IMG/VR virus record: IMGVR_UViG_2698536570_000003 | Span: 1-35,706 of that record | Origin: a virus | Taxonomy: Duplodnaviria; Heunggongvirae; Uroviricota; Caudoviricetes | Length of the DNA stretch: 35,706 bases | Direction: 5' to 3' (one strand) | Shown here: in pieces, positions 1-35,706 of the stretch | Layout of the letters: every line of letters starts with the position of its first letter | Position numbering within the stretch: position 1 is the first letter of the stretch | Made by a program: the position numbers and the translations under genes | Notes under the pieces: model-generated | Seen by the model: the letters and a program-made list of their open reading frames with translations, nothing else | What the model was told of the DNA's origin: nothing | The model's database searches: none

Positions 1-50
1 TCGGGAAGATGCGTGATCTGATCCTTCAACTCAGCAAAAGTTCGATTTAT

Positions 51-245
51 TCAACAAAGCCTCTGTACCAATGCAGCCATTTCTTTTTTCTGCTGTGTCG
101 TCATCCCCTCTTCCGATGAGATTTTCCCAAGCTTTTCAGTCAGCACCTGAATTTGTCTTGTGATTTTGGCTATTTCTGATGTTCCTTCCGGGGCGGAGTT
201 GTTTGAAATAACGGTTGAGGTATTTCCCTGAATTGTGACAGACAT
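51..245 (-). CDS. small hypothetical protein (64 aa), possibly FlxA-like
   Basis: Complete ORF in six-frame track, divergent from relB; identity is weak recall only. Confidence 0.3.
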   Translation of the reverse strand: MSVTIQGNTSTVISNNSAPEGTSEIAKITRQIQVLTEKLGKISSEEGMTTQQKKEMAALVQRLC

Positions 246-741
246 AGATTTCTCCTTTTAAAAAAGCACTATCGGCATGCACAAAAAAATCTTTAATCGT
301 ATTTCTTGTGTCATTAATTGTTTGATGTTCAGATTGTTTTCCTCGCGGGCTGGCGCGCCTCAGAAAGTAAAGCTTGTTGACAGGGGTAAACGTTCGGCAA
401 TAATTTTCTGCCGCATGCGGGTGTTGCATAAAACGTGTTACGTTCCTTTATCGACAGGTCAGGTCACCGCTCACCCGCCGACGAGAAAGCAACACTGACA
501 TGCTAAAGCAAAAAATAGATGAATAAGTTGAGTTGTGCATATGTAGCCTGACCGTCACAAAGTATATGGTGTCTGTACCAGTAAGATGATGGCCGGACTC
601 TTTAAAAACGAGCTGACCTGCACAATACAGGATGGACTTAGCAATGGCTGCTCCTGGCACAAAGCGGACAGTGATCACCGTTCTTACGACTACTTTCTGA
701 CTTCCTTCGTGACTTGCCCTAAGCATGTTGTAGTGCGATAC

Positions 742-765
742 TTGTAATGACATTTGTAATTACAA
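742..765. promoter_or_regulatory. relBE operator-like inverted repeat (TTGTAAT...ATTACAA) just upstream of relB
   Basis: Sequence TTGTAATGACATTTGTAATTACAA seen directly, 13 bp before relB ATG; RelB/RelE autoregulate through such repeats. Confidence 0.5.
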
Positions 766-777
766 GAGGTGTAAGAC

Positions 778-1017
778 ATGGGTAGCATTAACCTGCGTAT
801 TGACGATGAACTTAAAGCGCGTTCTTACGCCGCGCTTGAAAAAATGGGTGTAACTCCTTCTGAAGCGCTTCGTCTCATGCTCGAGTATATCGCTGACAAT
901 GAACGCTTGCCGTTCAAACAGACACTCCTGAGTGATGAAGATGCTGAACTTGTGGAGATAGTGAAAGAACGGCTTCGTAATCCTAAGCCAGTACGTGTGA
1001 CGCTGGATGAACTCTGA
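778..1017 (+). CDS. relB: RelB antitoxin (79 aa)
   Basis: Translation MGSINLRIDDELKARSYA... matches recalled E. coli RelB over full length; stop overlaps relE start. Confidence 0.93.
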   Translation: MGSINLRIDDELKARSYAALEKMGVTPSEALRLMLEYIADNERLPFKQTLLSDEDAELVEIVKERLRNPKPVRVTLDEL

Positions 1018-1304
1018 TGGCGTATTTTCTGGATTTTGACGAGCGGGCACTAAAGGAATGGCGAAAGCTGGGCTCGACGGTACGTGAACAGTTGAAAAAG
1101 AAGCTGGTTGAAGTACTTGAGTCACCCCGGATTGAAGCAAACAAGCTCCGTGGTATGCCTGATTGTTACAAGATTAAGCTCCGGTCTTCAGGCTATCGCC
1201 TTGTATACCAGGTTATAGACGAGAAAGTTGTCGTTTTCGTGATTTCTGTTGGGAAAAGAGAACGCTCGGAAGTATATAGCGAGGCGGTCAAACGCATTCT
1301 CTGA
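1017..1304 (+). CDS. relE: RelE mRNA interferase toxin (95 aa)
   Basis: Translation MAYFLDFDERALKEWRKLGSTVREQLKKKL... matches recalled RelE; coupled to relB. Confidence 0.93.
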   Translation: MAYFLDFDERALKEWRKLGSTVREQLKKKLVEVLESPRIEANKLRGMPDCYKIKLRSSGYRLVYQVIDEKVVVFVISVGKRERSEVYSEAVKRIL

Positions 1305-1375
1305 ACCAAAGCATGACATCTCTGTTTCGCACCGAAGGTGACACTTCTGCTTTGCGTTGACAGGAGAAGCAGGCT

Positions 1376-1531
1376 ATGAAGCAGCAAAAGGCGATGTTAA
1401 TCGCCCTGATCGTCATCTGTTTAACCGTCATAGTGACGGCACTGGTAACGAGGAAAGACCTCTGCGAGGTACGAATCCGAACCGGCCAGACGGAGGTCGC
1501 TGTCTTCACAGCTTACGAACCTGAGGAGTAA
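1376..1531 (+). CDS. hokD: Hok-family type I membrane toxin (HokD/RelF, 51 aa)
   Basis: ORF below the 60-aa track cutoff found by hand: MKQQKAMLIALIVICLTVIVTALVTRKDLCEVRIRTGQTEVAVFTAYEPEE; Hok family signature; position after relE as in K-12. Confidence 0.8.
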   Translation: MKQQKAMLIALIVICLTVIVTALVTRKDLCEVRIRTGQTEVAVFTAYEPEE

Positions 1532-1599
1532 GAGACCCGGCGGGGGAGAAATCCCTCGCCACCTCTGATGTGGCAGGCATCCTCAACGCACCCGCACTT

Positions 1600-1630
1600 A
1601 ACCCGCTTCGGCGGGTTTTTGTTTTTATTT
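1600..1630 (+). terminator. intrinsic terminator after relBE-hokD
   Basis: Hairpin AACCCGC-TTCG-GCGGGTT followed by a T-run. Confidence 0.5.
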
Positions 1631-1747
1631 TCAACGCGTTTGAAGTTCTGGACGGTGCCGGAATAGAATCAAAAATACTTAAGTAGCGCGCAGGGATAAG
1701 AGGGATGGTCCCTTAAAGGGGAGAGCTAATTATCCGGAAGGATTCTG

Positions 1748-1999
1748 ATGATGAACATCGAAGAACTGCGTAAAATTTTTTGTGAAGATGGCCTCTATGC
1801 TGTGTGCGTTGAAAATGGAAATCTTGTTAGTCATTACCGCATTATGTGTTTGCGAAAGAATGGGGCTGCGTTAATTAATTTTGTGGATGCTCGGGTCACG
1901 GACGGATTTATCTTGCGCGAAGGTGAGTTTGTCACTTCATTACAGGCATTGAAAGAGATCGGAATAAAAGCTGGCTTTTCTGCTTTTTCAGGAGAATAA
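1748..1999 (+). CDS. rem: Rem-like small prophage protein (83 aa)
   Basis: Length and position (between hokD and the DUF968 gene) match Qin rem; sequence recall only. Confidence 0.65.
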   Translation: MMNIEELRKIFCEDGLYAVCVENGNLVSHYRIMCLRKNGAALINFVDARVTDGFILREGEFVTSLQALKEIGIKAGFSAFSGE

Positions 2000-2306
2000 A
2001 CTCATCTACAATCTTGCGCGGGGCTGAACTCCCGCTGAGTAACACCGTGCCACCGGAGAAAACCGATGGCACGCAACGCAAAATATTACAATTCTGATAA
2101 TTCGCCCGTTCTTGCCTGCACGCACGGGCGGTATTCTCACGCATTCAAGTCTGAATGGTTCCAGCACCCTCCATGCACTGCAGAACAGGCCGAATGGCTG
2201 ATTCATTCTTACCGCAGGCGCGGGTTCGAGGTTAAGAAAGCTCTCAGTCTCGACTATCGGCACTGGATAATCTCTGTCAGGCTGCCTTATTCCGAACGCC
2301 CACCAC

Positions 2307-3395
2307 GTGCGTCCCGCACTTTCCAGCAACGGATCTGGAGGTAACGTGCGGGTATTACTTAGACCTGTTCTGGTGCCTGAGCTTGGGCTGGTGGTCCTTA
2401 AGCCGGGCCGTGAATCCATACAGATATTTCATAATCCTCGAGTGCTGGTGGAACCGGAACCAAAAAGCATGCGTAATCTGCCATCCGGAGTCGTTCCTGC
2501 CGTTCGCCAGCCGCTGGCGGAAGACAAAACATTGCTGCCGTTTTTTAGTAACGAACGGGTGATTCGTGCTGCTGGCGGCGTTGGCGCATTGTCCGACTGG
2601 CTATTACGTCATGTTACATCCTGCCAGTGGCCTAATGGCGATTACCATCACACTGAAACAGTCATTCACCGTTATGGTACCGGCGCAATGGTGTTGTGCT
2701 GGCACTGCGACAACCAACTGCGTGACCAGACATCGGAATCACTGGAGCTGCTTGCTCAACAAAATCTGACAGCATGGGTGATTGACGTCATCCGTCACGC
2801 AATAAGCGGTACGCAGGAGCGGGAATTATCTTTGGCTGAATTATCCTGGTGGGCGGTCTGCAATCAGGTGGTGGATGCACTACCTGAGGCTGTATCGCGT
2901 CGTTCGCTGGGATTACCAGCGGAAAAAATCTGCTCGGTGTACCGCGAAAGCGACATCGTACCGGGAGAGCAGACCGCCACCAGCATATTGAAACAACGCA
3001 CAAAAAATCTTGCACCGTTGCCTTACGCCCACCAGCAACAAAAATCACCACAGGAAAAGACGGTGGTAAGCATCACCGTTGATCCAGAGTCTCCGGAATC
3101 TTTCATGAAGCTGCCTAAACGTCGCCGCTGGGTTAAGGAGAAATACACACGTTGGGTTAAGACACAGCCGTGTGCTTGCTGCGGTATGCCAGCCGACGAT
3201 CCGCATCATCTGATTGGTCACGGGCAGGGCGGAATGGGAACAAAAGCACATGATCTCTTTGTGTTGCCTTTGTGCAGAAAGCATCACAACGAGCTGCATA
3301 CGGATACAGTGGCATTTGAAGATAAGTATGGCTCCCAGTTGGAGCTGATATTTCGTTTTATCGATCGCGCGCTGGCAATTGGCGTACTGGCGTAA
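2307..3395 (+). CDS. ydfU: DUF968-type prophage protein with Cys/His-rich C-terminal motif (YdfU-like); start codon uncertain
   Basis: 362-aa ORF; C-terminus CACCGMPADDPHHLIGHGQGGMGTKAHDLFVLPLCRKHHNELH is HNH/zinc-finger-like; synteny with Qin. Confidence 0.65.
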   Translation: MRPALSSNGSGGNVRVLLRPVLVPELGLVVLKPGRESIQIFHNPRVLVEPEPKSMRNLPSGVVPAVRQPLAEDKTLLPFFSNERVIRAAGGVGALSDWLLRHVTSCQWPNGDYHHTETVIHRYGTGAMVLCWHCDNQLRDQTSESLELLAQQNLTAWVIDVIRHAISGTQERELSLAELSWWAVCNQVVDALPEAVSRRSLGLPAEKICSVYRESDIVPGEQTATSILKQRTKNLAPLPYAHQQQKSPQEKTVVSITVDPESPESFMKLPKRRRWVKEKYTRWVKTQPCACCGMPADDPHHLIGHGQGGMGTKAHDLFVLPLCRKHHNELHTDTVAFEDKYGSQLELIFRFIDRALAIGVLA

Positions 3396-3408
3396 GTGGA
3401 GAACGAGC

Positions 3409-4161
3409 ATGAACCTTGAAGCCTTACCAAAATATTACTCCCCAAAATCTCCAAAATTGAGCGATGACGCTCCAGCGACAGGCACCGGTTGTTTAACAAT
3501 TACGGATGTAATGGCAGCGCAGGGGATGGTGCAGTCGAAAGCACCACTTGGGTTGGCCTTATTTCTGGCAAAAGTTGGTGTTCAGGACCCTCAGTTTGCG
3601 ATTGAAGGCCTGCTAAATTACGCGATGGCACTGGATAACCCGACATTGAACAAATTGAGTGAAGAAATCCGGTTACAGATTATTCCTTACCTCGTGAGTT
3701 TTGCCTTTGCTGATTACTCCAGGTCTGCGGCAAGTAAGGCTCGCTGTGAGCATTGTTCAGGTACGGGATTTTATAATGTATTGCGCGAAGTGGTGAAACA
3801 CTACAGACGCGGGGAATCTGTAATCAAGGAAGAATGGGTGAAGGAACTATGTCAGCATTGCCATGGTAAGGGCGAAGCCAGCACAGCGTGCAGAGGGTGT
3901 AAGGGTAAAGGGATTGTTCTGGATGAAAAAAGAACCCGGTTTCATGGCGTACCGGTATATAAGATTTGTGGGCGTTGTAATGGAAACCGGTTTAGTCGTT
4001 TACCGACCACGCTGGCACGACGTCATGTCCAGAAGCTGGTACCAGACCTGACCGATTATCAGTGGTATAAGGGGTATGCGGACGTCATTGGTAAACTGGT
4101 AACAAAGTGCTGGCAGGAAGAAGCATACGCGGAAGCGCAATTGAGGAAGGTGACGAGATAA
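3409..4161 (+). CDS. quuQ: Q-family late-gene antiterminator (250 aa)
   Basis: Several CxxC pairs (CEHCSG, CQHCHGKG, CRGCKGKG, CGRCNG); sits before the lysis cassette; start chosen at MNLEALPKYY to give 250 aa. Confidence 0.75.
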   Translation: MNLEALPKYYSPKSPKLSDDAPATGTGCLTITDVMAAQGMVQSKAPLGLALFLAKVGVQDPQFAIEGLLNYAMALDNPTLNKLSEEIRLQIIPYLVSFAFADYSRSAASKARCEHCSGTGFYNVLREVVKHYRRGESVIKEEWVKELCQHCHGKGEASTACRGCKGKGIVLDEKRTRFHGVPVYKICGRCNGNRFSRLPTTLARRHVQKLVPDLTDYQWYKGYADVIGKLVTKCWQEEAYAEAQLRKVTR

Positions 4162-4270
4162 ATGATTTTTGCTGAAGATGGCGACATGATGTTTGCATTT
4201 TTCAAAAAATATGGATAAAATTTTTTCAACGATGGGCTTTGTATACCCGACGTTAAGAAAAAGTAGAAAA

Positions 4271-4297
4271 CCCGCTGATGAGCGGGTTTTGTGCTTT
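4271..4297 (+). terminator. tR'-like intrinsic terminator downstream of Q
   Basis: Hairpin CCCGCT-GATG-AGCGGG followed by TTTTGTGCTTT. Confidence 0.45.
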
Positions 4298-4582
4298 AAA
4301 TGGGGCAATGGTAATGTTGAATCTCATCCCGGGACTCATGTCTGTTAACTTATTATTTAGCTGGTGACTTGGTTATTTGCCTGATGTTTAAAATGTTTTC
4401 TTCCAGTACAATGTCCCTAAACACAATGAGTCTGCTTATTATATTATTAGCAGAGCTATTACGGCCAAAGTACAGCATAAGCTTTTAAAGCCAATCAACC
4501 AGTCATCAAGACAGACGGGGTTATTCATAAAAACTCTCCATGTGTGATCCGATGGGGCCTGAAATTAAAGCTTTAATATAGC

Positions 4583-4795
4583 TCATGAAAGGTAAACATT
4601 GGCAGCTGAAGGGCCACGCAGACCATTTATCCGGCAAAATTCCACGCGTAATCCGGTGGTAATTTCTTCTGCATCGCGGAGATTGAGCGCTGAAACATGA
4701 AGCTGGACATCGATACGACCATCGGATGGGGTGATAAGACCCTTGCCGCTTTTGCCGTCAAAGGTTTTGACAATTCCTGTCATTTTACGGGACAA
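4583..4795 (-). CDS. cspF: cold-shock protein family (70 aa)
   Basis: [23 protein letters not shown]... cold-shock domain; Qin synteny. Confidence 0.85.
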
Positions 4796-5095
4796 AAAAA
4801 TTCCTTAATACTGATAACTTGGCGCACTATACACACGTTCCTGAAGAAAGCTATAGTTTTTTGATGGGGTTGAAGATGGCTGGATGTCTAAAATAAACAT
4901 TGCTTCATATGTTCAACTATGCGTTAATGATTGCGTCGGTTTGAAGAACAGACGATATACGAAGTAGTTTACTAAAGCAGTTCTCATTTCAGGTGTTATT
5001 CACTTATTCCTTCTTTGAGTCTCTCCAATTAAGTACGAAGTCGTTTCTGTTATGCAAACCATTTATGCCGAAAGGCTCAAGTTAAGGAATGTAGA

Positions 5096-5311
5096 ATGTC
5101 AAATAAAATGACTGGTTTAGTAAAATGGTTTAACGCTGATAAAGGTTTCGGCTTTATTTCTCCTGTTGATGGTAGTAAAGATGTGTTTGTGCATTTTTCT
5201 GCGATTCAGAATGATAATTATCGAACCTTATTTGAAGGTCAAAAGGTTACCTTCTCTATAGAGAGTGGTGCTAAAGGTCCTGCAGCAGCAAATGTCATCA
5301 TTACTGATTAA
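5096..5311 (+). CDS. cspB: cold-shock protein (71 aa)
   Basis: [23 protein letters not shown]...; RNP motifs KGFGFI and VFVHF; long 5' leader. Confidence 0.9.
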
Positions 5312-5583
5312 AATTCATCGCTCGTCTGTATACGATAACGAAGAAGGCTGATGCCTGAGTAGAGATACGGACAGAGTAGTGAATATTGGATCTCTTTAAT
5401 AAAAAGTAAGGAGGTCCAATACATGAAACAATGGCTAGCATATTTGGCAAAATCTTAATCAGGAAAAGTATGCTAACCATTGTGGTGAAGTGCAGGTTTG
5501 CTGCATGAATAGTTTTACAGCAGAAGCTAACTGCTGGCATGGCAAAACAAAGTGCGTAAGTGGATGACTCCCACAAAAAGCAC

Positions 5584-5606
5584 CACAATCTCAAACCCGC
5601 TCAGGC
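5584..5606 (+). terminator. intrinsic terminator-like hairpin
   Basis: AACCCGC-TCAG-GCGGGTT followed by TTTTTTATT. Confidence 0.45.
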
Positions 5607-5674
5607 GGGTTTTTTATTATCTGCTTTAAATATATTATTAAAATATAAAAAATACTTGTTACTAATAAAATCAA

Positions 5675-5896
5675 TCAGGCTACAGCTTTAAGATTTGTCT
5701 GGAATACTTTGTTGCAATGAGGGCAGATCAAAAGGGCACCTTTTTGTACTCTTGAAAAACTGTGTTCTGACTCTTGGGTGCAGTTTGGGCAGGAACATTT
5801 AACGAGATAATTACGGCGTGATTTTGAGTTTTTACGTTCTGACATAGGCTTTTCCTGTATAAATGGCCGTATACAGTACACTAAATATGAAAACAT
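5675..5896 (-). CDS. small zinc-ribbon-like protein (CSCPNC...CPHCNK); start uncertain
   Basis: Two Cys pairs spaced as a zinc ribbon; ORF in track. Confidence 0.35.
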   Translation of the reverse strand: MFSYLVYCIRPFIQEKPMSERKNSKSRRNYLVKCSCPNCTQESEHSFSRVQKGALLICPHCNKVFQTNLKAVA

Positions 5897-6064
5897 TTCT
5901 CGTATTATTATTTTATATATGACTTTCTTTCAAAATAATTACCCACATTTTTAATGTGTATGTTTTTTTAGCGCCGTTGAGAACAACGTGTGCTGTCAAA
6001 ACTACCCCGTAGACTCCGATCTTTTCAAACATATTGCACCATCCGTGTACATCGGGGTGAGGAT

Positions 6065-6280
6065 ATGAAATCAATGGATAAGTTAACAACAGGTGTTGCC
6101 TATGGCACATCGGCGGGTAATGCTGGTTTCTGGGCATTGCAGTTACTCGATAAAGTAACTCCGTCACAGTGGGCTGCAATCGGTGTGCTGGGTAGCCTGG
6201 TTTTTGGCCTGCTGACGTATCTGACAAATCTTTATTTCAAGATTAAAGAAGACAGGCGTAAGGCTGCGAGAGGAGAGTAA
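6065..6280 (+). CDS. essQ: class II holin (phage 21 S-like pinholin, 71 aa)
   Basis: [28 protein letters not shown]... with two TM segments and charged C-terminus; directly before the endolysin. Confidence 0.8.
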
Positions 6281-6284
6281 TCCA

Positions 6285-6592
6285 ATGACTCAAGACTATG
6301 AACTGGTTGTGAAAGGAGTCCGTAATTTTGAGAATAAAGTTACGGTAACTGTAGCCTTACAGGACAAAGAACGCTTTGACGGTGAAATTTTTGACCTGGA
6401 TGTCGCCATGGACCGTGTTGAAGGAGCTGCGCTGGAGTTTTATGAGGCAGCAGCCAGAAGGAGCGTCCGGCAAGTCTTCCTGGAAGTAGCAGAAAAATTG
6501 TCAGAAAAAGTTGAGTCTTATCTGCAGCATCAGTACTCCTTTAAGATTGAAAATCCTGCCAATAAGCACGAGCGTCCTCATCATAAATATCT

Positions 6593-6596
<4 letters not shown>
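6285..6596 (+). CDS. ydfR: YdfR-like protein of unknown function (103 aa)
   Basis: Position between holin and lysozyme as in Qin. Confidence 0.6.
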
Positions 6597-7620
<1,024 letters not shown>

Positions 7621-7982
7621 GGTAATATTAAATCGGAACATTTACATCGCGGAATGTAAAATTTAAATAAAAAGGACTCTTCCATGAGCCAAAATTCCTG
7701 AAATCTTAAGGGTAAGATAAAAGGTCTTAATCAGAATGACACGTTTTATTAATAAATAAAGCTATTCTTTCATTGCTGTGTTTTTCTTTACAAAAGTAAT
7801 CCTTGCTATGGGTGGTTAATCATGCGTTAATGGTGTTCTGGTTTGTTACAAATTTATCTGAAGCAGTCATTGTTATAATTTTATTATTTGTACCTCTTGA
7901 GATTTCCTTGTTGGTTTTTCTCTCTGATATTTTTTTTCGGACCATTCTGCCCAAGGGCTAATTTCTTCAAAAGGTAATAATT

Positions 7983-8195
7983 ATGTCTAACAAAATGACT
8001 GGTTTAGTGAAATGGTTTAACCCTGAAAAAGGTTTTGGTTTCATCACGCCGAAAGATGGCAGCAAAGATGTGTTTGTCCATTTCTCAGCAATTCAGAGCA
8101 ACGATTTCAAAACATTAACTGAGAATCAGGAAGTTGAATTTGGTATTGAGAACGGACCTAAAGGTCCTGCCGCTGTTCATGTAGTGGCGCTTTGA
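7983..8195 (+). CDS. cspI: cold-shock protein (70 aa)
   Basis: [23 protein letters not shown]... cold-shock domain. Confidence 0.9.
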
Positions 8196-8399
8196 GGTAG
8201 ACAATATTACAAACCATATTCACTTTAGATGCCCGTGTTGTCATGGTTCCCAGTATAGAACATCATCTTTTGATGTTTCTGACATGAATCCTTTCGGGGC
8301 AAAATGTATCTTTTGTAAATCAATGATGATTACATTTGATAATATTTCACAATACTTAAATGCCAGCCGTCTGTCGTTGGATTTGAAAAAGTGAAAATG

Positions 8400-8422
8400 A
8401 AGGCTCCTTCGGGAGCTTTTTT
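8400..8422 (+). terminator. intrinsic terminator-like hairpin
   Basis: GGCTCC-TTCG-GGAGC followed by TTTTTTGC. Confidence 0.5.
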
Positions 8423-8466
8423 GCTTGGTGTCTATTCGATGGATACTCACATACTACGGTAACATC

Positions 8467-8697
8467 ATGAAAAAAATCATAGTTTTTTTTAACTCTGAAC
8501 CAGCAGTGGTAGTGCCAGCGATGACTGGAGTTAACACCATCATGCGTGAATATCCAAATGGCGAAAAAACACACCTTACTGTAATGGCCGCAGGGTTTCC
8601 ATCTCTGACCGGAGATCATAAAGTCATTTATGTAGCCGCGGATCGACATGTTACTTCAGAAGAAATTCTGGAAGCAGCAATAAGGCTCTTGAGTTGA
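8467..8697 (+). CDS. hypothetical protein (76 aa from MKKIIVFF)
   Basis: ORF in track; start moved to internal ATG; no recognisable motif. Confidence 0.35.
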   Translation: MKKIIVFFNSEPAVVVPAMTGVNTIMREYPNGEKTHLTVMAAGFPSLTGDHKVIYVAADRHVTSEEILEAAIRLLS

Positions 8698-8868
8698 TTT
8701 GATGCTATTGCATTGATAATTCAGGAAAATTCTCTTTGTCTGTTTGTGTAAAATTTAGACTATCGTATGTTGATTATTGCGATGTTTCATCTTATCTTTT
8801 ACACGTTTGCACCATATAATCGACTTACTGTGTAACTGGAAAGTCATAACAGACTAAAAGAGGAAATG

Positions 8869-9042
8869 ATGAATATTGAAAACTTAAAAACAAAAGCAGA
8901 AGCAGATATTTCTGAATATATAACAAAAAAAATTATTGAACTTAAGAAAAAGACCGGGAAAGAAGTTACCAGTATTCAGTTTACCGCACGGGAAAAAATG
9001 ACGGGTCTTGAAAGCTATGATGTCAAGATTAATTTAATCTGA
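8869..9042 (+). CDS. gnsB: GnsB-like small protein (57 aa)
   Basis: ORF below track cutoff found by hand: MNIENLKTKAEADISEYITKKIIELKKKTGKEVTSIQFTAREKMTGLESYDVKINLI; Gns family. Confidence 0.75.
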   Translation: MNIENLKTKAEADISEYITKKIIELKKKTGKEVTSIQFTAREKMTGLESYDVKINLI

Positions 9043-9193
9043 TGTATTCAATAATAAAATTTATCCATAAACCTCGTTTTTACGGGGTTTTGTTATATTT
9101 GAATGGTTCCGAATATCTAAATCACAATTGTTGATGGTTTTTATTAAACCAATGCAGTCCGGCTCAGGAGTGAGAGAAGCCGGACGTTATGGT

Positions 9194-9604
9194 TTAGCGT
9201 GGTAAGATCTGTGTAGTTTTCTGGATGCTTTCAGTAAATAGTAATGATTTATCAAAGGTATAGTAATATCTTTTTTGTTCGTGGATATTTGTAACCCACC
9301 GAAAAACTCCTGCTTTAGCAAGGTTTCTTCTGTATTCCTGAAATGTGATCTCTCTGGATTTCAGCTTATTAGAGGTCGTTTCTATAAGATGCCTATCCTT
9401 TGAAAATTTGACAGACACAATGTTTTTTAGGCCCTTTAATAACACTGTATTATCATTTTTTAATACAATATGAACATTCTCTGTGGCTAAATAGTAAATG
9501 TAATGTGAGACATTGTGACGTTTTAGCTCAGAATAAAACCATTGATAGTTTAAATCGTTTCGAACTTTATCAAATATTTGTTTAAAAATGACTACCTGAT
9601 CCAT
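9194..9604 (-). CDS. ydfO: DUF1398-family protein YdfO-like
   Basis: Sequence and synteny recall; start taken at [11 protein letters not shown]. Confidence 0.65.
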
Positions 9605-9661
9605 AGATAAACCTTCCATGTGATATGAGGGGGCGTAGTCTGCACGATTATCTAAATTGCT

Positions 9662-9895
9662 TCAATCTGGTCTGACCTGTTTTCTGAGCAATTCAGTAAT
9701 GTCACTCTTTTCTTTGTTTGCTTCAGAAGAAACTCTTTTTTCTGAGCACAGTCTCCGGCGGCAGGCTTCAATGACCCAGGCTGAGAAATTCCCGGACCCT
9801 TTTTGCTCAAGAGCGATGTTAATTTGTTCAATCATTTGGTTAGGAAAGCGGATGTTGCGGGTTGTTGTTCTGCGGGTTCTGTTCTTCGTTGACAT
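9662..9895 (-). CDS. ynfO: small basic protein, YnfO-like (77 aa)
   Basis: Length and position match Qin ynfO; basic N-terminus. Confidence 0.5.
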   Translation of the reverse strand: MSTKNRTRRTTTRNIRFPNQMIEQINIALEQKGSGNFSAWVIEACRRRLCSEKRVSSEANKEKSDITELLRKQVRPD

Positions 9896-9960
9896 GAGGT
9901 TGCCCCGTATTCAGTGTCGCTGATTTGTATTGTCTGAAGTTGTTTTTACGTTAAGTTGAT

Positions 9961-10283
9961 GCAGATCAATTAATACGATACCTGCGTCATAATTGATTAT
10001 TTGACGTGGTTTGATGGCCTCCACGCACGTTGTGATATGTAGATGATAATCATTATCACTTTACGGGTCCTTTCCGGTGATCCGACAGGTTACGGGGCGG
10101 CGACCTCGCGGGTTTTCGCTATTTATGAAAATTTTCCGGTTTAAGGTGTTTCCGTTCTTCTTCGTCGTAACTTAATGTTTTTATTTAAAATACCCCCTGA
10201 AAAGAAAGGAAACGACAGGTGCTGAAAGCGAGCTTTTTGGCCTCTGTCGTTTCCTTTCTCTGTTTTTGTCCGTGGAATGAGCA
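9961..10283. other. lambda-type cos site: cosQ-side right-end sequence, cosN 12-nt cohesive end GGGCGGCGACCT at 10095-10106, cosB up to Nu1
   Basis: 9961-10093 matches the recalled last ~130 nt of the lambda genome; 10095 onward matches the recalled first nt of the lambda genome up to Nu1. Confidence 0.85.
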
Positions 10284-10803
10284 ATGGAAGTCAACAAAAA
10301 GCAGCTGGCTGACATTTTCGGTGCGAGTATCCGTACCATTCAGAACTGGCAGGAACAGGGAATGCCCGTTCTGCGAGGCGGTGGCAAGGGTAATGAGGTG
10401 CTTTATGACTCTGCCGCCGTTATAAGATGGTATGCCGAAAGGGATGCTGAAATTGAGAACGAAAAGCTGCGCCGGGAAGTTGAAGAACTGCGGCAGGCCA
10501 GCGAGACAGATCTCCAGCCAGGGACTATTGAGTACGAACGCCATCGACTTACGCGTGCGCAGGCCGACGCACAGGAGCTGAAAAATGCCAGAGACTCCGC
10601 TGAAGTGGTGGAAACCGCATTCTGTACTTTCGTGCTGTCGCGGATCGCAGGTGAAATTGCCAGTATTCTCGACGGGATCCCCCTGTCGGTGCAGCGGCGT
10701 TTTCCGGAACTGGAAAACCGACATGTTGATTTCCTGAAACGGGATATCATCAAAGCCATGAACAAAGCAGCCGCGCTGGATGAACTGATACCGGGGTTGC
10801 TGA

Positions 10804-10829
<26 letters not shown>
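10284..10829 (+). CDS. nu1: terminase small subunit Nu1 (181 aa)
   Basis: Near-identical to recalled lambda Nu1. Confidence 0.95.
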
Positions 10830-14510
<3,681 letters not shown>

Positions 14511-14530
<20 letters not shown>

Positions 14531-15830
14531 TCTCCCGCATATTGCCAGCATGGCCTTTAATGAGCCGCTGATGCTTGAACCCGCCTATGCGCGGGTTTTC
14601 TTTTGTGCGCTTGCAGGCCAGCTTGGGATCAGCCGCCTGACGGATGCGGTGTCCGGCGACAGCCTGACTGCCCAGGAGGCACTCGCGACGCTGGCATTAT
14701 CCGGTGATGATGACGGACCACGACAGGCCCGCAGTTATCAGGTCATGAACGGCATCGCCGTGCTGCCGGTGTCCGGCACGCTGGTCAGCCGGACGCGGGC
14801 GCTGCAGCCGTACTCGGGGATGACCGGTTACAACGGCATTATCGCCCGTCTGCAACAGGCTGCCAGCGATCCGATGGTGGACGGCATTCTGCTCGATATG
14901 GACACGCCCGGCGGGATGGTGGCGGGGGCATTTGACTGCGCTGACATCATCGCCCGTGTGCGTGACATAAAACCGGTATGGGCGCTTGCCAACGACATGA
15001 ACTGCAGTGCAGGTCAGTTGCTTGCCAGTGCCGCCTCCCGGCGTCTGGTCACGCAGACCGCCCGGACAGGCTCCATCGGCGTCATGATGGCTCACAGTAA
15101 TTACGGTGCTGCGCTGGAGAAACAGGGTGTGGAAATCACGCTGATTTACAGCGGCAGCCATAAGGTGGATGGCAACCCCTACAGCCATCTTCCGGATGAC
15201 GTCCGGGAGACACTGCAGTCCCGGATGGACGCAACCCGCCAGATGTTTGCGCAGAAGGTGTCGGCATATACCGGCCTGTCCGTGCAGGCTGTGCTGGATA
15301 CCGAGGCTGCAGTGTACAGCGGTCAGGAGGTCATTGATGCCGGACTGGCTGATGAACTTGTTAACAGCACCGATGCGATCACCGTCATGCGTGATGCACT
15401 GGATGCACGTAAATCCCGTCTCTCAGGAGGGCGAATGACCAAAGAGACTCAATCAACAACTGTTTCAGCCACTGCTTCGCAGGCTGACGTTACTGACGTG
15501 GTGCCAGCGACGGAGGGCGAAAACGCCAGCGCGGCGCAGCCGGACGTGAACGCGCAGATCACCGCAGCGGTTGCGGCAGAAAACAGCCGCATTATGGGGA
15601 TCCTCAACTGTGAGGAGGCTCACGGACGCGAAGAACAGGCACGCGTGCTGGCCGAAACCCCCGGTATGACCGTGGAAACGGCCCGCCGCATTCTGGCCGC
15701 AGCACCACAGAGTGCACAGGCGCGCAGTGACACTGCGCTGGATCGTCTGATGCAGGGGGCACCGGCACCGCTGGCTTCAGGTAACCCGGCATCTGATGCC
15801 GTTAACGATTTGCTGAACACACCAGTGTAA
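14511..15830 (+). CDS. C: head protease/scaffold gpC (439 aa, GTG start)
   Basis: MTAELRNLPHIASMAFNEPLM... matches lambda C; GTG start overlapping B end. Confidence 0.9.
15225..15830 (+). CDS. nu3: scaffold protein Nu3 (in-frame internal start within C)
   Basis: Internal ATG (MDATRQMF...) at the position corresponding to lambda Nu3. Confidence 0.55.
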   Translation: MDATRQMFAQKVSAYTGLSVQAVLDTEAAVYSGQEVIDAGLADELVNSTDAITVMRDALDARKSRLSGGRMTKETQSTTVSATASQADVTDVVPATEGENASAAQPDVNAQITAAVAAENSRIMGILNCEEAHGREEQARVLAETPGMTVETARRILAAAPQSAQARSDTALDRLMQGAPAPLASGNPASDAVNDLLNTPV

Positions 15831-15839
15831 GGGATGTTT

Positions 15840-16172
15840 ATGACGAGCAAAGAAACCTTTACCCATTACCAGCCGCTGGGCAACAGTGACCCGGCTCATA
15901 CCGCAACCGCGCCCGGCGGATTGAGTAAGAAAACGCCAGCAATGACTCCGTTGATGCCGGATACCTCCACCCGTAAGCTGGTTGCGTGGGATGGCACCAC
16001 CGACGGTGCTGCCGTTGGCATTCTTGCTGTTGCTGCTGACCAGACCAGCACCACGCTGACGTTCTACAAGTCCGGCACGTTCCGTTATGAGGATGTGCTC
16101 TGGCCGGAGGCTGCCAGCGACGAGGCGAAAAAACGGACCGCGTTTGCCGGAACGGCAATCAGCATCGTTTAA
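15840..16172 (+). CDS. D: head decoration protein gpD (110 aa)
   Basis: [27 protein letters not shown]... matches lambda D. Confidence 0.92.
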
Positions 16173-16227
16173 CCTGACCCTTCATCACTAAAGGCCGCCT
16201 GTGCGGCTTTTTTTACGGGATTTTTTT

Positions 16228-17160
16228 ATGTCGATGTACACAACCGCCCAGCTGCTGGCGGCAAATGAGCAGAAATTTAAGTTTGATCCGCTGTTTCTGC
16301 GTCTCTTTTTCCGTGAGAGCTATCCCTTCACTACGGAGAAAGTCTATCTCTCACAAATTCCGGGACTGGTAAACATGGCGCTGTACGTTTCGCCGATTGT
16401 TTCCGGTGAGGTTATCCGTTCCCGTGGCGGCTCCACCTCTGAATTTACGCCGGGATATGTCAAACCCAAGCATGAGGTGAATCCGCAGATGACCCTGCGT
16501 CGCCTGCCGGATGAAGATCCACAGAATCTGGCGGACCCGGCTTACCGCCGCCGTCGCATCATCATGCAGAACATGCGAGACGAAGAGCTGGCCATTGCTC
16601 AGGTCGAAGAGATGCAGGCAGTTTCTGCCGTGCTCAAGGGCAAATACACCATGACCGGTGAAGCCTTCGATCCGGTTGAGGTGGATATGGGCCGCAGTGA
16701 AGCGAATAACATCACACAGTCTGGCGTCACGGAGTGGAGCAAGCGTGACAAGTCCACGTATGACCCGACCGACGATATCGAAGCCTACGCGCTGAACGCC
16801 AGCGGCGTGGTGAATATCATCGTGTTTGACCCGAAAGGCTGGGCGCTGTTCCGTTCCTTCAAAGCCGTCAGGGAGAAGCTGGATACCCGTCGCGGCTCTC
16901 ATTCCGAACTGGAGACAGCGGTAAAAGACCTGGGCAAAGCGGTGTCTTATAAGGGAATGTATGGCGATGTGGCCATCGTCGTGTATTCCGGACAGTACGT
17001 GGAAAACGGCGTCAAAAAGAACTTCCTGCCGGACAACACGATGGTGCTGGGTAACACTCATGCACGCGGTCTGCGCACCTATGGCTGTATTCAGGATGCG
17101 GATGCATTGAGTGAGGGTATTAATGCGTCTCCCCGTTATCCGAAAAACTGGAAGACATGA
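16228..17160 (+). pseudogene. E: major capsid protein gpE, N-terminal 312 codons, interrupted; stop codon TGA supplied by the first bases of the insertion
   Basis: MSMYTTAQLLAANEQKFKFDPLF... matches lambda E up to ...PRYPKNWKT, then stop; the missing 29-codon C-terminus is at 24857-24952. Confidence 0.88.
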
Positions 17161-17202
17161 TCCACCGCGCGATAAATAAGCCGCAATCCGTGAGATAAAT
17201 GG
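17158..17202. repeat. left terminal region of insertion (TGATCC..., GATAAATA at 17171, CCGTGAGATAAATGG at 17188)
   Basis: Motifs mirror the right end in reverse complement. Confidence 0.6.
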
Positions 17203-17218
17203 ACACGGTGCGGCTTTT
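17180..17218 (+). terminator. hairpin plus T-run just inside left end of insertion
   Basis: GCCGCAATCCGTG...CACGGTGCGGC followed by TTTT; would stop read-through from E. Confidence 0.4.
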
Positions 17219-17245
17219 CAGATACTGCAAAGGAATTACAAATTA

Positions 17246-19723
17246 TCAGTCGTAAGCAACCCGGCGCTTACGGGCAAGAATAGCTTCCAGCGCTCTTTCA
17301 ATCTCAGGAATGGACAGCTTAAGCGCATTCGCTACATCCGGTGCTGGTGACTTGTTCTTGCCATCAATATAGATATGGTTAATGACGTTAATCCCTGCAC
17401 CTGCCGGTGAATGTGAATCCCGGCCTCTGGATAAGGTAAGGTCGCCGCGCATATAGCGCTCTAATACGGGTGGTACTTTCGGTACATCCGGCACCATCAT
17501 ATCAGCCAGCCGCGAGGAGGCTTTTAGCGCCAGCGATGCAGACTGACCGATACCAATCGCCGCCCCTTCTGCGATGTTTGAACCGAAGCCCATAAAGACC
17601 CGGCTTGGCGAGTGAATCCCCAGCTTTTCCTTGAACCACCCGCCGACGCTATCGCCCATCTCGGTAACGGTATTCTTGAGCGACTCCCACTTATTTTTGA
17701 TACCGTTCACCAGTCCGTCAATCAGGTGACCGCCAAACTCGGTAAACTGGCCGGGAAGGTCGATGTTAAACCACTTCATGACCCCCGCAAACGCCTTGTA
17801 GAACAGCCCCAGCGGCGACCAGTTCAGGATTAGCTTACTGACGCCGAGAACGCCGCCGTTAAAGGCCGTTTTGACTTCCTCCCATCGCTGTGAGAACCAT
17901 CGACTTATTGCCCCCCAGTTGCGGTATATCAGGTATGCGCCCCCGGCGATGACGGTTATCGCAATGCCTAAGGGATTCATCATCAGCGCCCGGCCAAACC
18001 AGAGAAATGCTTTTGCAACGACCATGACGCCCCTGAACAGCCCACCTGCCAGCGCTTTACCCAGCGTCCCGGCTCCCTTCGCTACGGTACTGAATCCAGT
18101 AGCCAGCCAGCGCAACCTGCCACCAACACCAAGTGCGGCTTTCAGCTTCACCCAATGAGTGTGTACCAGAACAGCGTTTTTCCACATCCCAACAAAAGGT
18201 GAAAAAAGCAGATTAAGGCCGAGCTTCAGACCGACAGTGGCAATTTTCAGCCCCAGCAGTGCGCCCACGGTTTTTGCCACACCCTGAACAAGCGTCGGAT
18301 GTTGCTCTATCCAGAGCTTCGTTGTCTGAATCATCGGGATTAATTGCCGGGTTGCTGACACAAATGTAGGGGACAACTGATCGCCGAGAGAGATAGATAA
18401 ATCACGGGTGTTTATCATCAGGGCTTTGGTTGCTTCCAGCGGCGATTTGAGCCTTTCAGCATAGGATGCCGCCAGCAGGTCATTATCAGCCGCTTTAAGT
18501 GCACCAGAGCGGATTGCCCTGTATTTATCCATGTTAGCAAGCATAGGGCGAACGAACGCCATTACCTGCATATCGGTGAACATCTCACCCAGCCCAAAGT
18601 TTTTAGCCAGACTTTGTAAGGCCTCGTCCCGCGCTTTGTTGTCCTGAATTTGCATTGCGGATTTAAAACCAGCCAGAGCTTTCGGACTCGTTGCATTAAG
18701 GTATCTTTGGGTTACATCCAGCATACCTTCAATGGGGGAAACTCCGGCTGCTTTATAATTCGCAAGAGACCCCATCAGGTCGATACCTAAATCGGCAAAT
18801 CGCTTCTGCGTATCAGGCGCAAAAATCTTGGTGAGGAAGTTCCTGAAATTGTTTGCAGTCTCATCCGGTGAACCTGAACCAATCATAGCGACCTGCAAAC
18901 TGGCCCCAATCTCCGCCACTGCATCCTTACCGTCTGCAATACCCTGCATCATCGGCGCAAGCGACTGAATCCATTTCACCTGGTCAGGGATTTCAAAAGA
19001 CCCCTGGTCACCTGCGTAGGCCATGATGTTCTGTACCGCGCCAAATTCTTTTGCGCTGCCTTTCAGCGAGTTTTGCCACACCGCCGCAACCTTTGCCCAT
19101 TCCGTTCCTGCGGTACGGGTTGCCGTGGCTGCACGGGCGATATTCGGCATGTAGTTGCCAATATCTGAAAGCCCGTCAATGTTATCGCTGATAAGTGAAC
19201 CAACGGCGTCCTGCATATCGCTCTGATACTGGTTGTATTTGAGCGACCACCCTTTGATTTGCTCTCCCAGAGTCTTACGGGTTTTATCGTCATATTTCGC
19301 TGTGATTGACATATCAATCATTTTATCTTCAAACGATGCCGACTGTTCTATAGCCGGGGACACAAGACTGTAAGCAGCCCTGACTTGTGCATACGCCTCT
19401 ACTCCCTGACCGTAGAGCGCCATGCGGTTAGATTTCAGGGCGTCAGAAGTGGCAGACGCTGCCGACAGGCGGGACTGCTGGCGGTTAAGCTGTTCCAGCG
19501 TTCTGCCGACCCGTTGCAGGTCATTGTTCAGGCGCGAGGCTACGCCCGAACCAACCTGACCGTAACGCTGCATGGCGCGTGACAGGCTGCTTTGCTGCTC
19601 CGTCAGTCGGCGTGAGGTGTCGCCGAGAGAATCCAGAGTACGCCGGGTACTGCTCATCGCGGAACGAAAACTGCTCCCGACAATGCCGCCAATCATCACG
19701 CCAACAGAAAAATTATTGCTCAT
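17246..19723 (-). CDS. tape-measure-like protein (825 aa)
   Basis: Long helical N-terminal part, Gly/Trp/Phe-rich hydrophobic middle, C-terminal GIHSPSRVF-type motif; no search run. Confidence 0.55.
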   Translation of the reverse strand: MSNNFSVGVMIGGIVGSSFRSAMSSTRRTLDSLGDTSRRLTEQQSSLSRAMQRYGQVGSGVASRLNNDLQRVGRTLEQLNRQQSRLSAASATSDALKSNRMALYGQGVEAYAQVRAAYSLVSPAIEQSASFEDKMIDMSITAKYDDKTRKTLGEQIKGWSLKYNQYQSDMQDAVGSLISDNIDGLSDIGNYMPNIARAATATRTAGTEWAKVAAVWQNSLKGSAKEFGAVQNIMAYAGDQGSFEIPDQVKWIQSLAPMMQGIADGKDAVAEIGASLQVAMIGSGSPDETANNFRNFLTKIFAPDTQKRFADLGIDLMGSLANYKAAGVSPIEGMLDVTQRYLNATSPKALAGFKSAMQIQDNKARDEALQSLAKNFGLGEMFTDMQVMAFVRPMLANMDKYRAIRSGALKAADNDLLAASYAERLKSPLEATKALMINTRDLSISLGDQLSPTFVSATRQLIPMIQTTKLWIEQHPTLVQGVAKTVGALLGLKIATVGLKLGLNLLFSPFVGMWKNAVLVHTHWVKLKAALGVGGRLRWLATGFSTVAKGAGTLGKALAGGLFRGVMVVAKAFLWFGRALMMNPLGIAITVIAGGAYLIYRNWGAISRWFSQRWEEVKTAFNGGVLGVSKLILNWSPLGLFYKAFAGVMKWFNIDLPGQFTEFGGHLIDGLVNGIKNKWESLKNTVTEMGDSVGGWFKEKLGIHSPSRVFMGFGSNIAEGAAIGIGQSASLALKASSRLADMMVPDVPKVPPVLERYMRGDLTLSRGRDSHSPAGAGINVINHIYIDGKNKSPAPDVANALKLSIPEIERALEAILARKRRVAYD

Positions 19724-19755
19724 GGTTCACTCCGGTAATGAGTGGTTCGGTGGCG

Positions 19756-20349
19756 TCATTCGGTCAGGGACAGGCCGCTGATTCCGGTAATCCCGGCAAT
19801 TTCCTCGCTGACAGCCATCAGTTCACTTTCAAGCCCGGTACGTTCGCTGACCAGCGCCGCAACGGTCTTACGGCGTTCTGCCAGTGACGGAAGTTTGTCA
19901 TTGCCCCACACCACGCTTTTATCCTTCTTAAGCGCTTCGGTCAGGCGGGTGGCGACCACATCCGGGAAGAAAAAGCAGAGCTTGCGCATAACCGCCATCC
20001 CGGTATCAGCCGGGGAGATGTTTCCACCCAACCCCACCAGACGGAACAGGCCGGAAATATCGCCGCTCTCATTCTCCAGATTGCCCCAGCGTTCGGCGTT
20101 CCCTTCACTGCCGGAACTGTTGCAGAGGACACGCTTGAATGACTGATATTCTTCCTGCCCGAATCGCTCAATATATTCAGGAATGAAAGAACAGTAATCA
20201 TTAAGCGATAAAGGCATATCCTGTAATGTGGTTATTTCGCCGTTAATTTCACTAATGCGGCGAGAGAGTTTTTCTTTCTGCTCATTCAGGGAGGCAAGAT
20301 TATTTTTAACGGCGTTCAGTGCTTCGATAAGGGAAATAACTGGTTTCAT
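19756..20349 (-). CDS. hypothetical protein with N-terminal coiled coil (197 aa); chaperone or scaffold candidate
   Basis: ORF in track, directly upstream of the tape-measure-like gene. Confidence 0.4.
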   Translation of the reverse strand: MKPVISLIEALNAVKNNLASLNEQKEKLSRRISEINGEITTLQDMPLSLNDYCSFIPEYIERFGQEEYQSFKRVLCNSSGSEGNAERWGNLENESGDISGLFRLVGLGGNISPADTGMAVMRKLCFFFPDVVATRLTEALKKDKSVVWGNDKLPSLAERRKTVAALVSERTGLESELMAVSEEIAGITGISGLSLTE

Positions 20350-20350
20350 T

Positions 20351-20965
20351 TTAATAACTCCAGATAAAAGGCGTGGTGAGTGTGAGTGCTTCGGAATAGG
20401 AGACGTTACAGGCTTCGCTTACATCCTTTATTAAAAGGTGCTGCGCTGCTCTCTGGCTGTCAGCTATGCCGTCGAACTCTGAGAAATAAACGTGTGATTC
20501 ATTGTGACCAAAACAGACCGGGTAAGCGCTTTCCATAAATTCCACCTGCTCCAGCCCTTTAACGGCTGGCGGCTGTGAGCCGAGAAAACCGATATGGCGT
20601 AGATACCAAGCTCCGGTGCCTGCCGGGTTGCTGGCCTCGCCGGGCTTATAGAATGACGCAGATACTTTCCTGTAACGCCCTGAGCGCACCAGCCCCAGCA
20701 GGGTATCATCCGGTTTTACCAGTGCGAAAAGCCTGCCGTTCTTGCTTATCAGTCCGGTGGTTTCGCCATAGGCCGGGCTGTTACTGGCCGGATGCCCCAG
20801 ACACAGCGGCGCACCGTAACCCGCGCTGCGATAGCCGTTATAGGCCGCTGCCATGTTGTCGATATCCTCGTCGGAAAAGCTGATTTCCTGTCCCGCCATC
20901 GCGGTATGCGTTCCCGCCCGGAATATCTCAATCGTTTTCCAGTTGCCCAAATTAAGATTTGTCAT
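20351..20965 (-). CDS. hypothetical protein (204 aa), tentatively Mu gpI-like protease-domain
   Basis: Motifs RSGRYRKVSASFY and LRHIGFLGSQPPAVKGL resemble my recollection of Mu-I family proteins; recall is uncertain. Confidence 0.35.
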   Translation of the reverse strand: MTNLNLGNWKTIEIFRAGTHTAMAGQEISFSDEDIDNMAAAYNGYRSAGYGAPLCLGHPASNSPAYGETTGLISKNGRLFALVKPDDTLLGLVRSGRYRKVSASFYKPGEASNPAGTGAWYLRHIGFLGSQPPAVKGLEQVEFMESAYPVCFGHNESHVYFSEFDGIADSQRAAQHLLIKDVSEACNVSYSEALTLTTPFIWSY

Positions 20966-21007
20966 TTACCTGTTCTCGGTTGTGATGTGTAAACAGTGCT
21001 TTGCTGC

Positions 21008-21382
21008 TTAGTGTCTGGCAGCGCTATCTTTCAGGCTGTTTCTGTATTCACGGCGTTTTTGGGCGATAATGTTGTAAATCCATTGCAGGGAATAGCCGTA
21101 TTTTTTCGCTATTTCAGCGATGGGAATACCTTCATTAAAGTCTGCAAAAACCAGATCATATTTCTCTTCATTCTGGTCTTTTGTTCCTTTTGGGAAGTAA
21201 AGGTTAAGCCCGCCGTATACATCTGACAGATACGCCATGATGTCTACAGCGATAGATTCAGACTGACGTTTATCGACACCGTACATGACAAGGCGGCAGG
21301 AAATGTGCGTAGCCATATCACTAAGCACTTCGGCAGATTGACGCATTTTTTGTTTGTTGGTCATGACTATCACCCGTTGCAA
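21008..21382 (-). CDS. Mor-family transcriptional activator-like protein (124 aa)
   Basis: C-terminal half (YGGLNLYFPKG...FADFNEGIPIAEIAKKYGYSLQWIYNIIAQKRR) aligns by eye with Mu Mor HTH region. Confidence 0.55.
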   Translation of the reverse strand: MQRVIVMTNKQKMRQSAEVLSDMATHISCRLVMYGVDKRQSESIAVDIMAYLSDVYGGLNLYFPKGTKDQNEEKYDLVFADFNEGIPIAEIAKKYGYSLQWIYNIIAQKRREYRNSLKDSAARH

Positions 21383-21603
21383 TATCAGTAATTCAGTCAG
21401 AAAAGGCTTTATAAAGCTTTACAGCGTGCGACTGGCGGTAAAGGCGAACCTTGACCGCAGCAAACCAGCCTGACGGCTTAGAAAGCGTTACAGCACCTTG
21501 TTAAAGTCAGTTAATAATATCGGGTGTGGGCGGGGATGTTTTTTAATGTACTTTAGATATGAAGAAGCCCCTCAGAGGAGGGGCTTCGCGGGATTACGCC
21601 AGA

Positions 21604-21894
21604 TTATTGAGGCCGTCTGTCTTTCCTCAATCCATCAAGTAGCGCCATTGCATCAGTAACCAGTATGCCAGCAGCATCCGTAACCATAGAAACATCAGAG
21701 GATGCACATGATTTATCCGTACCTAATGTAGACGCAAAATCAAGTAGCTTACGAACTGCATCAAGTCGGTAGGTGGCAGAGTCGTAAATTAACTCCTGAT
21801 TAGCATCAGTCTTTAAAAACATAATATCATCAGAGGCACCTTGTGAAAATGACGGCATCGCACGGAAAGTATTTTGAGTTTCAGCCTGTTTCAT
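21604..21894 (-). CDS. hypothetical protein (96 aa)
   Basis: ORF in operon context, overlaps neighbour by 4 nt. Confidence 0.35.
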   Translation of the reverse strand: MKQAETQNTFRAMPSFSQGASDDIMFLKTDANQELIYDSATYRLDAVRKLLDFASTLGTDKSCASSDVSMVTDAAGILVTDAMALLDGLRKDRRPQ

Positions 21895-22652
21895 TGTGCA
21901 GCCCTCCGGCTAATAGCGAATTTATTATAAACTTCATAACTGGCAGCATTCAGTCCGGGGTTGTATTTATCAGCCAGAGCACAGGCAATCATATGTTCAA
22001 TAAATTTTGTTATTGCGTTAAGTTCGGTTTCGTCTGAATAACGCAATGCCACTTTGAGTAACTCGCGGCAATATTGCTTTTTATTCTCTTCGATTTGGCC
22101 TGATTGTTTTATTCCTGCCTTTTTATCTAACTCGTCCTCAACAGGCAAAGATGAGATATCCTCTTTATTGGTTAGCGTTCTTTCGCAAATAATATCTTCA
22201 CCAGATTGAATTACGCGCTGCAACTCTCTGGCGCTCATGCGAAGAATATCATCAAGCGTGTGGTCGTTATATGCCCCACCACTGGCAAGGAGATCCAGTG
22301 TCACTTCATCCAGCCGGGCAAGCAGATTTAACTTCGTTTTGCCGATATCTGTTTTGGCAATTGCGGCTCGTGGTGTGTCACCGCCGAACACATGAGCGAT
22401 TCGCATCGCTTTACGTGCATCGGGCAAGTTTATGCGCCATCTGTGAAGAAAGTTCGTAAACTCACCATGTTGCAGTTCCTCTTTACAGGCAAATATTTTC
22501 TTTCCCAAAGAAACCAAGCCTTCGGCCTCCGATGTCGTTTTAGCGTGAGAACTGTGAATCACGCCACTGACCACCGCAGATAAAACACTTTCTTGGTTTG
22601 TTCCAAATGAATCGTTAGACTTATCATTAGCCATGACTGTTATCCTACGCAT
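21891..22652 (-). CDS. hypothetical protein (253 aa, start uncertain), first gene of leftward operon
   Basis: ORF in track; translationally coupled to the 96-aa ORF. Confidence 0.4.
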   Translation of the reverse strand: MRRITVMANDKSNDSFGTNQESVLSAVVSGVIHSSHAKTTSEAEGLVSLGKKIFACKEELQHGEFTNFLHRWRINLPDARKAMRIAHVFGGDTPRAAIAKTDIGKTKLNLLARLDEVTLDLLASGGAYNDHTLDDILRMSARELQRVIQSGEDIICERTLTNKEDISSLPVEDELDKKAGIKQSGQIEENKKQYCRELLKVALRYSDETELNAITKFIEHMIACALADKYNPGLNAASYEVYNKFAISRRAAQ

Positions 22653-22772
22653 AACGGTTTACTGGTTAGGCCATAGCAAGTGCTCGCAACATTTGTTATG
22701 GCCGTTTCTCTAGACCTTTCCCTGTGTTAAGGTATAGACCTAATAAGCAAACACTAAGCTATAGGTCTATAC

Positions 22773-22964
22773 ATGTCAACTATCTTGCGAGATAAAAGCC
22801 CTAAAGGGGCAGGTAAAGCCCCGATGTTCAATGTCAGGATTTCACCAGAACTGAAAGAACAGTTTGAATCACAAGCAAAAAAAGAAGGTGTTAGCTTAGG
22901 GAATTGGCTCAAAGAGCTTGGGAGAGCAGAGCTTAAGCGCAACGGAATTGACCCGAAGGCTTAA
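22773..22964 (+). CDS. Arc/Mnt-like ribbon-helix-helix DNA-binding protein (63 aa)
   Basis: PMFNVRISPELKEQFESQAKKEGVSLGNWLKE fits the RHH pattern of P22 Arc; divergent from the leftward operon. Confidence 0.5.
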   Translation: MSTILRDKSPKGAGKAPMFNVRISPELKEQFESQAKKEGVSLGNWLKELGRAELKRNGIDPKA

Positions 22965-23000
22965 ATTTAGTTACTAAAAAACAATAGCTTAAGGTATTTT

Positions 23001-23086
23001 TGATAAATATTTATCACTTGTATTCGACATCATAGTGATAAATATTTATCATTCACAGCGCATCGGCACATGATAAAATGTTATCA
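23001..23086. promoter_or_regulatory. three 16-bp palindromic operator-like sites, 35 bp centre to centre
   Basis: TGATAAATATTTATCA at 23001-23016 and 23036-23051 (identical, perfect palindromes); TGATAAAATGTTATCA at 23071-23086. Confidence 0.6.
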
Positions 23087-23101
23087 CTTTGAGGCTAGTT
23101 T

Positions 23102-23446
23102 ATGCGTATACATGTTACTCTTAATGGCAAAAAAACAACCATATCGATAGATGACTTGCTCTTCGACTATCTTGGTGCATGGTTGGTTGAACAAAGACCC
23201 AAACTGCACTCAAAACCTAAAGAGCAGTATGACCAAGCTAAGTCTCAGATTCGTAAATATGTGCAAGATAACGCAGAAAAACTCCCATCTAAGAACCTTA
23301 GCCAGCACATACAAAATGCCATTTTAGAAATAATTATGCCGAAAGAATTAAATGAAATTCTAGAGAAAAGAGGGCCAAGATATGAGAAGAAAAAGTTTGA
23401 TGTGACCACAATTTTCCCTGATTGGGAAAATTATCTGAGAAAGTAA
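23102..23446 (+). CDS. hypothetical protein (114 aa), possible DNA-binding/regulatory
   Basis: ORF in track with GAGG RBS, directly after the operator array. Confidence 0.45.
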   Translation: MRIHVTLNGKKTTISIDDLLFDYLGAWLVEQRPKLHSKPKEQYDQAKSQIRKYVQDNAEKLPSKNLSQHIQNAILEIIMPKELNEILEKRGPRYEKKKFDVTTIFPDWENYLRK

Positions 23447-23465
23447 TTAAATCAATGGATTGTAT

Positions 23466-23607
23466 ACCGCTCAGCGCTGAGCGGTTCTGTGGCTCTAGAT
23501 CTGCCAACGTTGGCAGATTTGCCAATACCGCATTTGATTGATGGTATCGAATCGCAAATGTCCCAGCGCTGGGAATCATCCCCAAAGGCGCAGACATCTG
23601 CGCCTTT
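23466..23607. repeat. cluster of four distinct palindromes/hairpins
   Basis: ACCGCTCAGCGCTGAGCGGT (23466-23485), ATCTGCCAACGTTGGCAGAT (23499-23518), TCCCAGCGCTGGGA (23561-23574), AAAGGCGCAGA-CA-TCTGCGCCTTT (23584-23607). Confidence 0.6.
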
Positions 23608-23734
23608 GAGAAGCACGGAACTAAAATCCGTTTCACTGTATGACTGTATGGTATGAGGCTTTCAGATGCTTACTGAGGCTTAAATAAGCTAATGAAGTTT
23701 GCATCATCTGTTCCAAGTTAGTACACTTATCCCT

Positions 23735-23766
23735 GTTAGTGGATGCGTGACGCGCTCTGGTTGAGG
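23735..23766. repeat. left arm of 32-bp perfect inverted repeat
   Basis: GTTAGTGGATGCGTGACGCGCTCTGGTTGAGG; exact reverse complement at 23925-23956. Confidence 0.8.
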
Positions 23767-23820
23767 CTCATTACCTTGAACAGAGATTCATCACCTTAAG
23801 CACCCAAAGAAAAAAGCCTG

Positions 23821-23870
23821 NNNNNNNNNNNNNNNNNNNNNNNNNNNNNNNNNNNNNNNNNNNNNNNNNN
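23821..23870. other. run of 50 N (assembly gap or masked sequence of unknown true length)
   Basis: Seen directly. Confidence 0.99.
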
Positions 23871-23924
23871 GCATGTGAAACGTGTTCAAGCCCTGGCTGG
23901 ATTACGGGTGGTGCCGCTCCAGTG

Positions 23925-23956
23925 CCTCAACCAGAGCGCGTCACGCATCCACTAAC
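23925..23956. repeat. right arm of 32-bp perfect inverted repeat
   Basis: CCTCAACCAGAGCGCGTCACGCATCCACTAAC. Confidence 0.8.
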
Positions 23957-24028
23957 AATGCAACACCGTTAACCAGGCAGTGGAAGGGCTTTAATGGTGA
24001 TGCCGCGCTCCTGTAGTGGAGCAAACGG

Positions 24029-24112
24029 ATGAAGGGATTTCTTCAAATCGCTGTCATCGCTCTTAAGGCAATTGTCGCCTTTATTGAGCTGATTCTGGCC
24101 TGCTTACCGTAA
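24029..24112 (+). CDS. candidate 27-aa hydrophobic peptide (MKGFLQIAVIALKAIVAFIELILACLP), type I toxin-like
   Basis: ATG with GGAG 8 nt upstream; single predicted TM helix; followed 20 nt later by a strong terminator. Confidence 0.3.
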   Translation: MKGFLQIAVIALKAIVAFIELILACLP

Positions 24113-24133
24113 GCAACCGGGAAACGTAAGTAA

Positions 24134-24166
24134 GGCCACCGGCTCACCCCCGGTGGCCTTTAACAT
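24134..24166 (+). terminator. intrinsic terminator
   Basis: GGCCACCGG-CTCACCC-CCGGTGGCC followed by TTTAACATTTT. Confidence 0.55.
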
Positions 24167-24365
24167 TTTAAGTCTGCCTCGCCGCTCTACCGGCCATTCA
24201 TTTTTGAAGCTGGCTGAGTGTTAAGGCTAAATTTAAGGTGGCACTGACGGCTTAAATTCCTGCGATATCCTGGCATGTCGTTATGATTAAAGCGCATTAG
24301 AAACAAATTTCATCGTTCTGATTAAACATGTTTACCTGACTATTCAAAGTAAGGTAAATCTCAAT

Positions 24366-24710
24366 ATGGCACGACCTCAGACGGTTAATCAGTTACCCGA
24401 CTCTATCAAGAAGAAACTGAATAAAAAGCTGACGGAAAGTTCATTCAGCGGCTACGTTCAGCTTACTGAGTGGTTAAACTCGTTGGGATACCCGGTTTCA
24501 AAATCATCAGTGCATCGCTATGCTGAACGTCGCCGCCTGTCACTTATAGCAGGGAGCGATACTCCCGGCGCAACAGCTAACATTGTGGATACGAAACTTC
24601 GCTGTCTGGAGCTTGCCTCGCTCTCTTTAAAAACGGACGAGAAGTTGTCAGCAGATGAAGTAAAAAAATATGCTGAAAATTTGATGGGGTGGCTTTACGA
24701 CCAGAAATAA
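24366..24710 (+). CDS. HTH-containing small protein (114 aa) near right end of insertion; regulator or terminase-small-subunit-like
   Basis: Segment YVQLTEWLNSLGYPVSKSSVHRYAERRR looks like a helix-turn-helix; ORF in track. Confidence 0.45.
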   Translation: MARPQTVNQLPDSIKKKLNKKLTESSFSGYVQLTEWLNSLGYPVSKSSVHRYAERRRLSLIAGSDTPGATANIVDTKLRCLELASLSLKTDEKLSADEVKKYAENLMGWLYDQK

Positions 24711-24809
24711 TTGACTGCGCGGGAGGCGTGCCCTCCCGTTACGTATATGGAAACTGTTTTACAAATTCCCATCCAACCTTTTCCAACATCTTCCCCCATA
24801 GTCCCACAA

Positions 24810-24850
24810 TTATCTCACGGATAACCCTGTATTTATCTCATGTCTAATCA
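24810..24850. repeat. right terminal region of insertion (reverse complement carries CCGTGAGATAA at +30 and CATGAGATAAATA at +8)
   Basis: Mirrors the left end. Confidence 0.6.
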
Positions 24851-24856
24851 AAGACA

Positions 24857-24952
24857 TCCGGCGATCCGGCGCGAGAGTTCACCATGATTCAGTCAGCACC
24901 GCTGATGCTGCTGGCTGATCCTGATGAGTTCGTGTCCGTTCAACTGGCGTAA
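24857..24952 (+). pseudogene. E: detached C-terminal 31 codons of major capsid gene E (SGDPAREFTMIQSAPLMLLADPDEFVSVQLA)
   Basis: Matches the lambda E C-terminus; in frame with the N-terminal fragment if 17158-24856 is removed. Confidence 0.85.
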
Positions 24953-24993
24953 TCATGGCCCTTCGGGGCCATTTTCTCTCTGTGGAGGAATCC

Positions 24994-25389
24994 ATGACGA
25001 AAGATGAACTGATTGCCCGTCTCCGGTCGCTGGGTGAGCAACTGAACCGTGATGTCAGCCTGACGGGGACGAAAGAAGAACTGGCGCTCCGTGTGGCAGA
25101 GCTGGAAGAGGAGCTTGATGACACGGATGACGCAGCCGGTCTGGACACGTCTGTCAGCCCGGAAAATGCGCTGACCGGACATGAAAATGAGGTGGTATCA
25201 GCGCAGACGGATACCGTGACTGATACGGCTGCTCTGGTCACGGTTGTGGCACTGGTGACGCTGCATACTGATGCACTTCACGCCACGCGGGATGAGGCTG
25301 TGGCATTTGTGCTGCCGGGAACGGCGTTCCGTGTCTCTGCCGGTGTGGCAGCTGAAATGACAGCGCGCGGCCTGGCCAGAATGCAATAA
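24994..25389 (+). CDS. FI: DNA-packaging accessory protein gpFI
   Basis: MTKDELIARLRSLGEQLNRDVSLTGTKEELALRVAEL... matches lambda FI; GGAGG RBS. Confidence 0.88.
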   Translation: MTKDELIARLRSLGEQLNRDVSLTGTKEELALRVAELEEELDDTDDAAGLDTSVSPENALTGHENEVVSAQTDTVTDTAALVTVVALVTLHTDALHATRDEAVAFVLPGTAFRVSAGVAAEMTARGLARMQ

Positions 25390-25400
25390 CGGGAGGCGCT

Positions 25401-25754
25401 GTGGCTGATTTCGATAACCTGTTCGATGCTGCCATTGCCCGCGCCGATGAAACGATACGCGGGTACATGGGAACGTCAGCCACCATGACATCCGGTGAGC
25501 AGTCCGGCGCAGTAATACGTGGTGTTTTTGATGACCCTGAAAATATCAGCTATGCCGGACAGGGCGTGCGCGTTGAAGGCTCCAGCCCGTCCCTGTTTGT
25601 CCGGACTGATGATGTGCGGCAGCTGCGGCGTGGAGACACGCTGACCATCGGTGAGGAAAACTTCTGGGTAGATCGGGTTACGCCGGATGATGGCGGAAGC
25701 TGTCATCTCTGGCTTGGGCGGGGGGTACCGCCTGCCGTTAACCGTCGCCGCTGA
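25401..25754 (+). CDS. FII: head-tail connector protein gpFII (117 aa)
   Basis: Matches lambda FII. Confidence 0.9.
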   Translation: MADFDNLFDAAIARADETIRGYMGTSATMTSGEQSGAVIRGVFDDPENISYAGQGVRVEGSSPSLFVRTDDVRQLRRGDTLTIGEENFWVDRVTPDDGGSCHLWLGRGVPPAVNRRR

Positions 25755-25765
25755 AAGGGGGATGT

Positions 25766-26344
25766 ATGGCCATAAAAGGTCTTGAGCAGGCCGTTGAAAA
25801 CCTCAGCCGTATCAGCAAAACGGCGGTGCCTGGTGCCGCCGCAATGGCCATTAACCGCGTTGCTTCATCCGCGATATCGCAGTCGGCGTCACAGGTTGCC
25901 CGTGAGACAAAGGTACGCCGGAAACTGGTAAAGGAAAGGGCCAGGCTGAAAAGGGCCACGGTCAAAAATCCGCAGGCCAGAATCAAAGTTAACCGGGGGG
26001 ATTTGCCCGTAATCAGGCTGGGTAACGCGCGGGTTGTCCTGTCCCGACGCAGGCGTCGTAAAAAGGGGCAGCGTTCAGCCCTGAAAGGTGGCGGCAGCGT
26101 GCTTGTGGTGGGAAACCGTCGTATTCCCGGCGCGTTTATTCAGCAACTGAAAAACGGCCGGTGGCATGTTATGCAGCGTGTGGCCGGGAAAAACCGTTAC
26201 CCCATTGATGTAGTGAAAATCCCGATGGCGGTGCCGCTGACCACGGCGTTTAAACAAAATATTGAGCGGATACGGCGTGAACGTCTTCCGAAAGAGCTGG
26301 GCTATGCGCTGCAGCATCAACTGAGGATGGTAATAAAGCGATGA
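25766..26344 (+). CDS. Z: tail completion protein gpZ (192 aa)
   Basis: Matches lambda Z by length, order and sequence recall. Confidence 0.85.
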   Translation: MAIKGLEQAVENLSRISKTAVPGAAAMAINRVASSAISQSASQVARETKVRRKLVKERARLKRATVKNPQARIKVNRGDLPVIRLGNARVVLSRRRRRKKGQRSALKGGGSVLVVGNRRIPGAFIQQLKNGRWHVMQRVAGKNRYPIDVVKIPMAVPLTTAFKQNIERIRRERLPKELGYALQHQLRMVIKR

Positions 26345-26736
26345 AACATACTGAACTCCGTGCAGCCGTACTGGATGCACTGGAGAAGCATGACACCGGG
26401 GCGACGTTTTTTGATGGTCGCCCCGCTGTTTTTGATGAGGCGGATTTTCCGGCAGTTGCCGTTTATCTCACCGGCGCTGAATACACGGGCGAAGAGCTGG
26501 ACAGCGATACCTGGCAGGCGGAGCTGCATATCGAAGTTTTCCTGCCTGCTCAGGTGCCGGATTCAGAGCTGGATGCGTGGATGGAGTCCCGGATTTATCC
26601 GGTGATGAGCGATATCCCGGCACTGTCAGATTTGATCACCAGTATGGTGGCCAGCGGCTATGACTACCGGCGCGACGATGATGCGGGCCTGTGGAGTTCA
26701 GCCGATCTGACTTATGTCATTACCTATGAAATGTGA
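26341..26736 (+). CDS. U: tail terminator protein gpU (131 aa)
   Basis: Matches lambda U. Confidence 0.88.
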
Positions 26737-26743
26737 GGACGCT

Positions 26744-27484
26744 ATGCCTGTACCAAATCCTACAATGCCGGTGAAAGGTGCCGGGACCACCCTGTGGGTT
26801 TATAAGGGGAGCGGTGACCCTTATGCGAATCCGCTTTCAGACGTTGACTGGTCGCGTCTGGCAAAAGTTAAAGACCTGACGCCCGGCGAACTGACCGCTG
26901 AGTCCTATGACGACAGCTATCTCGATGATGAAGATGCAGACTGGACTGCGACCGGGCAGGGGCAGAAATCCGCCGGAGATACCAGCTTCACGCTGGCGTG
27001 GATGCCCGGAGAGCAGGGGCAGCAGGCGCTGCTGGCGTGGTTTAATGAAGGTGATACCCGTGCCTATAAAATCCGCTTCCCGAACGGCACGGTCGATGTG
27101 TTCCGTGGCTGGGTCAGCAGTATCGGTAAAGCGGTGACGGCGAAGGAAGTGATCACCCGCACGGTGAAAGTCACCAACGTGGGACGTCCGTCAATGGCAG
27201 AAGATCGCAGCACGGTAACAGCGGCAACCGGCATGACCGTGACGCCTGCCAGCACTTCGGTGGTGAAAGGGCAGAGCACCACGCTGACCGTGGCATTCCA
27301 GCCGGAAGGCGCAACCGACAAGAGCTTCCGTGCGGTGTCTGCGGATAAAACAAAAGCCACCGTGTCGGTCAGTGGTATGACCATCACCGTGAAAGGTGTT
27401 GCTGCAGGCAAGGTCAACATTCCGGTTGTATCCGGTAATGGTGAACTTGCTGCGGTTGCAGAAATTACCGTCACCGCCAGTTAA
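26744..27484 (+). CDS. V: major tail protein gpV (246 aa) with C-terminal Ig-like domain
   Basis: [22 protein letters not shown]... matches lambda V. Confidence 0.92.
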
Positions 27485-27499
27485 TCCGGAGAGTCAGCG

Positions 27500-27922
27500 A
27501 TGTTCCTGAAAACCGAATCATTTGAACATAACGGTGTGACCGTCACGCTTTCTGAACTGTCAGCCCTGCAGCGTATTGAGCATCTCGCCCTGATGAAACG
27601 GCAGGCAGAACAGGCGGAGTCAGACAGCAACCGGAAGTTTACTGTGGAAGACGCCATCAGAACCGGCGCGTTTCTGGTGGCGATGTCCCTGTGGCATAAC
27701 CATCCGCAGAAGACAAAGCTGCCGTCCATGAATGAAGCCGTTAAACAGATTGAGCAGGAAGTGCTTACCACCTGGCCCACGGAGGCAATTTCTCATGCTG
27801 AAAACGTGGTGTACCGGCTGTCCGGTATGTATGAGTTTGTGGTGAATAATGCCCCTGAACAGACAGAGGACGCCGGGCCCGCAGAGCCTGTTTCTGCGGG
27901 AAAGTGTTCGACGGTGAGCTGA
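27500..27922 (+). CDS. G: tail assembly chaperone gpG (140 aa)
   Basis: Matches lambda G. Confidence 0.9.
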   Translation: MFLKTESFEHNGVTVTLSELSALQRIEHLALMKRQAEQAESDSNRKFTVEDAIRTGAFLVAMSLWHNHPQKTKLPSMNEAVKQIEQEVLTTWPTEAISHAENVVYRLSGMYEFVVNNAPEQTEDAGPAEPVSAGKCSTVS

Positions 27923-28338
27923 GTTTTGCCCTGAAACTGGCGCGTGAGATGGGGCGACCCGACTGGCGTGCCATGCTTGCCGGGATGTCATCCACGGAGT
28001 ATGCCGACTGGCACCGCTTTTACAGTACCCATTATTTTCATGATGTTCTGCTGGATATGCACTTTTCCGGGCTGACGTACACCGTGCTCAGCCTGTTTTT
28101 CAGCGATCCGGATATGCATCCGCTGGATTTCAGTCTGCTGAACCGGCGCGAGGCTGACGAAGAGCCTGAAGATGATGTGCTGATGCAGAAAGCGGCAGGG
28201 CTTGCCGGAGGTGTCCGCTTTGGCCCGGACGGGAATGAAGTTATCCCTACTTCCCCGGATGTGGCGGACATGACGGAGGATGACGTAATGCTGATGACAG
28301 TATCAGAAGGGATCGCAGGAGGAGTCCGGTATGGCTGA
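27904..28338 (+). CDS. T: T portion of tail assembly chaperone gpG-T, reached by -1 frameshift at GGGAAAG (27898-27904)
   Basis: Slippery heptamer G_GGA_AAG in G frame, seen directly; downstream ORF matches lambda T. Confidence 0.85.
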   Translation: MFDGELSFALKLAREMGRPDWRAMLAGMSSTEYADWHRFYSTHYFHDVLLDMHFSGLTYTVLSLFFSDPDMHPLDFSLLNRREADEEPEDDVLMQKAAGLAGGVRFGPDGNEVIPTSPDVADMTEDDVMLMTVSEGIAGGVRYG

Positions 28339-30892
28339 ACCGGTAGGCGATCTGGTCGTTGATTTGAGTCTGGATGCGGCCAGATTTGACGAGCAGATGG
28401 CCAGAGTCAGGCGTCATTTTTCCGGTACGGAAAGTGATGCGAAAAAAACAGCGGCAGTCGTTGAACAGTCGCTGAGCCGACAGGCGCTGGCTGCACAGAA
28501 AGCGGGGATTTCCGTCGGGCAGTATAAAGCCGCCATGCGTATGCTGCCTGCACAGTTCACCGACGTGGCCACGCAGCTTGCAGGCGGGCAAAGTCCGTGG
28601 CTGATCCTGCTGCAACAGGGTGGTCAGGTTAAGGACTCCTTCGGCGGGATGATCCCCATGTTCAGGGGGCTTGCCGGTGCGATCACCCTGCCGATGGTGG
28701 GGGCCACCTCGCTGGCGGTGGCGACCGGTGCGCTGGCGTATGCCTGGTATCAGGGCAACTCAACCTTGTCCGATTTCAACAAAACGCTGGTCCTTTCCGG
28801 CAATCAGGCGGGACTGACGGCAGATCGTATGCTGGTCCTGTCCAGAGCCGGGCAGGCGGCAGGGCTGACGTTTAACCAGACCAGCGAGTCACTCAGCGCA
28901 CTGGTTAAGGCGGGAGTAAGCGGTGAGGCTCAGATTGCGTCCATCAGCCAGAGTGTGGCGCGTTTCTCCTCTGCATCCGGCGTGGAGGTGGACAAGGTCG
29001 CTGAAGCCTTCGGGAAGCTGACCACAGACCCGACGTCGGGGCTGACGGCGATGGCACGCCAGTTCCATAACGTGACGGCGGAGCAGATTGCGTATGTTGC
29101 TCAGTTGCAGCGTTCCGGCGATGAAGCCGGGGCATTGCAGGCGGCGAACGAGGCCGCGACGAAAGGGTTTGATGACCAGACCCGCCGCCTGAAAGAGAAC
29201 ATGGGCACGCTGGAAACCTGGGCAGACAGGACAGCACGGGCATTCAAATCCATGTGGGATGCGGTGCTGGATATTGGTCGTCCTGATACCGCGCAGGAGA
29301 TGCTGATTAAGGCAGAGGCCGCGTTTAAGAAAGCGGACGATATCTGGAATCTGCGCAAGGATGATTATTTTGTTAACGATGAAGCGCGGGCGCGTTACTG
29401 GGATGATCGTGAAAAGGCCCGTCTTGCGCTTGAAGCCGCCCGAAAGAAGGCTGAGCAGCAGAGTCAACAGGACAAAAATGCGCAGCAGCAGAGCGATACC
29501 GAAGCGTCACGGCTGAAATATACCGAAGAGGCGCAGAAGGCTTACGAACGCCTGCAGACGCCGCTGGAGAAATATACCGCCCGTCAGGAAGAACTGAATA
29601 AGGCACTGAAAGACGGGAAAATCCTGCAGGCAGATTACAACACGCTGATGGCGGCGGCGAAAAAGGACTATGAAGCGACGCTGAAAAAGCCGAAACAGTC
29701 CGGCGTGAAGGTGTCTGCGGGCGATCGTCAGGAAGACAGTGCTCATGCTGCCCTGCTGACGCTTCAGGCAGAACTCCGGATGCTGGAGAAGCATGCCGGA
29801 GCGAATGAGAAAATCAGCCAGCAGCGCCGGGATTTGTGGAAGGCAGAAAGTCAGTTCGCGGTACTGGAGGAGGCGGCACAACGTCGCCAGCTGTCCGCAC
29901 AGGAGAAATCCCTGCTGGCGCATAAAGACGAGACGCTGGAGTACAAACGCCAGCTGGCTGTACTTGGCGACAAGGTCACCTATCAGGAGCACCTGAACGC
30001 GCTGGCACAGCAGGCGGATAAATTCGCACAGCAACAACGGGCAAAACGGGCCGCCATTGATGCAAAAAACCGGGGGCTGACTGACCGGCAGGCAGCGCGG
30101 GAAGCCATGGAACAGCGCCTGAAGGAACAGTATGGCGATAATCCTCTGGCGCTGAATAACGTCATGTCAGAGCAGAAAAAGACCTGGGCAGCTGAAGACC
30201 AGCTTCGCGGGAGCTGGATGGCAGGCCTCAGGTCAGGCTGGAGTGAGTGGGAAGAGAGCGCCACGGACAGTATGTCGCAGGTAAAAAGTGCAGCCACGCA
30301 GACCTTTGATGGTATTGCACAGAATATGGCGGCGATGCTGACCGGCAGTGAGCAGAACTGGCGCAGCTTCACCCGTTCCGTGCTGTCCATGATGACAGAA
30401 ATTCTGCTTAAGCAGGCAATGGTGGGGATTGTCGGGAGTATCGGCAGCGCTATTGGCGGGGCTGTTGGTGGCGGCGCATCCGCGTCAGGCGGTACAGCCA
30501 TTCAGGCCGCTGCGGCGAAATTCCATTTTGCAACCGGAGGATTTACGGGAACCGGCGGCAAATATGAGCCAGCGGGGATTGTTCACCGTGGTGAATTTGT
30601 CTTCACAAAGGAGGCAACCAGCCGGATTGGTGTCGGCAACCTGTACCGCCTGATGCGGGGCTATGCGGAAGGTGGTTATGTGGGCGGTGCCGGAAGTCCG
30701 GCGCAGATGCGGCGGGCTGAAGGCATTAATTTTAATCAGAACAATCACGTGGTGATTCAGAACGACGGTACGAATGGTCTGCCAGGTCCACAGATGATGA
30801 AGGCAGTGTATGACATGGCCCGCAAGGGTGCCCGTGATGAAATTCAGACACAGATGCGTGATGGTGGCCTGTTCTCCGGAGGTGGACGATGA
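28331..30892 (+). CDS. H: tail tape measure protein gpH (853 aa)
   Basis: Length and sequence match lambda H. Confidence 0.93.
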   Translation: MAEPVGDLVVDLSLDAARFDEQMARVRRHFSGTESDAKKTAAVVEQSLSRQALAAQKAGISVGQYKAAMRMLPAQFTDVATQLAGGQSPWLILLQQGGQVKDSFGGMIPMFRGLAGAITLPMVGATSLAVATGALAYAWYQGNSTLSDFNKTLVLSGNQAGLTADRMLVLSRAGQAAGLTFNQTSESLSALVKAGVSGEAQIASISQSVARFSSASGVEVDKVAEAFGKLTTDPTSGLTAMARQFHNVTAEQIAYVAQLQRSGDEAGALQAANEAATKGFDDQTRRLKENMGTLETWADRTARAFKSMWDAVLDIGRPDTAQEMLIKAEAAFKKADDIWNLRKDDYFVNDEARARYWDDREKARLALEAARKKAEQQSQQDKNAQQQSDTEASRLKYTEEAQKAYERLQTPLEKYTARQEELNKALKDGKILQADYNTLMAAAKKDYEATLKKPKQSGVKVSAGDRQEDSAHAALLTLQAELRMLEKHAGANEKISQQRRDLWKAESQFAVLEEAAQRRQLSAQEKSLLAHKDETLEYKRQLAVLGDKVTYQEHLNALAQQADKFAQQQRAKRAAIDAKNRGLTDRQAAREAMEQRLKEQYGDNPLALNNVMSEQKKTWAAEDQLRGSWMAGLRSGWSEWEESATDSMSQVKSAATQTFDGIAQNMAAMLTGSEQNWRSFTRSVLSMMTEILLKQAMVGIVGSIGSAIGGAVGGGASASGGTAIQAAAAKFHFATGGFTGTGGKYEPAGIVHRGEFVFTKEATSRIGVGNLYRLMRGYAEGGYVGGAGSPAQMRRAEGINFNQNNHVVIQNDGTNGLPGPQMMKAVYDMARKGARDEIQTQMRDGGLFSGGGR

Positions 30893-31218
30893 AGACCTTC
30901 CGCTGGAAAGTGAAACCCGGTATGGATGTGGCTTCGGCCCCTTCTGTAAGAAAGGTGCGCTTTGGTGATGGCTATTCTCAGCGAGCGCCTGCCGGGCTGA
31001 ATGCCAACCTGAAAACGTACAGCGTGACGCTTTCTGTCCCCCGTGAGGAGGCCACGGTACTGGAGTCGTTTCTGGAAGAGCACGGGGGCTGGAAAGCCTT
31101 TCTGTGGACGCCGCCTTATGAGTGGCGGCAGATAAAGGTGACCTGCGCAAAATGGTCGTCGCGGGTCAGTATGCTGCGTGTTGAGTTCAGCGCAGAGTTT
31201 GAACAGGTGGTGAACTGA
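30889..31218 (+). CDS. M: tail tip protein gpM (109 aa)
   Basis: Matches lambda M. Confidence 0.9.
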   Translation: MKTFRWKVKPGMDVASAPSVRKVRFGDGYSQRAPAGLNANLKTYSVTLSVPREEATVLESFLEEHGGWKAFLWTPPYEWRQIKVTCAKWSSRVSMLRVEFSAEFEQVVN

Positions 31219-31916
31219 TGCAGGATATCCGGCAGGAAACACTGAATGAATGCACCCGTGCGGAGCAGTCGGCCAGCGTGGTGCTCTGGGAAATCGACCT
31301 GACAGAGGTCGGTGGAGAACGTTATTTTTTCTGTAATGAGCAGAACGAAAAAGGTGAGCCGGTCACCTGGCAGGGGCGACAGTATCAGCCGTATCCCATT
31401 CAGGGGAGTGGTTTTGAACTGAATGGCAAAGGCACCAGTACGCGCCCCACGCTGACGGTTTCTAACCTGTACGGTATGGTCACCGGGATGGCGGAAGATC
31501 TGCAGAGTCTGGTCGGCGGAACGGTGGTCCGGCGTAAGGTTTACGCCCGTTTTCTGGATGCGGTGAACTTCGTCAACGGAAACAGTGACGCCGATCCGGA
31601 GCAGGAGGTGATCAGCCGCTGGCGCATCGAGCAGTGCAGCGAACTGAGCGCGGTGAGTGCCTCTTTTGTACTGTCCACGCCGACGGAAACAGACGGCGCT
31701 GTTTTTCCGGGACGTATCATGCTGGCCAACACCTGCACCTGGACCTATCGCGGTGACGAGTGCGGTTATAGCGGTCCGGCTGTCGCGGATGAATATGACC
31801 AGCCAACGTCCGATATCACGAAGGATAAATGCAGCAAATGCCTGAGCGGTTGTAAGTTCCGCAATAACGTCGGCAACTTTGGCGGCTTCCTTTCCATTAA
31901 CAAACTTTCGCAGTAA
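31218..31916 (+). CDS. L: tail tip protein gpL (232 aa)
   Basis: Matches lambda L. Confidence 0.9.
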   Translation: MQDIRQETLNECTRAEQSASVVLWEIDLTEVGGERYFFCNEQNEKGEPVTWQGRQYQPYPIQGSGFELNGKGTSTRPTLTVSNLYGMVTGMAEDLQSLVGGTVVRRKVYARFLDAVNFVNGNSDADPEQEVISRWRIEQCSELSAVSASFVLSTPTETDGAVFPGRIMLANTCTWTYRGDECGYSGPAVADEYDQPTSDITKDKCSKCLSGCKFRNNVGNFGGFLSINKLSQ

Positions 31917-31921
31917 ATCCC

Positions 31922-32665
31922 ATGACACAGACAGAATCAGCGATTCTGGCGCACGCCCGGCGATGTGCGCCAGCGGAGTCGTGCGGCTTCGTGGTAAGCA
32001 CGCCGGAGGGGGAAAGATATTTCCCCTGCGTGAATATCTCCGGTGAGCCGGAGGCGTATTTCCGTATGTCGCCGGAAGACTGGCTGCAGGCAGAAATGCA
32101 GGGTGAGATTGTGGCGCTGGTCCACAGCCACCCCGGTGGTCTGCCCTGGCTGAGTGAGGCCGACCGGCGGCTGCAGGTGCAGAGTGATTTGCCGTGGTGG
32201 CTGGTCTGCCGGGGGACGATTCATAAGTTCCGCTGTGTGCCGCATCTCACCGGGCGGCGCTTTGAGCACGGTGTGACGGACTGTTACACACTGTTCCGGG
32301 ATGCTTATCATCTGGCGGGGATTGAGATGCCGGACTTTCATCGTGAGGATGACTGGTGGCGTAACGGCCAGAATCTCTATCTGGATAATCTGGAGGCGAC
32401 GGGGCTGTATCAGGTGCCGTTGTCAGCGGCACAGCCGGGCGATGTGCTGCTGTGCTGTTTTGGTTCATCGGTGCCGAATCACGCCGCAATTTACTGCGGC
32501 GACGGCGAGCTGCTGCACCATATTCCTGAACAACTGAGTAAACGAGAGAGGTATACCGACAAATGGCAGCGACGCACACACTCCCTCTGGCGTCACCGGG
32601 CATGGCACGCATCTGCCTTTACGGGGATTTGCAACGATTTGGCCGCCGCATCGACCTTCGTGTGA
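31922..32665 (+). CDS. K: tail tip assembly protein gpK (JAMM/MPN plus NlpC/P60 domains); long ORF, classical annotated start would be 32066
   Basis: HSHPGGLPWLSEAD JAMM motif; matches lambda K. Confidence 0.85.
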   Translation: MTQTESAILAHARRCAPAESCGFVVSTPEGERYFPCVNISGEPEAYFRMSPEDWLQAEMQGEIVALVHSHPGGLPWLSEADRRLQVQSDLPWWLVCRGTIHKFRCVPHLTGRRFEHGVTDCYTLFRDAYHLAGIEMPDFHREDDWWRNGQNLYLDNLEATGLYQVPLSAAQPGDVLLCCFGSSVPNHAAIYCGDGELLHHIPEQLSKRERYTDKWQRRTHSLWRHRAWHASAFTGICNDLAAASTFV

Positions 32666-33234
32666 AAACGGGGGCTGAAGCCATCCGCGCACTGGCCACA
32701 CAGCTCCCGGCGTTTCGTCAGAAACTGAGCGACGGCTGGTATCAGGTACGGATTGCCGGGCGGGACGTCAGCACGTCCGGGTTAACGGCGCAGTTACATG
32801 AGACTCTGCCTGACGGCGCTGTGATTCATATTGTTCCCAGAGTCGCCGGGGCCAAGTCAGGGGGCGTATTCCAGATTGTTCTGGGGGCTGCCGCCATTGC
32901 CGGATCATTCTTTACTGCCGGAGCCACTCTTGCAGCATGGGGGGCAGCCATTGGGGCCGGTGGTATGACCGGTATCCTGTTTTCTCTCGGTGCCAGTATG
33001 GTACTTGGTGGTGTGGCGCAGATGCTGGCACCGAAAGCCAGGACGCCCACGGCAGCAAGTACAGATAACGGCAAACAGAACACCTATTTCTCCTCACTGG
33101 ATAACATGGTTGCCCAGGGCAATGTTCTGCCCGTTCTGTACGGTGAAATGCGCGTGGGGTCGCGGGTGGTCTCTCAGGAGATCAGCACGGCAGACGAAGG
33201 GGATGGTGGTCAGGTTGTGGTGATTGGTCGCTGA
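32563..33234 (+). CDS. I: tail tip protein gpI (223 aa)
   Basis: Matches lambda I; overlaps K end. Confidence 0.9.
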   Translation: MAATHTLPLASPGMARICLYGDLQRFGRRIDLRVKTGAEAIRALATQLPAFRQKLSDGWYQVRIAGRDVSTSGLTAQLHETLPDGAVIHIVPRVAGAKSGGVFQIVLGAAAIAGSFFTAGATLAAWGAAIGAGGMTGILFSLGASMVLGGVAQMLAPKARTPTAASTDNGKQNTYFSSLDNMVAQGNVLPVLYGEMRVGSRVVSQEISTADEGDGGQVVVIGR

Positions 33235-33291
33235 TGCAAAACATTTTATGTGAAACCGCCTGCGGGCAGTTTTGTCGTTTATGGAGCGTGA

Positions 33292-35706
<2,415 letters not shown>

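What the first reader, a model, noticed from the sequence alone, without database searches (positions are those of the whole stretch)
17152..24856. Transposon-like 7.7 kb element inserted in the major capsid gene E
Lambda-collinear E sequence runs to 17157 (...CCGAAAAACTGGAAGACA) and resumes at 24857 (TCCGGCGATCCGGCG...). The intervening DNA is bounded by the same hexamer AAGACA on both sides (17152-17157 and 24851-24856). It begins TGATCC and ends CTAATCA (TG...CA termini). The 11-mer CCGTGAGATAA sits exactly 30 bp inside each terminus in inverted orientation, with a second GATAAATA-type copy nearer each tip. These are hallmarks of DDE-type transposition (Mu, Tn7 or Tn402-like, 5-6 bp target duplication). 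No transposase or integrase is visible, so it may lie in the N gap or act in trans. The element's first three bases TGA form the stop codon of truncated E.
Basis: partly seen in the sequence, partly recalled or inferred. Interest (0 to 1): 0.92.

Follow-up and report, generated by a model that had tools for sequence, protein, structure and literature searches.

The report
Transposase-less mini-BcepMu phage satellite
The 7.7 kb insert in the lambda-type capsid gene is a mobile mini-version of a Mu-like (BcepMu-type) phage that has that phage's DNA ends but no transposase, so it must borrow one, and it carries a small gene set that looks designed to exploit the phage's particles; no parasite ("satellite") of a transposable phage turned up in my literature searches.

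Summary
A 7,693-bp stretch (7,754 bp once the N gap is filled) sits in a lambda-type major capsid gene, with TG...CA tips and a 6-bp duplication, AAGACA. The empty site exists in hundreds of E. coli genomes. The N gap hides only 111 bp, so no transposase is hidden there.

Near-identical copies lie at 15 or more other sites in E. coli and other Enterobacterales. Every copy with both junctions readable has a perfect 6-bp duplication.

About 85 bp at each tip align in register with the tips of 34-kb Bcepmuvirus prophages. These prophages also make 6-bp duplications and encode the DDE transposase and ATPase that the element lacks.

The element's genes are under purifying selection. They are an Arc-like repressor with three operators, a DUF3102 protein, Mor, a short assemblin-fold prohead protease, a coiled-coil partner, a tape measure protein and a truncated small-terminase-like protein.

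The protease-partner pair, usually with Mor, recurs in P4-like integrase/primase islands. It also recurs in 8-kb mini-Mu elements that carry their own MuA and MuB.

Best reading: a non-autonomous transposable phage satellite. Trans-mobilisation is strongly supported. Hijacking of helper virions is inferred and untested. I found no published description.

The parts
16201..17157 (+). 5' part of the interrupted lambda-type major capsid gene E. The truncated ORF ends at the element's TGA, 17158-17160.
   Evidence: Pfam Phage_cap_E, E 3.6e-61. RefSeq marks it as a partial major capsid protein in AW1.7.
17152..17157 (.). Left copy of the 6-bp target-site duplication, AAGACA.
   Evidence: The empty site with a single AAGACA is shown.
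17158..17242 (.). End A, on the tape-measure side. It has the TGAT tip and conserved boxes CGCGCGATAAAT (17166-17177) and CCGTGAGATAAATGG (17188-17202). These are presumed transposase-binding sites.
   Evidence: It aligns in register with the invertase-side tip of Bcepmuvirus prophages; the boxes are identical and the spacers differ. The tip matches helper-type prophage ends at 76-80% identity in about 50 genomes.
17246..19723 (-). Tail tape measure protein, 825 aa.
   Evidence: Pfam PhageMin_Tail and PHROG TMP families. It is 71% identical to one helper-type TMP over 699 aa and 48% to another. dN/dS is 0.08-0.14.
19756..20349 (-). p197, a helical coiled-coil protein that partners the short protease. 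It is an orphan family confined to these elements.
20351..20965 (-). p204, a short prohead maturation protease. It has the protease domain plus a C-terminal tail, and the scaffold-length middle part of the helper protein is absent.
21008..21364 (-). Mor-family transcription activator.
   Evidence: Pfam Mor, E 1.7e-21. PHROG late transcriptional activator. dN/dS is 0.04-0.13.
21604..21894 (-). p96, function unknown. It is allelically diverse, in a region that resembles a phage immunity region.
   Evidence: No family hits. Copies are 33-57% identical to each other.
21891..22652 (-). DUF3102-like protein. It is a homologue of the gene immediately upstream of the transposase gene in the helper.
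   Evidence: Pfam DUF3102. It is 31% identical to the helper's DUF3102 protein.
22773..22964 (+). Arc-like ribbon-helix-helix protein, annotated as a HicB antitoxin. Candidate repressor of the element.
   Evidence: PHROG Arc-like repressor, E 1e-6. Alleles diverge between copies.
23001..23086 (.). Three palindromic operator-like sites, TGATAAATATTTATCA, spaced 35 bp apart. They overlap sigma-70-like promoters upstream of p114.
   Evidence: chance expectation is 0.18 matches per window and 4 were found, 3 of them at these sites. The sites are absent from the helper prophage.
23102..23446 (+). p114, function unknown.
   Evidence: No family hits. It is replaced by other genes in other copies.
23447..24365 (.). 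ORF-free stretch. It contains 34-nt perfect inverted repeats (23734-23767 and 23924-23957) around a segment that holds the N gap (23821-23870). In the gap-free copy that segment also holds a terminator-like hairpin and a TTGAAT-16-TATAAT promoter.
   Evidence: There is no Rfam match above threshold.
24366..24710 (+). Gp27N. It has the N-terminal DNA-binding part of a Mu Gp27/DUF3486-type small terminase fused to an unrelated C-terminus.
   Evidence: Pfam Phage_Mu_Gp27, residues 7-55 only. PHROG terminase small subunit. It is 45% identical to the first 55 aa of the helper's 181-aa protein.
24766..24850 (.). End B. It has the TGAT tip on the complementary strand, boxes TGAGATAAAT and GTGAGATAATT, and then phased TGGGA/TGGA repeats. 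It carries presumed transposase sites and is a candidate packaging site.
   Evidence: It aligns in register with the Mor-side tip of the helper prophage and matches helper ends in E. coli genomes.
24851..24856 (.). Right copy of the 6-bp target-site duplication, AAGACA.
24857..24952 (+). 3' remainder of capsid gene E.
   Evidence: The joined translation ends ...SGDPAREFTMIQSAPLMLLADPDEFVSVQLA*.

Best explanation
The insert is one copy of a family of ~7.6-8.2 kb non-autonomous transposable elements derived from BcepMu-type (genus Bcepmuvirus) transposable phages. It most likely lives as a satellite of those phages.

Shown:
- It keeps both cis-acting tips of the helper: a TGAT tip and two conserved boxes per end.
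- It inserts with the helper's 6-bp duplication.
- It has no transposase and no MuB-like ATPase.
- It has moved recently to many sites.
- Its genes are under purifying selection.

Inferred life cycle:
1. The element sits silent under its own Arc-like repressor and triple operator.
2. A Bcepmuvirus is induced or infects the cell. Its DDE transposase and ExeA-type ATPase act on the element's tips and copy it by replicative transposition.
3. The element's Mor turns on its operon of short protease, coiled-coil partner and tape measure, and possibly helper late genes as well.
4. The short protease keeps a tail like the helper protease/scaffold C-terminus. Together with its partner it enters or remodels helper procapsids.
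5. The truncated small-terminase-like protein, encoded next to end B, biases headful packaging towards the element.
6. Particles deliver the element plus flanking host DNA to new cells.
7. Establishment in the new cell needs a helper transposase, from a co-infecting or resident helper, or recombination of the flanking DNA.

The hit in capsid gene E is an incidental random insertion that disables the lambda-type prophage.

The confidence of 0.65 is for the whole satellite reading. Trans-mobilisation by a Bcepmuvirus transposase alone I put at about 0.9.
For: **Mobility and ends**
- Sixteen independent insertions have both junctions readable. All have identical tips and a perfect 6-bp duplication.
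- Copies with an identical p197 protein sit at 9 further chromosomal sites besides the AW1.7 capsid-gene site.
- One metagenome contig begins and ends exactly at the two tips (L023).
- Complete 34-35 kb Bcepmuvirus prophages have the same tips and 6-bp duplications, CGAAAC and AATGTG.
- These prophages encode a DDE transposase 68% identical to BcepMu gp09.
- Their transposase gene is present in 639 of 5,426 E. coli genomes.
- Strain AW1.7 has two further places that match this transposase gene and two further places that match each tip.
- The element has no transposase, and the N gap hides only 111 bp.

**Not a decaying remnant**
- dN/dS is 0.04-0.25 at dS 0.2-0.6 for TMP, p197, p204, Mor and Gp27N.
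- The proteins are only 28-48% identical to the first helper prophage compared (G5). The TMP reaches 71% against a second helper type. The tips, by contrast, match helper tips at 76-80% identity over ~85-90 bp.
- The gene order cannot be derived from the helper by deletions alone.
- The family occurs at 82-95% protein identity in Citrobacter, Enterobacter, Salmonella, Pseudocitrobacter, Erwinia, Intestinirhabdus and Tenebrionibacter, and at 48-66% in Yersinia intermedia and Dickeya.

**Satellite character**
- p204 has an assemblin/T4 gp21 fold with an invariant His-Ser-His.
- Its tail resembles the helper's C-terminus.
- The pair of a p204 homologue and a p197 homologue recurs in two other backbones. 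One is integrase-AlpA-Ash-primase islands. The other is ~8 kb mini-Mu elements with their own MuA and MuB. Mor accompanies the pair in most of them. Homology of the partner gene was confirmed in the two contexts tested.
Against: - There is no direct evidence that the element is packaged. No virion-derived reads were examined.
- Eight of the 33 complete E. coli genomes that carry the element have no helper-type transposase gene, so co-occurrence with a helper is not obligatory.
- An element without a transposase cannot integrate on its own after injection, which makes horizontal spread conditional.
- The roles assigned to p204, p197, Gp27N, TMP and Mor rest on homology and analogy only. p197 has a generic coiled-coil fold.
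- The tail similarity of p204 itself is weak (z 3.6).
- No shared Mor-type promoter could be established.
Confidence: 0.65

Rival explanations
1. It is only a large non-autonomous transposon, in effect an oversized MITE of Bcepmuvirus. On this reading the helper transposase moves it within and between replicons but it does not exploit virions. Its phage-like genes would serve another purpose, for example interfering with the helper to the benefit of the host, or regulating the element itself.
For: - Trans-mobilisation is the only step the sequence data support directly.
- Eight carrier genomes lack a helper.
- No packaging evidence was obtained.
Against: - The conserved cargo is specifically morphogenetic or packaging-related: a prohead protease with a helper-like tail, a tape measure, the DNA-binding part of a small terminase, and Mor.
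- The protease-partner pair, usually with Mor, also sits in P4-like integrase/primase islands, whose known way of life is virion hijacking.
- Spread across genera at over 90% identity needs a transfer vehicle.
- There are no hits to known defence systems.
Confidence: 0.2
2. It is a decaying deletion derivative of a once-complete BcepMu-like prophage that happens to retain both ends.
For: - It contains homologues of helper genes: TMP, the protease N-terminus, Mor, DUF3102 and Gp27.
- Relative to a Mu-type gene order, the retained genes are roughly collinear.
Against: - The same architecture, at 7.6-8.2 kb, is kept at 16 or more independent sites and in several genera.
- Purifying selection acts on all core genes.
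- The proteins are only 28-48% identical to the first helper compared (TMP 71% to a second type), while the tips stay helper-like.
- Relative to the actual helper, several genes are inverted.
- The short protease form is a widespread and distinct length class, not a one-off truncation.
Confidence: 0.07
3. It is autonomous, and one of its unannotated proteins (DUF3102-like, p96, p114 or p197) is an unrecognised transposase.
For: - Eight carrier genomes have no helper transposase gene.
- Several of the proteins have no known function.
Against: - None of them has an RNase H/DDE, HUH or recombinase signature in Pfam, PHROGs or PADLOC.
- p197 is a coiled coil.
- The tips are those of a phage whose own DDE transposase is known.
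- The DUF3102 protein co-occurs with a separate transposase in the helper.
Confidence: 0.03
4. It is an assembly artefact, that is, a chimeric join across the N gap or at the capsid-gene junctions.
For: The window contains a 50-N scaffold gap inside the element.
Against: - Two complete AW1.7 assemblies show the same structure and junctions, and the gap equals 111 bp.
- Precise duplications are present at many other sites.
Confidence: 0.01

Closest known systems
Laboratory mini-Mu / mini-D3112 derivatives and 'mini-muduction' (my own knowledge of the Mu literature)
   Same: They have both phage ends in cis and receive transposase (A) and B in trans from a helper. The helper replicates them by transposition and packages them by headful together with flanking host DNA. 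Establishment in the recipient needs helper functions or recombination.
   Different: Those are engineered deletion constructs. This is a natural, diversified lineage under purifying selection, with its own immunity region and its own Mor, protease, partner, TMP and TerS-like genes. Its ends are of the BcepMu type (6-bp duplication), not the Mu type (5 bp).
Bcepmuvirus transposable phages (BcepMu, phiE255, Escherichia phage PhiKM, Klebsiella phage KP12)
   Same: TG...CA tips, the same terminal boxes, a 6-bp duplication, and homologous Mor, DUF3102, Gp27, protease and TMP proteins. PMC2628397 states that BcepMu relatives have TG...CA termini and an Rve-type transposase.
   Different: The element is 7.7 kb against 34-37 kb. 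It has no transposase, ATPase, capsid, portal, large terminase, tail or lysis genes. Its gene orientation differs, and its proteins are only 28-71% identical.
P4-like satellites, PICIs, cfPICIs and PLEs
   Same: Small size (7-15 kb), no full structural gene set, an own repressor and activator, and genes that resemble or mimic helper morphogenesis and packaging proteins. The protease-partner pair, usually with Mor, actually occurs in P4-like integrase-AlpA-Ash-primase islands.
   Different: The element has no integrase, primase or replicon. Integration and amplification would be borrowed from the helper's transposition machinery, and insertion is at random sites rather than at an att site. The 2024 review of 'hitcher' elements (PMC11389934) lists no such satellite.
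SaPI CpmB / 80alpha scaffold mimicry (my own knowledge; Dearborn et al. 2017)
   Same: A satellite protein shares the C-terminal capsid-binding segment of the helper scaffold and so enters helper procapsids. Here the tails of the short proteases align to the last ~35 aa of the helper protease/scaffold.
   Different: Here the tail is attached to a complete assemblin-fold protease. No effect on capsid size has been shown, and the similarity for this copy is weak (z 3.6).
MITEs and other non-autonomous transposons
   Same: Mobilised in trans through terminal sequences recognised by a transposase that is encoded elsewhere.
   Different: The element is 7.7 kb with nine conserved protein genes. Its helper is a phage, not an insertion sequence.

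Membership tests
Bcepmuvirus-type (Mu-like, Rve/DDE) transposable element | 5'-TG...CA-3' termini | tested here: met
   TGATCC...CTAATCA in every copy. The helper has TGATGC...CTAATCA.
Bcepmuvirus-type (Mu-like, Rve/DDE) transposable element | Target-site duplication of the same length as the phage | tested here: met
   6 bp at all 16 element insertions with both junctions readable. 6 bp at two helper prophages, CGAAAC and AATGTG.
Bcepmuvirus-type (Mu-like, Rve/DDE) transposable element | Terminal repeated boxes shared with the phage (transposase-binding sites) | tested here: met
   In-register alignment of ~85 bp at both tips, with identical boxes and divergent spacers. Binding itself was not tested.
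Bcepmuvirus-type (Mu-like, Rve/DDE) transposable element | Encodes its own DDE transposase and MuB-like ATPase (autonomy) | tested here: not met
   No such gene in the gap-free copy. The element is therefore not an autonomous transposable phage.
Bcepmuvirus-type (Mu-like, Rve/DDE) transposable element | Complete virion gene set | tested here: not met
   Only a TMP, a short protease and a truncated TerS-like gene are present.
Phage satellite (general) | Lacks most structural genes but is a conserved, selected, mobile unit | tested here: met
Phage satellite (general) | Encodes proteins that target helper regulation, assembly or packaging | tested here: inconclusive
   Homologues are present: Mor, an assemblin-fold protease with a helper-like tail, TMP and the TerS N-terminus. 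Their effect on a helper is untested.
Phage satellite (general) | Packaged into helper-encoded particles and transferred | not testable with these tools
   The only indirect hints are a contig that ends exactly at both tips (L023) and spread across genera.
Phage satellite (general) | Co-occurrence with, or dependence on, a specific helper | tested here: inconclusive
   25 of 33 complete carrier genomes have the helper-type transposase gene, against 12% of all genomes. The carriers are only about 5 independent lineages, and 2 of those have the helper.
P4-like satellites / PICI | Tyrosine integrase and att-site integration | tested here: not met
   No integrase; random sites with 6-bp duplications.
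P4-like satellites / PICI | Own primase/replication module | tested here: not met
   None in the element. Relatives of its protease-partner pair do sit in islands that have such a module.
MITE | Short (under ~1 kb) and non-coding | tested here: not met
   7.75 kb with nine genes under selection.

The most novel reading that the evidence does not exclude
This element would be the first recognised natural satellite of transposable phages, and a 'double hitcher' that borrows both the transposition machinery and the virion of a Bcepmuvirus. It would also be one branch of a broader, undescribed class of ~8 kb satellites of Mu-like phages. That class is defined by a conserved pair, a short assemblin-fold prohead protease with a helper-like C-terminal tail and a coiled-coil partner, usually accompanied by Mor. 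The pair rides on three different mobility backbones: borrowed transposition, an own MuA/MuB, or a tyrosine integrase plus primase.
Probability: 0.5. Interest if true: 0.85.

Novelty: new variant of a known kind. Interest (0 to 1): 0.78.

Why it matters
**A new way for a satellite to live.** Known phage satellites (P4-like, PICI, cfPICI, PLE, PICMI) bring their own integrase and usually their own replicon. None has been described for transposable phages, although Mu-like phages are common; the helper type here is in 12% of complete E. coli genomes. A satellite that is amplified and inserted by its helper's transposase would be a new life-cycle solution, bridging MITE-like and satellite-like parasitism.

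**Consequences for gene transfer.** It would be a natural 'mini-Mu'. Mu-type headful packaging should carry adjacent host DNA, and random insertion knocks out genes. Here that is a prophage capsid gene; elsewhere it is glvC, ynfE/F and ulaF.

**A handle for further discovery and experiment.** The shared protease-partner pair (usually with Mor) could be used to find more satellites of Mu-like phages. It is also a concrete hypothesis for how they take over capsid assembly. Strain AW1.7 carries the element plus two places that match the helper transposase and tips, so it is a ready experimental system.

Tried and rejected
- **Hidden transposase in the N gap.** Rejected: the gap equals 111 bp in the identical AW1.7 copy.
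- **Invertible switch.** I asked whether the 34-nt perfect inverted repeats around the gap form one. All ~20 copies have the inner segment in the same orientation, so there is no evidence for inversion.
- **Operator palindromes in the helper.** I asked whether the palindrome TGATAAATATTTATCA also occurs in the helper, as a shared operator or enhancer. It has no match within 3 mismatches.
- **RNA families.** An Rfam search of the whole element found nothing above threshold.
- **Defence cargo.** There are no meaningful PADLOC hits.
- **Shared late promoter.** I looked for a motif shared by element and helper. The only find is a dyad, GCTGTAAAGCTTTATAAAGC, upstream of Mor that resembles a site upstream of the helper protease gene. 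Its function is undetermined.
- **AW1.7's resident helpers.** I could not obtain their coordinates, because the search tool lists one place per record. Only their presence is inferred, from place counts.
- **Co-occurrence statistics.** These are not convincing, because the carriers are few independent lineages.
- **Literature.** Nine successful searches, plus targeted reading of the 2024 review of 'hitcher' elements, found no description of satellites of transposable phages. The library is incomplete, so this is absence of evidence only.

Full report
**1. Observation**

- The lambda-type major capsid ORF (16201-17160; Pfam Phage_cap_E, E 3.6e-61) runs into foreign DNA and ends at that DNA's first triplet, TGA.
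- The foreign DNA starts TGATCC at 17158 and ends CTAATCA at 24850. It is flanked by AAGACA on both sides.
CCGTGAGATAA starts at base 31 from each tip, and a GATAAAT box lies nearer each tip.
- Joining 17157 to 24857 restores a complete capsid protein with the lambda-like C-terminus. The joined 200 bp is 100% identical to intact capsid genes, and 441 E. coli records match at 99% or more. Empty-site alleles therefore exist, and the duplication is 6 bp.
- The same junctions occur in two complete assemblies of E. coli AW1.7, so this is not a chimera.
- The 50-N gap replaces only 111 bp, so no gene is hidden.

**2. The element is mobile**

Complete E. coli genomes hold related copies (88-93% DNA identity) at four other loci:
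- inside glvC;
- between dacD and sbmC;
- near ybhC/ybhJ;
- between serW and infA. This last variant lacks the tape measure gene and is carried by 23 genomes that appear to be one lineage (several are typed O25:H4, and the helper at this site is found in ST131 strains).

A look-up of the exact p197 protein found near-identical elements at nine more chromosomal sites. One of these lies inside a P4/PICI-like island. Further copies turned up in IMG/VR contigs and in Erwinia tracheiphila, Intestinirhabdus and Tenebrionibacter. One of these lies in a myovirus prophage, between its head-completion and tail-terminator genes.

Wherever both junctions are readable (16 independent insertions), the tips are the same and a different, perfect 6-bp duplication flanks them. 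One metagenome contig of 7,799 bp begins and ends exactly at the two tips. That is expected if the element had many different flanks in that sample.

**3. Whose ends are they?**

Short searches with each tip found about 50 to 120 further E. coli genomes with 76-88% matches, beyond the element's own copies. In several genomes where both tips were listed, the two matches lie about 34-36 kb apart.

These are complete transposable prophages. The examples examined are strain G5 between yjfY and ulaF, and strain S12 between dsdA and dsdX. Each carries:
- a DDE (Rve) transposase and an ExeA/MuB-like ATPase;
- DUF3102 and Mor;
- a DUF3486/Gp27 small terminase, a large terminase and a portal;
- a protease/scaffold and a capsid gene;
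- P2-like tail genes;
- a Gin-like invertase.

The transposase is 68% identical to BcepMu gp09 and 93-100% identical to those of Escherichia phages PhiKM and Phi06_2974 B and Klebsiella phage KP12. PhiKM is classified in Bcepmuvirus.

Both prophages have TGAT...ATCA tips and 6-bp duplications, CGAAAC and AATGTG.

About 85 bp at each tip align in register between element and prophage. The tip and two boxes per end are identical, and the spacers differ. That pattern is what protein-binding sites would show. BcepMu relatives are described as having TG...CA termini and a Tn552-related Rve transposase (PMC2628397).

The helper-type transposase gene occurs in 639 of 5,426 complete E. coli genomes.

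**4. What the element carries**

From end A inward, on the minus strand:
- a tape measure protein of 825 aa;
- p197;
- p204;
- Mor;
- p96;
- a DUF3102-like protein.

On the plus strand:
- an Arc-like ribbon-helix-helix protein;
- three palindromic operators;
- p114;
- about 0.9 kb without ORFs;
- a 114-aa protein whose first 55 residues are the N-terminus of the Gp27-type small terminase. This gene ends 140 bp from end B.

There is no transposase, ATPase, integrase, replication gene, capsid, portal or large terminase.

Identities to the G5 prophage are TMP 48%, p204 46% (first 134 aa of a 365-aa protein), Gp27N 45% (55 aa), DUF3102 31% and Mor 28%. The TMP is 71% identical to a second helper type.

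Relative to the helper, several of these genes are inverted, so the layout is not a simple deletion product.

Across five diverged E. coli copies, dN/dS is 0.04-0.25 at dS 0.2-0.6 for TMP, p197, p204, Mor and Gp27N. The Arc/p96/DUF3102/p114 region is allelically diverse, like a phage immunity region.

**5. The protease-partner pair (usually with Mor)**

*p204 is a short prohead protease.*
- It matches the head-maturation-protease PHROG at E 2e-45, covering only the N-terminal domain of that profile.
- His58, Ser102 and His124 are invariant in alignments with both short and full-length relatives. This fits the Ser-His-His triad of that fold (my own knowledge).

*The short form is a distinct class.*
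- An exhaustive HMMER search shows two length classes. Proteins of ~190-210 aa match along the whole of p204. Proteins of 340-400 aa (protease/scaffold) match only residues ~10-150.
- The C-terminal tails of the short forms align to the last ~35 residues of the helper's 365-aa protein in 8 of 9 cases (z 3.5-14; z 3.6 for p204 itself).
- The short form therefore looks like protease plus C-terminal tail without the scaffold-length middle part.

*p197 is the partner.* It is an orphan family of 34 clusters, all Enterobacterales. It is predicted to be a helical coiled coil with no informative structural neighbour.

*The pair recurs on other mobile backbones.* Short p204 homologues, always followed by a gene of 180-241 aa, occur in three settings. 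The partner's homology to p197 (35-37% identity) was confirmed in the two contexts tested.
- Islands with tyrosine integrase, AlpA, Ash and a primase, one of them flanked by tRNA-like att repeats. One of the two islands has Mor next to the pair; the other has none called.
- Mini-Mu elements of ~8 kb with their own MuA-like and MuB-like genes, Mor, and in one case a 92-aa Gp27 fragment. They are bounded by host genes.
- A short contig showing the two genes followed by Mor.

So the pair, usually with Mor, rides on at least three mobility backbones, all small and all lacking virion genes. This is the strongest argument that the element in the window is a satellite rather than a plain transposon or a remnant.

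**6. Mechanism**

*Supported by sequence:* insertion is by DDE transposition with the helper's signature, and the enzyme must be supplied in trans.

*Inferred:*
- repression by the Arc-like protein at the three operators;
- amplification by helper-driven replicative transposition;
- activation of the Mor-p204-p197-TMP operon;
- entry of p204 and p197 into helper procapsids through the helper-like tail, by analogy with SaPI CpmB, perhaps changing capsid size;
- steering of the helper terminase by Gp27N acting at end B, where phased TGGGA/TGGA repeats follow the transposase boxes;
- headful packaging together with flanking host DNA, as with laboratory mini-Mu.

*A real difficulty:* an injected element without a transposase can establish itself only with a co-infecting or resident helper, or by recombination of its flanks.

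Eight of the 33 complete carrier genomes lack the helper transposase gene. AW1.7 shows two further matches to it and to each tip. The 23 genomes carrying the serW-infA variant also have it, as the counts imply. Since the carriers represent only about five independent lineages, this association is not decisive.

The role of the TMP gene is unexplained. It is full length, under strong selection, and varies in length by internal duplication (825, 827, 963 and 1,026 aa), as the helper TMPs also do.

**7. Rivals**

- *Pure non-autonomous transposon without virion exploitation.* This remains possible (about 0.2), because packaging was not observed.
- *Decaying deletion derivative.* Unlikely, given selection, the conserved architecture at many sites and in several genera, and the low identity to the helper.
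- *Unrecognised transposase among the unknown proteins.* Unlikely, since no catalytic signatures were found.
- *Assembly artefact.* Excluded.

**8. Comparison and novelty**

The element works like a laboratory mini-Mu and like a P4/PICI-type satellite at the same time. It fails the membership tests for an autonomous transposable phage (no transposase, no virion genes), for P4-like satellites or PICIs (no integrase or primase) and for MITEs (coding, 7.75 kb).

Literature searches found no description of satellites of transposable phages. A 2024 review of helper-dependent elements lists none. The held library is incomplete.

I rate it a new variant of known kinds (satellite and non-autonomous transposon), with high interest. 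The insertion into capsid gene E itself appears incidental, since the target sites show no consensus. It does inactivate the lambda-type prophage's capsid gene.

Noticed in passing
window 23734-23957 (L001:12577-12861): Two perfect 34-nt inverted repeats (TGTTAGTGGATGCGTGACGCGCTCTGGTTGAGGC) enclose 217 nt. That segment contains the window's N gap and, in the gap-free copy, a terminator-like hairpin and a TTGAAT-16-TATAAT promoter pointing towards Gp27N. The orientation is the same in about 20 copies, so inversion is not supported. The repeats probably caused the assembly gap. Their function is unknown; an RNA structure or a regulatory switch are possibilities.
   Followed up: partly
window 23001-23086: There are three copies of the palindrome TGATAAATATTTATCA at 35-bp spacing, between the Arc-like gene and p114, overlapping promoter-like hexamers. 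The half-site GATAAAT is also the core of the terminal boxes at both tips. The palindrome is absent from the helper prophage examined.
   Followed up: partly
window 21406-21425 and 21475-21494: A dyad motif, GCTGTAAAGCTTTATAAAGC, lies upstream of Mor, with a degenerate second copy 69 bp away. It resembles a palindromic site (GGCTGTAAAGCCTTTATAAAGG) in the helper's intergenic region upstream of its protease gene (L006:17312-17525). It could be a shared regulatory site.
   Followed up: partly
L016 (GCA_030897045.1), and L021 with L022 (IMG/VR UViG 2713896776): Besides the lambda capsid gene, two other insertions of the element lie inside mobile elements. One is in a P4/PICI-like island carrying an integrase, a D5-type primase and a capsid gene. 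The other is in a myovirus prophage between its head-completion and tail-terminator genes (TSD GGTGCA). That makes three of about 20 sites in prophages or satellites, which may or may not be an excess.
   Followed up: partly
L033, L035; L030-L032; the contigs holding P0058: The p204-like and partner genes, usually with Mor, recur in integrase-AlpA-Ash-primase islands (~8 kb, one with tRNA-like att repeats). They also recur in ~8 kb mini-Mu elements that carry their own MuA and MuB. This suggests a wider, undescribed set of satellites of Mu-like phages.
   Followed up: partly
L005 (strain SK1144 and 22 similar genomes), serW-infA region: This lineage-fixed variant of the element keeps end A, p197, p204, a divergent Mor and the Arc-like gene. 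It lacks the tape measure gene and is followed by an IS5 transposase, so its other end may be disrupted. The same genomes carry a helper-type prophage in an ABC-transporter gene about 110 kb away.
   Followed up: no
L001, L003, L004, L011 (tape measure genes); L006, L007 (helper TMPs): Tape measure length varies by internal duplication, both in the element (825, 827, 963 and 1,026 aa) and in helper prophages (821 and 983 aa). The element's TMP is much closer to one helper type (71%) than to the other (48%).
   Followed up: partly
L017 compared with L006: One copy of the element sits in or next to ulaF, beside yjfY. This is the same neighbourhood where the strain G5 helper prophage is inserted, between yjfY and ulaF, but at a different site with a different duplication (CCATTT against CGAAAC).
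   Followed up: no
window 4001-10000: This part of the lambda-type prophage has markedly lower G+C (36-47%) than the rest of the window (51-60%). It was not examined.
   Followed up: no

What the first reader, a model, noticed from the sequence alone, without database searches (positions are those of the whole stretch)
16228..24952. Capsid gene reading frame would be restored by precise excision
Removing 17158-24856 (one copy of the repeat plus the element) rejoins E in frame as ...PKNWKT|SGDPAREFTMIQSAPLMLLADPDEFVSVQLA, a full 341-aa gpE. While the element is present the prophage makes a 312-aa truncated capsid protein and should be unable to form heads. Every other morphogenesis gene and the cos site look intact. 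This fits either recent insertional inactivation or an excision-dependent switch of the kind seen with elements that split host genes.
Basis: inference. Interest (0 to 1): 0.6.

Follow-up and report, generated by a model that had tools for sequence, protein, structure and literature searches.

The report
Transposase-less mini-Mu-like element splits capsid gene
The lambda-type capsid gene of an already dead E. coli prophage was recently cut in two by a 7.75-kb jumping element that has no transposase of its own and carries the end sequences of a Mu-like (BcepMu-type) phage living elsewhere in the same genome, so it is not a genetic switch but probably a new kind of phage parasite.

Summary
gpE is split at 17157/17158. 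Removing 17158-24856 restores a 341-aa protein that aligns end to end with lambda gpE, and the rebuilt junction is 100% identical to uninterrupted alleles in many E. coli genomes. Two corrections: the truncated product is 310 aa, and the repeat is a 6-bp target-site duplication, AAGACA.

The switch idea fails. The insert has no recombinase, and relatives sit at 12 or more unrelated sites, each with its own 6-bp duplication. The host is a Qin-type cryptic prophage of strain AW1.7. It was already dead: IS5 removed its early region and IS2 splits J just beyond the window.

The insert is 7,693 bp in the window and 7,754 bp in the public record, because a 50-N mask hides 111 bp. Its ends are TG...CA. 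Each end matches the corresponding end of BcepMu-like transposable prophages, and an apparently intact 34.3-kb one sits in adiA of AW1.7.

It encodes a tape-measure protein, a short head-protease domain, a family-specific 197-aa protein, Mor, DUF3102, an Arc-like repressor and a gp27-like N-domain. Most are under purifying selection (dN/dS 0.06-0.16).

Best reading: a helper-dependent transposable element, probably a satellite of transposable phages. I found no description of such an element.

The parts
10095..10106 (+). cos cohesive-end sequence GGGCGGCGACCT of the host lambda/Qin-type prophage
   Evidence: Exact match. It lies upstream of nohA/Nu1.
16228..17157 (+). gpE (major capsid protein) N-terminal fragment, 310 codons, ended by a TGA at 17158-17160 supplied by the insert
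   Evidence: PF03864 at E 3.6e-61. Translation. RefSeq marks it as a partial pseudogene.
17152..17157 (.). Left copy of the 6-bp target-site duplication AAGACA
17158..24850 (.). Transposase-less BcepMu-like mini-element: 7,693 bp in the window and 7,754 bp in NZ_CP073624, with TG...CA termini
   Evidence: Element boundaries are shared with copies at other sites. The N mask is shown.
17158..17240 (+). Left terminal region, of the type found at the tail-side end of the helper. GATAAAT motifs lie at 17171-17177 and 17194-17200.
   Evidence: 85% identical over 60 nt to the tail-side end of the AW1.7 BcepMu-like prophage, against 60% to its other end. Conserved in 11 element copies.
17246..19723 (-). 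Tape-measure protein, 825 aa
   Evidence: PF10145 and phrog_28/5690. 70% aa identity to the PhiKM/JJ1887 tape measure and 45% to that of the resident helper. dN/dS 0.08-0.11.
19756..20349 (-). hyp197: a family-specific, all-helical 197-aa protein that always follows the short protease gene
   Evidence: No Pfam, NCBIfam or PADLOC hit. No homolog in the helpers. dN/dS 0.09-0.13. 142 clusters in a library-wide profile search. Homologs lie next to short protease genes in other mini-elements. AF2 model has pLDDT 75.
20351..20965 (-). Short head-maturation-protease domain (204 aa), equivalent to only the N-terminal ~140 aa of the 365-aa helper protease/scaffold
   Evidence: phrog_976 at E 1.8e-45, profile positions 31-173 of 415. 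41-46% identity to the helper protein N-terminus. dN/dS 0.06-0.13.
21008..21382 (-). Mor-family late transcription activator
   Evidence: PF08765 at E 1.7e-21 and phrog_532. 28-29% identity to helper Mor.
21604..21894 (-). hyp96, an unknown small protein in the variable regulatory module
21891..22652 (-). DUF3102 protein. Its homolog lies next to the transposase gene in helper prophages.
   Evidence: PF11300 and phrog_1748. 31-34% identity to helper DUF3102.
22773..22964 (+). Arc/HicB-like ribbon-helix-helix regulator, 63 aa
   Evidence: PF05534 and phrog_228 Arc-like repressor.
23001..23086 (.). Three operator-like palindromes, TGATAAATATTTATCA, spaced 35 bp apart
   Evidence: Present only in copies that carry the same RHH/hyp114 module.
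23102..23446 (+). hyp114, an unknown protein
   Evidence: No family hit.
23734..23957 (.). Unit bounded by a 34-nt perfect inverted repeat (arms 23734-23767 and 23924-23957). It encloses a terminator and a promoter, part of which is hidden by the mask.
23821..23870 (.). Run of 50 N in the window that replaces 111 bp of NZ_CP073624
24366..24710 (+). gp27-like protein (114 aa). Only its first 55 aa resemble the Mu gp27/DUF3486 small-terminase-like protein.
   Evidence: PF11985 at E 3.6e-14, residues 7-55. phrog_426. 45% identity to helper DUF3486 over 55 aa.
24756..24850 (-). Right terminal region, of the type found at the early (Mor-side) end of the helper
   Evidence: 80% identical over 60 nt to the early end of the AW1.7 helper, against 62% to its other end.
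24851..24856 (.). Right copy of the 6-bp target-site duplication AAGACA
24857..24952 (+). gpE C-terminal fragment: 31 codons plus the stop

Best explanation
The capsid gene was broken by ordinary, untargeted transposition of a small non-autonomous element derived from BcepMu-like (Mu-type) transposable phages.

Shown:
- The element has the TG...CA termini and the end-specific terminal sequences of these phages.
- It makes the same 6-bp target duplication as they do.
- It encodes neither the DDE transposase nor the MuB-like ATPase.
- An apparently intact BcepMu-like prophage that has both lies elsewhere in the same chromosome.
- The Qin-type prophage that received this copy cannot make phage with or without E.

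Inferred:
- When such a helper enters lytic growth, its transposase acts in trans on the element's ends and copies it to random sites by replicative transposition. The copy in gpE is one such event.
- The element is more than a deletion remnant. Its conserved core is Mor, a short head-protease domain, hyp197 and a tape-measure protein, joined by a gp27-like N-domain. This core is kept by purifying selection and spreads between enterobacterial genera. This fits a satellite that turns on with the helper's late phase, interferes with or remodels helper head and tail assembly, and leaves the cell in helper particles.
- In a new cell it would need helper transposase to integrate.
For: Ends and duplications: TG...CA ends and 6-bp duplications are seen at the window copy (AAGACA) and at GCCGAA, ACTCAT, GTAATT, TAAGGA, GGTGCA, CCGTGG, ACAGCC, ATATGT, AATCGC, TTTTAC and CATGGC. 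Full prophages show the same pattern: GAAGAA in JJ1887 and GTAGCT in AW1.7.

End-for-end similarity to the resident helper: 85% and 80%, against 60-62% in the cross comparisons.

No transposase: none appears in any search, and there is no large unassigned ORF.

Helper in the same genome: AW1.7 carries a 34,303-bp BcepMu-like prophage in adiA, with the DDE transposase and ExeA/MuB-like genes annotated as intact.

Not a simple deletion derivative: Mor, DUF3102 and the gp27-like gene are inverted relative to the ends. Proteins are only 28-70% identical to their helper counterparts.

Purifying selection: dN/dS is 0.06-0.16 at dS 0.17-0.66.

Recent movement: a 99.97% identical copy lies at a different site in another genome. 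A 7,799-bp IMG/VR contig ends exactly at both termini. A metagenome contig has mismatched flanks.

Spread across genera: Escherichia, Erwinia, Intestinirhabdus, Tenebrionibacter, Citrobacter, Enterobacter, Salmonella and Yersinia.

A wider module: the Mor / short protease / hyp197-like set recurs in other 7-10 kb Mu-like mini-elements, some of which have their own transposase.

Dead host prophage.
Against: Nothing here shows mobilisation, packaging or transfer experimentally.

Three of five independent E. coli lineages that carry the element show no helper at megablast sensitivity. Co-occurrence is therefore not demonstrated statistically.

No deposited phage record contains the element.

The roles of hyp197, the tape-measure protein and the gp27-like N-domain are inferred from homology and gene context only. 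The hyp197 model gave no informative fold match.

A 7.75-kb genome in a roughly 35-kb headful particle would carry mostly host DNA unless capsid size is changed. That has not been tested.
Confidence: 0.8

Rival explanations
1. Excision-dependent switch: the element splits gpE and excises precisely on induction to restore capsid production, like the elements that split comK, sigK or spsM.
For: Removing the element and one repeat copy restores a perfect 341-aa gpE. The other late genes in the window are open.
Against: The element has no recombinase or excisionase. The repeat is a 6-bp transposition scar, and relatives sit at 12 or more unrelated targets. The prophage lacks int, immunity and replication genes, and its J gene is IS2-split. 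From general knowledge, Mu-type elements excise precisely only very rarely.
Confidence: 0.02
2. Decayed remnant in place: a full-length BcepMu-like prophage inserted into gpE and later lost about 27 kb by internal deletions. The element would then be junk, not a lineage.
For: Both ends and several genes (tape measure, protease, Mor, DUF3102, gp27) have homologs in full-length prophages.
Against: The same 7.6-7.8 kb architecture occurs at many sites and in many genera, each with its own duplication. A 99.97% identical copy lies at another locus. The genes are under strong purifying selection and have no stops. Gene orientations cannot be produced by deletions alone. hyp197 has no counterpart in the helpers.
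Confidence: 0.03
3. Interference or defence island: the element is kept mainly because its truncated protease, gp27-like N-domain and tape-measure protein poison assembly of BcepMu-like phages and protect the host. Horizontal spread would be secondary.
For: Truncated copies of helper morphogenesis proteins are classic dominant-negative candidates. The element is found without a detectable helper in several lineages.
Against: It retains both functional-looking transposition ends under conservation, and its history is one of repeated transposition. Neither is needed for a fixed defence locus. There are no PADLOC matches. This reading is compatible with satellite biology rather than exclusive of it.
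Confidence: 0.1
4. Autonomous transposon: one of the unknown proteins (DUF3102, hyp197, hyp114 or hyp96) is an unrecognised transposase, so no helper is needed.
For: Several lineages lack a detectable helper. DUF3102 lies next to the transposase gene in helpers.
Against: None of these proteins matches any transposase or nuclease family. Variants lacking DUF3102, hyp114 or the gp27-like gene still have proper ends and duplications. The ends copy those of phages whose transposase is a known DDE enzyme.
Confidence: 0.05

Closest known systems
BcepMu-like transposable phages (Bcepmuvirus; E. coli phage PhiKM, and prophages of ST131 strains such as JJ1887)
   Same: TG...CA termini, 6-bp target duplication, end-specific terminal sequences, and homologs of the tape-measure protein, head protease, Mor, DUF3102 and gp27.
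   Different: The element is 7.75 kb rather than 34-37 kb. It has no transposase, no MuB-like ATPase, no capsid, portal, terminase, sheath, tube, baseplate or lysis genes. Gene orientations are rearranged. hyp197 and the regulatory module are absent from the phages.
Engineered mini-Mu / mini-D3112 elements
   Same: Phage ends without the full phage. They are transposed in trans by helper transposase and can be packaged by helper headful packaging (PMC8705779 introduction; own knowledge).
   Different: Those are laboratory constructs. This is a natural lineage with nine genes, most under purifying selection, spread across genera.
Phage satellites P4, PICI/SaPI, cfPICI and PLE
   Same: A small element that lacks most virion genes yet carries a few morphogenesis-related genes (protease or scaffold-like, small-terminase-like), its own repressor-type regulator and an activator of late genes. 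It co-resides with a complete phage of the matching type.
   Different: It has no integrase or att site, and no primase or replication origin module. Integration and replication would be borrowed from the helper's transposition machinery. It carries a tape-measure gene. Dependence on helper particles is not demonstrated.
MITEs and other non-autonomous transposons
   Same: They lack a transposase, and their ends mimic those of an autonomous partner that mobilises them (PMC11389934).
   Different: MITEs are about 300 nt and non-coding. This element is 7.75 kb with conserved phage-type genes.
Gene-splitting elements that act as switches (phi10403S in comK, skin in sigK, SPbeta in spsM)
   Same: A mobile element interrupts an ORF that precise removal would regenerate.
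   Different: Those use a site-specific recombinase and a fixed att site inside a gene of a living host pathway. Here there is no recombinase, targets are random, and the interrupted gene belongs to a dead prophage.

Membership tests
Mu-type / BcepMu-type transposable element | 5'-TG...CA-3' termini | tested here: met
   The window element reads TGATCC...AATCA. The same termini occur in 10 other copies and 2 full prophages.
Mu-type / BcepMu-type transposable element | Fixed-length target-site duplication at unrelated targets | tested here: met
   6 bp at every insertion with both flanks available: 12 element sites and 2 prophage sites.
Mu-type / BcepMu-type transposable element | Terminal transposase-binding regions like those of autonomous relatives, distinct at the two ends | tested here: met
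   The L end is 85% identical to the helper tail-side end, and the R end 80% to the helper early end. Cross comparisons give 60-62%. Actual binding was not tested.
Mu-type / BcepMu-type transposable element | Encodes a DDE transposase and a MuB-like ATPase | tested here: not met
   No such gene in the Pfam, PHROGs or NCBIfam scans of all nine ORFs. Helpers have both. The element is therefore non-autonomous.
Transposable phage (complete virus) | Full head, tail, packaging and lysis gene set in a genome of about 35-40 kb | tested here: not met
   Only a tape-measure protein, a protease N-domain and a gp27-like N-domain are present, in 7.75 kb.
Phage satellite | Lacks most virion genes but carries genes that target helper morphogenesis or packaging | tested here: met
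   Protease N-domain, gp27-like N-domain, tape-measure protein and a Mor-type activator. The function of these genes is inferred.
Phage satellite | Packaged and transferred in helper-encoded particles | not testable with these tools
   Indirect evidence only: spread between genera at over 90% protein identity, and a 7,799-bp IMG/VR contig that ends exactly at the termini.
Phage satellite | Co-occurrence with a matching helper | tested here: inconclusive
   A helper is present in AW1.7 and in SK1144-type genomes. None was detected by megablast in the VREC0864, CX/MS115-1 and KCJ3K291 lineages. The baseline is 640 of 5426 genomes.
Known satellite families (P4-like, PICI, cfPICI, PLE) | Own integrase with a site-specific att, and own replication module | tested here: not met
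   No integrase, primase or replication gene. Insertion sites are random.
Excision-dependent gene switch (active lysogeny type) | Site-specific recombinase or excisionase carried by the element | tested here: not met
Excision-dependent gene switch (active lysogeny type) | Recurrent insertion at the same att site within the same gene | tested here: not met
   Only the two AW1.7 assemblies have it in gpE. All other copies lie at different loci.
Excision-dependent gene switch (active lysogeny type) | The restored gene would function in a viable pathway | tested here: not met
   The Qin-type prophage lacks its early region (IS5 deletion), and J is split by IS2.
MITE | Short, non-coding, with ends of an autonomous partner | tested here: not met
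   The ends match a partner, but the element is 7.75 kb and its genes are under selection.

The most novel reading that the evidence does not exclude
This is the first recognised family of satellites of transposable phages. These elements have given up integrase and replication genes altogether. They borrow a Mu-type helper's transposase both to replicate and to integrate. They keep a conserved Mor / short protease / hyp197 module, often with a tape-measure gene, to redirect helper virion assembly. Sister mini-elements in Salmonella and in metagenomes still carry their own transposase, which suggests a graded series from mini-phage to pure hitcher.
Probability: 0.45. Interest if true: 0.8.

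Novelty: new variant of a known kind. Interest (0 to 1): 0.6.

Why it matters
The finding as first stated is a capsid gene of a dead prophage knocked out by a mobile element. That is ordinary and has no regulatory meaning.

The insert is the interesting part. All well-described phage satellites integrate with their own integrase and replicate with their own or the helper's replisome functions. A satellite that depends on a helper's transposition machinery would be a new way to parasitise a phage. It would link two fields, non-autonomous transposons and phage satellites. It would also give a natural counterpart to the mini-Mu tools used for decades.

Such an element would be packaged with flanking host DNA, as Mu-type phages are. 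It could therefore be an unnoticed route of generalised transduction in Enterobacterales.

The conserved short-protease/hyp197 pair is a concrete, testable candidate for a capsid-remodelling or assembly-interference mechanism.

AW1.7 carries both the element and an apparently intact helper, so it is a ready experimental system.

Tried and rejected
- Rfam scan of the full element on the public record: only sub-threshold chance hits.
- PADLOC and NCBIfam scans of the unknown proteins: nothing meaningful.
- PDB sequence searches for DUF3102 and the protease domain: nothing.
- AF2 model of hyp197 (pLDDT 75, all-helical) searched against the PDB with Foldseek: only generic coiled-coil matches, best E 0.2.
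- HMM of hyp197 against six-frame ORFs of two helper prophages: no homolog. A local alignment of hyp197 to the scaffold-like C-terminal half of the helper protease found nothing. The idea that hyp197 is simply the detached scaffold half is therefore unsupported.
- The palindromes TGATAAATATTTATCA were considered as internal transposase or enhancer sites because they share GATAAAT with the ends. This was rejected because they occur only with one regulatory-module type.
- The 34-nt inverted repeat was considered as a Gin/Hin-type invertible switch. It does not resemble gix/hix by eye (own knowledge), has the same orientation in all copies, and has no counterpart in the helpers.
- The phage database holds no record of the element beyond tape-measure similarity.
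- Literature searches for a satellite of transposable phages, for natural mini-Mu elements and for the RefSeq accessions of the element's proteins found nothing relevant. The large transposable-phage catalogue paper (PMC10284936) is not held.
- The target duplication of the Salmonella mini-element could not be resolved cleanly.

Full report
**1. What is in the sequence**

The ORF from 16228 is a lambda-type major capsid protein (PF03864, E 3.6e-61). It stops after 310 codons, at a TGA created by the first bases of an insert. The last 31 codons of the gene resume at 24857. Joining 16228-17157 to 24857-24952 gives a 341-aa protein. It aligns residue 1 to residue 341 with lambda gpE (PDB 7vi9, E 6.5e-222).

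A rebuilt empty site, 400 bp from each side, is 100% identical over 800 bp to uninterrupted 'major capsid protein | FI' loci in at least 15 complete E. coli genomes. The insertion is therefore clean and recent.
- The truncated product is 310 aa, not 312.
- The direct repeat is 6 bp, AAGACA (17152-17157 and 24851-24856).
- Window 23821-23870 is a 50-N mask that hides 111 bp of the public record.

**2. Where the window comes from, and the state of the host prophage**

The window is 100% identical to E. coli AW1.7 (NZ_CP073624). The annotated record shows a Qin-type cryptic prophage next to ynfE.
- Just before the window start, an IS5 abuts truncated ynfE and flxA. No integrase, immunity or replication genes remain.
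- About 260 bp beyond the window end, J is split by an IS2.
- An IS1 follows the tail-fibre region.

Inside the window, cos (10095-10106) and the late genes are open. Even so, the prophage as a whole cannot replicate, excise or build an adsorbing tail. Restoring E would change nothing.

**3. The insert is a transposable element, not a site-specific one**

Related copies at 92-93% nucleotide identity lie inside glvC in strain VREC0864 and between dacD and sbmC in the CX strains and MS 115-1. A variant lies between ybhC and ybhJ in KCJ3K291.

In every case the element starts TGAT... and ends ...ATCA and is flanked by its own 6-bp duplication: GCCGAA, ACTCAT, GTAATT. More copies were recovered from metagenomes, IMG/VR and species-representative genomes. 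The genomes include Intestinirhabdus alba, Tenebrionibacter intestinalis and Erwinia tracheiphila (two copies), plus a MAG. These add TAAGGA, GGTGCA, CCGTGG, ACAGCC, ATATGT, AATCGC, TTTTAC and CATGGC.

One genome (IMG 2713896776) holds a copy 99.97% identical to the AW1.7 copy at a different site. A 7,799-bp IMG/VR contig begins and ends exactly at the two termini. A metagenome contig has flanks from two different insertion sites. These are marks of recent movement.

No ORF of the element matches an integrase, recombinase or transposase.

**4. Whose ends are they**

The 825-aa tape-measure protein is closest to that of Escherichia phage PhiKM (Bcepmuvirus, 70.6% aa identity). It is more distant from BcepMu and phiE255 (32-34%).

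The right end of the element matches one end of PhiKM. PhiKM-type prophages, recognised by their DDE transposase and ExeA/MuB-like ATPase genes, occur in 640 of 5426 complete E. coli genomes. The JJ1887 prophage is 37,045 bp, has TG...CA ends and is flanked by the 6-bp duplication GAAGAA.

AW1.7 itself carries a 34,303-bp prophage of this type. It is inserted in adiA (NZ_CP073624 4413388-4447690), has the duplication GTAGCT, and all core genes are annotated as intact.

Over the first 60 nt, identities between the element's ends and the AW1.7 prophage's ends are as follows:

| Element end | Prophage tail-side end | Prophage early (Mor-side) end |
|---|---|---|
| Left | 85% | 60% |
| Right | 62% | 80% |

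Both repeated GATAAAT-containing motifs are conserved in all 11 element copies. The element therefore presents the helper's two different ends in the correct arrangement but lacks the enzymes that act on them.

**5. Not a deletion remnant**

Compared with the helpers, Mor, DUF3102 and the gp27-like gene are inverted relative to the ends. Protein identities to helper counterparts are only 28-70%. hyp197, hyp96, the RHH regulator and hyp114 have no helper counterpart.

Between diverged copies (dS 0.17-0.66), dN/dS is 0.06-0.16 for the tape-measure protein, hyp197, the short protease, Mor and the gp27-like protein, with no internal stops.

The regulatory module (hyp96, DUF3102, RHH, hyp114) is mosaic between copies, like phage immunity regions. 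The triple palindrome TGATAAATATTTATCA travels with one module type, so it is most likely that module's operator.

The most conserved genes across genera are the short protease (89-98%) and hyp197 (82-96%).

**6. A wider class**

Homologs of the short protease fall into full-length forms (about 290-360 aa, as in phages) and many short forms (180-221 aa) on contigs of 7-10 kb. Their contexts show other mini Mu-like elements:
- One has a 969-aa tape-measure protein, Mor, short protease, a 200-aa protein, a tail-completion protein and a Mu-repressor-like HTH, with no transposase.
- One has a CI-type repressor, a 712-aa protein, a MuB-like ATPase, GemA, Mor, short protease, a 174-aa protein, tail chaperones and a tape-measure protein.
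- A 7,828-bp block is 100% identical at two different sites in Salmonella enterica. It carries a repressor, Mu-type transposase, ATPase, GemA, Mor, Gam, short protease and a 201-aa protein.

The roughly 200-aa gene after the short protease is a hyp197 homolog in each case: 39% identity at E 1e-40, 25% at E 6e-12, and HMM E 6e-4.

A profile search of 1.84 billion representatives finds 142 clusters of this unannotated family, nearly all 175-240 aa and matched end to end. Sampled contexts again show Mor, a 192-aa protein and a hyp197-like gene, or a position directly after a capsid gene. The Mor / short protease / hyp197 module is thus a hallmark of small Mu-like elements and is associated with head genes.

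**7. Mechanism, with its status**

Shown:
- Transposition-type junctions.
- Helper-type ends.
- Absence of a transposase.
- Presence of a complete helper in the same genome.
- Selection on the element's genes.
- Repeated insertion at new sites and presence in several genera.

Inferred:
- Helper transposase and ATPase replicate the element in trans during helper lytic growth.
- The element's Mor-family activator drives its protease-hyp197-tape-measure operon in step with the helper's late phase.
- The short protease, which keeps the conserved GHP and SASFY motifs, together with hyp197 alters or blocks head assembly.
- The gp27-like N-domain engages the packaging site.
- The element leaves in helper particles with flanking host DNA and needs helper transposase in the next cell.

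The role of a satellite-encoded tape-measure protein is unclear. Its first 725 residues resemble the PhiKM type and its last 100 resemble the AW1.7-helper type.

**8.

Recent insertional inactivation: yes.

Switch: no. There is no recombinase, targets are random, and the prophage is dead. From general knowledge, precise excision of Mu-type elements across a 5-6-bp duplication is extremely rare.

**9. Novelty**

Full-text searches found no description of satellites of transposable phages, no natural mini-Mu lineages and no mention of these proteins. A 2024 review of helper-dependent elements lists P4, PICI, cfPICI and PLE as satellites and MITEs as transposon hitchers, with nothing in between (PMC11389934). 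The search covers only the held library, and one relevant catalogue paper was not available.

I rate the element a new variant of known kinds, at the junction of phage satellites and non-autonomous transposons. The original 'switch' finding itself is ordinary.

Noticed in passing
window 23821-23870: A run of 50 N replaces 111 bp of the public AW1.7 record (L008 25722-25832). The hidden stretch holds a bidirectional-looking terminator (AAAAAAGCCTGACCTCACCAGTCGGGCTTTTTTT) and a near-consensus promoter (TTGAAT-16-TATAAT) that points toward the gp27-like gene.
   Followed up: yes
window 23734-23767 and 23924-23957: A 34-nt perfect inverted repeat brackets the terminator and promoter. It is conserved, with constant spacing, in all element variants that have the gp27-like right-hand module. 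A T/A variant at arm position 25 is usually changed in both arms. It is absent from helper prophages and matches no Rfam family. Its function is unknown.
   Followed up: partly
outside the window: NZ_CP073624 4413388-4447690 (L020 2889-37191): AW1.7 carries an apparently intact 34.3-kb BcepMu-like transposable prophage that disrupts adiA (arginine decarboxylase), with the 6-bp duplication GTAGCT. It is the likely helper. It should also abolish the arginine-dependent acid resistance gene adiA in this strain.
   Followed up: yes
outside the window: L008 962-1930 and 37865-39093: An IS5 bounds a deletion that removed the early half of the Qin-type prophage and part of ynfE. An IS2 splits the tail-tip gene J about 260 bp past the window end. 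An IS1 lies beyond the tail-fibre genes.
   Followed up: yes
L037 and L038, positions 3586-11413 (Salmonella enterica): A 7,828-bp mini Mu-like element is 100% identical at two different chromosomal sites. It carries its own Mu-type transposase, ATPase, GemA, Mor and Gam, plus the short-protease/hyp197-like pair, but no other virion genes. In L037 the left end of a separate Mu-like prophage lies about 3 kb away. Its target duplication could not be resolved.
   Followed up: partly
L031-L036 (metagenome contigs): Two further types of 7-10 kb Mu-like mini-elements share the Mor / short protease / hyp197-like core. They have different tape-measure families (TMP_2, TMP_3), and carry a transposase in one type but not in the other.
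   Followed up: partly
L023 (IMG/VR UViG 3300029165_000015): A 7,799-bp contig classed as viral begins and ends exactly at the element's two termini, with no flanking DNA. This is expected if its flanks were heterogeneous in that sample.
   Followed up: partly
window 17246-19723: The element's tape-measure protein looks chimeric. Residues 1-725 are 70% identical to the PhiKM/JJ1887 type. The last 100 residues align only with the AW1.7-helper/KP12 type.
   Followed up: partly
NZ_CM192147.1 3509995-3515917 (hit H139): In strain Ec-U4 the transposase-ATPase region of a BcepMu-like prophage is interrupted by ISEcp1 carrying blaCTX-M-15.
   Followed up: no
L003 20001-24400 (strain SK1144 and about 24 similar genomes): A degraded relative of the element lies next to a tRNA-Ser gene between clpA and infA. 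It lacks the tape-measure gene and is truncated on the right by an IS5. These genomes also carry a PhiKM-type prophage.
   Followed up: partly

What the first reader, a model, noticed from the sequence alone, without database searches (positions are those of the whole stretch)
17246..22652. Leftward cargo operon: unknown proteins, Mor-like activator, possible protease, coiled-coil protein and a tape-measure-like protein
Six tightly packed minus-strand genes (gaps or overlaps of 1-4 nt between several). The fourth resembles a Mu gpI-type protease domain, the fifth is a coiled-coil protein, and the last is an 825-aa protein with tape-measure character. There is no capsid, portal, terminase or tail-tube gene, so this is not a phage in itself. 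A virion-remodelling gene set carried on a mobile element sitting in the helper's capsid gene suggests a satellite or parasite that alters helper assembly, or a remnant of a Mu-like phage. This is not a gene order I recognise from Mu, P2, P4 or known chromosomal islands.
Basis: partly seen in the sequence, partly recalled or inferred. Interest (0 to 1): 0.8.

Follow-up and report, generated by a model that had tools for sequence, protein, structure and literature searches.

The report
Transposable satellite of Mu-like phages
The six genes belong to a 7.75-kb mobile element that has Mu-type transposon ends but no transposase, and that carries its own late activator, capsid protease, helical partner protein and tail tape measure. 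It is most likely a phage satellite that uses a BcepMu-like helper phage both to move and to be packaged, a kind of satellite I could not find described.

Summary
Window 17246-22652 carries six minus-strand genes: a DUF3102-like protein, a 96-aa protein, Mor, a prohead protease domain, a helical 197-aa protein and an 825-aa tape measure.

They are part of a discrete element, window 17158-24850. It is 7754 bp in RefSeq, because the window masks 111 bases as 50 N. The element has TG...CA termini and a 6-bp target duplication (AAGACA). Removing it restores the 341-aa lambda-type capsid gene.

I found 18 independent insertions with perfect 6-bp duplications in E. coli, Yersinia and metagenomes. 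Most lie in ordinary chromosomal genes, so the capsid-gene site is incidental and the lambda-like prophage is not the helper.

The termini have the same repeat layout as BcepMu-like E. coli prophages, which also make 6-bp duplications. The element has no transposase. Its proteins are 29-71% identical to those of that phage and are arranged differently. All are under purifying selection (dN/dS 0.05-0.29).

A helper-type late-promoter motif precedes the Mor-protease-partner-tape measure operon. The short protease and its partner recur in other small Mu-like elements.

Best reading: a non-autonomous transposable phage satellite. Packaging is inferred, not shown. No description was found in the searchable literature.

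The parts
17152..17157 (.). Left copy of the 6-bp target-site duplication AAGACA, inside lambda-type gpE
   Evidence: The same hexamer lies at 24851-24856. Deleting the element plus one copy restores a 341-aa gpE ORF.
17158..17245 (+). Element terminus A (TGATCCACC...). It corresponds to the gin-proximal end of BcepMu-like prophages. G(A/C)GATAAAT repeats lie at 17169-17177 and 17192-17200.
   Evidence: It is 72/90 identical to the helper end. The repeats sit at offsets 12 and 35, as in the helpers.
17246..19723 (-). 825-aa tail tape measure protein
   Evidence: 71% aa identity to the PhiKM tape measure; 825-829 aa in satellites of three genera against about 1070 aa in a helper; the C-terminal 90 aa are only 29% identical; dN/dS 0.08-0.20.
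19756..20349 (-). 197-aa helical 'partner' protein, always adjacent to the short protease. Proposed alternative scaffold or size determinant.
   Evidence: family in Enterobacterales only; homologous partners in other small Mu-like elements, none in the helper; AF2 model; only generic coiled-coil matches; 142 clusters; dN/dS 0.09-0.22.
20351..20965 (-). 204-aa prohead protease domain plus a C-terminal helix pair. The central scaffold region of the helper's 371-aa protease-scaffold protein is absent.
21008..21382 (-). Mor/C-family late transcription activator (RefSeq start at 21364)
   Evidence: It is 29% identical to the helper Mor.
21402..21587 (-). Control region of the Mor-protease-partner-tape measure operon. 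It holds a hairpin (21564-21587), the helper-type late-promoter motif TAAAGTACATTAAAA (21541-21555) and the palindrome TTTATAAAGCCTTT (21402-21415).
   Evidence: The motif occurs once in the window and once in helper locus L009, 72 bp upstream of the helper protease-scaffold gene. Chance expectation is 0.01.
21604..21894 (-). 96-aa protein of unknown function. Mosaic between copies (39-98% aa).
21891..22652 (-). DUF3102-like protein (PHROG 1748). It is a homologue of the gene that lies just upstream of the transposase in the helper.
   Evidence: (31-34% identity).
22653..22964 (+). Divergent promoter region and a 63-aa ribbon-helix-helix (Arc/HicB-like) protein at 22773-22964. Proposed element repressor. 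Part of a mosaic 'immunity' region.
23001..23446 (+). Three 16-bp palindromes TGATAAATATTTATCA (23001, 23036, 23071) and a 114-aa ORF (23102-23446). Variable accessory module.
   Evidence: Present only in the AW1.7 and LR536431 variants and absent from the helpers.
23734..24112 (+). Candidate type I toxin-antitoxin module. One arm of a 34-nt perfect inverted repeat lies just upstream of the terminator and promoter (hidden by the 50-N run at 23822-23871), and the other arm lies downstream of them. A 27-aa hydrophobic ORF follows at 24029-24112.
   Evidence: (OrzO-P hit at 24.5 bits, below gathering).
24366..24710 (+). 114-aa protein with the N-terminal domain of Mu gp27 / small terminase. Only residues 1-55 are homologous (45% identity to the helper). 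A weak late-promoter-like motif lies at 24288.
24711..24850 (-). Element terminus B (...TCTAATCA). It corresponds to the Mor-proximal end of the helper. Repeats lie at 24831-24839 and 24808-24816.
   Evidence: 68/90 identical to the helper end.
24851..24856 (.). Right copy of the target-site duplication AAGACA, followed by the last 32 codons of gpE

Best explanation
The six genes are the core of a 7.75-kb non-autonomous Mu-like transposable element that behaves as a phage satellite of BcepMu-like (Bcepmuvirus) temperate phages of Enterobacterales.

Shown:
- It is a discrete unit with TG...CA ends and 6-bp target duplications.
- It has inserted independently at many sites.
- It has no transposase or integrase.
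- Its ends carry the same repeat layout as the helper phage ends.
- All its genes are under purifying selection.

Inferred mechanism:
1. The element sits silent under its own ribbon-helix-helix repressor.
2. When a helper is induced or infects, the helper's MuA/MuB-type transposase acts in trans on the element's ends and replicates it by transposition.
3. The helper's Mor turns on the element's late-type promoter. The element's own Mor then reinforces this.
4. The element's scaffold-less prohead protease and its helical partner replace the helper's fused protease-scaffold. Helper capsid protein is then built into small heads suited to about 8-10 kb.
5. The gp27-like N-domain protein biases packaging toward the element.
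6. The element's shorter tape measure, with its divergent C-terminus, is built into helper tails.
For: Mobility
- Eighteen insertions have perfect 6-bp duplications. Ten of these contexts carry an identical partner protein.
- A Pseudocitrobacter isolate contig and an IMG/VR contig are exactly the element from TG to CA, with no flank.
- Excision in silico restores gpE.

Dependence on the helper
- No transposase is present among the ORFs.
- Helper prophages also make 6-bp duplications.
- Terminal repeats sit at offsets 12 and 35 in both. Satellite-helper end identity equals helper-helper identity.
- The helper-type transposase occurs in 639 of 5426 E. coli genomes. By place counts it occurs in AW1.7 itself.

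Not a remnant
- dN/dS is 0.05-0.29.
- Identity to helper proteins is 29-71% and the gene order is rearranged.
- The element is conserved in E. coli, Yersinia, Citrobacter, Enterobacter, Pseudocitrobacter and Dickeya.

Hijack functions
- The protease fold and catalytic triad are intact.
- The short protease keeps the C-terminal SY-EA helix of long protease-scaffold proteins and lacks the middle.
- The protease-partner pair recurs with Mor in three other kinds of small Mu-like element.
- The late-promoter motif is shared with the helper head promoter.
- Satellite-encoded tape measures that accompany altered tails have a precedent in EPIPs (PMC12822802).
Against: - There is no direct evidence of packaging, small capsids or altered tails.
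- Most satellite-bearing complete genomes (CX21, MS 115-1, KCJ3K291, LR536431) lack the helper-type transposase, so co-occurrence is not strong.
- It is unclear how an element without a transposase integrates in a new cell, unless a helper is present there or flanking host DNA recombines.
- Some variants lack the gp27-like gene, so that function is not universal.
- The partner protein has no recognisable relation to any known scaffold.
- The promoter inference rests on one short motif.
Confidence: 0.7

Rival explanations
1. A decayed fragment of a Mu-like or BcepMu-like prophage that was brought into the lambda-like prophage by rearrangement and has no function of its own.
For: Five of the nine proteins have homologues in BcepMu-like phages, and both ends resemble phage ends. 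Truncated and degraded copies do exist: the SK1144 type lacks the tape measure and carries an IS5, and the Dickeya copy has split genes.
Against: The same small unit occurs at 18 sites with perfect duplications. dN/dS is 0.05-0.29 for every core gene. Identity to helper proteins is only 29-71%, and three genes are inverted relative to the phage map. The partner gene is absent from the phage. Precise in-silico excision restores gpE, which points to a transposition and not a rearrangement.
Confidence: 0.04
2. A parasite or satellite of the lambda-like prophage in which it sits, targeting that phage's capsid gene.
For: The insertion lies in gpE. Two other copies lie in prophage structural genes: minor tail L in LR882997, and a head-tail gene of an HK97-like prophage.
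Against: The tape measure, protease, Mor, gp27 and DUF3102 homologues and both ends belong to BcepMu-like myoviruses, not lambda. The lambda-like phage has its own unrelated gpH (locus L043). Fifteen of 18 sites are not in prophage structural genes, as expected for near-random Mu-type targeting with retention of neutral insertions.
Confidence: 0.03
3. A transposase-dependent hitch-hiker whose structural-gene homologues act mainly as dominant-negative inhibitors of Mu-like phage assembly. That would make it an interference or defence element that benefits the host. It would spread only by in-trans transposition and transduction and would not build its own particles.
For: Several products look like truncated versions of helper proteins: the N-domain only of gp27, a protease without a scaffold, and a shortened DUF3102 protein. 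Assembly-blocking defences are known, for example Tab (PMC10884400, seen). Most carriers lack the helper.
Against: A full-length tape measure of conserved length and an apparently active protease are kept under strong purifying selection. There were no hits to known defence families. Interference and piracy are not exclusive, since known satellites do both.
Confidence: 0.18

Closest known systems
Satellite phage P4 (helper P2)
   Same: A small element without capsid or tail genes. It carries a homologue of the helper's late activator (P4 delta and P2 Ogr; here Mor and the helper Mor), a capsid-size function and its own immunity region. It often resides in genomes that lack the helper.
   Different: P4 has its own integrase and primase-replicon and an external scaffold, Sid. 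This element has none of these. It has Mu-type ends and must borrow a DDE transposase. It also carries a protease and a tape measure.
Laboratory mini-Mu / Mud elements
   Same: Mu ends without A/B, transposed in trans by a helper Mu and packaged by headful from the integrated state (textbook knowledge, not tested here).
   Different: Those are artificial deletion derivatives. This is a natural, conserved lineage with nine selected genes, a rearranged order and BcepMu-type 6-bp duplications.
BcepMu-like phages (Bcepmuvirus; Escherichia phage PhiKM, E. coli prophages in ABU 83972 and TW14425)
   Same: Terminal sequence architecture, 6-bp duplication, and homologous tape measure, protease N-domain, Mor, gp27 N-domain and DUF3102 protein.
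   Different: 7.75 kb against 37.7 kb. It has no transposase, MuB, portal, terminase, capsid, sheath, tube, baseplate or lysis genes. Protein identity is 29-71%. Three genes are inverted. It has an extra partner gene.
SaPI / PICI capsid redirection (CpmA/CpmB, Ccm, Rcm; TerS or Rpp)
   Same: Satellite-encoded scaffold-type proteins and small-terminase-type proteins that redirect helper assembly and packaging. PMC12409344 was seen but not read.
   Different: It has no integrase, Stl-type repressor or replicon. Here the protease also has to be supplied, plausibly because the helper fuses protease and scaffold.
EPIPs of Mycolicibacterium (and PLE11)
   Same: Satellites that encode a tape measure. 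EPIP particles have altered tail length and smaller capsids (PMC12822802).
   Different: EPIPs have a serine integrase and a siphovirus helper. There is no relation in sequence or in mode of mobility.
MITEs and other non-autonomous transposons
   Same: They depend on a helper element's transposase, which recognises their ends (PMC11389934).
   Different: MITEs are about 300 nt and non-coding. This element encodes virion-assembly and regulatory proteins.

Membership tests
Mu-like transposable elements | 5'-TG...CA-3' termini with repeated transposase-binding sites in inverted orientation | tested here: met
   The ends are TGATCC... and ...TAATCA. G(A/C)GATAAAT repeats lie at offsets 12 and 35 from both ends, as in the helper prophages.
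Mu-like transposable elements | Fixed-length target-site duplication at independent, near-random sites | tested here: met
   Eighteen insertions all have perfect 6-bp duplications. Two BcepMu-like prophages also have 6 bp.
Mu-like transposable elements | Own DDE transposase (MuA) and MuB ATPase | tested here: not met
   No such ORF or domain lies within 17158-24850. The element is therefore non-autonomous.
Bcepmuvirus phage (complete or defective prophage) | Phage gene order with head, tail, lysis and transposition modules | tested here: not met
   Compared with L004, L005 and L009. Only five homologues are present, at 29-71% identity and in a different order and orientation.
Phage satellite (general) | Lacks a full virion gene set but carries genes that act on helper gene expression, assembly or packaging | tested here: met
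   It carries Mor, a prohead protease, a partner protein, a tape measure and a gp27 N-domain protein. It has no capsid, portal, terminase or tail tube genes.
Phage satellite (general) | Mobilised and packaged in helper-encoded particles | not testable with these tools
   Only indirect hints exist: contigs that end exactly at the element termini in an isolate assembly and in IMG/VR.
P4-like satellites | Integrase, alpha primase-helicase, Sid/Psu, delta/epsilon | tested here: not met
   There were no Pfam or PHROG hits of these kinds.
PICI / SaPI | Integrase, master repressor, pri-rep replicon, fixed att site | tested here: not met
   There are no such genes, and insertion sites are many and unrelated.
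Mor/C transcription activators (gene 3) | Pfam PF08765 above the gathering score | tested here: met
   76.6 bits against 24.9. It also matches Mu Mor 1rr7 and C by sequence.
HK97-type / assemblin-fold prohead proteases (gene 4) | Assemblin fold with a His-Ser-His catalytic triad | tested here: met
Tail tape measure proteins (gene 6) | PF10145 / TIGR01760 above their cut-offs, and homology to a phage tape measure in the tail module | tested here: met

The most novel reading that the evidence does not exclude
This is the founding example of a family of 'transposable satellites'. These would be phage satellites that have given up both integrase and replicon, and that instead borrow a helper Mu-like phage's transposase for replication and integration. 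They would re-engineer the helper virion with a split protease/scaffold module and their own tape measure. Related small elements, some of which keep MuA/MuB, suggest a whole unexplored clade of Mu-parasitising elements.
Probability: 0.55. Interest if true: 0.85.

Novelty: new variant of a known kind. Interest (0 to 1): 0.8.

Why it matters
Known satellite families (P4-like, PICI, cfPICI, PLE, PICMI and others) bring their own integrase or replicon and steal only the virion. Non-autonomous transposons steal only the transposase. An element that steals both from the same helper would link these two kinds of hitch-hiker. It would also add transposable phages to the list of helpers.

Several predictions can be tested directly:
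- Why a satellite needs its own prohead protease, namely because the helper fuses protease to scaffold.
- What a conserved family of about 190-aa helical proteins does.
- What a satellite gains from its own tape measure.

Because insertion is near-random and leaves 6-bp duplications, the element also inactivates genes. Here it has inactivated a resident lambda-like prophage's capsid gene, and in other genomes it sits inside a P4-like island and an ICE. It is present in about 0.6% of complete E. coli genomes and in several other Enterobacterales. Annotation pipelines currently label it as scattered 'hypothetical', 'Mor', 'tape measure' and 'HicB antitoxin' genes.

Tried and rejected
- Six literature searches and two more for Mu-like, BcepMu or transposable satellites found no description. 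The Pseudomonas AH14a/b 'helper-satellite' paper is unrelated to Mu. A 2024 review of hitcher elements treats satellites and MITEs separately.
- The 16-bp palindromes at 23001-23086 were tested as possible helper operators. They are absent from all helper loci, so they are a variant-specific accessory feature.
- PADLOC found no defence family. NCBIfam added nothing beyond the tape measure.
- PDB sequence searches found nothing for the protease profile, the DUF3102 protein or the gp27-like protein.
- The partner protein's fold search gave only generic coiled coils, so no scaffold homology could be shown.
- Rfam gave nothing above gathering scores.
- Guessing the position of a second AW1.7 copy near clpA failed. 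It was then found with a query made of variant regulatory regions.
- The IMG/VR copy (L033, L034) was tested as a possible AW1.7 locus. No complete E. coli genome has that junction.
- I could not locate the AW1.7 helper-type prophage itself. Its presence rests on place counts.
- For the Salmonella-type element, a consistent 5-bp duplication could be read at two of three sites only.

Full report
**Setting.** The window is 100% identical to the chromosome of E. coli AW1.7, NZ_CP073624.1. It is a lambda-like prophage with terminase A, portal, S49 protease, gpD, gpE, then FI, FII, Z, U, V, G, T, H and so on. Between gpE and FI lies foreign DNA that contains the finding.

**The observation.** The six minus-strand ORFs are at the stated coordinates.
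- A 253-aa DUF3102-like protein (PF11300 at 24.6 bits against 24.4; PHROG 1748, E 2e-23).
- A 96-aa orphan protein.
- A Mor-family activator (PF08765 at 76.6 bits; matches Mu Mor 1rr7 and C).
- A 204-aa protein that matches the N-terminal 145 residues of PHROG 976, 'head maturation protease' (E 1.8e-45).
- A 197-aa helical protein.
- An 825-aa tape measure (PF10145, TIGR01760, several tape-measure PHROGs).

The junctions are a 4-nt overlap, then gaps of 221, 42, 1 and 32 nt.

**The genes belong to a discrete mobile element.**
- The same roughly 7.7 kb occurs in strains CX21 and MS 115-1 between dacD and sbmC, in LR536431 inside a PTS gene, and in KCJ3K291 inside ybhJ.
- The boundaries are identical at each site: 5'-TGATCCACCGCGCGATAAAT... 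and ...ATTTATCTCATGTCTAATCA-3'. Each copy is flanked by a different 6-bp direct repeat.
- In the window the element is 17158-24850, with AAGACA on both sides.
- Deleting the element and one repeat gives a 341-aa gpE ending ...REFTMIQSAPLMLLADPDEFVSVQLA.
- The true length is 7754 bp. Window 23822-23871 is a run of 50 N that replaces 111 bases of the RefSeq record.
- A look-up of the exact partner protein returned ten different genomic contexts. With the Yersinia, metagenome and IMG/VR copies and a second AW1.7 copy, I count 18 independent insertions, all with perfect 6-bp duplications.
- The sites include ordinary chromosomal genes and intergenic regions, an ICE, a P4-like island, a minor-tail gene and an HK97-like head-tail gene.
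- In Pseudocitrobacter sp. 73 a whole contig (7207 bp) runs exactly from TG to CA with no flank. An IMG/VR metagenome contig (7799 bp) does the same. This is what an assembler produces when one sequence sits in several contexts.
- Metagenome contigs from one project show at least three different flanks for one variant.

**Who moves it.** The element has no integrase or transposase.
- Its left 87 bp match, at about 78%, sequences lying next to gin-type invertase genes in 52 other E. coli genomes. These are the ends of BcepMu-like prophages.
- I examined two of them. One is in agaD of TW14425 (L004). The other is in rstB of ABU 83972 (L009, 37.7 kb). I also examined Escherichia phage PhiKM, genus Bcepmuvirus.
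- Both prophages are flanked by 6-bp duplications, GGTAAA and ACAAAT.
- Both termini of satellite and helpers start TGAT and carry G(A/C)GATAAAT repeats at offsets 12 and 35.
- Satellite-helper identity over the first 90 nt is 72/90 and 68/90. That is as high as between the two helper variants (72/90 and 58/90).
- The helper-type transposase gene is in 639 of 5426 complete E. coli genomes. The satellite is in 33.
- Place counts in three searches imply that AW1.7 has two satellite loci and one helper-type transposase. The second satellite was found in ynbC. It has duplication AGTAA... specifically AGTGAA, is 7809 bp long, is 86-91% identical in the conserved parts and has a different regulatory region.
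- The other full-length carriers lack the helper-type transposase.

**It is not a phage remnant.**
- Against the helper, the tape measure is 71% identical, the protease N-domain 41%, gp27 residues 1-55 are 45%, the DUF3102 protein 31-34% and Mor 29%. The partner, the 96-aa protein, the ribbon-helix-helix protein and the 114-aa protein have no match.
- In the helper, Mor and the DUF3102 gene run opposite to the late genes, and gp27 runs with them. In the element all three orientations are reversed relative to the tape measure and protease. Deletions alone cannot generate this order.
- Against five other copies, every core gene has dN/dS of 0.05-0.29 at dS of 0.15-1.2.
- The 96-aa protein, DUF3102 protein and ribbon-helix-helix region is mosaic (39-100% aa). 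This resembles a phage immunity region, and AW1.7 carries two different types.

**How it probably works (inference).**
- *Control.* The 221-nt gap upstream of Mor begins with a GC hairpin. It is followed by TAAAGTACATTAAAA. This 12-specified-base pattern occurs once in the window and once in the 46-kb helper locus, where it lies 72 bp upstream of the helper's protease-scaffold gene. Chance expectation is 0.01. Looser versions precede the helper lysis and tail operons and the satellite gp27-like gene. A palindrome, TTTATAAAGSCTTT, is also shared. I read this as a helper-type late promoter. On that reading the Mor-protease-partner-tape measure operon fires when helper Mor appears.
- *Heads.* Homologues of the protease fall into two length classes. 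Proteins of 290-356 aa are phage protease-scaffold fusions; the helper's is 371 aa. Proteins of 180-221 aa keep the protease domain and the final SY-EA helix pair of the long proteins but lack the central region. The C-terminal helices of the model are confident.
- The short form is always followed by a roughly 190-aa helical partner. Partners from the AW1.7 type, a Salmonella element, and two metagenomic types are mutually homologous: 39% identity at E 3e-40, and weaker links at 1e-6 to 6e-10. They are absent from the helper.
- A profile search of 1.84 billion representatives finds 142 clusters, nearly all stand-alone proteins of 175-240 aa.
- The other carriers are also small Mu-like elements with Mor. 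The Salmonella type is about 7.8 kb and has its own MuA, MuB, GemA and Gam but no tape measure. A metagenomic type has a different tape measure, a tail-completion gene and only the N-terminal DNA-binding domain of MuA.
- A conserved protease-partner-Mor module on elements that lack capsid genes argues for action on helper head assembly. Because the helper's protease is fused to its scaffold, an element that substitutes the scaffold would need to bring a protease that still docks in the shell.
- A T=3 shell would hold roughly 0.28 of a T=7 head. That is about 10 kb for a 37.7-kb helper, which would fit 7.75 kb plus Mu-style host flanks. This is arithmetic only, not evidence.
- *Tails.* The satellite tape measure is 825-829 aa in E. 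coli, Yersinia and Dickeya, and 963-1026 aa in two variants with an internal duplication. It is about 1070 aa in the ABU 83972 helper. Its last 90 residues are only 29% identical to the helper's. A December 2025 preprint reports that tape measures are otherwise almost unknown in satellites and that EPIP satellites carrying one have altered tails (PMC12822802). What the element gains is unknown. Options are a different tail length or a different injection end. One speculative reason for a different injection end would be entry into helper lysogens.
- *Packaging.* The 114-aa protein keeps only the N-terminal domain of gp27 / small terminase. It could redirect or block pac recognition. Some variants lack it and carry a second, full-length DUF3102-type gene instead.

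**Open problems.**
- Packaging is not shown.
- Helper co-residence is uncommon.
- An element without a transposase must meet a helper, or recombine through co-packaged host DNA, to establish itself in a new cell.
- An interference-only role cannot be excluded.

**Novelty.** Eight full-text searches found nothing on Mu-like or transposable satellites, and a 2024 review of helper-dependent elements lists satellites and MITEs as separate classes. The library lacks most subscription journals, so a prior description cannot be ruled out. I rate it a new variant of a known kind: a phage satellite with a new way of moving.

Noticed in passing
window 23822-23871 (L001 10823-10933): A run of 50 N in the window replaces 111 real bases of the RefSeq record. 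The hidden stretch holds a rho-independent terminator and a strong sigma-70 promoter (TTGAAT-16-TATAAT).
   Followed up: yes
window 23734-24112 (L001 10735-11174): A 34-nt perfect inverted repeat lies 217 nt apart around that terminator and promoter. Downstream is a 27-aa hydrophobic ORF, MKGFLQIAVIALKAIVAFIELILACLP, which from memory resembles TisB/ZorO-type toxins. There is a weak Rfam OrzO-P hit (24.5 bits, below gathering). This is probably a type I toxin-antitoxin module in the 'empty' 900 bp of the element. Pfam found nothing for the peptide.
   Followed up: partly
window 23001-23086: Three copies of a 16-bp palindrome, TGATAAATATTTATCA (two perfect, spaced 35 bp apart), lie upstream of an orphan 114-aa ORF. 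They occur only in the AW1.7 and LR536431 variants and not in the helpers. This looks like an operator set for an accessory gene.
   Followed up: partly
L047 4134-11942 (NZ_CP073624.1 about 2620935-2628743): AW1.7 carries a second, different satellite of the same family in ynbC. It has duplication AGTGAA, an 827-aa tape measure and a 175-aa Mor variant, and its repressor region is of another type. This amounts to two heteroimmune satellites in one genome.
   Followed up: yes
L024, L025, L026 about 3588-11413 (Salmonella enterica): A roughly 7.8-kb Mu-like element lies at three sites. It has its own MuA-like transposase, MuB, GemA, Mor and Gam plus the short protease and partner, but no structural genes or tape measure. 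A 5-bp duplication is readable at two of the three sites. It is a self-transposing relative of the satellite.
   Followed up: partly
L027-L030 (Logan metagenome contigs, about 8.8 kb): Another small element carries a 969-aa tape measure of a different family (TMP_2), Mor, an HTH protein, the short protease, the partner, a Phage_tail_S protein and only the N-terminal HTH_Tnp_Mu_2 domain of MuA.
   Followed up: no
L010 2065-2637: A 190-aa homologue of the partner protein (55% identity) sits without any protease. Its neighbours include AlpA, TIR and YagK/YfjJ genes, so this is a different kind of island.
   Followed up: no
L045 (GCA_030897045.1): One copy of the satellite is inserted inside a P4-like island (integrase, AlpA, D5-type primase). 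This is a satellite nested in a satellite.
   Followed up: no
L004 5276-5627 and L009 28521-31735: Helper prophages are often damaged in the tape measure region. The TW14425 prophage lacks the tape measure and most baseplate genes. The ABU 83972 tape measure is split by a frameshift into 135 and 933 aa.
   Followed up: no
L006 (SK1144 type; 23 complete genomes, several labelled O25:H4): A truncated satellite variant lies near tRNA-Ser and infA. It lacks the tape measure, carries an IS5, and ends in a terminus that resembles the ABU 83972-type helper end rather than the satellite's own.
   Followed up: partly
window 22627-22704 (L001 9628-9705, minus strand): A weak Rfam hit to the R1162-like plasmid antisense RNA (32 bits against gathering 55, E 0.005) lies in the divergent promoter region between the DUF3102 gene and the ribbon-helix-helix gene. 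It is probably chance.
   Followed up: no

What the first reader, a model, noticed from the sequence alone, without database searches (positions are those of the whole stretch)
21604..22652. Two proteins of unknown function lead the cargo operon
The 253-aa and 96-aa ORFs are the first genes transcribed from the divergent promoter region (22653-22772). I cannot place either in any family from sequence. Promoter-proximal position ahead of a Mor-like activator is where early anti-host or replication functions usually sit.
Basis: inference. Interest (0 to 1): 0.45.

Follow-up and report, generated by a model that had tools for sequence, protein, structure and literature searches.

The report
Early gene pair of mini-Mu satellite
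The two unknown ORFs are real genes: the first two genes of a 7.7-kb transposase-less copy of a Mu-like (BcepMu-type) phage that has jumped into the capsid gene of a lambda-like prophage. This element looks like a so far undescribed kind of phage satellite.

Summary
Both ORFs exist at the stated coordinates and are real genes. They are conserved from E. coli to Pectobacterium, with dN/dS of 0.05-0.46. The 253-aa call is about 6 codons too long; the true protein is 247 aa, starting at 22634.

They are not lambda cargo. They open a 7,693-bp element (window 17158-24850) inserted inside the lambdoid major capsid gene E. The element has 5'-TG...CA-3' ends and a 6-bp target duplication (AAGACA). Both ends closely match those of E. 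coli Bcepmuvirus prophages (PhiKM, EC958), which also make 6-bp duplications. The element has no transposase or MuB gene. Near-identical copies sit at many chromosomal sites in Yersinia, E. coli and Salmonella. It is therefore a mobile, helper-dependent mini-Mu.

Protein 1 is a DUF3102 protein. Its core folds like a ParB/KorB DNA-binding domain and is 34% identical to the helper gene that sits directly upstream of the transposase. It also carries a satellite-specific C-terminal domain of about 60 aa. Protein 2 (96 aa) is a helical hairpin with a conserved SQG motif and belongs to no annotated family. The C-terminal domain and p96 always travel together, upstream of a Mor gene. Their biochemical role is inferred, not shown.

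The parts
17152..17157 (.). Target-site duplication copy 1 (AAGACA), inside lambdoid capsid gene E
   Evidence: Comparison with the uninterrupted E gene of phage 2G7b
17158..24850 (.). Whole non-autonomous Bcepmuvirus-type element. It is 7,693 bp in the window and about 7,754 bp in RefSeq, because 23822-23871 is masked. Ends are 5'-TG...CA-3'.
17158..17215 (+). End homologous to the helper's right end (TGATCCACCGCGCGATAAAT...GTGAGATAAATGG). It holds two 12-bp repeats, at 17166-17177 and 17189-17200, spaced 23 bp apart.
   Evidence: compared with the EC958 prophage right end TGATGCGCCGCGCGATAAATGCACTCTATCTTGTGCGATAAATGG
17246..19723 (-). Tape-measure protein, 825 aa
   Evidence: Pfam PhageMin_Tail 4e-19 and phrog_28. 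70.6% identical to the PhiKM tape measure over 88% of its length. The helper tape measure is 983 aa.
19756..20349 (-). p197, with an N-terminal coiled coil; no detectable homologue in the helper
20351..20965 (-). p204, homologue of the N-terminal (protease) part of the Mu gpI-like head protease/scaffold, without the scaffold part
   Evidence: phrog_976 at 1.8e-45. 41% identical to residues 4-151 of PhiKM gpI-like. Its distant homologue hits Pfam Mu-like_Pro_N.
21008..21364 (-). Mor-family transcription activator (118 aa by the RefSeq start)
   Evidence: Pfam Mor 1.7e-21
21403..21422 (-). Invariant motif GTAAAGCTTTATAAAG(G/C)CTTT, about 40 nt upstream of Mor. The same core sits upstream of head gene I in PhiKM and phiE255. 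Candidate late promoter or activator site.
21536..21557 (-). Invariant 22-nt motif TCTAAAGTACATTAAAAAACAT of unknown function
21564..21587 (-). GC-rich hairpin (10-bp stem) 17 nt after the p96 stop codon; terminator-like
   Evidence: -22.8 kcal/mol, z = -4.43
21604..21894 (-). p96 (second ORF of the finding). The N-terminal 30 aa are disordered and carry a conserved F-x-x-M-P-x-x-SQG motif. The rest is a helical hairpin (helices 33-58 and 65-92).
21891..22634 (-). 247-aa protein (first ORF of the finding, trimmed start). It has a variable N-terminus, a DUF3102 core (about residues 35-145, ParB/KorB-like helix-turn-helix fold), a linker, and a satellite-specific C-terminal domain (about residues 183-247: YCREL..LRY..PGLNAASYEVYNKF).
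22669..22703 (.). Inverted repeat IR1 (GGCCATAGCAAGTG / CATTTGTTATGGCC) in the leader of the 247-aa gene. An equivalent palindrome occupies the same position in the other two control-region types.
22732..22779 (.). Inverted repeat IR2 (GTATAGACCTA-N19-TAGGTCTATAC), overlapping the inferred early promoter (-35 TTGACA at 22774-22779, -10 TAGTGT at 22751-22756, minus strand)
   Evidence: inference; not called by the generic scan
22773..22964 (+). Divergent 63-aa ribbon-helix-helix protein (HicB/Arc-like); candidate repressor of the element
23102..23446 (+). 114-aa protein in the variable arm; no family
24366..24710 (+). 114-aa protein with the N-terminal DNA-binding part of Mu gp27 (small-terminase-like)
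   Evidence: Pfam Phage_Mu_Gp27 3.6e-14, residues 7-55 only. The helper version is 181 aa and full length.
24808..24850 (-). End homologous to the helper's left (Mor-side) end: TGATTAGACATGAGATAAATACAGGGTTATCCGTGAGATAATT. It holds two repeats, at 24808-24819 and 24831-24842.
   Evidence: compared with the PhiKM/EC958 end TGATTAGACTTGAGATAAATGACAGGGAATAAGTGAGATATTT
24851..24856 (.). Target-site duplication copy 2 (AAGACA); the 3' part of gene E resumes here

Best explanation
The two ORFs are the translationally coupled early gene pair of a helper-dependent mini-Mu: a 7.7-kb element derived from BcepMu-type transposable phages.

Shown:
- The element keeps both phage ends, a Mor activator, a head-protease fragment, a coiled-coil protein and a tape measure. 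It has lost transposase A and the MuB-like ATPase.
- It has inserted into lambdoid capsid gene E with a 6-bp target duplication.
- Near-identical copies are scattered over many sites in enterobacterial genomes. It must therefore be moved in trans by the transposase of a PhiKM/EC958-type prophage, whose ends and duplication length it shares.
- Protein 1 has a DUF3102 core homologous to the helper protein encoded just upstream of the transposase. Its fold resembles the ParB/KorB helix-turn-helix DNA-binding domain. This core is fused to a C-terminal domain of about 60 aa found only in these satellites.
- Protein 2 (p96) is a helical hairpin with a disordered, conserved SQG-motif N-terminus.
- The C-terminal domain and p96 always co-occur, upstream of Mor.

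Inferred:
- The pair is made from the repressor-controlled early promoter once the ribbon-helix-helix repressor is lifted.
- The DUF3102 module takes the protein to DNA, either at the element's own control region or at the sites used by the helper's DUF3102 protein next to the transposition machinery.
- The C-terminal domain and p96 form the satellite-specific effector that couples the element to the helper. That coupling would be either recruiting or diverting helper transposition-replication, or triggering the switch to the Mor-driven late unit.
- The late unit starts at a promoter motif shared with the helper's head-gene promoter.

The confidence of 0.5 is for the whole statement. The 'shown' layer alone I would put at about 0.9, DNA binding by the DUF3102 core at about 0.65, and the specific helper-coupling role of the C-terminal domain and p96 at about 0.35.
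For: Element and mobility:
- E is split, with an AAGACA duplication and TG...CA ends.
- Eight independent insertions carry perfect 6-bp duplications.
- Four Yersinia copies at four different loci are 99.96-100% identical over 7,213 bp.
- Copies with an identical first protein occupy six different E. coli loci, some inside genes.
- No rve/DDE or AAA+ gene is present in the element.
- Both ends match the PhiKM/EC958 prophage ends, and that prophage has a 6-bp duplication, GAAGAA.
- The helper's DUF3102/transposase A/MuB region matched 643 of 5,426 complete E. coli genomes, against 33 for the element.

Protein 1:
- Pfam DUF3102 and phrog_1748.
- 34% identity (E 2e-18) to the PhiKM DUF3102 protein over residues 25-186.
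- Conserved gene order of regulator, DUF3102, transposase A, then B in PhiKM, phiE255, Ps59 and KP12.
- AlphaFold2 core pLDDT of 81-91.
- Foldseek also ranks Spo0J first, with probability 0.97-0.99. ParB-like phage proteins appear in the viral structure library.

C-terminal domain plus p96 as a unit:
- hhalign gives 98% probability between the C-terminal domain and the gene preceding p96-like genes in four more distant elements, whose N-terminal modules differ.
- The two genes overlap by ATGA.
- p96 is predicted as a helical hairpin with pLDDT 81-95.
- The p96 family has 25 representatives at E <= 0.001. All five relatives whose contigs were examined sit next to or a few genes upstream of a Mor gene, though the most distant one (L019, weak Mor hit) lacks the C-terminal domain.

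Two transcription units.

Purifying selection on all six genes.
Against: - No experiment or direct computation shows DNA binding, a complex between the C-terminal domain and p96, or any contact with helper proteins.
- The DUF3102 module is dispensable in some apparently intact copies. Salmonella L032 has only a 114-aa form, and Pseudomonas-type relatives use a weak Bro-N-like module instead. A strict role as a transposase adaptor is therefore doubtful.
- The recognition-helix residues do not strictly co-vary with the control-region type.
- Whether strain AW1.7 carries a helper prophage was not determined.
- Packaging of the element into helper particles is untested, so 'satellite' rather than merely 'non-autonomous transposon' is an inference from gene content.
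Confidence: 0.5

Rival explanations
1. Helper-derepression module, analogous to P4 epsilon or to phage antirepressors. The small C-terminal domain/p96 effector, delivered by a swappable DNA-binding or Bro-N-type N-terminal module, inactivates the helper prophage's repressor so that the satellite can induce its helper.
For: - The architecture, a swappable N-terminal module plus a constant small C-terminal effector, resembles phage antirepressors. Distant relatives have weak Bro-N matches (E 0.03-0.04).
- The pair is the first thing expressed from the repressor-controlled promoter.
- The C-terminal domain and p96 have no counterpart in the helper, as expected for a hijacking factor.
Against: - The Bro-N matches are below threshold.
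- There is no similarity to any known antirepressor (KilAC/ANT) or to P4 epsilon in Pfam, PHROG or NCBIfam.
- It does not explain why the enteric versions keep a homologue of the helper's transposase-adjacent DUF3102 protein.
Confidence: 0.2
2. Ner-like autoregulator only. The 247-aa protein binds the palindrome in its own leader (IR1) and simply tunes early and repressor transcription of the element. p96 would be an unrelated small early protein.
For: - It is the first gene of the early unit, as ner is in Mu.
- An equivalent palindrome of about 35 nt sits at the same position in all three control-region types. The N-terminal third of the protein is swapped together with the control region.
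- The fold is ParB/KorB-like, and KorB is a repressor.
Against: - The Yersinia and E. coli L026 copies share one control region but differ in the predicted recognition helix. The window and Yersinia copies share helix residues but not the control region.
- The DUF3102 part is absent from some intact copies, whereas the C-terminal domain and p96 are always kept.
- The ATGA coupling and strict co-occurrence argue that p96 is functionally linked.
Confidence: 0.15
3. Decaying remnant. The element is just a deleted BcepMu-type prophage, and the two ORFs are leftovers without present function.
For: - The element lacks most phage genes.
- Some copies are clearly degenerate. The ST131-type copy in brxC has lost the tape measure, has a truncated first gene and carries an IS5.
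Against: - The same six-gene order is kept from E. coli to Pectobacterium at 38-59% protein identity, with dN/dS of 0.02-0.46.
- The gene order is rearranged relative to the helper, so it is not a simple deletion.
- Near-identical copies at many sites show recent movement.
- More distant versions of the architecture exist in other Gammaproteobacteria.
Confidence: 0.05

Closest known systems
DUF3102 proteins of Bcepmuvirus and B3-like transposable phages (phiE255 gp41, PhiKM XRL29426.1, EC958 WP_000533817.1, Ps59 gp12)
   Same: They share the DUF3102 core (34% identity, E 2e-18) and the early-operon position. They also share the conserved GKTKL...LDDI..M..REL block.
   Different: The phage proteins are about 305 aa, have a different C-terminal third, and are followed by the transposase A and B genes. 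The window protein is 247 aa, ends in a satellite-specific domain of about 60 aa, and is followed by p96 and Mor with no transposase. No function has been published for either.
ParB/Spo0J and KorB DNA-binding (helix-turn-helix) domains
   Different: There is no ParB N-terminal CTPase/Srx domain and no sequence-level similarity. This is a resemblance of fold only.
Engineered mini-Mu / mini-D3112 elements, and non-autonomous transposons in general
   Same: Two phage ends without a transposase, mobilised in trans, making target duplications (mini-Mu concept as described in PMC8705779 and PMC3145075).
   Different: This is a natural, conserved family with its own regulated gene set under purifying selection: repressor, early pair, Mor, protease fragment, coiled-coil protein and tape measure. 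It is not a laboratory deletion.
Phage satellites (P4, PICI/cfPICI, PLE)
   Same: A small helper-dependent element that keeps a late-gene activator homologous to the helper's (Mor, compare P4 delta), morphogenesis-modifying homologues (protease fragment, coiled-coil protein, tape measure, gp27 N-terminal domain) and its own repressor. These points are an inference.
   Different: It has no integrase and no primase or replicon. Integration and replication would be by the helper's DDE transposase, through shared Mu-type ends. No such satellite was found in the literature searches.

Membership tests
Pfam DUF3102 (PF11300) / phrog_1748 | Profile match at or above the curated threshold | tested here: met
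   PF11300 scores 24.6 bits against a gathering score of 24.4, which is marginal, over residues 46-149. phrog_1748 gives 2.3e-23. BLASTP gives 2e-18 to the annotated DUF3102 protein of PhiKM.
ParB/KorB family | ParB-type helix-turn-helix DNA-binding domain fold | tested here: inconclusive
ParB/KorB family | N-terminal ParB/Srx (CTP-binding) domain and sequence homology to ParB | tested here: not met
   No ParBc or KorB Pfam hit. A profile search of PDB sequences found nothing relevant.
Bcepmuvirus-type transposable prophage | 5'-TG...CA-3' termini with subterminal transposase-binding repeats and a short target duplication | tested here: met
   The duplication is 6 bp, as in the EC958 prophage. 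TG...CA termini are described for BcepMu-like phages in PMC2628397.
Bcepmuvirus-type transposable prophage | Own rve-type DDE transposase plus an AAA+ MuB-like protein, and a full head/tail gene set | tested here: not met
   No such domains in any element ORF. The helper has rve and AAA_22. The element is therefore a non-autonomous derivative, not a prophage.
Phage satellite | Lacks genes for autonomous propagation but carries helper-related regulatory and morphogenesis genes | tested here: met
Phage satellite | Helper-dependent induction, packaging and transfer | not testable with these tools
   Needs induction and transduction experiments. Only the shared ends and a shared late-promoter motif were shown.
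Phage antirepressors (Bro-N / KilAC / ANT) | Match to the Bro-N, KilA-N or ANT domains | tested here: not met
   No hit for the window protein. Only sub-threshold Bro-N hits (E 0.03-0.04) appear in distant relatives from L021 and L024.
Known anti-phage defence systems (PADLOC) | Match to a PADLOC model | tested here: not met
   No hits for either protein or their neighbours, apart from one insignificant LmuB match to p197.

The most novel reading that the evidence does not exclude
The element is the first recognised family of phage satellites that parasitise transposable (Mu-like, BcepMu-type) phages. It would integrate and replicate by borrowing the helper's DDE transposase through shared ends, switch on through a shared late promoter and its own Mor, and remodel helper virions with its own protease fragment, coiled-coil protein and shorter tape measure. 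The pair studied here, made of a DNA-targeting module, the C-terminal domain and p96, would be its satellite-specific hijacking device.
Probability: 0.4. Interest if true: 0.85.

Novelty: new variant of a known kind. Interest (0 to 1): 0.62.

Why it matters
All well-studied phage satellites (P4, PICIs, cfPICIs, PLEs) use integrases and their own replicons. A conserved, currently mobile family that instead borrows a helper's transposase would add a new way of parasitising phages. It would also explain a recurrent block of genes in enterobacterial genomes annotated as 'hypothetical + Mor + tape measure'.

The element disrupts genes where it lands: a prophage capsid gene here, a portal-like gene elsewhere, and brxC of BREX in ST131-type strains. 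It therefore also acts as a mutagen of prophages and defence systems.

DUF3102, a widespread domain of unknown function, gains a concrete and testable context. It appears as a ParB-like DNA-binding module encoded next to the transposase of BcepMu-type phages.

Tried and rejected
- **Families for p96.** Pfam, PHROG, NCBIfam and PADLOC gave nothing for p96 or its distant relatives.
- **PDB sequence searches.** Profiles of both proteins gave only noise.
- **p96 versus the helper's 105-aa ORF.** The helper has a 105-aa ORF between its DUF3102 gene and the transposase. BLASTP and two independent profiles found no similarity to p96. The apparently strong hit is circular, because alignment A2 contained that helper sequence, and I discarded it.
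- **C-terminal domain versus the helper's DUF3102 C-terminus.** No similarity.
- **p197 versus the helper's scaffold part.** No similarity.
- **Rfam on the element.** Nothing reached threshold.
- **Exact copies of the two intergenic motifs in helper genomes.** None for motif 1. Motif 2 is found only with mismatches.
- **afdb50 fold library.** Unavailable.
- **Co-variation of the DUF3102 recognition helix with the control-region type.** Not consistent, so I do not claim operator binding.
- **Simple deletion remnant.** Rejected on conservation, rearranged gene order and recent mobility.
- **Defence-system cargo.** Rejected, with no PADLOC hits.
- **Helper in AW1.7.** I could not determine whether strain AW1.7 carries a helper prophage.
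Full report
**1. The observation**

They overlap by ATGA.

RefSeq (E. coli AW1.7, NZ_CP073624.1) and all homologues begin the longer one at the next ATG, window 22634, which has an AGGA ribosome-binding site. This gives 247 aa. The upstream ATG is missing from other variants of the control region.

Both are real genes. The pair recurs in the same order in E. coli, Salmonella, Citrobacter, Enterobacter, Yersinia and Pectobacterium. Pairwise dN/dS is 0.28-0.46 for the 247-aa gene and 0.05-0.33 for the 96-aa gene.

**2. The surroundings change the picture**

The window is a lambdoid prophage, with terminase, portal, C, D, E, FI, Z, U, V, G, T and H genes. The stretch 17158-24850 is foreign to it.

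- In related phages such as 2G7b, genes E and FI are adjacent.
- Here E is cut in two, and RefSeq marks it as a pseudogene.
- The insert begins with TG and ends with CA. It is flanked by a 6-bp duplication of E sequence, AAGACA, at 17152-17157 and 24851-24856.
- Each end carries two copies of a 12-bp CGTGAGATAAAT-like repeat spaced 23 bp apart. The two ends are in inverted orientation.

The insert encodes, on the minus strand:
- the 247-aa protein;
- p96;
- a Mor activator;
- a 204-aa homologue of the N-terminal part of the Mu gpI-like head protease;
- a 197-aa coiled-coil protein;
- an 825-aa tape measure.

On the plus strand it encodes:
- a ribbon-helix-helix (RHH) protein;
- a 114-aa protein;
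- a small hydrophobic ORF;
- a 114-aa protein carrying only the N-terminal DNA-binding part of Mu gp27.

No ORF has an rve/DDE, MuB-like or integrase domain.

**3. The element is mobile and depends on a helper**

Evidence for recent movement:
- The Yersinia version (7,213 bp) sits at four different chromosomal sites and is 99.96-100% identical between them.
- An E. coli version sits at six different sites, some inside genes. One of these is a second copy in AW1.7 itself.
- Eight independent insertions show perfect 6-bp duplications.

Evidence for the helper:
- The closest relatives of its proteins are in Bcepmuvirus phages. The tape measure is 70.6% identical to that of E. coli phage PhiKM, and the first protein is 34% identical to PhiKM's DUF3102 protein.
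- Both ends of the element match the two ends of the PhiKM/EC958-type prophage.
  - Left-type end: TGATTAGAC(A/T)TGAGATAAAT...
  - Right-type end: TGAT(CCA/GCG)CCGCGCGATAAAT...GTG(A/C)GATAAATGG
- The EC958 prophage is itself flanked by a 6-bp duplication, GAAGAA.
- That prophage encodes the rve transposase and an AAA+ partner that the element lacks.
- TG...CA termini are described for BcepMu-like phages with rve transposases (PMC2628397).
- The helper's DUF3102/A/B region matched 643 of 5,426 complete E. coli genomes, against 33 for the element.

The gene order is rearranged relative to the helper, so this is not a simple deletion. The six-gene block is kept at 38-59% protein identity in Pectobacterium. 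More distant versions of the same architecture occur in other Gammaproteobacteria. I therefore read it as a stable family of non-autonomous, helper-mobilised mini-Mu elements, most likely satellites.

**4. Protein 1 (247 aa)**

It matches Pfam DUF3102 marginally (24.6 bits against 24.4) and phrog_1748 clearly (2e-23). The family alignment shows three parts:
- a variable N-terminal third;
- a highly conserved centre (TPRAAIAKTGIGKTKL..LARLDEVTLDLLASGGAYNDHTLDDIL.MSARELQ);
- after a variable linker, an almost invariant C-terminal domain (KKQYCREL..VALRYS...PGLNAASYEVYNKF).

In PhiKM/EC958, phiE255, Ps59 and KP12 the DUF3102 homologue (about 305 aa) lies in the early operon, directly upstream of transposase A and B. 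It is often only 2-4 nt from A.

The C-terminal domain has no counterpart in the helper protein. It is nevertheless the part that is conserved most widely. hhalign finds it at 98% probability and 43-52% identity in the gene preceding p96-like genes in distant elements. The N-terminal modules of those genes differ:
- a weak Bro-N-like module;
- a second copy of the C-terminal domain;
- almost nothing, as in the Salmonella 114-aa form and stand-alone proteins of 69-123 aa.

**5. Protein 2 (96 aa)**

It has no Pfam, PHROG, NCBIfam or PADLOC family. A profile search of 1.84 billion representatives found 25 relatives at E <= 0.001, mostly 90-190 aa long (the two weakest hits are long multi-stretch proteins). 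They share F-x-x-[ML]-P-x-x-SQG near the N-terminus and ILLSDA near the C-terminus.

AlphaFold2 gives a disordered N-terminus (residues 1-29) and a confident helical hairpin, with helices 33-58 and 65-92 at pLDDT 81-95.

In the elements examined, the p96-like gene follows a gene carrying the C-terminal domain and precedes a Mor gene. In one weaker relative, inside a primase-type element, a Mor-like gene is still nearby but no C-terminal domain was detected. p96 is unrelated to the helper's 105-aa ORF that occupies the analogous position (one search was circular and is ignored).

**6. Transcription layout**

The control region comes in three unrelated sequence types. All three keep the following:
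- a TTGACA box overlapping the start codon of the divergent RHH gene;
- a 17-nt spacer;
- a TAnnnT box;
- an inverted repeat over the promoter;
- a palindrome of about 35 nt in the leader.

Seventeen nucleotides after the p96 stop codon lies a 10-bp GC-rich hairpin (-22.8 kcal/mol, z = -4.4). It is followed by an invariant 22-nt motif of unknown function.

About 40 nt upstream of Mor lies an invariant GTAAAGCTTTATAAAGGCTTT motif. Its core also lies upstream of head gene I in PhiKM and phiE255.

My inference is that the two genes form an early bicistronic unit, and that Mor-p204-p197-tape measure form a late unit. The late unit would be driven from a promoter of the helper's late type.

**7. 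Mechanism**

Shown:
- real, coupled, conserved early genes of a transposase-less BcepMu-type element;
- a DUF3102 core homologous to the helper's transposase-adjacent protein;
- a ParB-like fold;
- the C-terminal domain and p96 as a constant satellite-specific pair upstream of Mor.

Inferred: after derepression, the DUF3102 module takes the protein to DNA. The C-terminal domain and p96 then act as the satellite-specific effector that couples the element to the helper. They would do so either at the transposition-replication step or at the early-to-late switch.

Two rivals cannot be excluded: a P4-epsilon-like helper derepressor and a pure Ner-like autoregulator. The loss of the DUF3102 module in some intact copies, and the imperfect co-variation of its recognition helix with the control region, argue against any model in which that module is the essential part.

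**8. Known or new**

The held literature has no functional study of DUF3102. It also has no description of satellites of transposable phages.

The protein is a member of DUF3102 with a new C-terminal domain. p96 is an unannotated family. The element is a new variant of two known kinds of thing: phage satellites and non-autonomous transposons.

**Verdict**
- The context is considerably more interesting than 'cargo operon'.
- The biochemical function is still open.

Noticed in passing
window 23744-24160 (N-run at 23822-23871; L001 9640-10130): The window has a masked 50-N run. RefSeq has 111 nt there, including a terminator-like hairpin. The run is bracketed by an inverted repeat of about 36 nt (23744-23779 against 23927-23962). 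Downstream is a 27-aa hydrophobic ORF (24029-24112, MKGFLQIAVIALKAIVAFIELILACLP) with a GGAG ribosome-binding site, then a hairpin at 24132-24160. This looks like a type I toxin-antitoxin-like cassette in the variable arm of the element. There was no Rfam or Pfam match.
   Followed up: partly
window 16201-17157 and 24851-24954: The lambdoid major capsid gene E is split by the element, so this prophage cannot make capsids. In another E. coli (L026/L027) the same element family sits inside a portal-like gene of a different prophage.
   Followed up: partly
L002 15001-21380 (E. coli SK0832; the ST131-type hits match the same query segments at the same identity but their flanks were not examined): A degenerate copy of the element interrupts brxC of a BREX-1 system. 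This copy has lost the tape measure, has a first gene truncated to 159 aa and carries an IS5 insertion.
   Followed up: partly
window 17246-19723; L030 7811-10762: The element's tape measure is 825 aa, against 983 aa in the EC958-type helper. It is about 70% identical over its first 725 residues and has a different C-terminus. Why a 7.7-kb element devotes a third of its length to a tape measure is unexplained.
   Followed up: no
window 21536-21557 (minus strand): A 22-nt motif, TCTAAAGTACATTAAAAAACAT, is invariant from E. coli to Pectobacterium directly after the p96 hairpin. It is absent from the helper genomes, and its function is unknown.
   Followed up: partly
L016 (AW1.7, CP072539.1 2711115-2731852): AW1.7 carries a second, divergent copy of the element family near hrpA. 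Its first protein (P0026) is 65% identical to the one in the window. It also has a different control-region type and a longer Mor (175 aa).
   Followed up: partly
L021-L023, L020, L024, L025: More distant versions of the same architecture occur in other Gammaproteobacteria (metagenome and isolate contigs). They combine a gp27 N-terminal-like gene, a gene with the C-terminal domain, a p96-like gene, Mor, a Mu-like_Pro_N gene and a tape measure of about 1,000 aa. This suggests a broad family.
   Followed up: partly
L005 8546 and 15758: One Yersinia copy has no matching target duplication (ATTACT against CCAAGG), unlike eight other insertions. This could reflect recombination between two copies or an adjacent deletion.
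   Followed up: no

What the first reader, a model, noticed from the sequence alone, without database searches (positions are those of the whole stretch)
22653..23446. Arc/Mnt-like repressor module with three phased 16-bp palindromic operators
The 63-aa protein has a ribbon-helix-helix pattern. Immediately downstream lie TGATAAATATTTATCA (twice, identical) and TGATAAAATGTTATCA, spaced exactly 35 bp centre to centre (23001-23016, 23036-23051, 23071-23086), ending 16 bp before the RBS of the 114-aa gene. The regular spacing suggests cooperative binding of a dimeric repressor controlling the 114-aa gene, like an immunity switch.
Basis: seen in the sequence. Interest (0 to 1): 0.6.

Follow-up and report, generated by a model that had tools for sequence, protein, structure and literature searches.

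The report
Self-regulated repressor with three operators
The three evenly spaced palindromes are real. They most likely belong to the downstream 114-aa gene, an uncharacterised small DNA-binding protein that sits where the immunity repressor sits in Mu-like transposable phages, and not to the upstream 63-aa ribbon-helix-helix protein.

Summary
TGATAAATATTTATCA (twice) and TGATAAAATGTTATCA lie at 23001-16, 23036-51 and 23071-86, exactly 35 bp apart: 3 matches against 0.05 expected by chance.

The attribution to the 63-aa RHH protein does not hold. A 90%-identical RHH copy in ST131-type E. coli keeps its own inverted repeat (22732-72) but has no palindromes and no 114-aa gene.

In 19 further independent loci examined, every homologue of the 114-aa protein but one has 2-5 repeats directly upstream, 33-42 bp apart. 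These loci span Beta- and Gammaproteobacteria and lack the RHH gene. In ten loci scanned, the motif occurs nowhere else. The repeat sequence changes with the protein's N-terminal beta-hairpin: GATAA-N4-TTATC with MRIHVT, TTGCA-N6-TGCAA with MRYY.

The best sigma-70-like promoter of the 114-aa gene has its extended -10 (TGATAAAAT) inside site 3 and its -35 abutting site 2. The best reading is therefore an autoregulated repressor.

In two full Mu-like prophage early regions the family occupies the c-repressor position. It has no Pfam, NCBIfam, PHROG or PADLOC hit, and no match in PDB or BFVD for a pLDDT 95 model.

The module sits in a 7.7-kb transposase-less element with TG...CA ends and 6-bp target duplications, a candidate satellite of a transposable phage. 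No binding has been measured.

The parts
23001..23016 (.). Operator site 1 (distal), perfect 16-bp palindrome TGATAAATATTTATCA
   Evidence: The 14-bp core is unchanged in the 96%-identical copy L002.
23036..23051 (.). Operator site 2, perfect palindrome TGATAAATATTTATCA. It abuts the -35 of the main promoter, and its right half overlaps the -10-like TATCAT of an upstream promoter-like site.
23071..23086 (.). Operator site 3 (proximal), TGATAAAATGTTATCA. Its left half is an extended -10 (TGnTAAAAT).
   Evidence: TGATAAAAT recurs in the proximal site of the homologous loci L004, L010 and L015.
23052..23079 (+). Sigma-70-like promoter of the 114-aa gene: -35 TTCACA (23052-57), 16-bp spacer, TG (23071-72), -10 TAAAAT (23074-79)
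   Evidence: 10 of 12 consensus matches with TG before the -10. This is a consensus match only. The number of promoter-like sites in the region is not above the shuffle expectation.
23024..23052 (+). Second promoter-like site: TCGACA, 17-bp spacer, TATCAT, between sites 1 and 2
   Evidence: consensus match only.
23102..23446 (+). Gene for the 114-aa protein ('p114'), with SD GAGG at 23091-94. It is the proposed operator-binding autorepressor and belongs to an uncharacterised family.
   Evidence: family. AF2 model at pLDDT 94.8 with an N-terminal beta-hairpin followed by helices; repeat arrays upstream of homologues, covarying with the protein.
22773..22964 (+). Gene for the 63-aa ribbon-helix-helix protein (annotated 'HicB family antitoxin' in RefSeq). 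It is a separate regulator and probably not the binder of the palindromes.
   Evidence: It is present only in the enterobacterial copies.
22732..22772 (.). Inverted repeat GTATAGACCTA-N19-TAGGTCTATAC ending at the RHH63 start codon. It is the likely operator of RHH63 and lies in the divergent promoter region.
   Evidence: I5, 11-nt arms, 100% complementary. In L003 the arms are invariant while the spacer carries 3 changes.
21891..22652 (-). DUF3102-family gene, first gene of the divergent operon (followed by a 96-aa gene, Mor, a protease-like gene, a coiled-coil gene and a tape measure gene)
23466..23485 (.). 20-bp perfect palindrome ACCGCTCAGCGCTGAGCGGT, 20 nt after the p114 stop codon. It may end the p114 transcript and is the first of a series of such GC-rich palindromes.
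17158..24850 (.). The mobile element that carries the module: ends 5'-TG...CA-3', a 6-bp target duplication (AAGACA here), and no transposase or integrase

Best explanation
The three palindromes are the operator array of the 114-aa protein encoded just downstream. The proposed mechanism is as follows. p114 binds each 16-bp palindrome as a symmetric dimer, with its variable N-terminal beta-hairpin as the probable base-reading element. Occupancy of site 3 (which contains the extended -10) and site 2 (which abuts the -35) blocks RNA polymerase, so p114 holds its own synthesis at a set level. Site 1 adds affinity or higher-order assembly. In related elements and in full Mu-like prophages, the same gene plus array faces the early operon across a divergent control region. 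The family is therefore most likely the immunity or maintenance repressor of this lineage of transposable phages and of their transposase-less derivatives. In the E. coli element the 63-aa RHH gene, with its own inverted repeat, lies between the array and the early operon and is a second, independent regulator. Shown here: the sites, the promoter overlap, co-inheritance, exclusivity of the motif, and protein-operator covariation. Inferred: binding itself, dimer stoichiometry, repression rather than activation, and the immunity role.
For: (1) Co-inheritance. Repeat arrays lie directly upstream of the p114 homologue in 18 of 19 further independent loci from Dechloromonas, Dactylopiibacterium, Paracidovorax, Herbaspirillum, Pseudomonas, Ralstonia and metagenomes. 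The exception is L028, where only loosely repeated GAATTCA-type motifs were seen by eye. RHH63 is absent from all of these loci. (2) Covariation. Homologues starting MR[IL]HVT..GKKTTIS have GATAA-N4-TTATC. MRISITLDGKATTIS has CGATA-N6-TATCG. MRIHVALPKPTTVS has CTATAAATAGTTAT. MRYYMTVHGRLTTIT has (T/G)ATACTTAAATAT. MRYYVKR, MRLYIRK and MRYYIRA have TTGCA-N6-TGCA(A). MRYYIRLN has ATTTGATT..GTGCAAT. (3) Exclusivity. In all ten loci scanned, the motif occurs only in the array upstream of the homologue, across 6-13 kb of related loci and the 35.7-kb window. (4) Regular spacing within each array, to within 1 bp: 35/35 here, 33-36 in close relatives, 38 in Pseudomonas and Herbaspirillum, 42 in L017. 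(5) Promoter overlap. The proximal site reads TGATAAAAT in L004, L010 and L015 as well. (6) Purifying selection. Between the window and the 96%-identical L002 there are 0 changes in the 42 core operator bp against 6 in the 38 spacer bp, p = 0.009. (7) A 46%-identical homologue (L008/L015) keeps the identical 16-mer and a near-identical N-terminal 27 residues, while its DUF3102 neighbour aligns only over 57 C-terminal residues. (8) Position. In L020 and L028 the homologue is divergent from an early operon that encodes a Mu-type transposase (phrog_310) and a MuB-like protein (phrog_296), with the repeats in between.
Confidence: 0.75

Rival explanations
1. One reading: the upstream 63-aa RHH protein binds the three palindromes, as dimers or tetramers, and represses the 114-aa gene.
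For: RHH63 is a credible RHH DNA-binding protein. Its gene ends 36 bp before site 1, with no terminator between. RHH tetramers can read half-sites about 10 bp apart (general knowledge of Arc and Mnt).
Against: ST131-type elements carry RHH63 at 90% protein identity with no palindromes. All non-enterobacterial p114 loci have arrays but no RHH63. RHH63 is co-inherited with a different inverted repeat at its own promoter.
Confidence: 0.07
2. The palindromes are bound by a host global regulator such as Fur, because TGATAA...TTATCA resembles a Fur box. This would tie the 114-aa gene to iron status.
For: The half-sites GATAA(T) and (A)TTATC are the Fur hexamer. Fur is conserved across proteobacteria (general knowledge).
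Against: The hexamers are separated by 2 bp here, against 1 bp in the Fur 6-1-6 / 7-1-7 arrangement. The best match to the 19-bp consensus is 12 of 19, which 32% of composition-matched shuffles reach. Each site has 5-7 mismatches to TGATAATnATTATCA. Homologous loci in Pseudomonas, Ralstonia and Herbaspirillum carry unrelated motifs at the same place and spacing. A conserved host factor would not explain this.
Confidence: 0.03
3. Another protein of the element or of a helper phage binds the array: the DUF3102 protein, or a helper-encoded repressor of the same family. Alternatively, the array bound by p114 has an architectural role (transposition enhancer as in Mu, packaging site or centromere-like site) rather than, or in addition to, transcriptional control.
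For: In most relatives the array lies between p114 and the DUF3102-led early operon. Mu's operators double as the transposition enhancer (general knowledge). The strict regular spacing recalls centromere arrays such as F sopC. A gp27 TerS-like gene lies downstream of p114 in the E. coli, L016 and Pseudomonas elements.
Against: In E. coli the array is adjacent to p114 and separated from DUF3102 by the RHH gene. DUF3102 diverges strongly where the operator 16-mer is identical. hhalign finds no shared domain between the p114 family and the transposase or DUF3102, so there is no Mu-like shared DNA-binding domain. The element ends are similar between E. coli and Pseudomonas elements although their operators differ.
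Confidence: 0.12
4. The repeats act at the RNA level. In a read-through transcript from the RHH63 promoter, sites 1 and 2 pair into an 18-bp hairpin that attenuates or processes the message.
For: The region folds to -32.1 kcal/mol with z = -4.7 against shuffles, through site 1: site 2 pairing.
Against: Any two copies of a palindrome are complementary by construction. In L002 the T-to-C change in site 2 breaks a pair without compensation. The arrays in Pseudomonas are direct repeats with non-palindromic centres. There is no credible Rfam hit: the only match in the array is mir-81 at 21 bits, E = 0.08.
Confidence: 0.03

Closest known systems
Phage Mu c repressor with operators O1-O3 (immunity region of transposable phages)
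   Same: The gene is transcribed divergently from the early operon that encodes the transposase and MuB-like protein (seen in L020 and L028). Several operators lie in the intergenic region. The element has TG...CA ends and short target duplications.
   Different: There is no sequence or fold similarity. No member hits Mu-type HTH domains and there is no shared domain with the transposase. p114 is 114 aa, against 196 aa for Mu c (from memory). The operators are regularly spaced 16-bp palindromes. Target duplication is 6 bp here, against 5 bp in Mu (from memory).
Lambda CI/Cro with the tripartite operator OR1-OR3
   Same: Three similar palindromic sites overlap the promoter elements, and the repressor gene is adjacent and autoregulated.
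   Different: The lambda sites are 17 bp long and 23-24 bp apart and are read by HTH dimers that touch each other (from memory). Here the sites are 33-42 bp apart, the protein is not an HTH by any profile, and no second divergent promoter lies inside the array in E. coli.
P22 Arc/Mnt and other MetJ/Arc ribbon-helix-helix repressors
   Same: The neighbouring 63-aa protein is of this kind. p114 also begins with beta-strand(s) followed by helices, and one family member scores RHH_4 at E = 0.016.
Master repressors of phage satellites (e.g. SaPI Stl)
   Same: A small repressor gene at a divergent control region of a helper-dependent element.
   Different: There is no homology. De-repression by a helper protein is untested. 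The host element here moves by transposition, not by an integrase.
Fur box (GATAATGATAATCATTATC)
   Same: It shares the GATAA/TTATC half-site letters.
   Different: The half-site spacing is wrong and the consensus score is no better than chance. The motif changes with the p114 sequence in other hosts.

Membership tests
Arc/Mnt-type RHH repressor-operator module (RHH63 + palindromes) | The protein has the ribbon-helix-helix fold | tested here: met
   RHH63 scores Pfam HicB (RHH part) at 27.3 bits against a cut-off of 21, with weaker Arc, RHH_1 and RHH_5 hits, and PHROG 'Arc-like repressor' at 1e-6. This is sequence-level evidence only.
Arc/Mnt-type RHH repressor-operator module (RHH63 + palindromes) | The operator is inherited together with its repressor | tested here: not met
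   RHH63 at 90% identity occurs without the palindromes in L003 and 22 other E. coli genomes. The palindromes occur without RHH63 in all non-enterobacterial loci checked.
HicAB toxin-antitoxin system (RefSeq name of RHH63) | An adjacent HicA toxin gene, and a HicB N-terminal toxin-binding domain | tested here: not met
   RHH63 matches only positions 20-48 of the 51-position HicB profile. Neither neighbour (p114, DUF3102) hits HicA or any toxin family.
MetJ/Arc RHH superfamily (for p114 itself) | An N-terminal strand plus two helices, detectable by profile or fold comparison | tested here: inconclusive
Mu c-type repressor family | Sequence homology to the Mu c / MuA N-terminal winged-HTH domain | tested here: not met
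   No Pfam hit of that kind in any of 37 members. hhalign of the family against the cognate transposase gives probability 0.3%.
Mu c-type repressor family | The gene is divergent from the early (transposase) operon, with operators in between | tested here: met
   L020 and L028 both show transposase (phrog_310) and MuB-like (phrog_296) genes on the opposite strand. L020 has 5 repeats in the intergenic region. L028 shows only loosely repeated GAATTCA-type motifs by eye.
Fur regulon site | Match to the 19-bp Fur consensus with 6-1-6 / 7-1-7 geometry | tested here: not met
   Best match 12 of 19, reached by 32% of shuffles. Each site has 5-7 mismatches to the 7-1-7 form. The half-sites are one base further apart.
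Autoregulated repressor-operator module (p114 + array) | Operator sequence covaries with the protein across relatives and is confined to its promoter | tested here: met
   At least five motif classes track the N-terminal hairpin sequence. The motifs are found only upstream of the gene in ten loci.
Autoregulated repressor-operator module (p114 + array) | Direct, sequence-specific binding, and repression of the promoter | not testable with these tools
   This needs EMSA or footprinting and reporter assays.

The most novel reading that the evidence does not exclude
p114 founds a new structural class of sequence-specific DNA-binding repressors: an N-terminal beta-hairpin reader with no relative among solved structures. 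This class would serve as the immunity repressor of a lineage of Mu-like transposable phages. It would also be carried by a previously undescribed family of transposase-less, transposable phage satellites in E. coli, Enterobacter, Pseudomonas, Ralstonia and Betaproteobacteria. These elements would borrow a helper's transposase and remodel its capsid and tail. In that case the regularly spaced operator array may also link the satellite to its helper's immunity.
Probability: 0.4. Interest if true: 0.75.

Novelty: new variant of a known kind. Interest (0 to 1): 0.55.

Why it matters
Repressor-operator switches are a well-known kind of system, so the logic is not new. The protein is new to annotation, however. 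About 50 clusters among billions of proteins have no family assignment and no structural relative. They nevertheless show a clean, testable recognition code: hairpin sequence against half-site sequence, across at least five specificity classes. That makes the family a compact system for studying how a new DNA-reading module evolves specificity, and a source of orthogonal repressor/operator pairs. It also corrects a RefSeq annotation ('HicB antitoxin' next to 'hypothetical protein'). Finally, it flags the carrier as a mobile, helper-dependent Mu-like element, which the literature searches run here did not find described.

Tried and rejected
1. RHH63 as the binder: rejected on co-inheritance.

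2. Fur or another host factor: rejected by geometry, consensus score and covariation.

3. RNA hairpin or known RNA family: folding is strong only because palindrome copies pair with each other. There is no compensatory change and no meaningful Rfam hit.

4. A Mu-style DNA-binding domain shared between repressor and transposase, or with DUF3102: hhalign is negative.

5. p114 also binding the element ends. GATAAAT is enriched in the window (21 against 4.4 expected) and sits 14-20 bp from both ends. But Pseudomonas elements have similar ends and different operators, so the ends do not covary.

7. Sequence searches. The operator region and the p114 protein gave no match in the phage collection, nor did the L020 homologue. 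The p114 protein gave no match in the plasmid collection. Only 3 of 5426 complete E. coli genomes carry the module.

8. Literature. There was no hit for the 16-mer. Three searches found no paper describing transposable-phage satellites. DUF3102 appears only incidentally.

9. The exact two-palindrome pattern in the one-genome-per-species collection gave no hit. The first attempt to scan with the full 37-sequence alignment failed for lack of a conserved block.

Full report
**1. The observation**

The sequence read shows TGATAAATATTTATCA at 23001-23016 and again at 23036-23051. TGATAAAATGTTATCA lies at 23071-23086. The start-to-start spacing is 35 bp twice.

The pattern TGATAA-N4-TTATCA with up to one mismatch occurs three times in the 35.7-kb window, all here. 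The expectation from shuffles is 0.05, and no shuffle reached three. Relaxing the pattern to GATAA-N4-TTATC with one mismatch adds only two scattered hits.

There is one small error. Site 3 ends 4 nt before the Shine-Dalgarno GAGG (23091-94) and 15 nt before the ATG at 23102, not 16 bp before the RBS. Also, 35 bp is about 3.3 helical turns, so the sites are evenly spaced but not on one face of the helix.

**2. Where the window comes from and what carries the module**

The region is 100% identical to the chromosome of E. coli AW1.7. There it lies in a block of about 7.75 kb that interrupts the major capsid gene of a lambdoid prophage.

The same block interrupts glvBC in another E. coli (L002). 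It also sits between unrelated genes in Enterobacter roggenkampii (L006).

In every copy whose junctions are held, the block starts 5'-TGATCC and ends TAATCA-3'. Three insertions show both junctions on one locus, flanked by the 6-bp direct duplications AAGACA, GCCGAA and GTGGCT. A fourth duplication, TGCACC, is inferred from two separate contigs (L013, L014) of one IMG sample.

The genes are as follows.
- On the minus strand: a DUF3102 protein, a 96-aa protein, a Mor-type activator, a Mu gpI-like protease N-domain (phrog_976), a 197-aa coiled-coil protein and an 825-aa tape measure protein.
- On the plus strand: the 63-aa RHH protein, the 114-aa protein, about 920 bp without a convincing ORF, and a Mu gp27 (small-terminase-like) protein.

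There is no transposase or integrase. This looks like a non-autonomous Mu-like transposable element.

**3. The 63-aa protein**

It scores as ribbon-helix-helix: Pfam HicB at 27.3 bits against a cut-off of 21, with weaker Arc, RHH_1 and RHH_5 hits, and PHROG 'Arc-like repressor'.

It matches only the DNA-binding part of HicB. No HicA-like gene is adjacent, so the RefSeq name 'HicB family antitoxin' describes a domain, not a toxin-antitoxin system.

An 11-nt perfect inverted repeat, GTATAGACCTA-N19-TAGGTCTATAC (22732-22772), ends at its start codon.

**4. Who owns the palindromes**

Twenty-three further E. coli genomes, mostly ST131-like, match only the first 358 nt of the query, that is up to the end of the RHH gene. 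In one of them (L003):
- the RHH protein is 90% identical;
- the arms of the 22732-72 repeat are unchanged while its spacer has three substitutions;
- there is no TGATAA palindrome and no 114-aa gene.

The RHH therefore travels with its own inverted repeat, not with the palindromes.

The 114-aa protein shows the opposite pattern. It belongs to a small family: 4 hits by word-indexed search, 42 representatives by full HMMER search of 1.84 billion proteins, and 51 clusters with a profile.

A 44-49%-identical homologue sits on a GC-rich metagenomic contig with no RHH gene. Four sites lie just upstream of it, 33-34 bp apart: TTGATAAATATTTATCAA twice, TTGATAAAATGTTATCC and TTGATAAAATTTTATCAA (L004).

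A second homologue (L008/L015) has TGATAAATATTTATCA, CGATAAATATTTATCA and TGATAAAATAATATCA at 33-34 bp spacing. Dechloromonas, Dactylopiibacterium, Paracidovorax and other contigs show the same arrangement.

tblastn finds RHH63 only in the enterobacterial copies.

**5. Covariation**

More distant family members have different repeats at the same place and with the same regularity.

| Locus | Source | N-terminus | Repeats | Spacing |
|---|---|---|---|---|
| L021 | P. aeruginosa | MRYYVKRGGGVTSIT | 3 x TTGCATATAAGTGCAA-like | 38 bp |
| L022 | Pseudomonas sp. | MRYYVKR... | 3 x TTGCATTAGAGTGCA | 38 bp |
| L020 | Herbaspirillum | MRYYMTVHGRLTTIT | 5 x (T/G)ATACTTAAATAT(A/C)-type, alternating orientation | 38-39 bp |
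| L025 | metagenome | MRYYIRLN... | 3 x ATTTGATTTAAGTGCAAT | 34 bp |
| L026 | Ralstonia | MRLYIRK... | ATTGCA-N6-TGCAAT | – |
| L027 | metagenome | MRYYIRA... | ATTGCA-N6-TGCAA | – |
| L017 | viral contig | MRIHVALPKPTTVS | CTATAAATAGTTAT | 42 bp |
| L011, L019 | Paracidovorax and metagenome | MRISITLDGKATTIS | CGATA-N6-TATCG | – |

The most divergent member checked (L028, N-terminus MPSIYIVRGGHRTTVS) showed only loosely repeated GAATTCA-type motifs by eye.

In each of ten loci scanned, the motif occurs only in the array upstream of the family gene and nowhere else in 6-13 kb of the related loci or in the 35.7-kb window.

A conserved host factor cannot explain motifs that change with the protein. 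A Fur box is also excluded on its own terms:
- the best consensus match is 12 of 19, reached by 32% of shuffles;
- each site has 5-7 mismatches to the 7-1-7 form;
- the half-sites are one base further apart.

Between the window and the 96%-identical L002 there is no change in the 42 core operator bases, against six in the 38 spacer bases, p = 0.009.

**6. Promoter geometry**

The consensus scan gives two plus-strand sigma-70-like sites in the region, both inside the array.
- The better one has its -35 TTCACA at 23052-57, directly after site 2. Its extended -10, TG-n-TAAAAT, lies at 23071-79 inside site 3.
- The other has TCGACA at 23024-29 and TATCAT at 23047-52, overlapping site 2.

The proximal site reads TGATAAAAT in L004, L010 and L015 as well. 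A protein bound to sites 2 and 3 would occlude RNA polymerase. These are consensus matches only.

**7. The protein**

Pfam, NCBIfam, PHROGs and PADLOC give nothing for p114. Among 37 members, one reaches RHH_4 at E = 0.016.

AlphaFold2 with the 37-sequence alignment gives a confident model (pLDDT 94.8). It has a beta-hairpin at residues 2-15 and helices at 18-28, 39-56, 66-78 and 81-90.

The hairpin is the part that differs between specificity classes. The 'NLSQ-VQ' helix is conserved across all classes. I therefore infer that the hairpin reads the bases; this is an inference only.

hhalign shows no shared domain with the cognate transposase, with DUF3102 or with RHH63.

**8. What the family does**

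L020 (Herbaspirillum) and L028 (a metagenomic contig) each carry a Mu-type transposase (phrog_310) and a MuB-like protein (phrog_296) on the opposite strand. In both, the family member is divergent from that early operon. L020 has five repeats in the intergenic region; L028 shows only the loose motifs noted above.

This is the position of the c repressor in Mu.

In the other loci the partner operon is DUF3102 - (Mor) - protease-like - coiled-coil - tape measure, without a transposase. A gp27-like gene is often downstream of p114. The family therefore serves both autonomous transposable phages and transposase-less derivatives.

I conclude that p114 is most likely the autoregulated immunity or maintenance repressor of this lineage, with confidence 0.75.

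In the E. coli element the RHH gene and its own operator lie between the array and the early operon. No p114 site lies near the early promoter. Only self-regulation is therefore visible here. A trans role, for example on a helper phage with the same operators, is possible but untested.

**9. Comparison with known systems**

In function and position the module resembles Mu c/O1-O3 and, more loosely, lambda CI/OR1-3 and the master repressors of satellites. By sequence and fold it belongs to none of these families (see the membership table).

**10. Limits**

All evidence for binding is comparative. The promoters are consensus matches. Only a monomer could be modelled. Other co-inherited proteins are unlikely binders but are not excluded. 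The Enterobacter copy has a +1 frameshift in p114 with intact operators; this could be decay or a sequencing error.

**11. Verdict**

It is wrong about the binder. The module is a new variant of a known kind, carried by a mobile element that is interesting in its own right.

Noticed in passing
window 17158-24850 (L001 14559-22312); also L002, L006, L013/L014: A 7.7-kb element with 5'-TG...CA-3' ends and 6-bp target duplications at four different insertion sites. Three (AAGACA, GCCGAA, GTGGCT) have both junctions on one locus; the fourth (TGCACC) is inferred from two contigs of one sample. It has no transposase or integrase, but encodes Mor, a Mu gpI-like protease domain, a coiled-coil (scaffold-like) protein, a tape measure protein and a gp27 TerS-like protein. 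The same architecture occurs in P. aeruginosa (L021), Pseudomonas sp. (L022), Ralstonia (L026) and metagenomes (L024, L025, L027). It looks like a helper-dependent satellite of a transposable phage. Three literature searches found no description of such elements.
   Followed up: partly
window 23447-24365 (L001 20848-21830); L003 9365-10215: The stretch of about 920 bp between p114 and gp27 has no convincing ORF. It starts with a run of loop-less GC-rich perfect palindromes with AGCGCT or AACGTT centres: ACCGCTCAGCGCTGAGCGGT, ATCTGCCAACGTTGGCAGAT, TCCCAGCGCTGGGA, and CAAAGGCGCAGA-CA-TCTGCGCCTTTG. The ST131-type copy (L003) has more than ten, many flanked by AAA...TTT like bidirectional terminators. 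Their function is unknown.
   Followed up: partly
window 23735-23768 and 23923-23956; N run 23822-23871: A long-range inverted repeat of about 33 bp (GTTAGTGGATGCGTGACGCGCTCTGGTTGAGGC and its complement) brackets a 50-N gap in the window. In the finished AW1.7 genome the gap is 111 bp and includes a terminator-like hairpin (AAAAAAGCCTGACCTCACCAGTCGGGCTTTTTTT).
   Followed up: partly
window 22669-22703 and 22627-22704 (minus strand): A 14-bp-stem hairpin, GGCCATAG...CTATGGCC, lies in the leader of the DUF3102 operon. The GGCCATAG motif recurs at the equivalent place in L004, L015, L016 and L023. There is a weak sub-threshold Rfam hit to R1162-like antisense RNA (32 bits against a gathering score of 55, E = 0.003).
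   Followed up: no
window 17171-17177, 17194-17200, 24831-24837: The heptamer GATAAAT, which is the operator half-site, is enriched in the window (21 against 4.4 expected). It sits at positions 14-20 from both element termini. Pseudomonas relatives have similar termini (..ATCTTTCTCAC..CA) but different operators. The termini therefore probably reflect transposase sites rather than p114 sites.
   Followed up: partly
L006 8001-8345 (Enterobacter roggenkampii copy): The p114 gene has an extra A in an A-run (ACAAAAATG against ACAAAATG). This splits it into 84-aa and 98-aa ORFs (P0002, P0003), while the three operators are intact.
   Followed up: no
window ~16201-17157 and ~24851-24950: The host lambdoid prophage's major capsid gene is split by the element, so that prophage should be unable to make capsids.
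   Followed up: no
L020 958-3496; L028 4332-7387: In the full Mu-like early regions the transposases align to phrog_310 only from profile position ~130 onward, so they seem to lack the N-terminal domain. In L020 a DUF3102-family gene (phrog_1748) lies immediately upstream of the transposase; in L028 the upstream 306-aa gene did not hit that family. The transposase-less elements checked by tblastn, including the E. coli one, keep a DUF3102-like gene. DUF3102 might therefore be a cis-needed DNA-binding partner of the transposase.
   Followed up: no

Follow-up and report, generated by a model that had tools for sequence, protein, structure and literature searches.

Four palindromes clustered in the window (the whole 35,706-nucleotide stretch of viral DNA that was analyzed) are quite likely dyad-symmetric binding sites for dimers of DUF3102 proteins of differing specificity, arrayed on a candidate satellite of BcepMu-like transposable phages. 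These phages are referred to here as helpers. The evidence for the binding-site reading is comparative throughout and comes from the window, from sister copies of the element that carries the cluster, and from the helpers.

The four palindromes are labeled by array unit and are listed below, with a dot at the dyad center. All of them lie 3' of the 114-aa ORF.
23466 to 23485: unit K, a perfect 20-bp palindrome ACCGCTCAGCGCTGAGCGGT, equal to ACCGCTCAGC·GCTGAGCGGT, of the CAAA-N6-CARC·GYTG-N6-TTTG family.
23499 to 23518: unit L, a perfect 20-bp palindrome ATCTGCCAACGTTGGCAGAT, equal to ATCTGCCAAC·GTTGGCAGAT.
23556 to 23576: unit M/N hybrid, AAATGTCCCAGC·GCTGGGAAT.
23561 to 23574: the 14-bp perfect core of the M/N hybrid, TCCCAGCGCTGGGA.
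23583 to 23608: unit P, CAAAGGCGCAGA-CA-TCTGCGCCTTTG, with a 12-bp stem and a 2-nucleotide spacer.

The 204 nucleotides 3' of the 114-aa gene contain four palindromes with arms of at least 7 nucleotides, three of which have arms of at least 10. The random expectation for arms of at least 7 is a mean of 0.068, and none of 20,000 first-order Markov randomizations gave four. In the same randomizations, a single arm of 10 nucleotides or more already had a probability of only 0.0008. The three long-armed palindromes exceed in length every other one in the 35.7-kb window that is loop-less or nearly so. The dense cluster of four described in the initial annotation is therefore confirmed in place, at four against an expected value of approximately 0.07. 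The hairpin reported there with an 11-bp stem is present as well, but its stem is one base pair longer and has the spacer given above.

The window region is 100% identical to the chromosome of Escherichia coli AW1.7, and the cluster is carried there by a mobile element without a transposase. This element spans 17158 to 24850 and is 7,754 bp in length when unmasked; a run of 50 N at 23821 to 23870 stands in for 111 nucleotides of the AW1.7 record. The element has TGAT...ATCA ends (TGATCC... and ...TAATCA) in which the motif GAGATAA(A/T)T is repeated, and it is bordered by AAGACA, a target duplication of 6 bp. Independent insertions were identified at three sites, with a separate 6-bp duplication at each: in AW1.7, the gene for the major capsid protein of a lambda-like prophage; in E. 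coli VREC0864, a PTS gene; and in Enterobacter roggenkampii, a site adjoining a LysR gene. Another copy, with its end motifs located, is present on a Citrobacter IncF plasmid. The genes nearest to the palindromes are as follows.
21891 to 22652, minus strand: the element's own DUF3102 gene, a paralogue of the helper protein with a helix-turn-helix that may be ParB/KorB-like by fold.
22773 to 22964, plus strand: an Arc/HicB-like ribbon-helix-helix (RHH) gene.
23102 to 23446, plus strand: the 114-aa gene, missing from six sister copies that carry a long array (L007, L008, L009, L012, L039, and L049).
24366 to 24710: a TerS-like gene, 0.8 kb downstream of the palindromes.

The element encodes a tape-measure-like protein (TMP), a truncated head protease/scaffold, Mor, DUF3102, the Arc-like RHH protein, and a TerS-like N-terminal domain. 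No relaxase, Rep, replication, or recombinase gene was found in its gene content. The TMP, TerS, protease/scaffold, Mor, and DUF3102 genes are diverged copies of the helper genes, and the element's proteins are 31 to 47% identical to those of the BcepMu-like prophage resident in AW1.7. The right end of the element is nearly identical to the end of this prophage (TGATTAGACTTGAGATAAATGACAGGGGATAAGTGAGATAATTATGGG) and also matches the end of phage Phi06_2974 B. Element and helper occur together in AW1.7 and in IMG genome 2713896776. The features that define phage satellites, namely a lack of genes for autonomous replication and structure, cis sites in common with a helper, and co-occurrence with it, are thus all present. 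Since the element has no transposase and has helper-like ends and genes, it appears to be a non-autonomous, satellite-like derivative that a transposase of the helper family would mobilize, and it is regarded here as a candidate satellite of BcepMu-like transposable phages. A literature search found no description of such satellites of Mu-like or other transposable phages.

Several other features of the window were recorded. The 114-aa gene has its own operator-like palindromes, TGATAAATATTTATCA, at 23001, 23036, and 23071, the third of which is imperfect; they overlap its promoter (23001 to 23086). These operators recur upstream of a homologue with 49% identity in an unrelated contig rich in GC (L004, 1136 to 1255). 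In that contig, other palindromes (GCTGACAGTCAGC, GGTGACGGTCACC, GGTGACCGTCACC, GCTGACGGTCAGC, ACTCCAAACGGTTTGGAGT, ACTCCAAACGTTTGGAGT, and CTCCGCACCGTGCGGAG) lie at 1680 to 2025, 3' of a 153-aa homologue of the 114-aa protein, and may form an analogous array for another phage family. A hairpin, GAAGCCCCTCAGAGGAGGGGCTTC, is located at 21564 to 21587 between the Mor gene and a 96-aa gene and is kept in most of the satellite copies examined; possible roles are termination or Mor-dependent regulation.

Short tandem-like direct repeats, TGAGGCTT(T/A)CAGATGCTTACTGAGGCTTAAATAAGCT, occupy 23654 to 23690 between unit P and a putative sRNA promoter and are kept in sister copies. This promoter (23699 to 23727) belongs to a type I toxin-antitoxin-like module at 23699 to 24112. 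Within the module, 34 nucleotides at 23734 to 23767 are exactly complementary to 23924 to 23957, which is within the 5' UTR of a 27-aa hydrophobic ORF (MKGFLQIAVIALKAIVAFIELILACLP, 24029 to 24112) whose substitutions between copies are mostly synonymous. Among the masked 111 nucleotides is AAAAAAGCCTGACCTCACCAGTCGGGCTTTTTTT, a strong bidirectional terminator at which the putative sRNA would end. Against Rfam, the module gave a weak OrzO-P match of 24.5 bits (threshold 60). Outside the element, the window has two full-length Rfam cspA thermoregulator matches, at 4935 to 5327 (158.8 bits) and 7837 to 8222 (112.8 bits).

Sister copies of the element contain 8 to 14 palindromes of 16 to 32 bp at the same place, as counted by an automated scan, and approximately 16 unit positions can be named across the compared copies. 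The array copies that lack the 114-aa gene are those of E. coli CX21 (L008), ST131 strains (L007), Erwinia tracheiphila (L009), Intestinirhabdus alba (L012), a metagenome-assembled contig (L039), and a Citrobacter plasmid (L049). In the sister elements, the array starts directly after the stop codon of the RHH gene. Its units share the dyad-centered frame CAAA-N6-CA(A/G)C·G(C/T)TG-N6-TTTG, in which the flanks and the 8-bp center stay constant and each arm has six inner bases that vary without loss of symmetry. The consensus CAAA-N6-CARC·GYTG-N6-TTTG is held by 53 distinct satellite units and by 23 helper types.

The units in the window are orthologous to K, L, a deletion hybrid of M and N, and P, which are the last units of the array. 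Judged by this alignment, the four palindromes are the 3' remnant of a longer array. The window retains only the last four units because the 114-aa gene replaced the first 10 or so. The earlier proposal of a multi-site region thus holds, on a larger scale than the window itself displays. Unit K is the same in five other copies (L002, L003, L007, L012, and L039). In the M/N hybrid, two adjacent units are joined by a deletion, and its counterpart in L012 has the full AAATGTCCCAGCGCTGGGACATTT (unit M) followed by ATTCCATGCGCTGGGAAT. The center of unit P is GACATC in the window and GACGTC in relatives, which gives them a perfect palindrome of 26 to 28 bp (L009, 6771 to 6796; L039, 6731 to 6758).

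Lack of conservation of the palindromes in related copies had been named in the initial annotation as grounds for refutation, and the comparison came out the other way. Across six aligned copies, 85% of palindrome columns are invariant versus 45% of spacer columns, so that the palindromes are better kept than the sequence between them, which favors function. Two Enterobacter roggenkampii genomes carry the four-palindrome cluster exactly as in E. coli AW1.7, and in the VREC0864 copy (93% identical) the units are better conserved than the spacers. Among 5,426 E. coli genomes, three have the cluster and approximately 23 others have a diverged remnant. The ST131 copies (L007) are clearly degenerate remnants adjoining an IS5.

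Within the satellite family, only the branch of the Enterobacteriaceae and Erwinia has the array. Relatives of the satellite in Rahnella, Brenneria, and Pectobacterium do without it; each has one long palindrome of other sequence approximately 0.5 to 1 kb 3' of the RHH gene (L018, 6698 to 6725; L028 and L030, 7123 to 7146). A BLAST search of the array against phages and plasmids returned nothing beyond a 28-nucleotide match to a helper site and one plasmid-borne satellite copy. A scan of IMG/VR with the generic pattern gave matches at chance level, only 2 of 58 with complementary arms, and the family is therefore not a general one. Two other readings of the array were considered and rejected. 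An 80-aa ORF is annotated there in CX21, and spacing differences of 1 to 2 nucleotides break the frame in L007, L009, and L039; the stretch is non-coding because its spacer lengths shift the frame between copies. Derivation from a decayed DUF3102 gene was set aside because the palindrome alone matches such a gene and the flanks do not.

The first link to the helpers was the 28-nucleotide BLAST match, which was to phage KP12_2. This phage contains a 28-bp perfect palindrome, one base off satellite unit D, inside a DUF3102 gene just upstream of the transposase gene. AW1.7 itself has a transposable prophage of the BcepMu-like kind, which encodes an rve transposase, an AAA_22 protein, DUF3102, and Mor. 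Located at 4,418 to 4,441 kb of the chromosome, this prophage interrupts an Orn/Lys/Arg decarboxylase gene that neighbors melR. Its site, CAAATGTGCCAACGTTGGCACATTTG (L109, 20347 to 20372), is a different perfect palindrome at the same codon positions as in KP12_2, and is the sole long palindrome in the 27.5 kb of prophage examined. One such site per genome was present in both helper-type genomes that were scanned in full.

A sample of 80 helper-type loci was taken from IMG/VR, and the site could be located in 72. At the fixed position within DUF3102, approximately 25 codons 3' of the helix-turn-helix, 12 of 12 base pairs are symmetric in 55 of the 72 loci and 11 of 12 in a further 16. The sites comprise 23 distinct 24-mers, which puts the number of sequence types at 23 or more. 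The peptide encoded across the site changes along with it (KAQALALL, NVPTLAHL, KRSTLSVL, KAKTFSLL, and others), and selection therefore acts on the symmetry of the DNA and not on the peptide. A distant helper-type phage (L192, 1 to 26 and 1598 to 1640) has an asymmetric hybrid site, CAAAACGGCAGGC·GCTGGCGCATTTG, inside DUF3102 and also a perfect CAAAACGGCAAGCGCTTGCCGTTTTG at the contig start, 1.6 kb upstream of the in-gene site.

Satellite units and helper sites vary at the same positions and with the same alphabet. Of the satellite units, 21% are within one mismatch of a sampled helper type, versus 5.6% in symmetric column-shuffled controls. Unit L differs from the site of the resident AW1.7 helper, CAAATGTGCCAAC·GTTGGCACATTTG, by one base per arm in the 20-bp palindrome and by 3 of 24 in the 24-mer. 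Unit K has four mismatches in 24 to the closest sampled helper type, AAAACGCTCAGC·GCTGAGCGTTTT, and unit P likewise differs from its best helper match at 4 of 24. The helper types related to the M/N hybrid are AAAAGTCCCAGC·GCTGGGACTTTT and ATTCCCAGC·GCTGGGAAT. Possible resemblances of the palindromes to LacI, PurR, and MetJ operators and to CRP sites were set aside in light of the helper data.

The helper DUF3102 gene contains a hypervariable block of approximately 170 nucleotides that, in a sliding-window comparison among helpers, ends at the palindrome. The block encodes ...ENEPHGxF-xxIxExxLGL-xxxxxx-RMMQAS..., a helix-turn-helix. When columns were examined one at a time, association with site type was highest at residues 85 to 101, which are the end of helix 2 and the recognition helix. 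The recognition-helix residues and the half-sites with which they occur are listed below.
RTSV: half-site TGTGCC.
RAAQ: half-site (A/G)CGACA.
QVAR: half-site CGCTCA.
RTAR: half-site CGGACA.
RAAR: half-site CGGCCA.
RTAQ: half-site GCGC(C/A)A.
STAH: half-site GTCCCA.

A discordance test recorded, for each segment, the highest identity between pairs of helpers with different arms. The values are as follows.
Repressor side: 97%.
Small HTH genes: 97%.
DUF3102 N-terminus: 92%.
HTH block (150 nucleotides): 73%.
Immediately downstream: 96%.
Transposase: 99%.

Strict coupling to site type is thus limited to the HTH block, which is also the DNA nearest the site, in the 80-locus helper sample; the repressor, N-terminus, downstream sequence, and transposase are uncoupled. 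The suggestion of the initial annotation that loop-less palindromes point to protein binding rather than termination gains support from this coupling. No earlier description of a polymorphic module of site and HTH in such phages was found. Pfam detected DUF3102 alone in the helper and satellite DUF3102 proteins, and no relation of DUF3102 to ParB/KorB by sequence was obtained from a sequence profile against the PDB, from Pfam on 32 members, or from Foldseek. A literature search found nothing on DUF3102 function.

Under the favored reading, a dimer of the helper DUF3102 protein, with a putative ParB/KorB-like fold, would bind the palindrome, and the in-gene palindrome would be the cognate site of each helper's own DUF3102. 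Specificity would be polymorphic among helpers, and the satellite would display several specificities side by side, so that its array could bind DUF3102 from any helper that happened to be there, and perhaps the satellite's own paralogue as well. The recognition helix of the satellite's DUF3102 is also hypervariable, and this protein may use some of the array units. Once bound, the array might recruit the helper transposition machinery in an enhancer-like or centromere-like manner, titrate the helper DUF3102 protein, or sense early expression of the helper. The helper transposase (rve-type DDE, 589 aa) has no detectable Mu-type enhancer-binding domain, which leaves room for an accessory DNA-binding protein and proves nothing.

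A bolder version of this scheme is put forward tentatively, as a possibility that we would not yet bet on. BcepMu-like phages would carry a hypervariable module of HTH and palindrome, and satellites would counter it with a "key ring" of up to approximately 16 palindromes, each fitting a helper type, so as to capture or titrate the protein of any helper. The window would then contain a four-key remnant.

Several other explanations were weighed against the DUF3102 reading. The palindromes could be RNA hairpins in the 3' UTR of the 114-aa/RHH transcript, acting as bidirectional terminators, insulators, or stabilizers against 3' exonucleases. The position of the array directly after the RHH stop codon would suit this role, as would the GC-rich stem between an A-run and a T-run in every unit, the strong folding on both strands (z of −5.2 and −6.2), and a sub-threshold match to the terminator-like STnc40 hairpin. 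That match scores 29 bits against a threshold of 45 and is equal on both strands, as is the folding energy; both strands fold strongly and equally, as any palindrome does, which makes folding uninformative here. When Rfam was run at gathering and E-value settings on the window, L001, and L009, no family reached threshold for the palindromes, and the only matches in the window that did so were those to cspA elsewhere. A scan of 22600 to 24900 for terminators (a GC-rich stem-loop with a 3- to 8-nucleotide loop, followed by a T-run of at least 5 in 8) called none of the four palindromes, in which the T-runs are 3 to 4 long and lie within the palindrome. The structured RNA suggested by the initial annotation accordingly found no backing. 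In the helpers, moreover, the palindrome lies well inside a CDS that precedes the transposase gene within one operon; termination at this position would do damage, and 8 to 14 consecutive terminators have no obvious use. The fixed 8-bp center and the helix-turn-helix coupling would also go unexplained. Compensatory changes, a further check proposed with that annotation, do occur as symmetric changes between units, but they fit base-pair covariation less well than they fit a protein dimer. A dimer of varying specificity explains them better because both of its half-sites must change together, and by this logic each palindrome is read as a putative DUF3102 dimer site. In a comparison meant to tell the strands apart, mismatches within the units, counted without correction for kinship, are G·U in 13 cases and A·C in 37, mostly at outer flank positions. 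A low probability is assigned to the RNA hairpins overall.

Binding by another protein, unrelated to helper DUF3102, is an unlikely explanation too, the candidates being the Arc-like RHH protein, the 114-aa protein, the satellite DUF3102 by itself, or a host factor. The array lies directly 3' of the RHH gene, MetJ and other RHH proteins recognize short CG-centered palindromes, unit P of relatives contains AGACGTCT, and the satellite has a DUF3102 of its own with a variable recognition helix. However, the RHH gene is kept in many relatives without an array and the 114-aa gene has its own, different operators, which makes either product an unlikely binder. More than 20 arm variants are hard to explain by a single protein, and helper sites of the same family co-vary with the HTH of helper DUF3102. 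It is very improbable that the palindromes act as cruciforms or single-strand hairpins at a replication or transfer origin, as a pac site for the TerS-like protein, or as recombination sites. Several of them are long and perfect, the TerS-like gene is close by, and small terminases often recognize repeat arrays; yet the element moves by DDE transposition with 6-bp duplications and has no relaxase, Rep, or recombinase, which also counts against the oriT or ori-like origin first proposed. The helper site, furthermore, is separated by 5.4 kb from the TerS gene of the helper and by 7 kb from whichever genome end is closer, and it co-varies with DUF3102. Lastly, the four units could be a non-functional remnant, decaying since the 114-aa module replaced most of the array. 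Just 4 of approximately 16 unit positions are left, M/N is a deletion hybrid, the center of P is mutated, and the ST131 copies next to an IS5 are degenerate remnants. Against this, K and L have kept their perfect symmetry, AW1.7 and the two E. roggenkampii genomes have the same cluster without a difference, the units are better conserved than the spacers in VREC0864, and unit L remains one base per arm from the resident helper site. Complete loss of function is considered quite improbable; the copy in the window may be partly decayed, with M/N truncated, P mutated, and K and L intact.

If the reading as DUF3102 sites is true, it would give DUF3102 a first function, site-specific DNA binding, and would identify its cis site. 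The gene adjoins the transposase in a prophage family of approximately 12% of complete E. coli genomes. It would also mean that transposable phages have a polymorphic system of specificities, akin to immunity or incompatibility groups, and would point to phage satellites of a type that relies on the helper's transposase for movement. The key ring, if true, would be a sequence-readable record of the arms race between satellite and helper. The correspondence between recognition-helix residues and half-site bases would be readable, testable, and engineerable. The array would in addition be a simple bioinformatic marker for these satellites and for the matching of helper and satellite.

Among known systems, REP and BIME sequences resemble the array in being clusters of short GC-rich palindromes in non-coding stretches. 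They differ in that one sequence is present in hundreds of genomic copies, whereas the array units all differ. A REP/BIME reading was rejected, as the units are restricted to this element family, apart from single occurrences in helper phages, and are not dispersed genome-wide. Like P4, SaPI/PICI, and PLE, the element is small, lacks replication and structural autonomy, encodes homologues of the helper's packaging and capsid genes that are diverged or truncated, and has cis sites in common with its helper. Unlike them, it is apparently moved by the DDE transposase of the helper (TG..CA-type ends and 6-bp duplications) and not by its own integrase. A literature search found no description of a multi-specificity site array on satellites.

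The enhancer (IAS) and operators of Mu, which are bound by MuA domain I-alpha and the repressor, are likewise cis sites that a transposable phage carries internally, in its early region, and the Mu enhancer serves in recognition of its own genome by the transposition machinery. The helper site differs in being a single perfect palindrome inside a CDS, and any role for it in transposition is putative.

The ParB-parS, SopB-sopC, and KorB-OB systems are close in kind, since in these, as would be the case for the array, palindromes are read by HTH dimers of the ParB fold. Their arrays are composed of dyad-symmetric sites of approximately 13 to 28 bp with a conserved core, as are the satellite units and helper types. 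Protein specificity co-varies with the site in both, the HTH block here being at most 73% identical between helpers with different arms versus 92 to 99% elsewhere. The location of parS within spo0J parallels the in-gene site of the helpers. The ParB N-terminal (CTPase) domain was not detected in the DUF3102 proteins and no ParA-type gene is annotated in the satellite and helper regions examined; the pair of DUF3102 and palindrome is therefore not a canonical partition system. The context also differs, being a transposable phage and its satellite here rather than a plasmid partition locus. The sopC repeats are identical, whereas the units of this array all differ and match different specificity types. 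From these sequence comparisons, the feature is probably a heterogeneous array of ParB/KorB-style sites on a transposable-phage satellite.

What the first reader, a model, noticed from the sequence alone, without database searches (positions are those of the whole stretch)
23733..23956. 32-bp perfect inverted repeat flanking the N gap
GTTAGTGGATGCGTGACGCGCTCTGGTTGAGG (23735-23766) is the exact reverse complement of 23925-23956. Weaker inverted matches continue inward (CTTGAACA at about 23775 against TGTTCAAG at about 23884), so the gap sits at the apex of a long hairpin-capable region. This could be a real long hairpin (structured ncRNA such as an msr/msd-like unit, a recombination site, or an invertible segment boundary), with hidden sequence in the gap. 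It could equally be a foldback or scaffolding artefact. The true gap length is unknown, so missing genes such as a transposase may lie here.
Basis: seen in the sequence. Interest (0 to 1): 0.6.

Follow-up and report, generated by a model that had tools for sequence, protein, structure and literature searches.

The report
Antisense RNA pair of a toxin–antitoxin module
The 34-base inverted repeat is real. It is most likely the footprint of a small antitoxin RNA gene sitting just upstream of the toxin mRNA it pairs with, in a DinQ/AgrB-type type I toxin–antitoxin module; the N gap hides only 111 bases and no genes.

Summary
There are perfect 34-nt arms at 23734-23767 and 23924-23957; 30 shuffles of the window give at most 14 nt. 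The window is E. coli AW1.7. That strain's complete genome closes the 50-N gap with 111 nt holding the 3' half of an intrinsic terminator, a TTGAAT-16-TATAAT promoter and a partial third copy of the repeat. No gene is hidden.

The left arm is the 5' end of a predicted ~110-nt sRNA. The right arm lies at about +88 to +121 in the 5' UTR of an mRNA for a 27-aa hydrophobic peptide (24029-24112).

A profile of this mRNA matches K-12 dinQ (E=1.6e-16) and plasmid dqlB (E=4.6e-12). In those loci the AgrB antitoxin RNA pairs with the same UTR position. There the sRNA gene is divergent, giving a direct repeat; here it is in tandem, giving the inverted repeat.

Across 15 distinct homologues:
- 99.6% of arm cells pair.
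- All 10 one-sided changes are G-U wobbles on the + strand.
- 2 pairs show compensatory changes.
- The peptide shows about ten synonymous changes and only two conservative replacements.
- No locus has the inner segment inverted.

Verdict: a new variant of a known kind, of modest interest. Expression, toxicity and rescue are untested.

The parts
23699..23727 (+). Predicted promoter of the antitoxin sRNA: TTGCAT (23699-23704), 17-nt spacer, TACACT (23722-23727). The left arm begins 7 nt downstream.
   Evidence: The hexamers are conserved in 14 of the 15 aligned homologues while the spacer and discriminator vary. L031 differs upstream of the arm, with TTGCCA-17-TAAACT at the same columns. The layout matches the agrB-like sRNA promoter on pJJ1886_4 (TTGCAT-17-TAAGAT). 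It is below the threshold of the simple promoter scan. The transcription start site (TSS) was not mapped.
23735..23820 (+). Visible part of the predicted AgrB-like antitoxin sRNA (~110 nt in all). Its 3' end, the second half of the terminator hairpin plus the U-run, lies under the N gap.
   Evidence: The terminator AAAAAAGCCTGACCTCACCAGTCGGGCTTTTTTT is seen in the closed sequence. The nhmmer profile matches the 3' half of plasmid agrB-like sRNAs at E=2e-10 and 1.6e-8. Rfam AgrB and OrzO-P matches cover exactly this span but are below threshold.
23735..23767 (+). Left arm: the 5'-terminal 33 nt of the sRNA, the antisense 'seed'. Base 23734 also pairs in this strain but varies T/C/A elsewhere.
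23821..23870 (.). Run of 50 N standing for 111 real nt. These are the 3' half of the sRNA terminator, the toxin promoter TTGAAT-16-TATAAT, the predicted TSS, and a partial third copy of the repeat (GCGTTAGTGGGTGTCCCGTTCTGAC) at the mRNA 5' end.
   Evidence: conservation.
23871..24169 (+). Visible part of the dinQ-like toxin mRNA: 5' UTR, ORF and terminator.
   Evidence: The nhmmer profile of this region hits K-12 dinQ at E=1.6e-16 and pJJ1886_4 dqlB at E=4.6e-12, over UTR, SD hairpin, CDS and 3' UTR.
23924..23956 (+). Right arm: the sRNA target in the 5' UTR, about +88 to +121 from the predicted TSS. In cis it also pairs with the mRNA 5' end (a lock stem).
   Evidence: In dinQ, AgrB binds G88-A119 (PMC5066626).
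24005..24022 (+). Hairpin GCGCUCC-uguagu-GGAGC that sequesters the Shine-Dalgarno sequence GGAG (24018-24021).
   Evidence: Seen in the RNAalifold consensus, with two G-U-type one-sided changes and none that break it. The SD is paired in every predicted fold.
24029..24112 (+). 27-aa hydrophobic toxin ORF MKGFLQIAVIALKAIVAFIELILACLP.
   Evidence: The peptide is nearly invariant in 26 loci. About ten synonymous variants occur against two conservative replacements, I15L and V16I. BLASTP against DinQ gives 8/15 identical, E=3e-4.
24132..24169 (+). Stem-loop/terminator of the toxin mRNA, inside the conserved 3' UTR frame GGAAACGTAASTAAGG...CCTTTAACA shared with dinQ and dqlB.
17158..24850 (.). Carrier: a ~7.75-kb element (real length) with no transposase gene, TG...CA ends and a 6-bp target duplication AAGACA (17152-17157 and 24851-24856). 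It is inserted in the lambdoid major capsid gene.

Best explanation
The inverted repeat is the DNA footprint of a trans-acting antisense pair in a DinQ/AgrB-type (dql) type I toxin–antitoxin module.

A ~110-nt sRNA is transcribed rightwards from a promoter at 23699-27. It starts at about 23735 and ends at an intrinsic terminator that lies partly in the gap. Its first 33 nt are the left arm. Directly downstream, a second promoter inside the gap drives an mRNA for a 27-aa membrane-toxin-like peptide. The right arm sits at about +88 to +121 of that mRNA's 5' UTR, roughly 70 nt upstream of the start codon.

Inferred mechanism, by homology with dinQ/agrB and pOXA-48 dqlB/agrB:
- The primary mRNA is locked by its own 5' end, which is a degenerate copy of the sRNA seed and pairs with the right arm. 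The Shine-Dalgarno sequence is held in a hairpin.
- Once the mRNA is activated, the sRNA pairs with the right arm. This keeps the SD closed and makes a 33-bp duplex that RNase III can cut.
- The toxin is therefore made only when the short-lived sRNA is lost.

Because the sRNA gene lies in tandem with the toxin gene rather than divergently, the complementarity shows up in DNA as an inverted repeat instead of a direct repeat.

Shown here: the anatomy, the homology, the pairing conservation and the coding constraint. Inferred: transcription starts, toxicity, antitoxin activity and RNase III involvement.
For: 1. Gap closure shows a terminator followed by a promoter between the arms. Both promoters keep their hexamers while the spacers vary: the toxin promoter in all 15 homologues, the sRNA promoter in 14 of 15.

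2. There are 33 pairs with 99.6% of cells paired. 21 pairs are invariant. 10 vary on one side only, and all 10 are G-U wobbles for + strand RNA; none is the A.C type that would be equally likely for DNA or for minus-strand RNA (about 2^-10). 2 pairs have compensatory double changes, UA<->AU and AU->GC.

3. The 27-aa ORF is under purifying selection.

4. The mRNA profile hits the dinQ locus at E=1.6e-16 and dqlB at E=4.6e-12. The sRNA profile hits plasmid agrB-like sRNAs at E=2e-10.

5. Positions match dinQ. Target: +88-121 here against G88-A119. SD: +182-185 here against G184-G187 (PMC5066626).

6. RNAalifold predicts the 5' lock stem and the SD hairpin.

7. In K-12 and pJJ1886_4 the same complementarity is a direct repeat because the sRNA gene is divergent (PMC3567139).

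8. DqlB/agrB with a 35-nt pairing is experimentally validated on pOXA-48 (PMC12365149).

9. The module keeps its boundaries in different carriers.
Against: - There are no expression or toxicity data for this locus.
- The peptide does not reach the curated HMM cut-offs. NCBIfam toxin_DinQ scores 13.1 bits against 30, and only for one variant. Pfam gives nothing, and there is no BLASTP alignment with DqlB.
- The Rfam AgrB (19.2 against 40 bits) and OrzO-P (24.5 against 60 bits) matches are below threshold and largely terminator-driven.
- The sRNA promoter is weak by consensus, 7 of 12 (one search did not list it).
- MFE folding of 5'-truncated mRNAs never opens the SD hairpin, so the dinQ-like activation step is not reproduced in silico.
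- The 15 homologues are closely related (mean column identity 89%). Covariation therefore rests on few events, and 2 cells at the hot-spot pair are unpaired.
Confidence: 0.85

Rival explanations
1. Cis hairpin. The sRNA terminator is leaky, and a read-through transcript carries both arms. It folds into a 33-34-bp stem that silences the toxin mRNA in cis or is cut by RNase III. This could act alongside the trans model.
For: The tandem layout makes read-through possible. The duplex is very stable (duplexfold -102 kcal/mol). The + strand G-U pattern fits cis pairing as well as trans pairing.
Against: A strong conserved terminator (14-bp stem, U-run) and a conserved promoter with a perfect -10 lie between the arms. 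In the homologous dinQ and dqlB systems the sRNA acts in trans from a separate gene.
Confidence: 0.08
2. Invertible promoter/terminator switch (inverton). A recombinase flips the 217-bp segment between the arms, turning toxin or gp27 transcription on and off. Mixed orientations would have broken the draft assembly.
For: A promoter and a terminator flanked by a long perfect inverted repeat resemble an inverton. Several short-read assemblies break between or at the arms (window gap; L017, L021, L030).
Against: All 24 loci with both arms, 15 of them distinct sequences, have the same orientation. No invertase or tyrosine recombinase is encoded in the element. The arms diverge by G-U-type changes on one strand only, which DNA recombination does not predict. 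The arms differ by up to 5 positions in L020 and the module is still conserved.
Confidence: 0.03
3. Protein-binding sites: three copies of a site for a DNA-binding protein of the element, for example the Gp27-like small-terminase N-domain (a pac site) or a transposition enhancer.
For: Three copies lie about 0.9-1.1 kb from the element's right end, just upstream of the gp27-like gene.
Against: The module occurs without an adjacent gp27 (L020, L033). Relatives of the gp27-like gene lack it (L005-L012). The strand-specific wobble pattern, the conserved ORF and the homology to dinQ would all be left unexplained.
Confidence: 0.02
4. Assembly or scaffolding artefact, or terminal inverted repeats of a MITE/IS whose body lies in the gap.
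For: The N gap sits between the arms, and the arms start TG...CA.
Against: The sequence is identical in two complete AW1.7 genomes, with only 111 nt in the gap. There is no target duplication at the arm edges. There is a single copy per genome, always in this module, in only 9 of 5426 complete E. coli genomes.
Confidence: 0.01

Closest known systems
dinQ/agrB (with agrA) of E. coli K-12 (PMC3567139, PMC5066626)
   Same: - 27-aa single-helix peptide sharing the core A(L/I)(I/V)A(L/F)(L/I)ELI.
- mRNA homologous over UTR, SD hairpin, CDS and 3' UTR (E=1.6e-16).
- sRNA 5' end (UUAG...) complementary to about 31-33 nt of the 5' UTR at about +88-120.
- A 5'-proximal element pairs with that site in the primary transcript.
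- GGAG is held in a hairpin.
   Different: - The sRNA gene is in tandem rather than divergent, so the complementarity is an inverted repeat rather than a direct one.
- No LexA box at the toxin promoter.
- Different seed sequence and a different sRNA terminator.
- The peptide is below the NCBIfam DinQ cut-off.
- Carried on a mobile phage-like element.
dqlB/agrB of conjugative plasmids (pOXA-48, PMC12365149; pJJ1886_4, L039)
   Same: - Same family of mRNA (E=4.6e-12).
- The sRNA promoter layout, the 3' half and the terminator loop CCUCACCAG are homologous (E=2e-10).
- About 35-nt pairing, proven by compensatory mutations on pOXA-48.
- Carried by a mobile element, where it acts as an addiction module.
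   Different: - Divergent gene order on the plasmid examined here (pJJ1886_4, L039).
- No detectable peptide alignment by BLASTP.
- Unrelated seed sequence.
zorO/orzO, tisB/istR-1 and shoB/ohsC (PMC4147584, PMC5397157)
   Same: A non-overlapping sRNA encoded 5' of the toxin gene targets a long 5' UTR well upstream of the ribosome binding site. The primary transcript is translationally inert. OrzO-P shares the terminator loop sequence.
   Different: All are divergently transcribed. There is no significant sequence match here: Rfam gives 24.5 bits against 60.
Invertons (fimS, the Hin/Gin family)
   Same: A promoter-containing segment flanked by inverted repeats. The phage Mu G segment also has 34-bp inverted repeats (from my own knowledge).
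   Different: No recombinase, no orientation polymorphism, and no resemblance to the hix/gix core as I recall it; that resemblance was not tested with a tool.

Membership tests
DinQ-like (dql) type I toxin genes, as defined in PMC5066626 | Nucleotide similarity of the mRNA, especially the 5' UTR, to dinQ | tested here: met
   An nhmmer profile of 15 homologues hits the K-12 dinQ locus at 55 bits, E=1.6e-16, over profile positions 60-375. It hits pJJ1886_4 dqlB at E=4.6e-12 (the database was only 114 kb).
DinQ-like (dql) type I toxin genes | Small hydrophobic single-helix peptide with DinQ signature residues | tested here: inconclusive
   27 aa. BLASTP against DinQ gives 8/15 identical, E=3e-4 for the pair. 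NCBIfam toxin_DinQ gives 13.1 bits against a cut-off of 30, and only for the I15L variant. There is no Pfam hit and no alignment to DqlB. I could not see the dqlA sequences from the paper.
DinQ-like (dql) type I toxin genes | Four-element 5' UTR: element 1 pairs with element 2, and elements 3 and 4 form the SD hairpin | tested here: met
   The RNAalifold consensus pairs the mRNA 5' end with the right arm and puts GGAG in a hairpin. GAGCGCG in the arm is complementary to CGCGCUC in the 5' half of the SD hairpin, read directly from the sequence.
DinQ-like (dql) type I toxin genes | 5' processing switches the mRNA to an open-SD, translatable form | tested here: inconclusive
   MFE and partition-function folds of transcripts truncated by 20-60 nt keep the SD paired. 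This needs an experiment.
AgrB-type antitoxin sRNA | About 30 nt at the sRNA 5' end complementary to the toxin 5' UTR, followed by a Rho-independent terminator | tested here: met
   33 nt, 99.6% paired across homologues, with wobble-only and compensatory variation. Terminator.
AgrB-type antitoxin sRNA | Match to Rfam RF02891 (AgrB) at the gathering score | tested here: not met
   19.2 bits against 40. OrzO-P gives 24.5 against 60. However, the nhmmer match to plasmid agrB-like sRNAs is significant.
DinQ/AgrB locus organisation (PMC4147584, T1TAdb PMC8594479) | sRNA gene 5' of the toxin gene, not overlapping it, and divergently transcribed | tested here: not met
   It is 5' and non-overlapping, but on the same strand. 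This difference is what makes the repeat inverted.
DinQ proper | LexA (SOS) operator at the promoter | tested here: not met
   No CTGT-N8-ACAG match, even allowing 1 mismatch, near the toxin promoter.
Type I toxin–antitoxin system (general) | The peptide is toxic when expressed, and the sRNA neutralises it by base pairing | not testable with these tools
   Requires expression and rescue assays.
Inverton / site-specific invertible switch | Both orientations are found, and a recombinase is associated | tested here: not met
   24 of 24 loci have one orientation. No recombinase domain is found in the element's proteins.
Retron msr/msd | Adjacent reverse transcriptase, and an msr/msd RNA model match | tested here: not met
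   No RT in the window element. No Rfam match. The RT in L015 belongs to a group II intron inserted downstream.

The most novel reading that the evidence does not exclude
This tandem agrB-like/dinQ-like module may be more than an addiction cassette. Carried on a Mu/BcepMu-type element that has no transposase gene and resembles a phage satellite, it could act as a helper-phage sensor or abortive-infection device. Toxin release would follow when transcription of the short-lived sRNA is shut off during helper or foreign phage takeover. The tandem layout could add a second, cis mode of silencing through terminator read-through, giving a built-in timer. The carrier would then be an undescribed kind of transposable phage satellite carrying its own defence or stabilisation module.
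Probability: 0.12. Interest if true: 0.65.

Novelty: new variant of a known kind. Interest (0 to 1): 0.3.

Why it matters
For the finding itself, a puzzling long hairpin around an assembly gap turns out to be an ordinary regulatory device. It need not be chased as a retron, an inverton or a hidden transposase.

Three wider points follow.
- DinQ/AgrB-type modules can have the sRNA gene in tandem with the toxin gene. Pipelines that require the divergent orientation, such as the T1TAdb procedure, would miss them. NCBI's annotation pipeline (PGAP) leaves this region unannotated.
- A perfect inverted repeat of about 33 nt, with a terminator and promoter between the arms and a tiny hydrophobic ORF downstream, is a usable search signature for such modules.
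- The repeat, together with the partial third copy, may recurrently break short-read assemblies at this spot. That link is inference only.

The carrier element is probably the more interesting object and deserves its own study.

Tried and rejected
- Pfam and NCBIfam scans of the 27-aa peptide gave nothing at or above cut-off.
- Rfam at E<=10 gave only sub-threshold matches (Thr_leader, OrzO-P, AgrB), mostly driven by the terminator.
- The phage collection has no match to the module.
- A full-text search for the peptide string found no paper. Searches for Mu-like phage satellites found nothing relevant (one search failed on term length).
- MITE/IS reading rejected: no target duplication, one copy per genome, and 9 of 5426 genomes.
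- Retron rejected: no RT.
- Inverton rejected: one orientation in 24 loci.
- The 44-aa GTG ORF spanning the right arm (23882-24016) was considered as a mok/tisA-like leader. In L020 it changes by about 7 replacements against 2 synonymous differences (read), so it is not protein-constrained.
- The inner 8-mer CTTGAACA/TGTTCAAG was considered as an extension of the duplex. It is deleted in L024 and is within chance.
- In-silico 5' truncation did not open the SD hairpin.

Full report
**1. Observation**

The region reads as described. The repeat finder gives arms 23734-23767 and 23924-23957, 34 nt and 100% complementary. The N run is 23821-23870, 50 N. The longest inverted repeat in 30 shuffles of the whole window is 10-14 nt. 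The analytic expectation for a 34-mer within 400 nt is about 5e-14. The repeat is far beyond chance.

**2. Closing the gap**

The window is E. coli AW1.7. NZ_CP073624.1 and NZ_CP072539.1 match window 22300-25400 at 100%, and the whole window matches at every non-N base. The complete genome has 111 nt where the window has 50 N:

ACCTCACCAGTCGGGCTTTTTTTGTCCGTTATTTACTCCAGTCCTTTGAATACACTGCTGATGCCTTTATAATCACAGCGTTAGTGGGTGTCCCGTTCTGACACAACGCAG

This stretch holds three things:
- the 3' half of a hairpin terminator, AAAAAAGCCTGAC-ctcacca-GTCGGGCTTTTTTT;
- a promoter, TTGAAT-16-TATAAT, pointing right;
- just after that promoter, a partial third copy of the repeat.

No ORF, transposase or other gene is hidden. 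The 217 nt between the arms are not otherwise self-complementary, apart from the chance-level 8-mer noted above.

**3. Anatomy**

Upstream of the left arm lies TTGCAT-17-TACACT, followed by 7 nt and then GTTAGTGG. Downstream of the right arm there is a hairpin that buries GGAG (24018-24021). An ATG follows 7 nt later at 24029. The ORF is 27 codons, MKGFLQIAVIALKAIVAFIELILACLP (24029-24112), and is followed by a stem-loop at 24132-24160.

The layout is therefore: promoter, sRNA (left arm at its 5' end), terminator, promoter, long 5' UTR (third copy at its 5' end, right arm at about +88-121), sequestered SD, tiny hydrophobic ORF, terminator.

**4. Relatives**

Only 9 of 5426 complete E. coli genomes carry the region, each once. 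Degenerate-pattern scans for the ORF in genome, metagenome and viral contigs gave loci L018-L036. These include Erwinia tracheiphila, Ca. Erwinia dacicola and Intestinirhabdus alba. Yokenella (L013) came from the gp27-like protein look-up, and a Citrobacter IncF plasmid also carries the region. Fifteen distinct full-length sequences were aligned as A1.

Findings from this set:
- The peptide is nearly invariant, with only I15L and V16I. The DNA carries about ten synonymous variants.
- The toxin promoter keeps its hexamers in all 15 sequences and the sRNA promoter in 14 of 15, while the spacers vary.
- The 33 arm pairs are 99.6% paired. 21 never vary. 10 vary on one side only, always as G-U for + strand RNA. 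2 carry compensatory double changes, U-A<->A-U in 6-7 sequences and A-U->G-C in L031. Only two cells are unpaired, both at the hot-spot pair.

A one-sided transition is equally likely to give G.U or A.C, and a transversion gives neither. Ten out of ten G.U outcomes therefore have a probability of 0.001 or less without RNA-level selection on + strand transcripts. Slid controls pair at only 28-43%.

The first arm base, 23734, varies T/C/A and probably lies outside the duplex or before the transcription start site (TSS).

**5. Identity**

Rfam gave only sub-threshold matches, but two of them, OrzO-P and AgrB, are type I antitoxins and cover exactly the predicted sRNA. BLASTN against plasmids found the sRNA's 3' part next to genes annotated 'DinQ-like type I toxin DqlB'.

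On pJJ1886_4 (L039) the sRNA homologue has the same promoter layout and the same terminator loop. It is transcribed divergently from dqlB, and the complementarity is a direct repeat.

nhmmer profiles built from A1 gave these hits:
- toxin mRNA against the K-12 dinQ locus: 55 bits, E=1.6e-16, spanning UTR, SD hairpin, CDS and 3' UTR;
- toxin mRNA against pJJ1886_4 dqlB: E=4.6e-12;
- sRNA against plasmid agrB-like sRNAs: E=2e-10 and 1.6e-8.

The peptide aligns with DinQ at 8/15 identities, E=3e-4.

Positions coincide with the published dinQ model. AgrB binds G88-A119, and the SD is G184-G187 (PMC5066626). Here the target is +88-121 and the SD is +182-185. RNAalifold predicts that the mRNA 5' end pairs in cis with the right arm, equivalent to the dinQ 1:2 lock stem, and that the SD is in a hairpin.

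DqlB/agrB on pOXA-48 is a validated addiction module with a 35-nt pairing proven by compensatory mutations (PMC12365149). Reviews describe dinQ-agrB, tisB-istR-1, zor-orz and shoB-ohsC as divergent pairs (PMC4147584; PMC8594479).

**6. Why the repeat is inverted**

A trans-acting sRNA is complementary to its target wherever its gene lies. If the gene is on the opposite strand, as in dinQ and dqlB, the + strand shows a direct repeat. If it is on the same strand, as here, it shows an inverted repeat. The finding is that footprint.

**7. Mechanism**

This is inferred from the homologues. The primary mRNA is inert because of the 5' lock and the closed SD. An activated form would be translated. The sRNA's 33-nt seed binds the UTR site, keeps the SD closed and creates an RNase III substrate. 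Loss of the unstable sRNA releases the toxin.

In-silico truncation did not reproduce SD opening, so that step is unverified. No LexA box is present, so this module is not SOS-controlled in the way dinQ is.

**8. Rivals**

- Inverton: all 24 loci with both arms share one orientation, and no recombinase is present.
- Retron: no RT.
- MITE or artefact: refuted by gap closure and copy number.
- Protein-binding sites: this leaves the strand-specific wobble pattern and the dinQ homology unexplained.
- Cis hairpin by terminator read-through: cannot be excluded as an additional mode.

**9. The gap**

Other short-read assemblies also break at or between the arms: L017 starts in the right arm, L021 near the toxin promoter and L030 near the TSS. 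The three repeat copies may cause these assembly breaks, but I could not test this without reads.

**10. Context**

The module sits in a ~7.75-kb element (17158-24850) with TG...CA ends and a 6-bp target duplication. The element interrupts the major capsid gene of a lambdoid prophage flanked by Qin-region genes (relBE, hokD, ydfU, cspB). See 'noticed in passing'.

**Verdict**

The interpretation as a hairpin, recombination site or artefact is largely wrong, but the RNA-level idea is right. This is a new tandem-oriented, divergent member of the DinQ/AgrB type I toxin–antitoxin kind, of modest interest.

Noticed in passing
window 17158-24850: A ~7.75-kb mobile element with TG...CA ends, repeated GAGATAAAT-like motifs at both ends and a 6-bp target duplication (AAGACA here, ACTCAT in CX21). 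It encodes no transposase. It does encode an 825-aa tape-measure protein, a 204-aa protein matching the N-terminal part of a head maturation protease family (phrog_976), Mor, a DUF3102 protein, an Arc/HicB-like repressor and a 114-aa Gp27 (small-terminase N-domain) protein. It sits at different sites in different hosts: the lambdoid capsid gene, a PTS gene, dacD-sbmC, an IncF plasmid, and the Yokenella chromosome. It looks like a phage satellite of a transposable phage, mobilised in trans. I found no description of such elements in the literature searches.
   Followed up: partly
L005-L008 (Proteus mirabilis), L011; window 24711-24850: The last ~140 bp of the window element are nearly identical to the right end of elements in Proteus that span at least ~9.5 kb; their left ends lie beyond the fetched loci. 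Those elements carry only a Mu-type early region (cI-like repressor, DUF3102, DDE transposase, AAA+ B-like protein, Gam, GemA, Mor) plus the same 114-aa Gp27-like gene. No structural genes lie within the ~9.5 kb fetched. They sit at different chromosomal sites in different strains. About 130 E. coli genomes have ~78%-similar ends; the one examined belongs to a full BcepMu-like prophage, a possible helper.
   Followed up: partly
window 23001-23086: Three copies of the 16-bp palindrome TGATAAATATTTATCA (the third is 81% identical), spaced 35 bp apart. They lie between the Arc/HicB-like gene (22773-22964) and the 114-aa ORF (23102-23446), overlapping promoter-like sites. They look like operators for the ribbon-helix-helix repressor.
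   Followed up: no
L015/L016/L026, about 5237-7082: In one metagenomic lineage a group II intron (RVT_1 + GIIM ORF on the minus strand) is inserted between the toxin stop codon and its terminator. On the minus strand this is about 10 nt downstream of the stem-loop, the kind of site that terminator-targeting bacterial group II introns use, as far as I recall.
   Followed up: partly
window 23583-23608: A perfect 12-bp-stem palindrome, CAAAGGCGCAGA-ca-TCTGCGCCTTTG, lies downstream of the 114-aa ORF. It matches the terminator part of Rfam STnc40 on both strands, below threshold. Related hairpins with different stems recur in the variable region upstream of the module in L002 and L004.
   Followed up: no
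L037 (IncX4 plasmid pVA564-33) 641-756: The gene annotated dqlB appears to be a remnant. An agrB-like sRNA terminator in inverse orientation abuts the 3' two-thirds of the toxin CDS, and the usual dql 5' UTR and SD hairpin are missing.
   Followed up: no
L033 (IMG/VR UViG) 8737-9316: The same toxin–antitoxin module lies next to myovirus baseplate, tail-fibre and spike genes rather than next to a gp27-like gene. In L019 an extra small ORF separates it from gp27. The module therefore behaves as a movable cassette among phage-related elements.
   Followed up: partly
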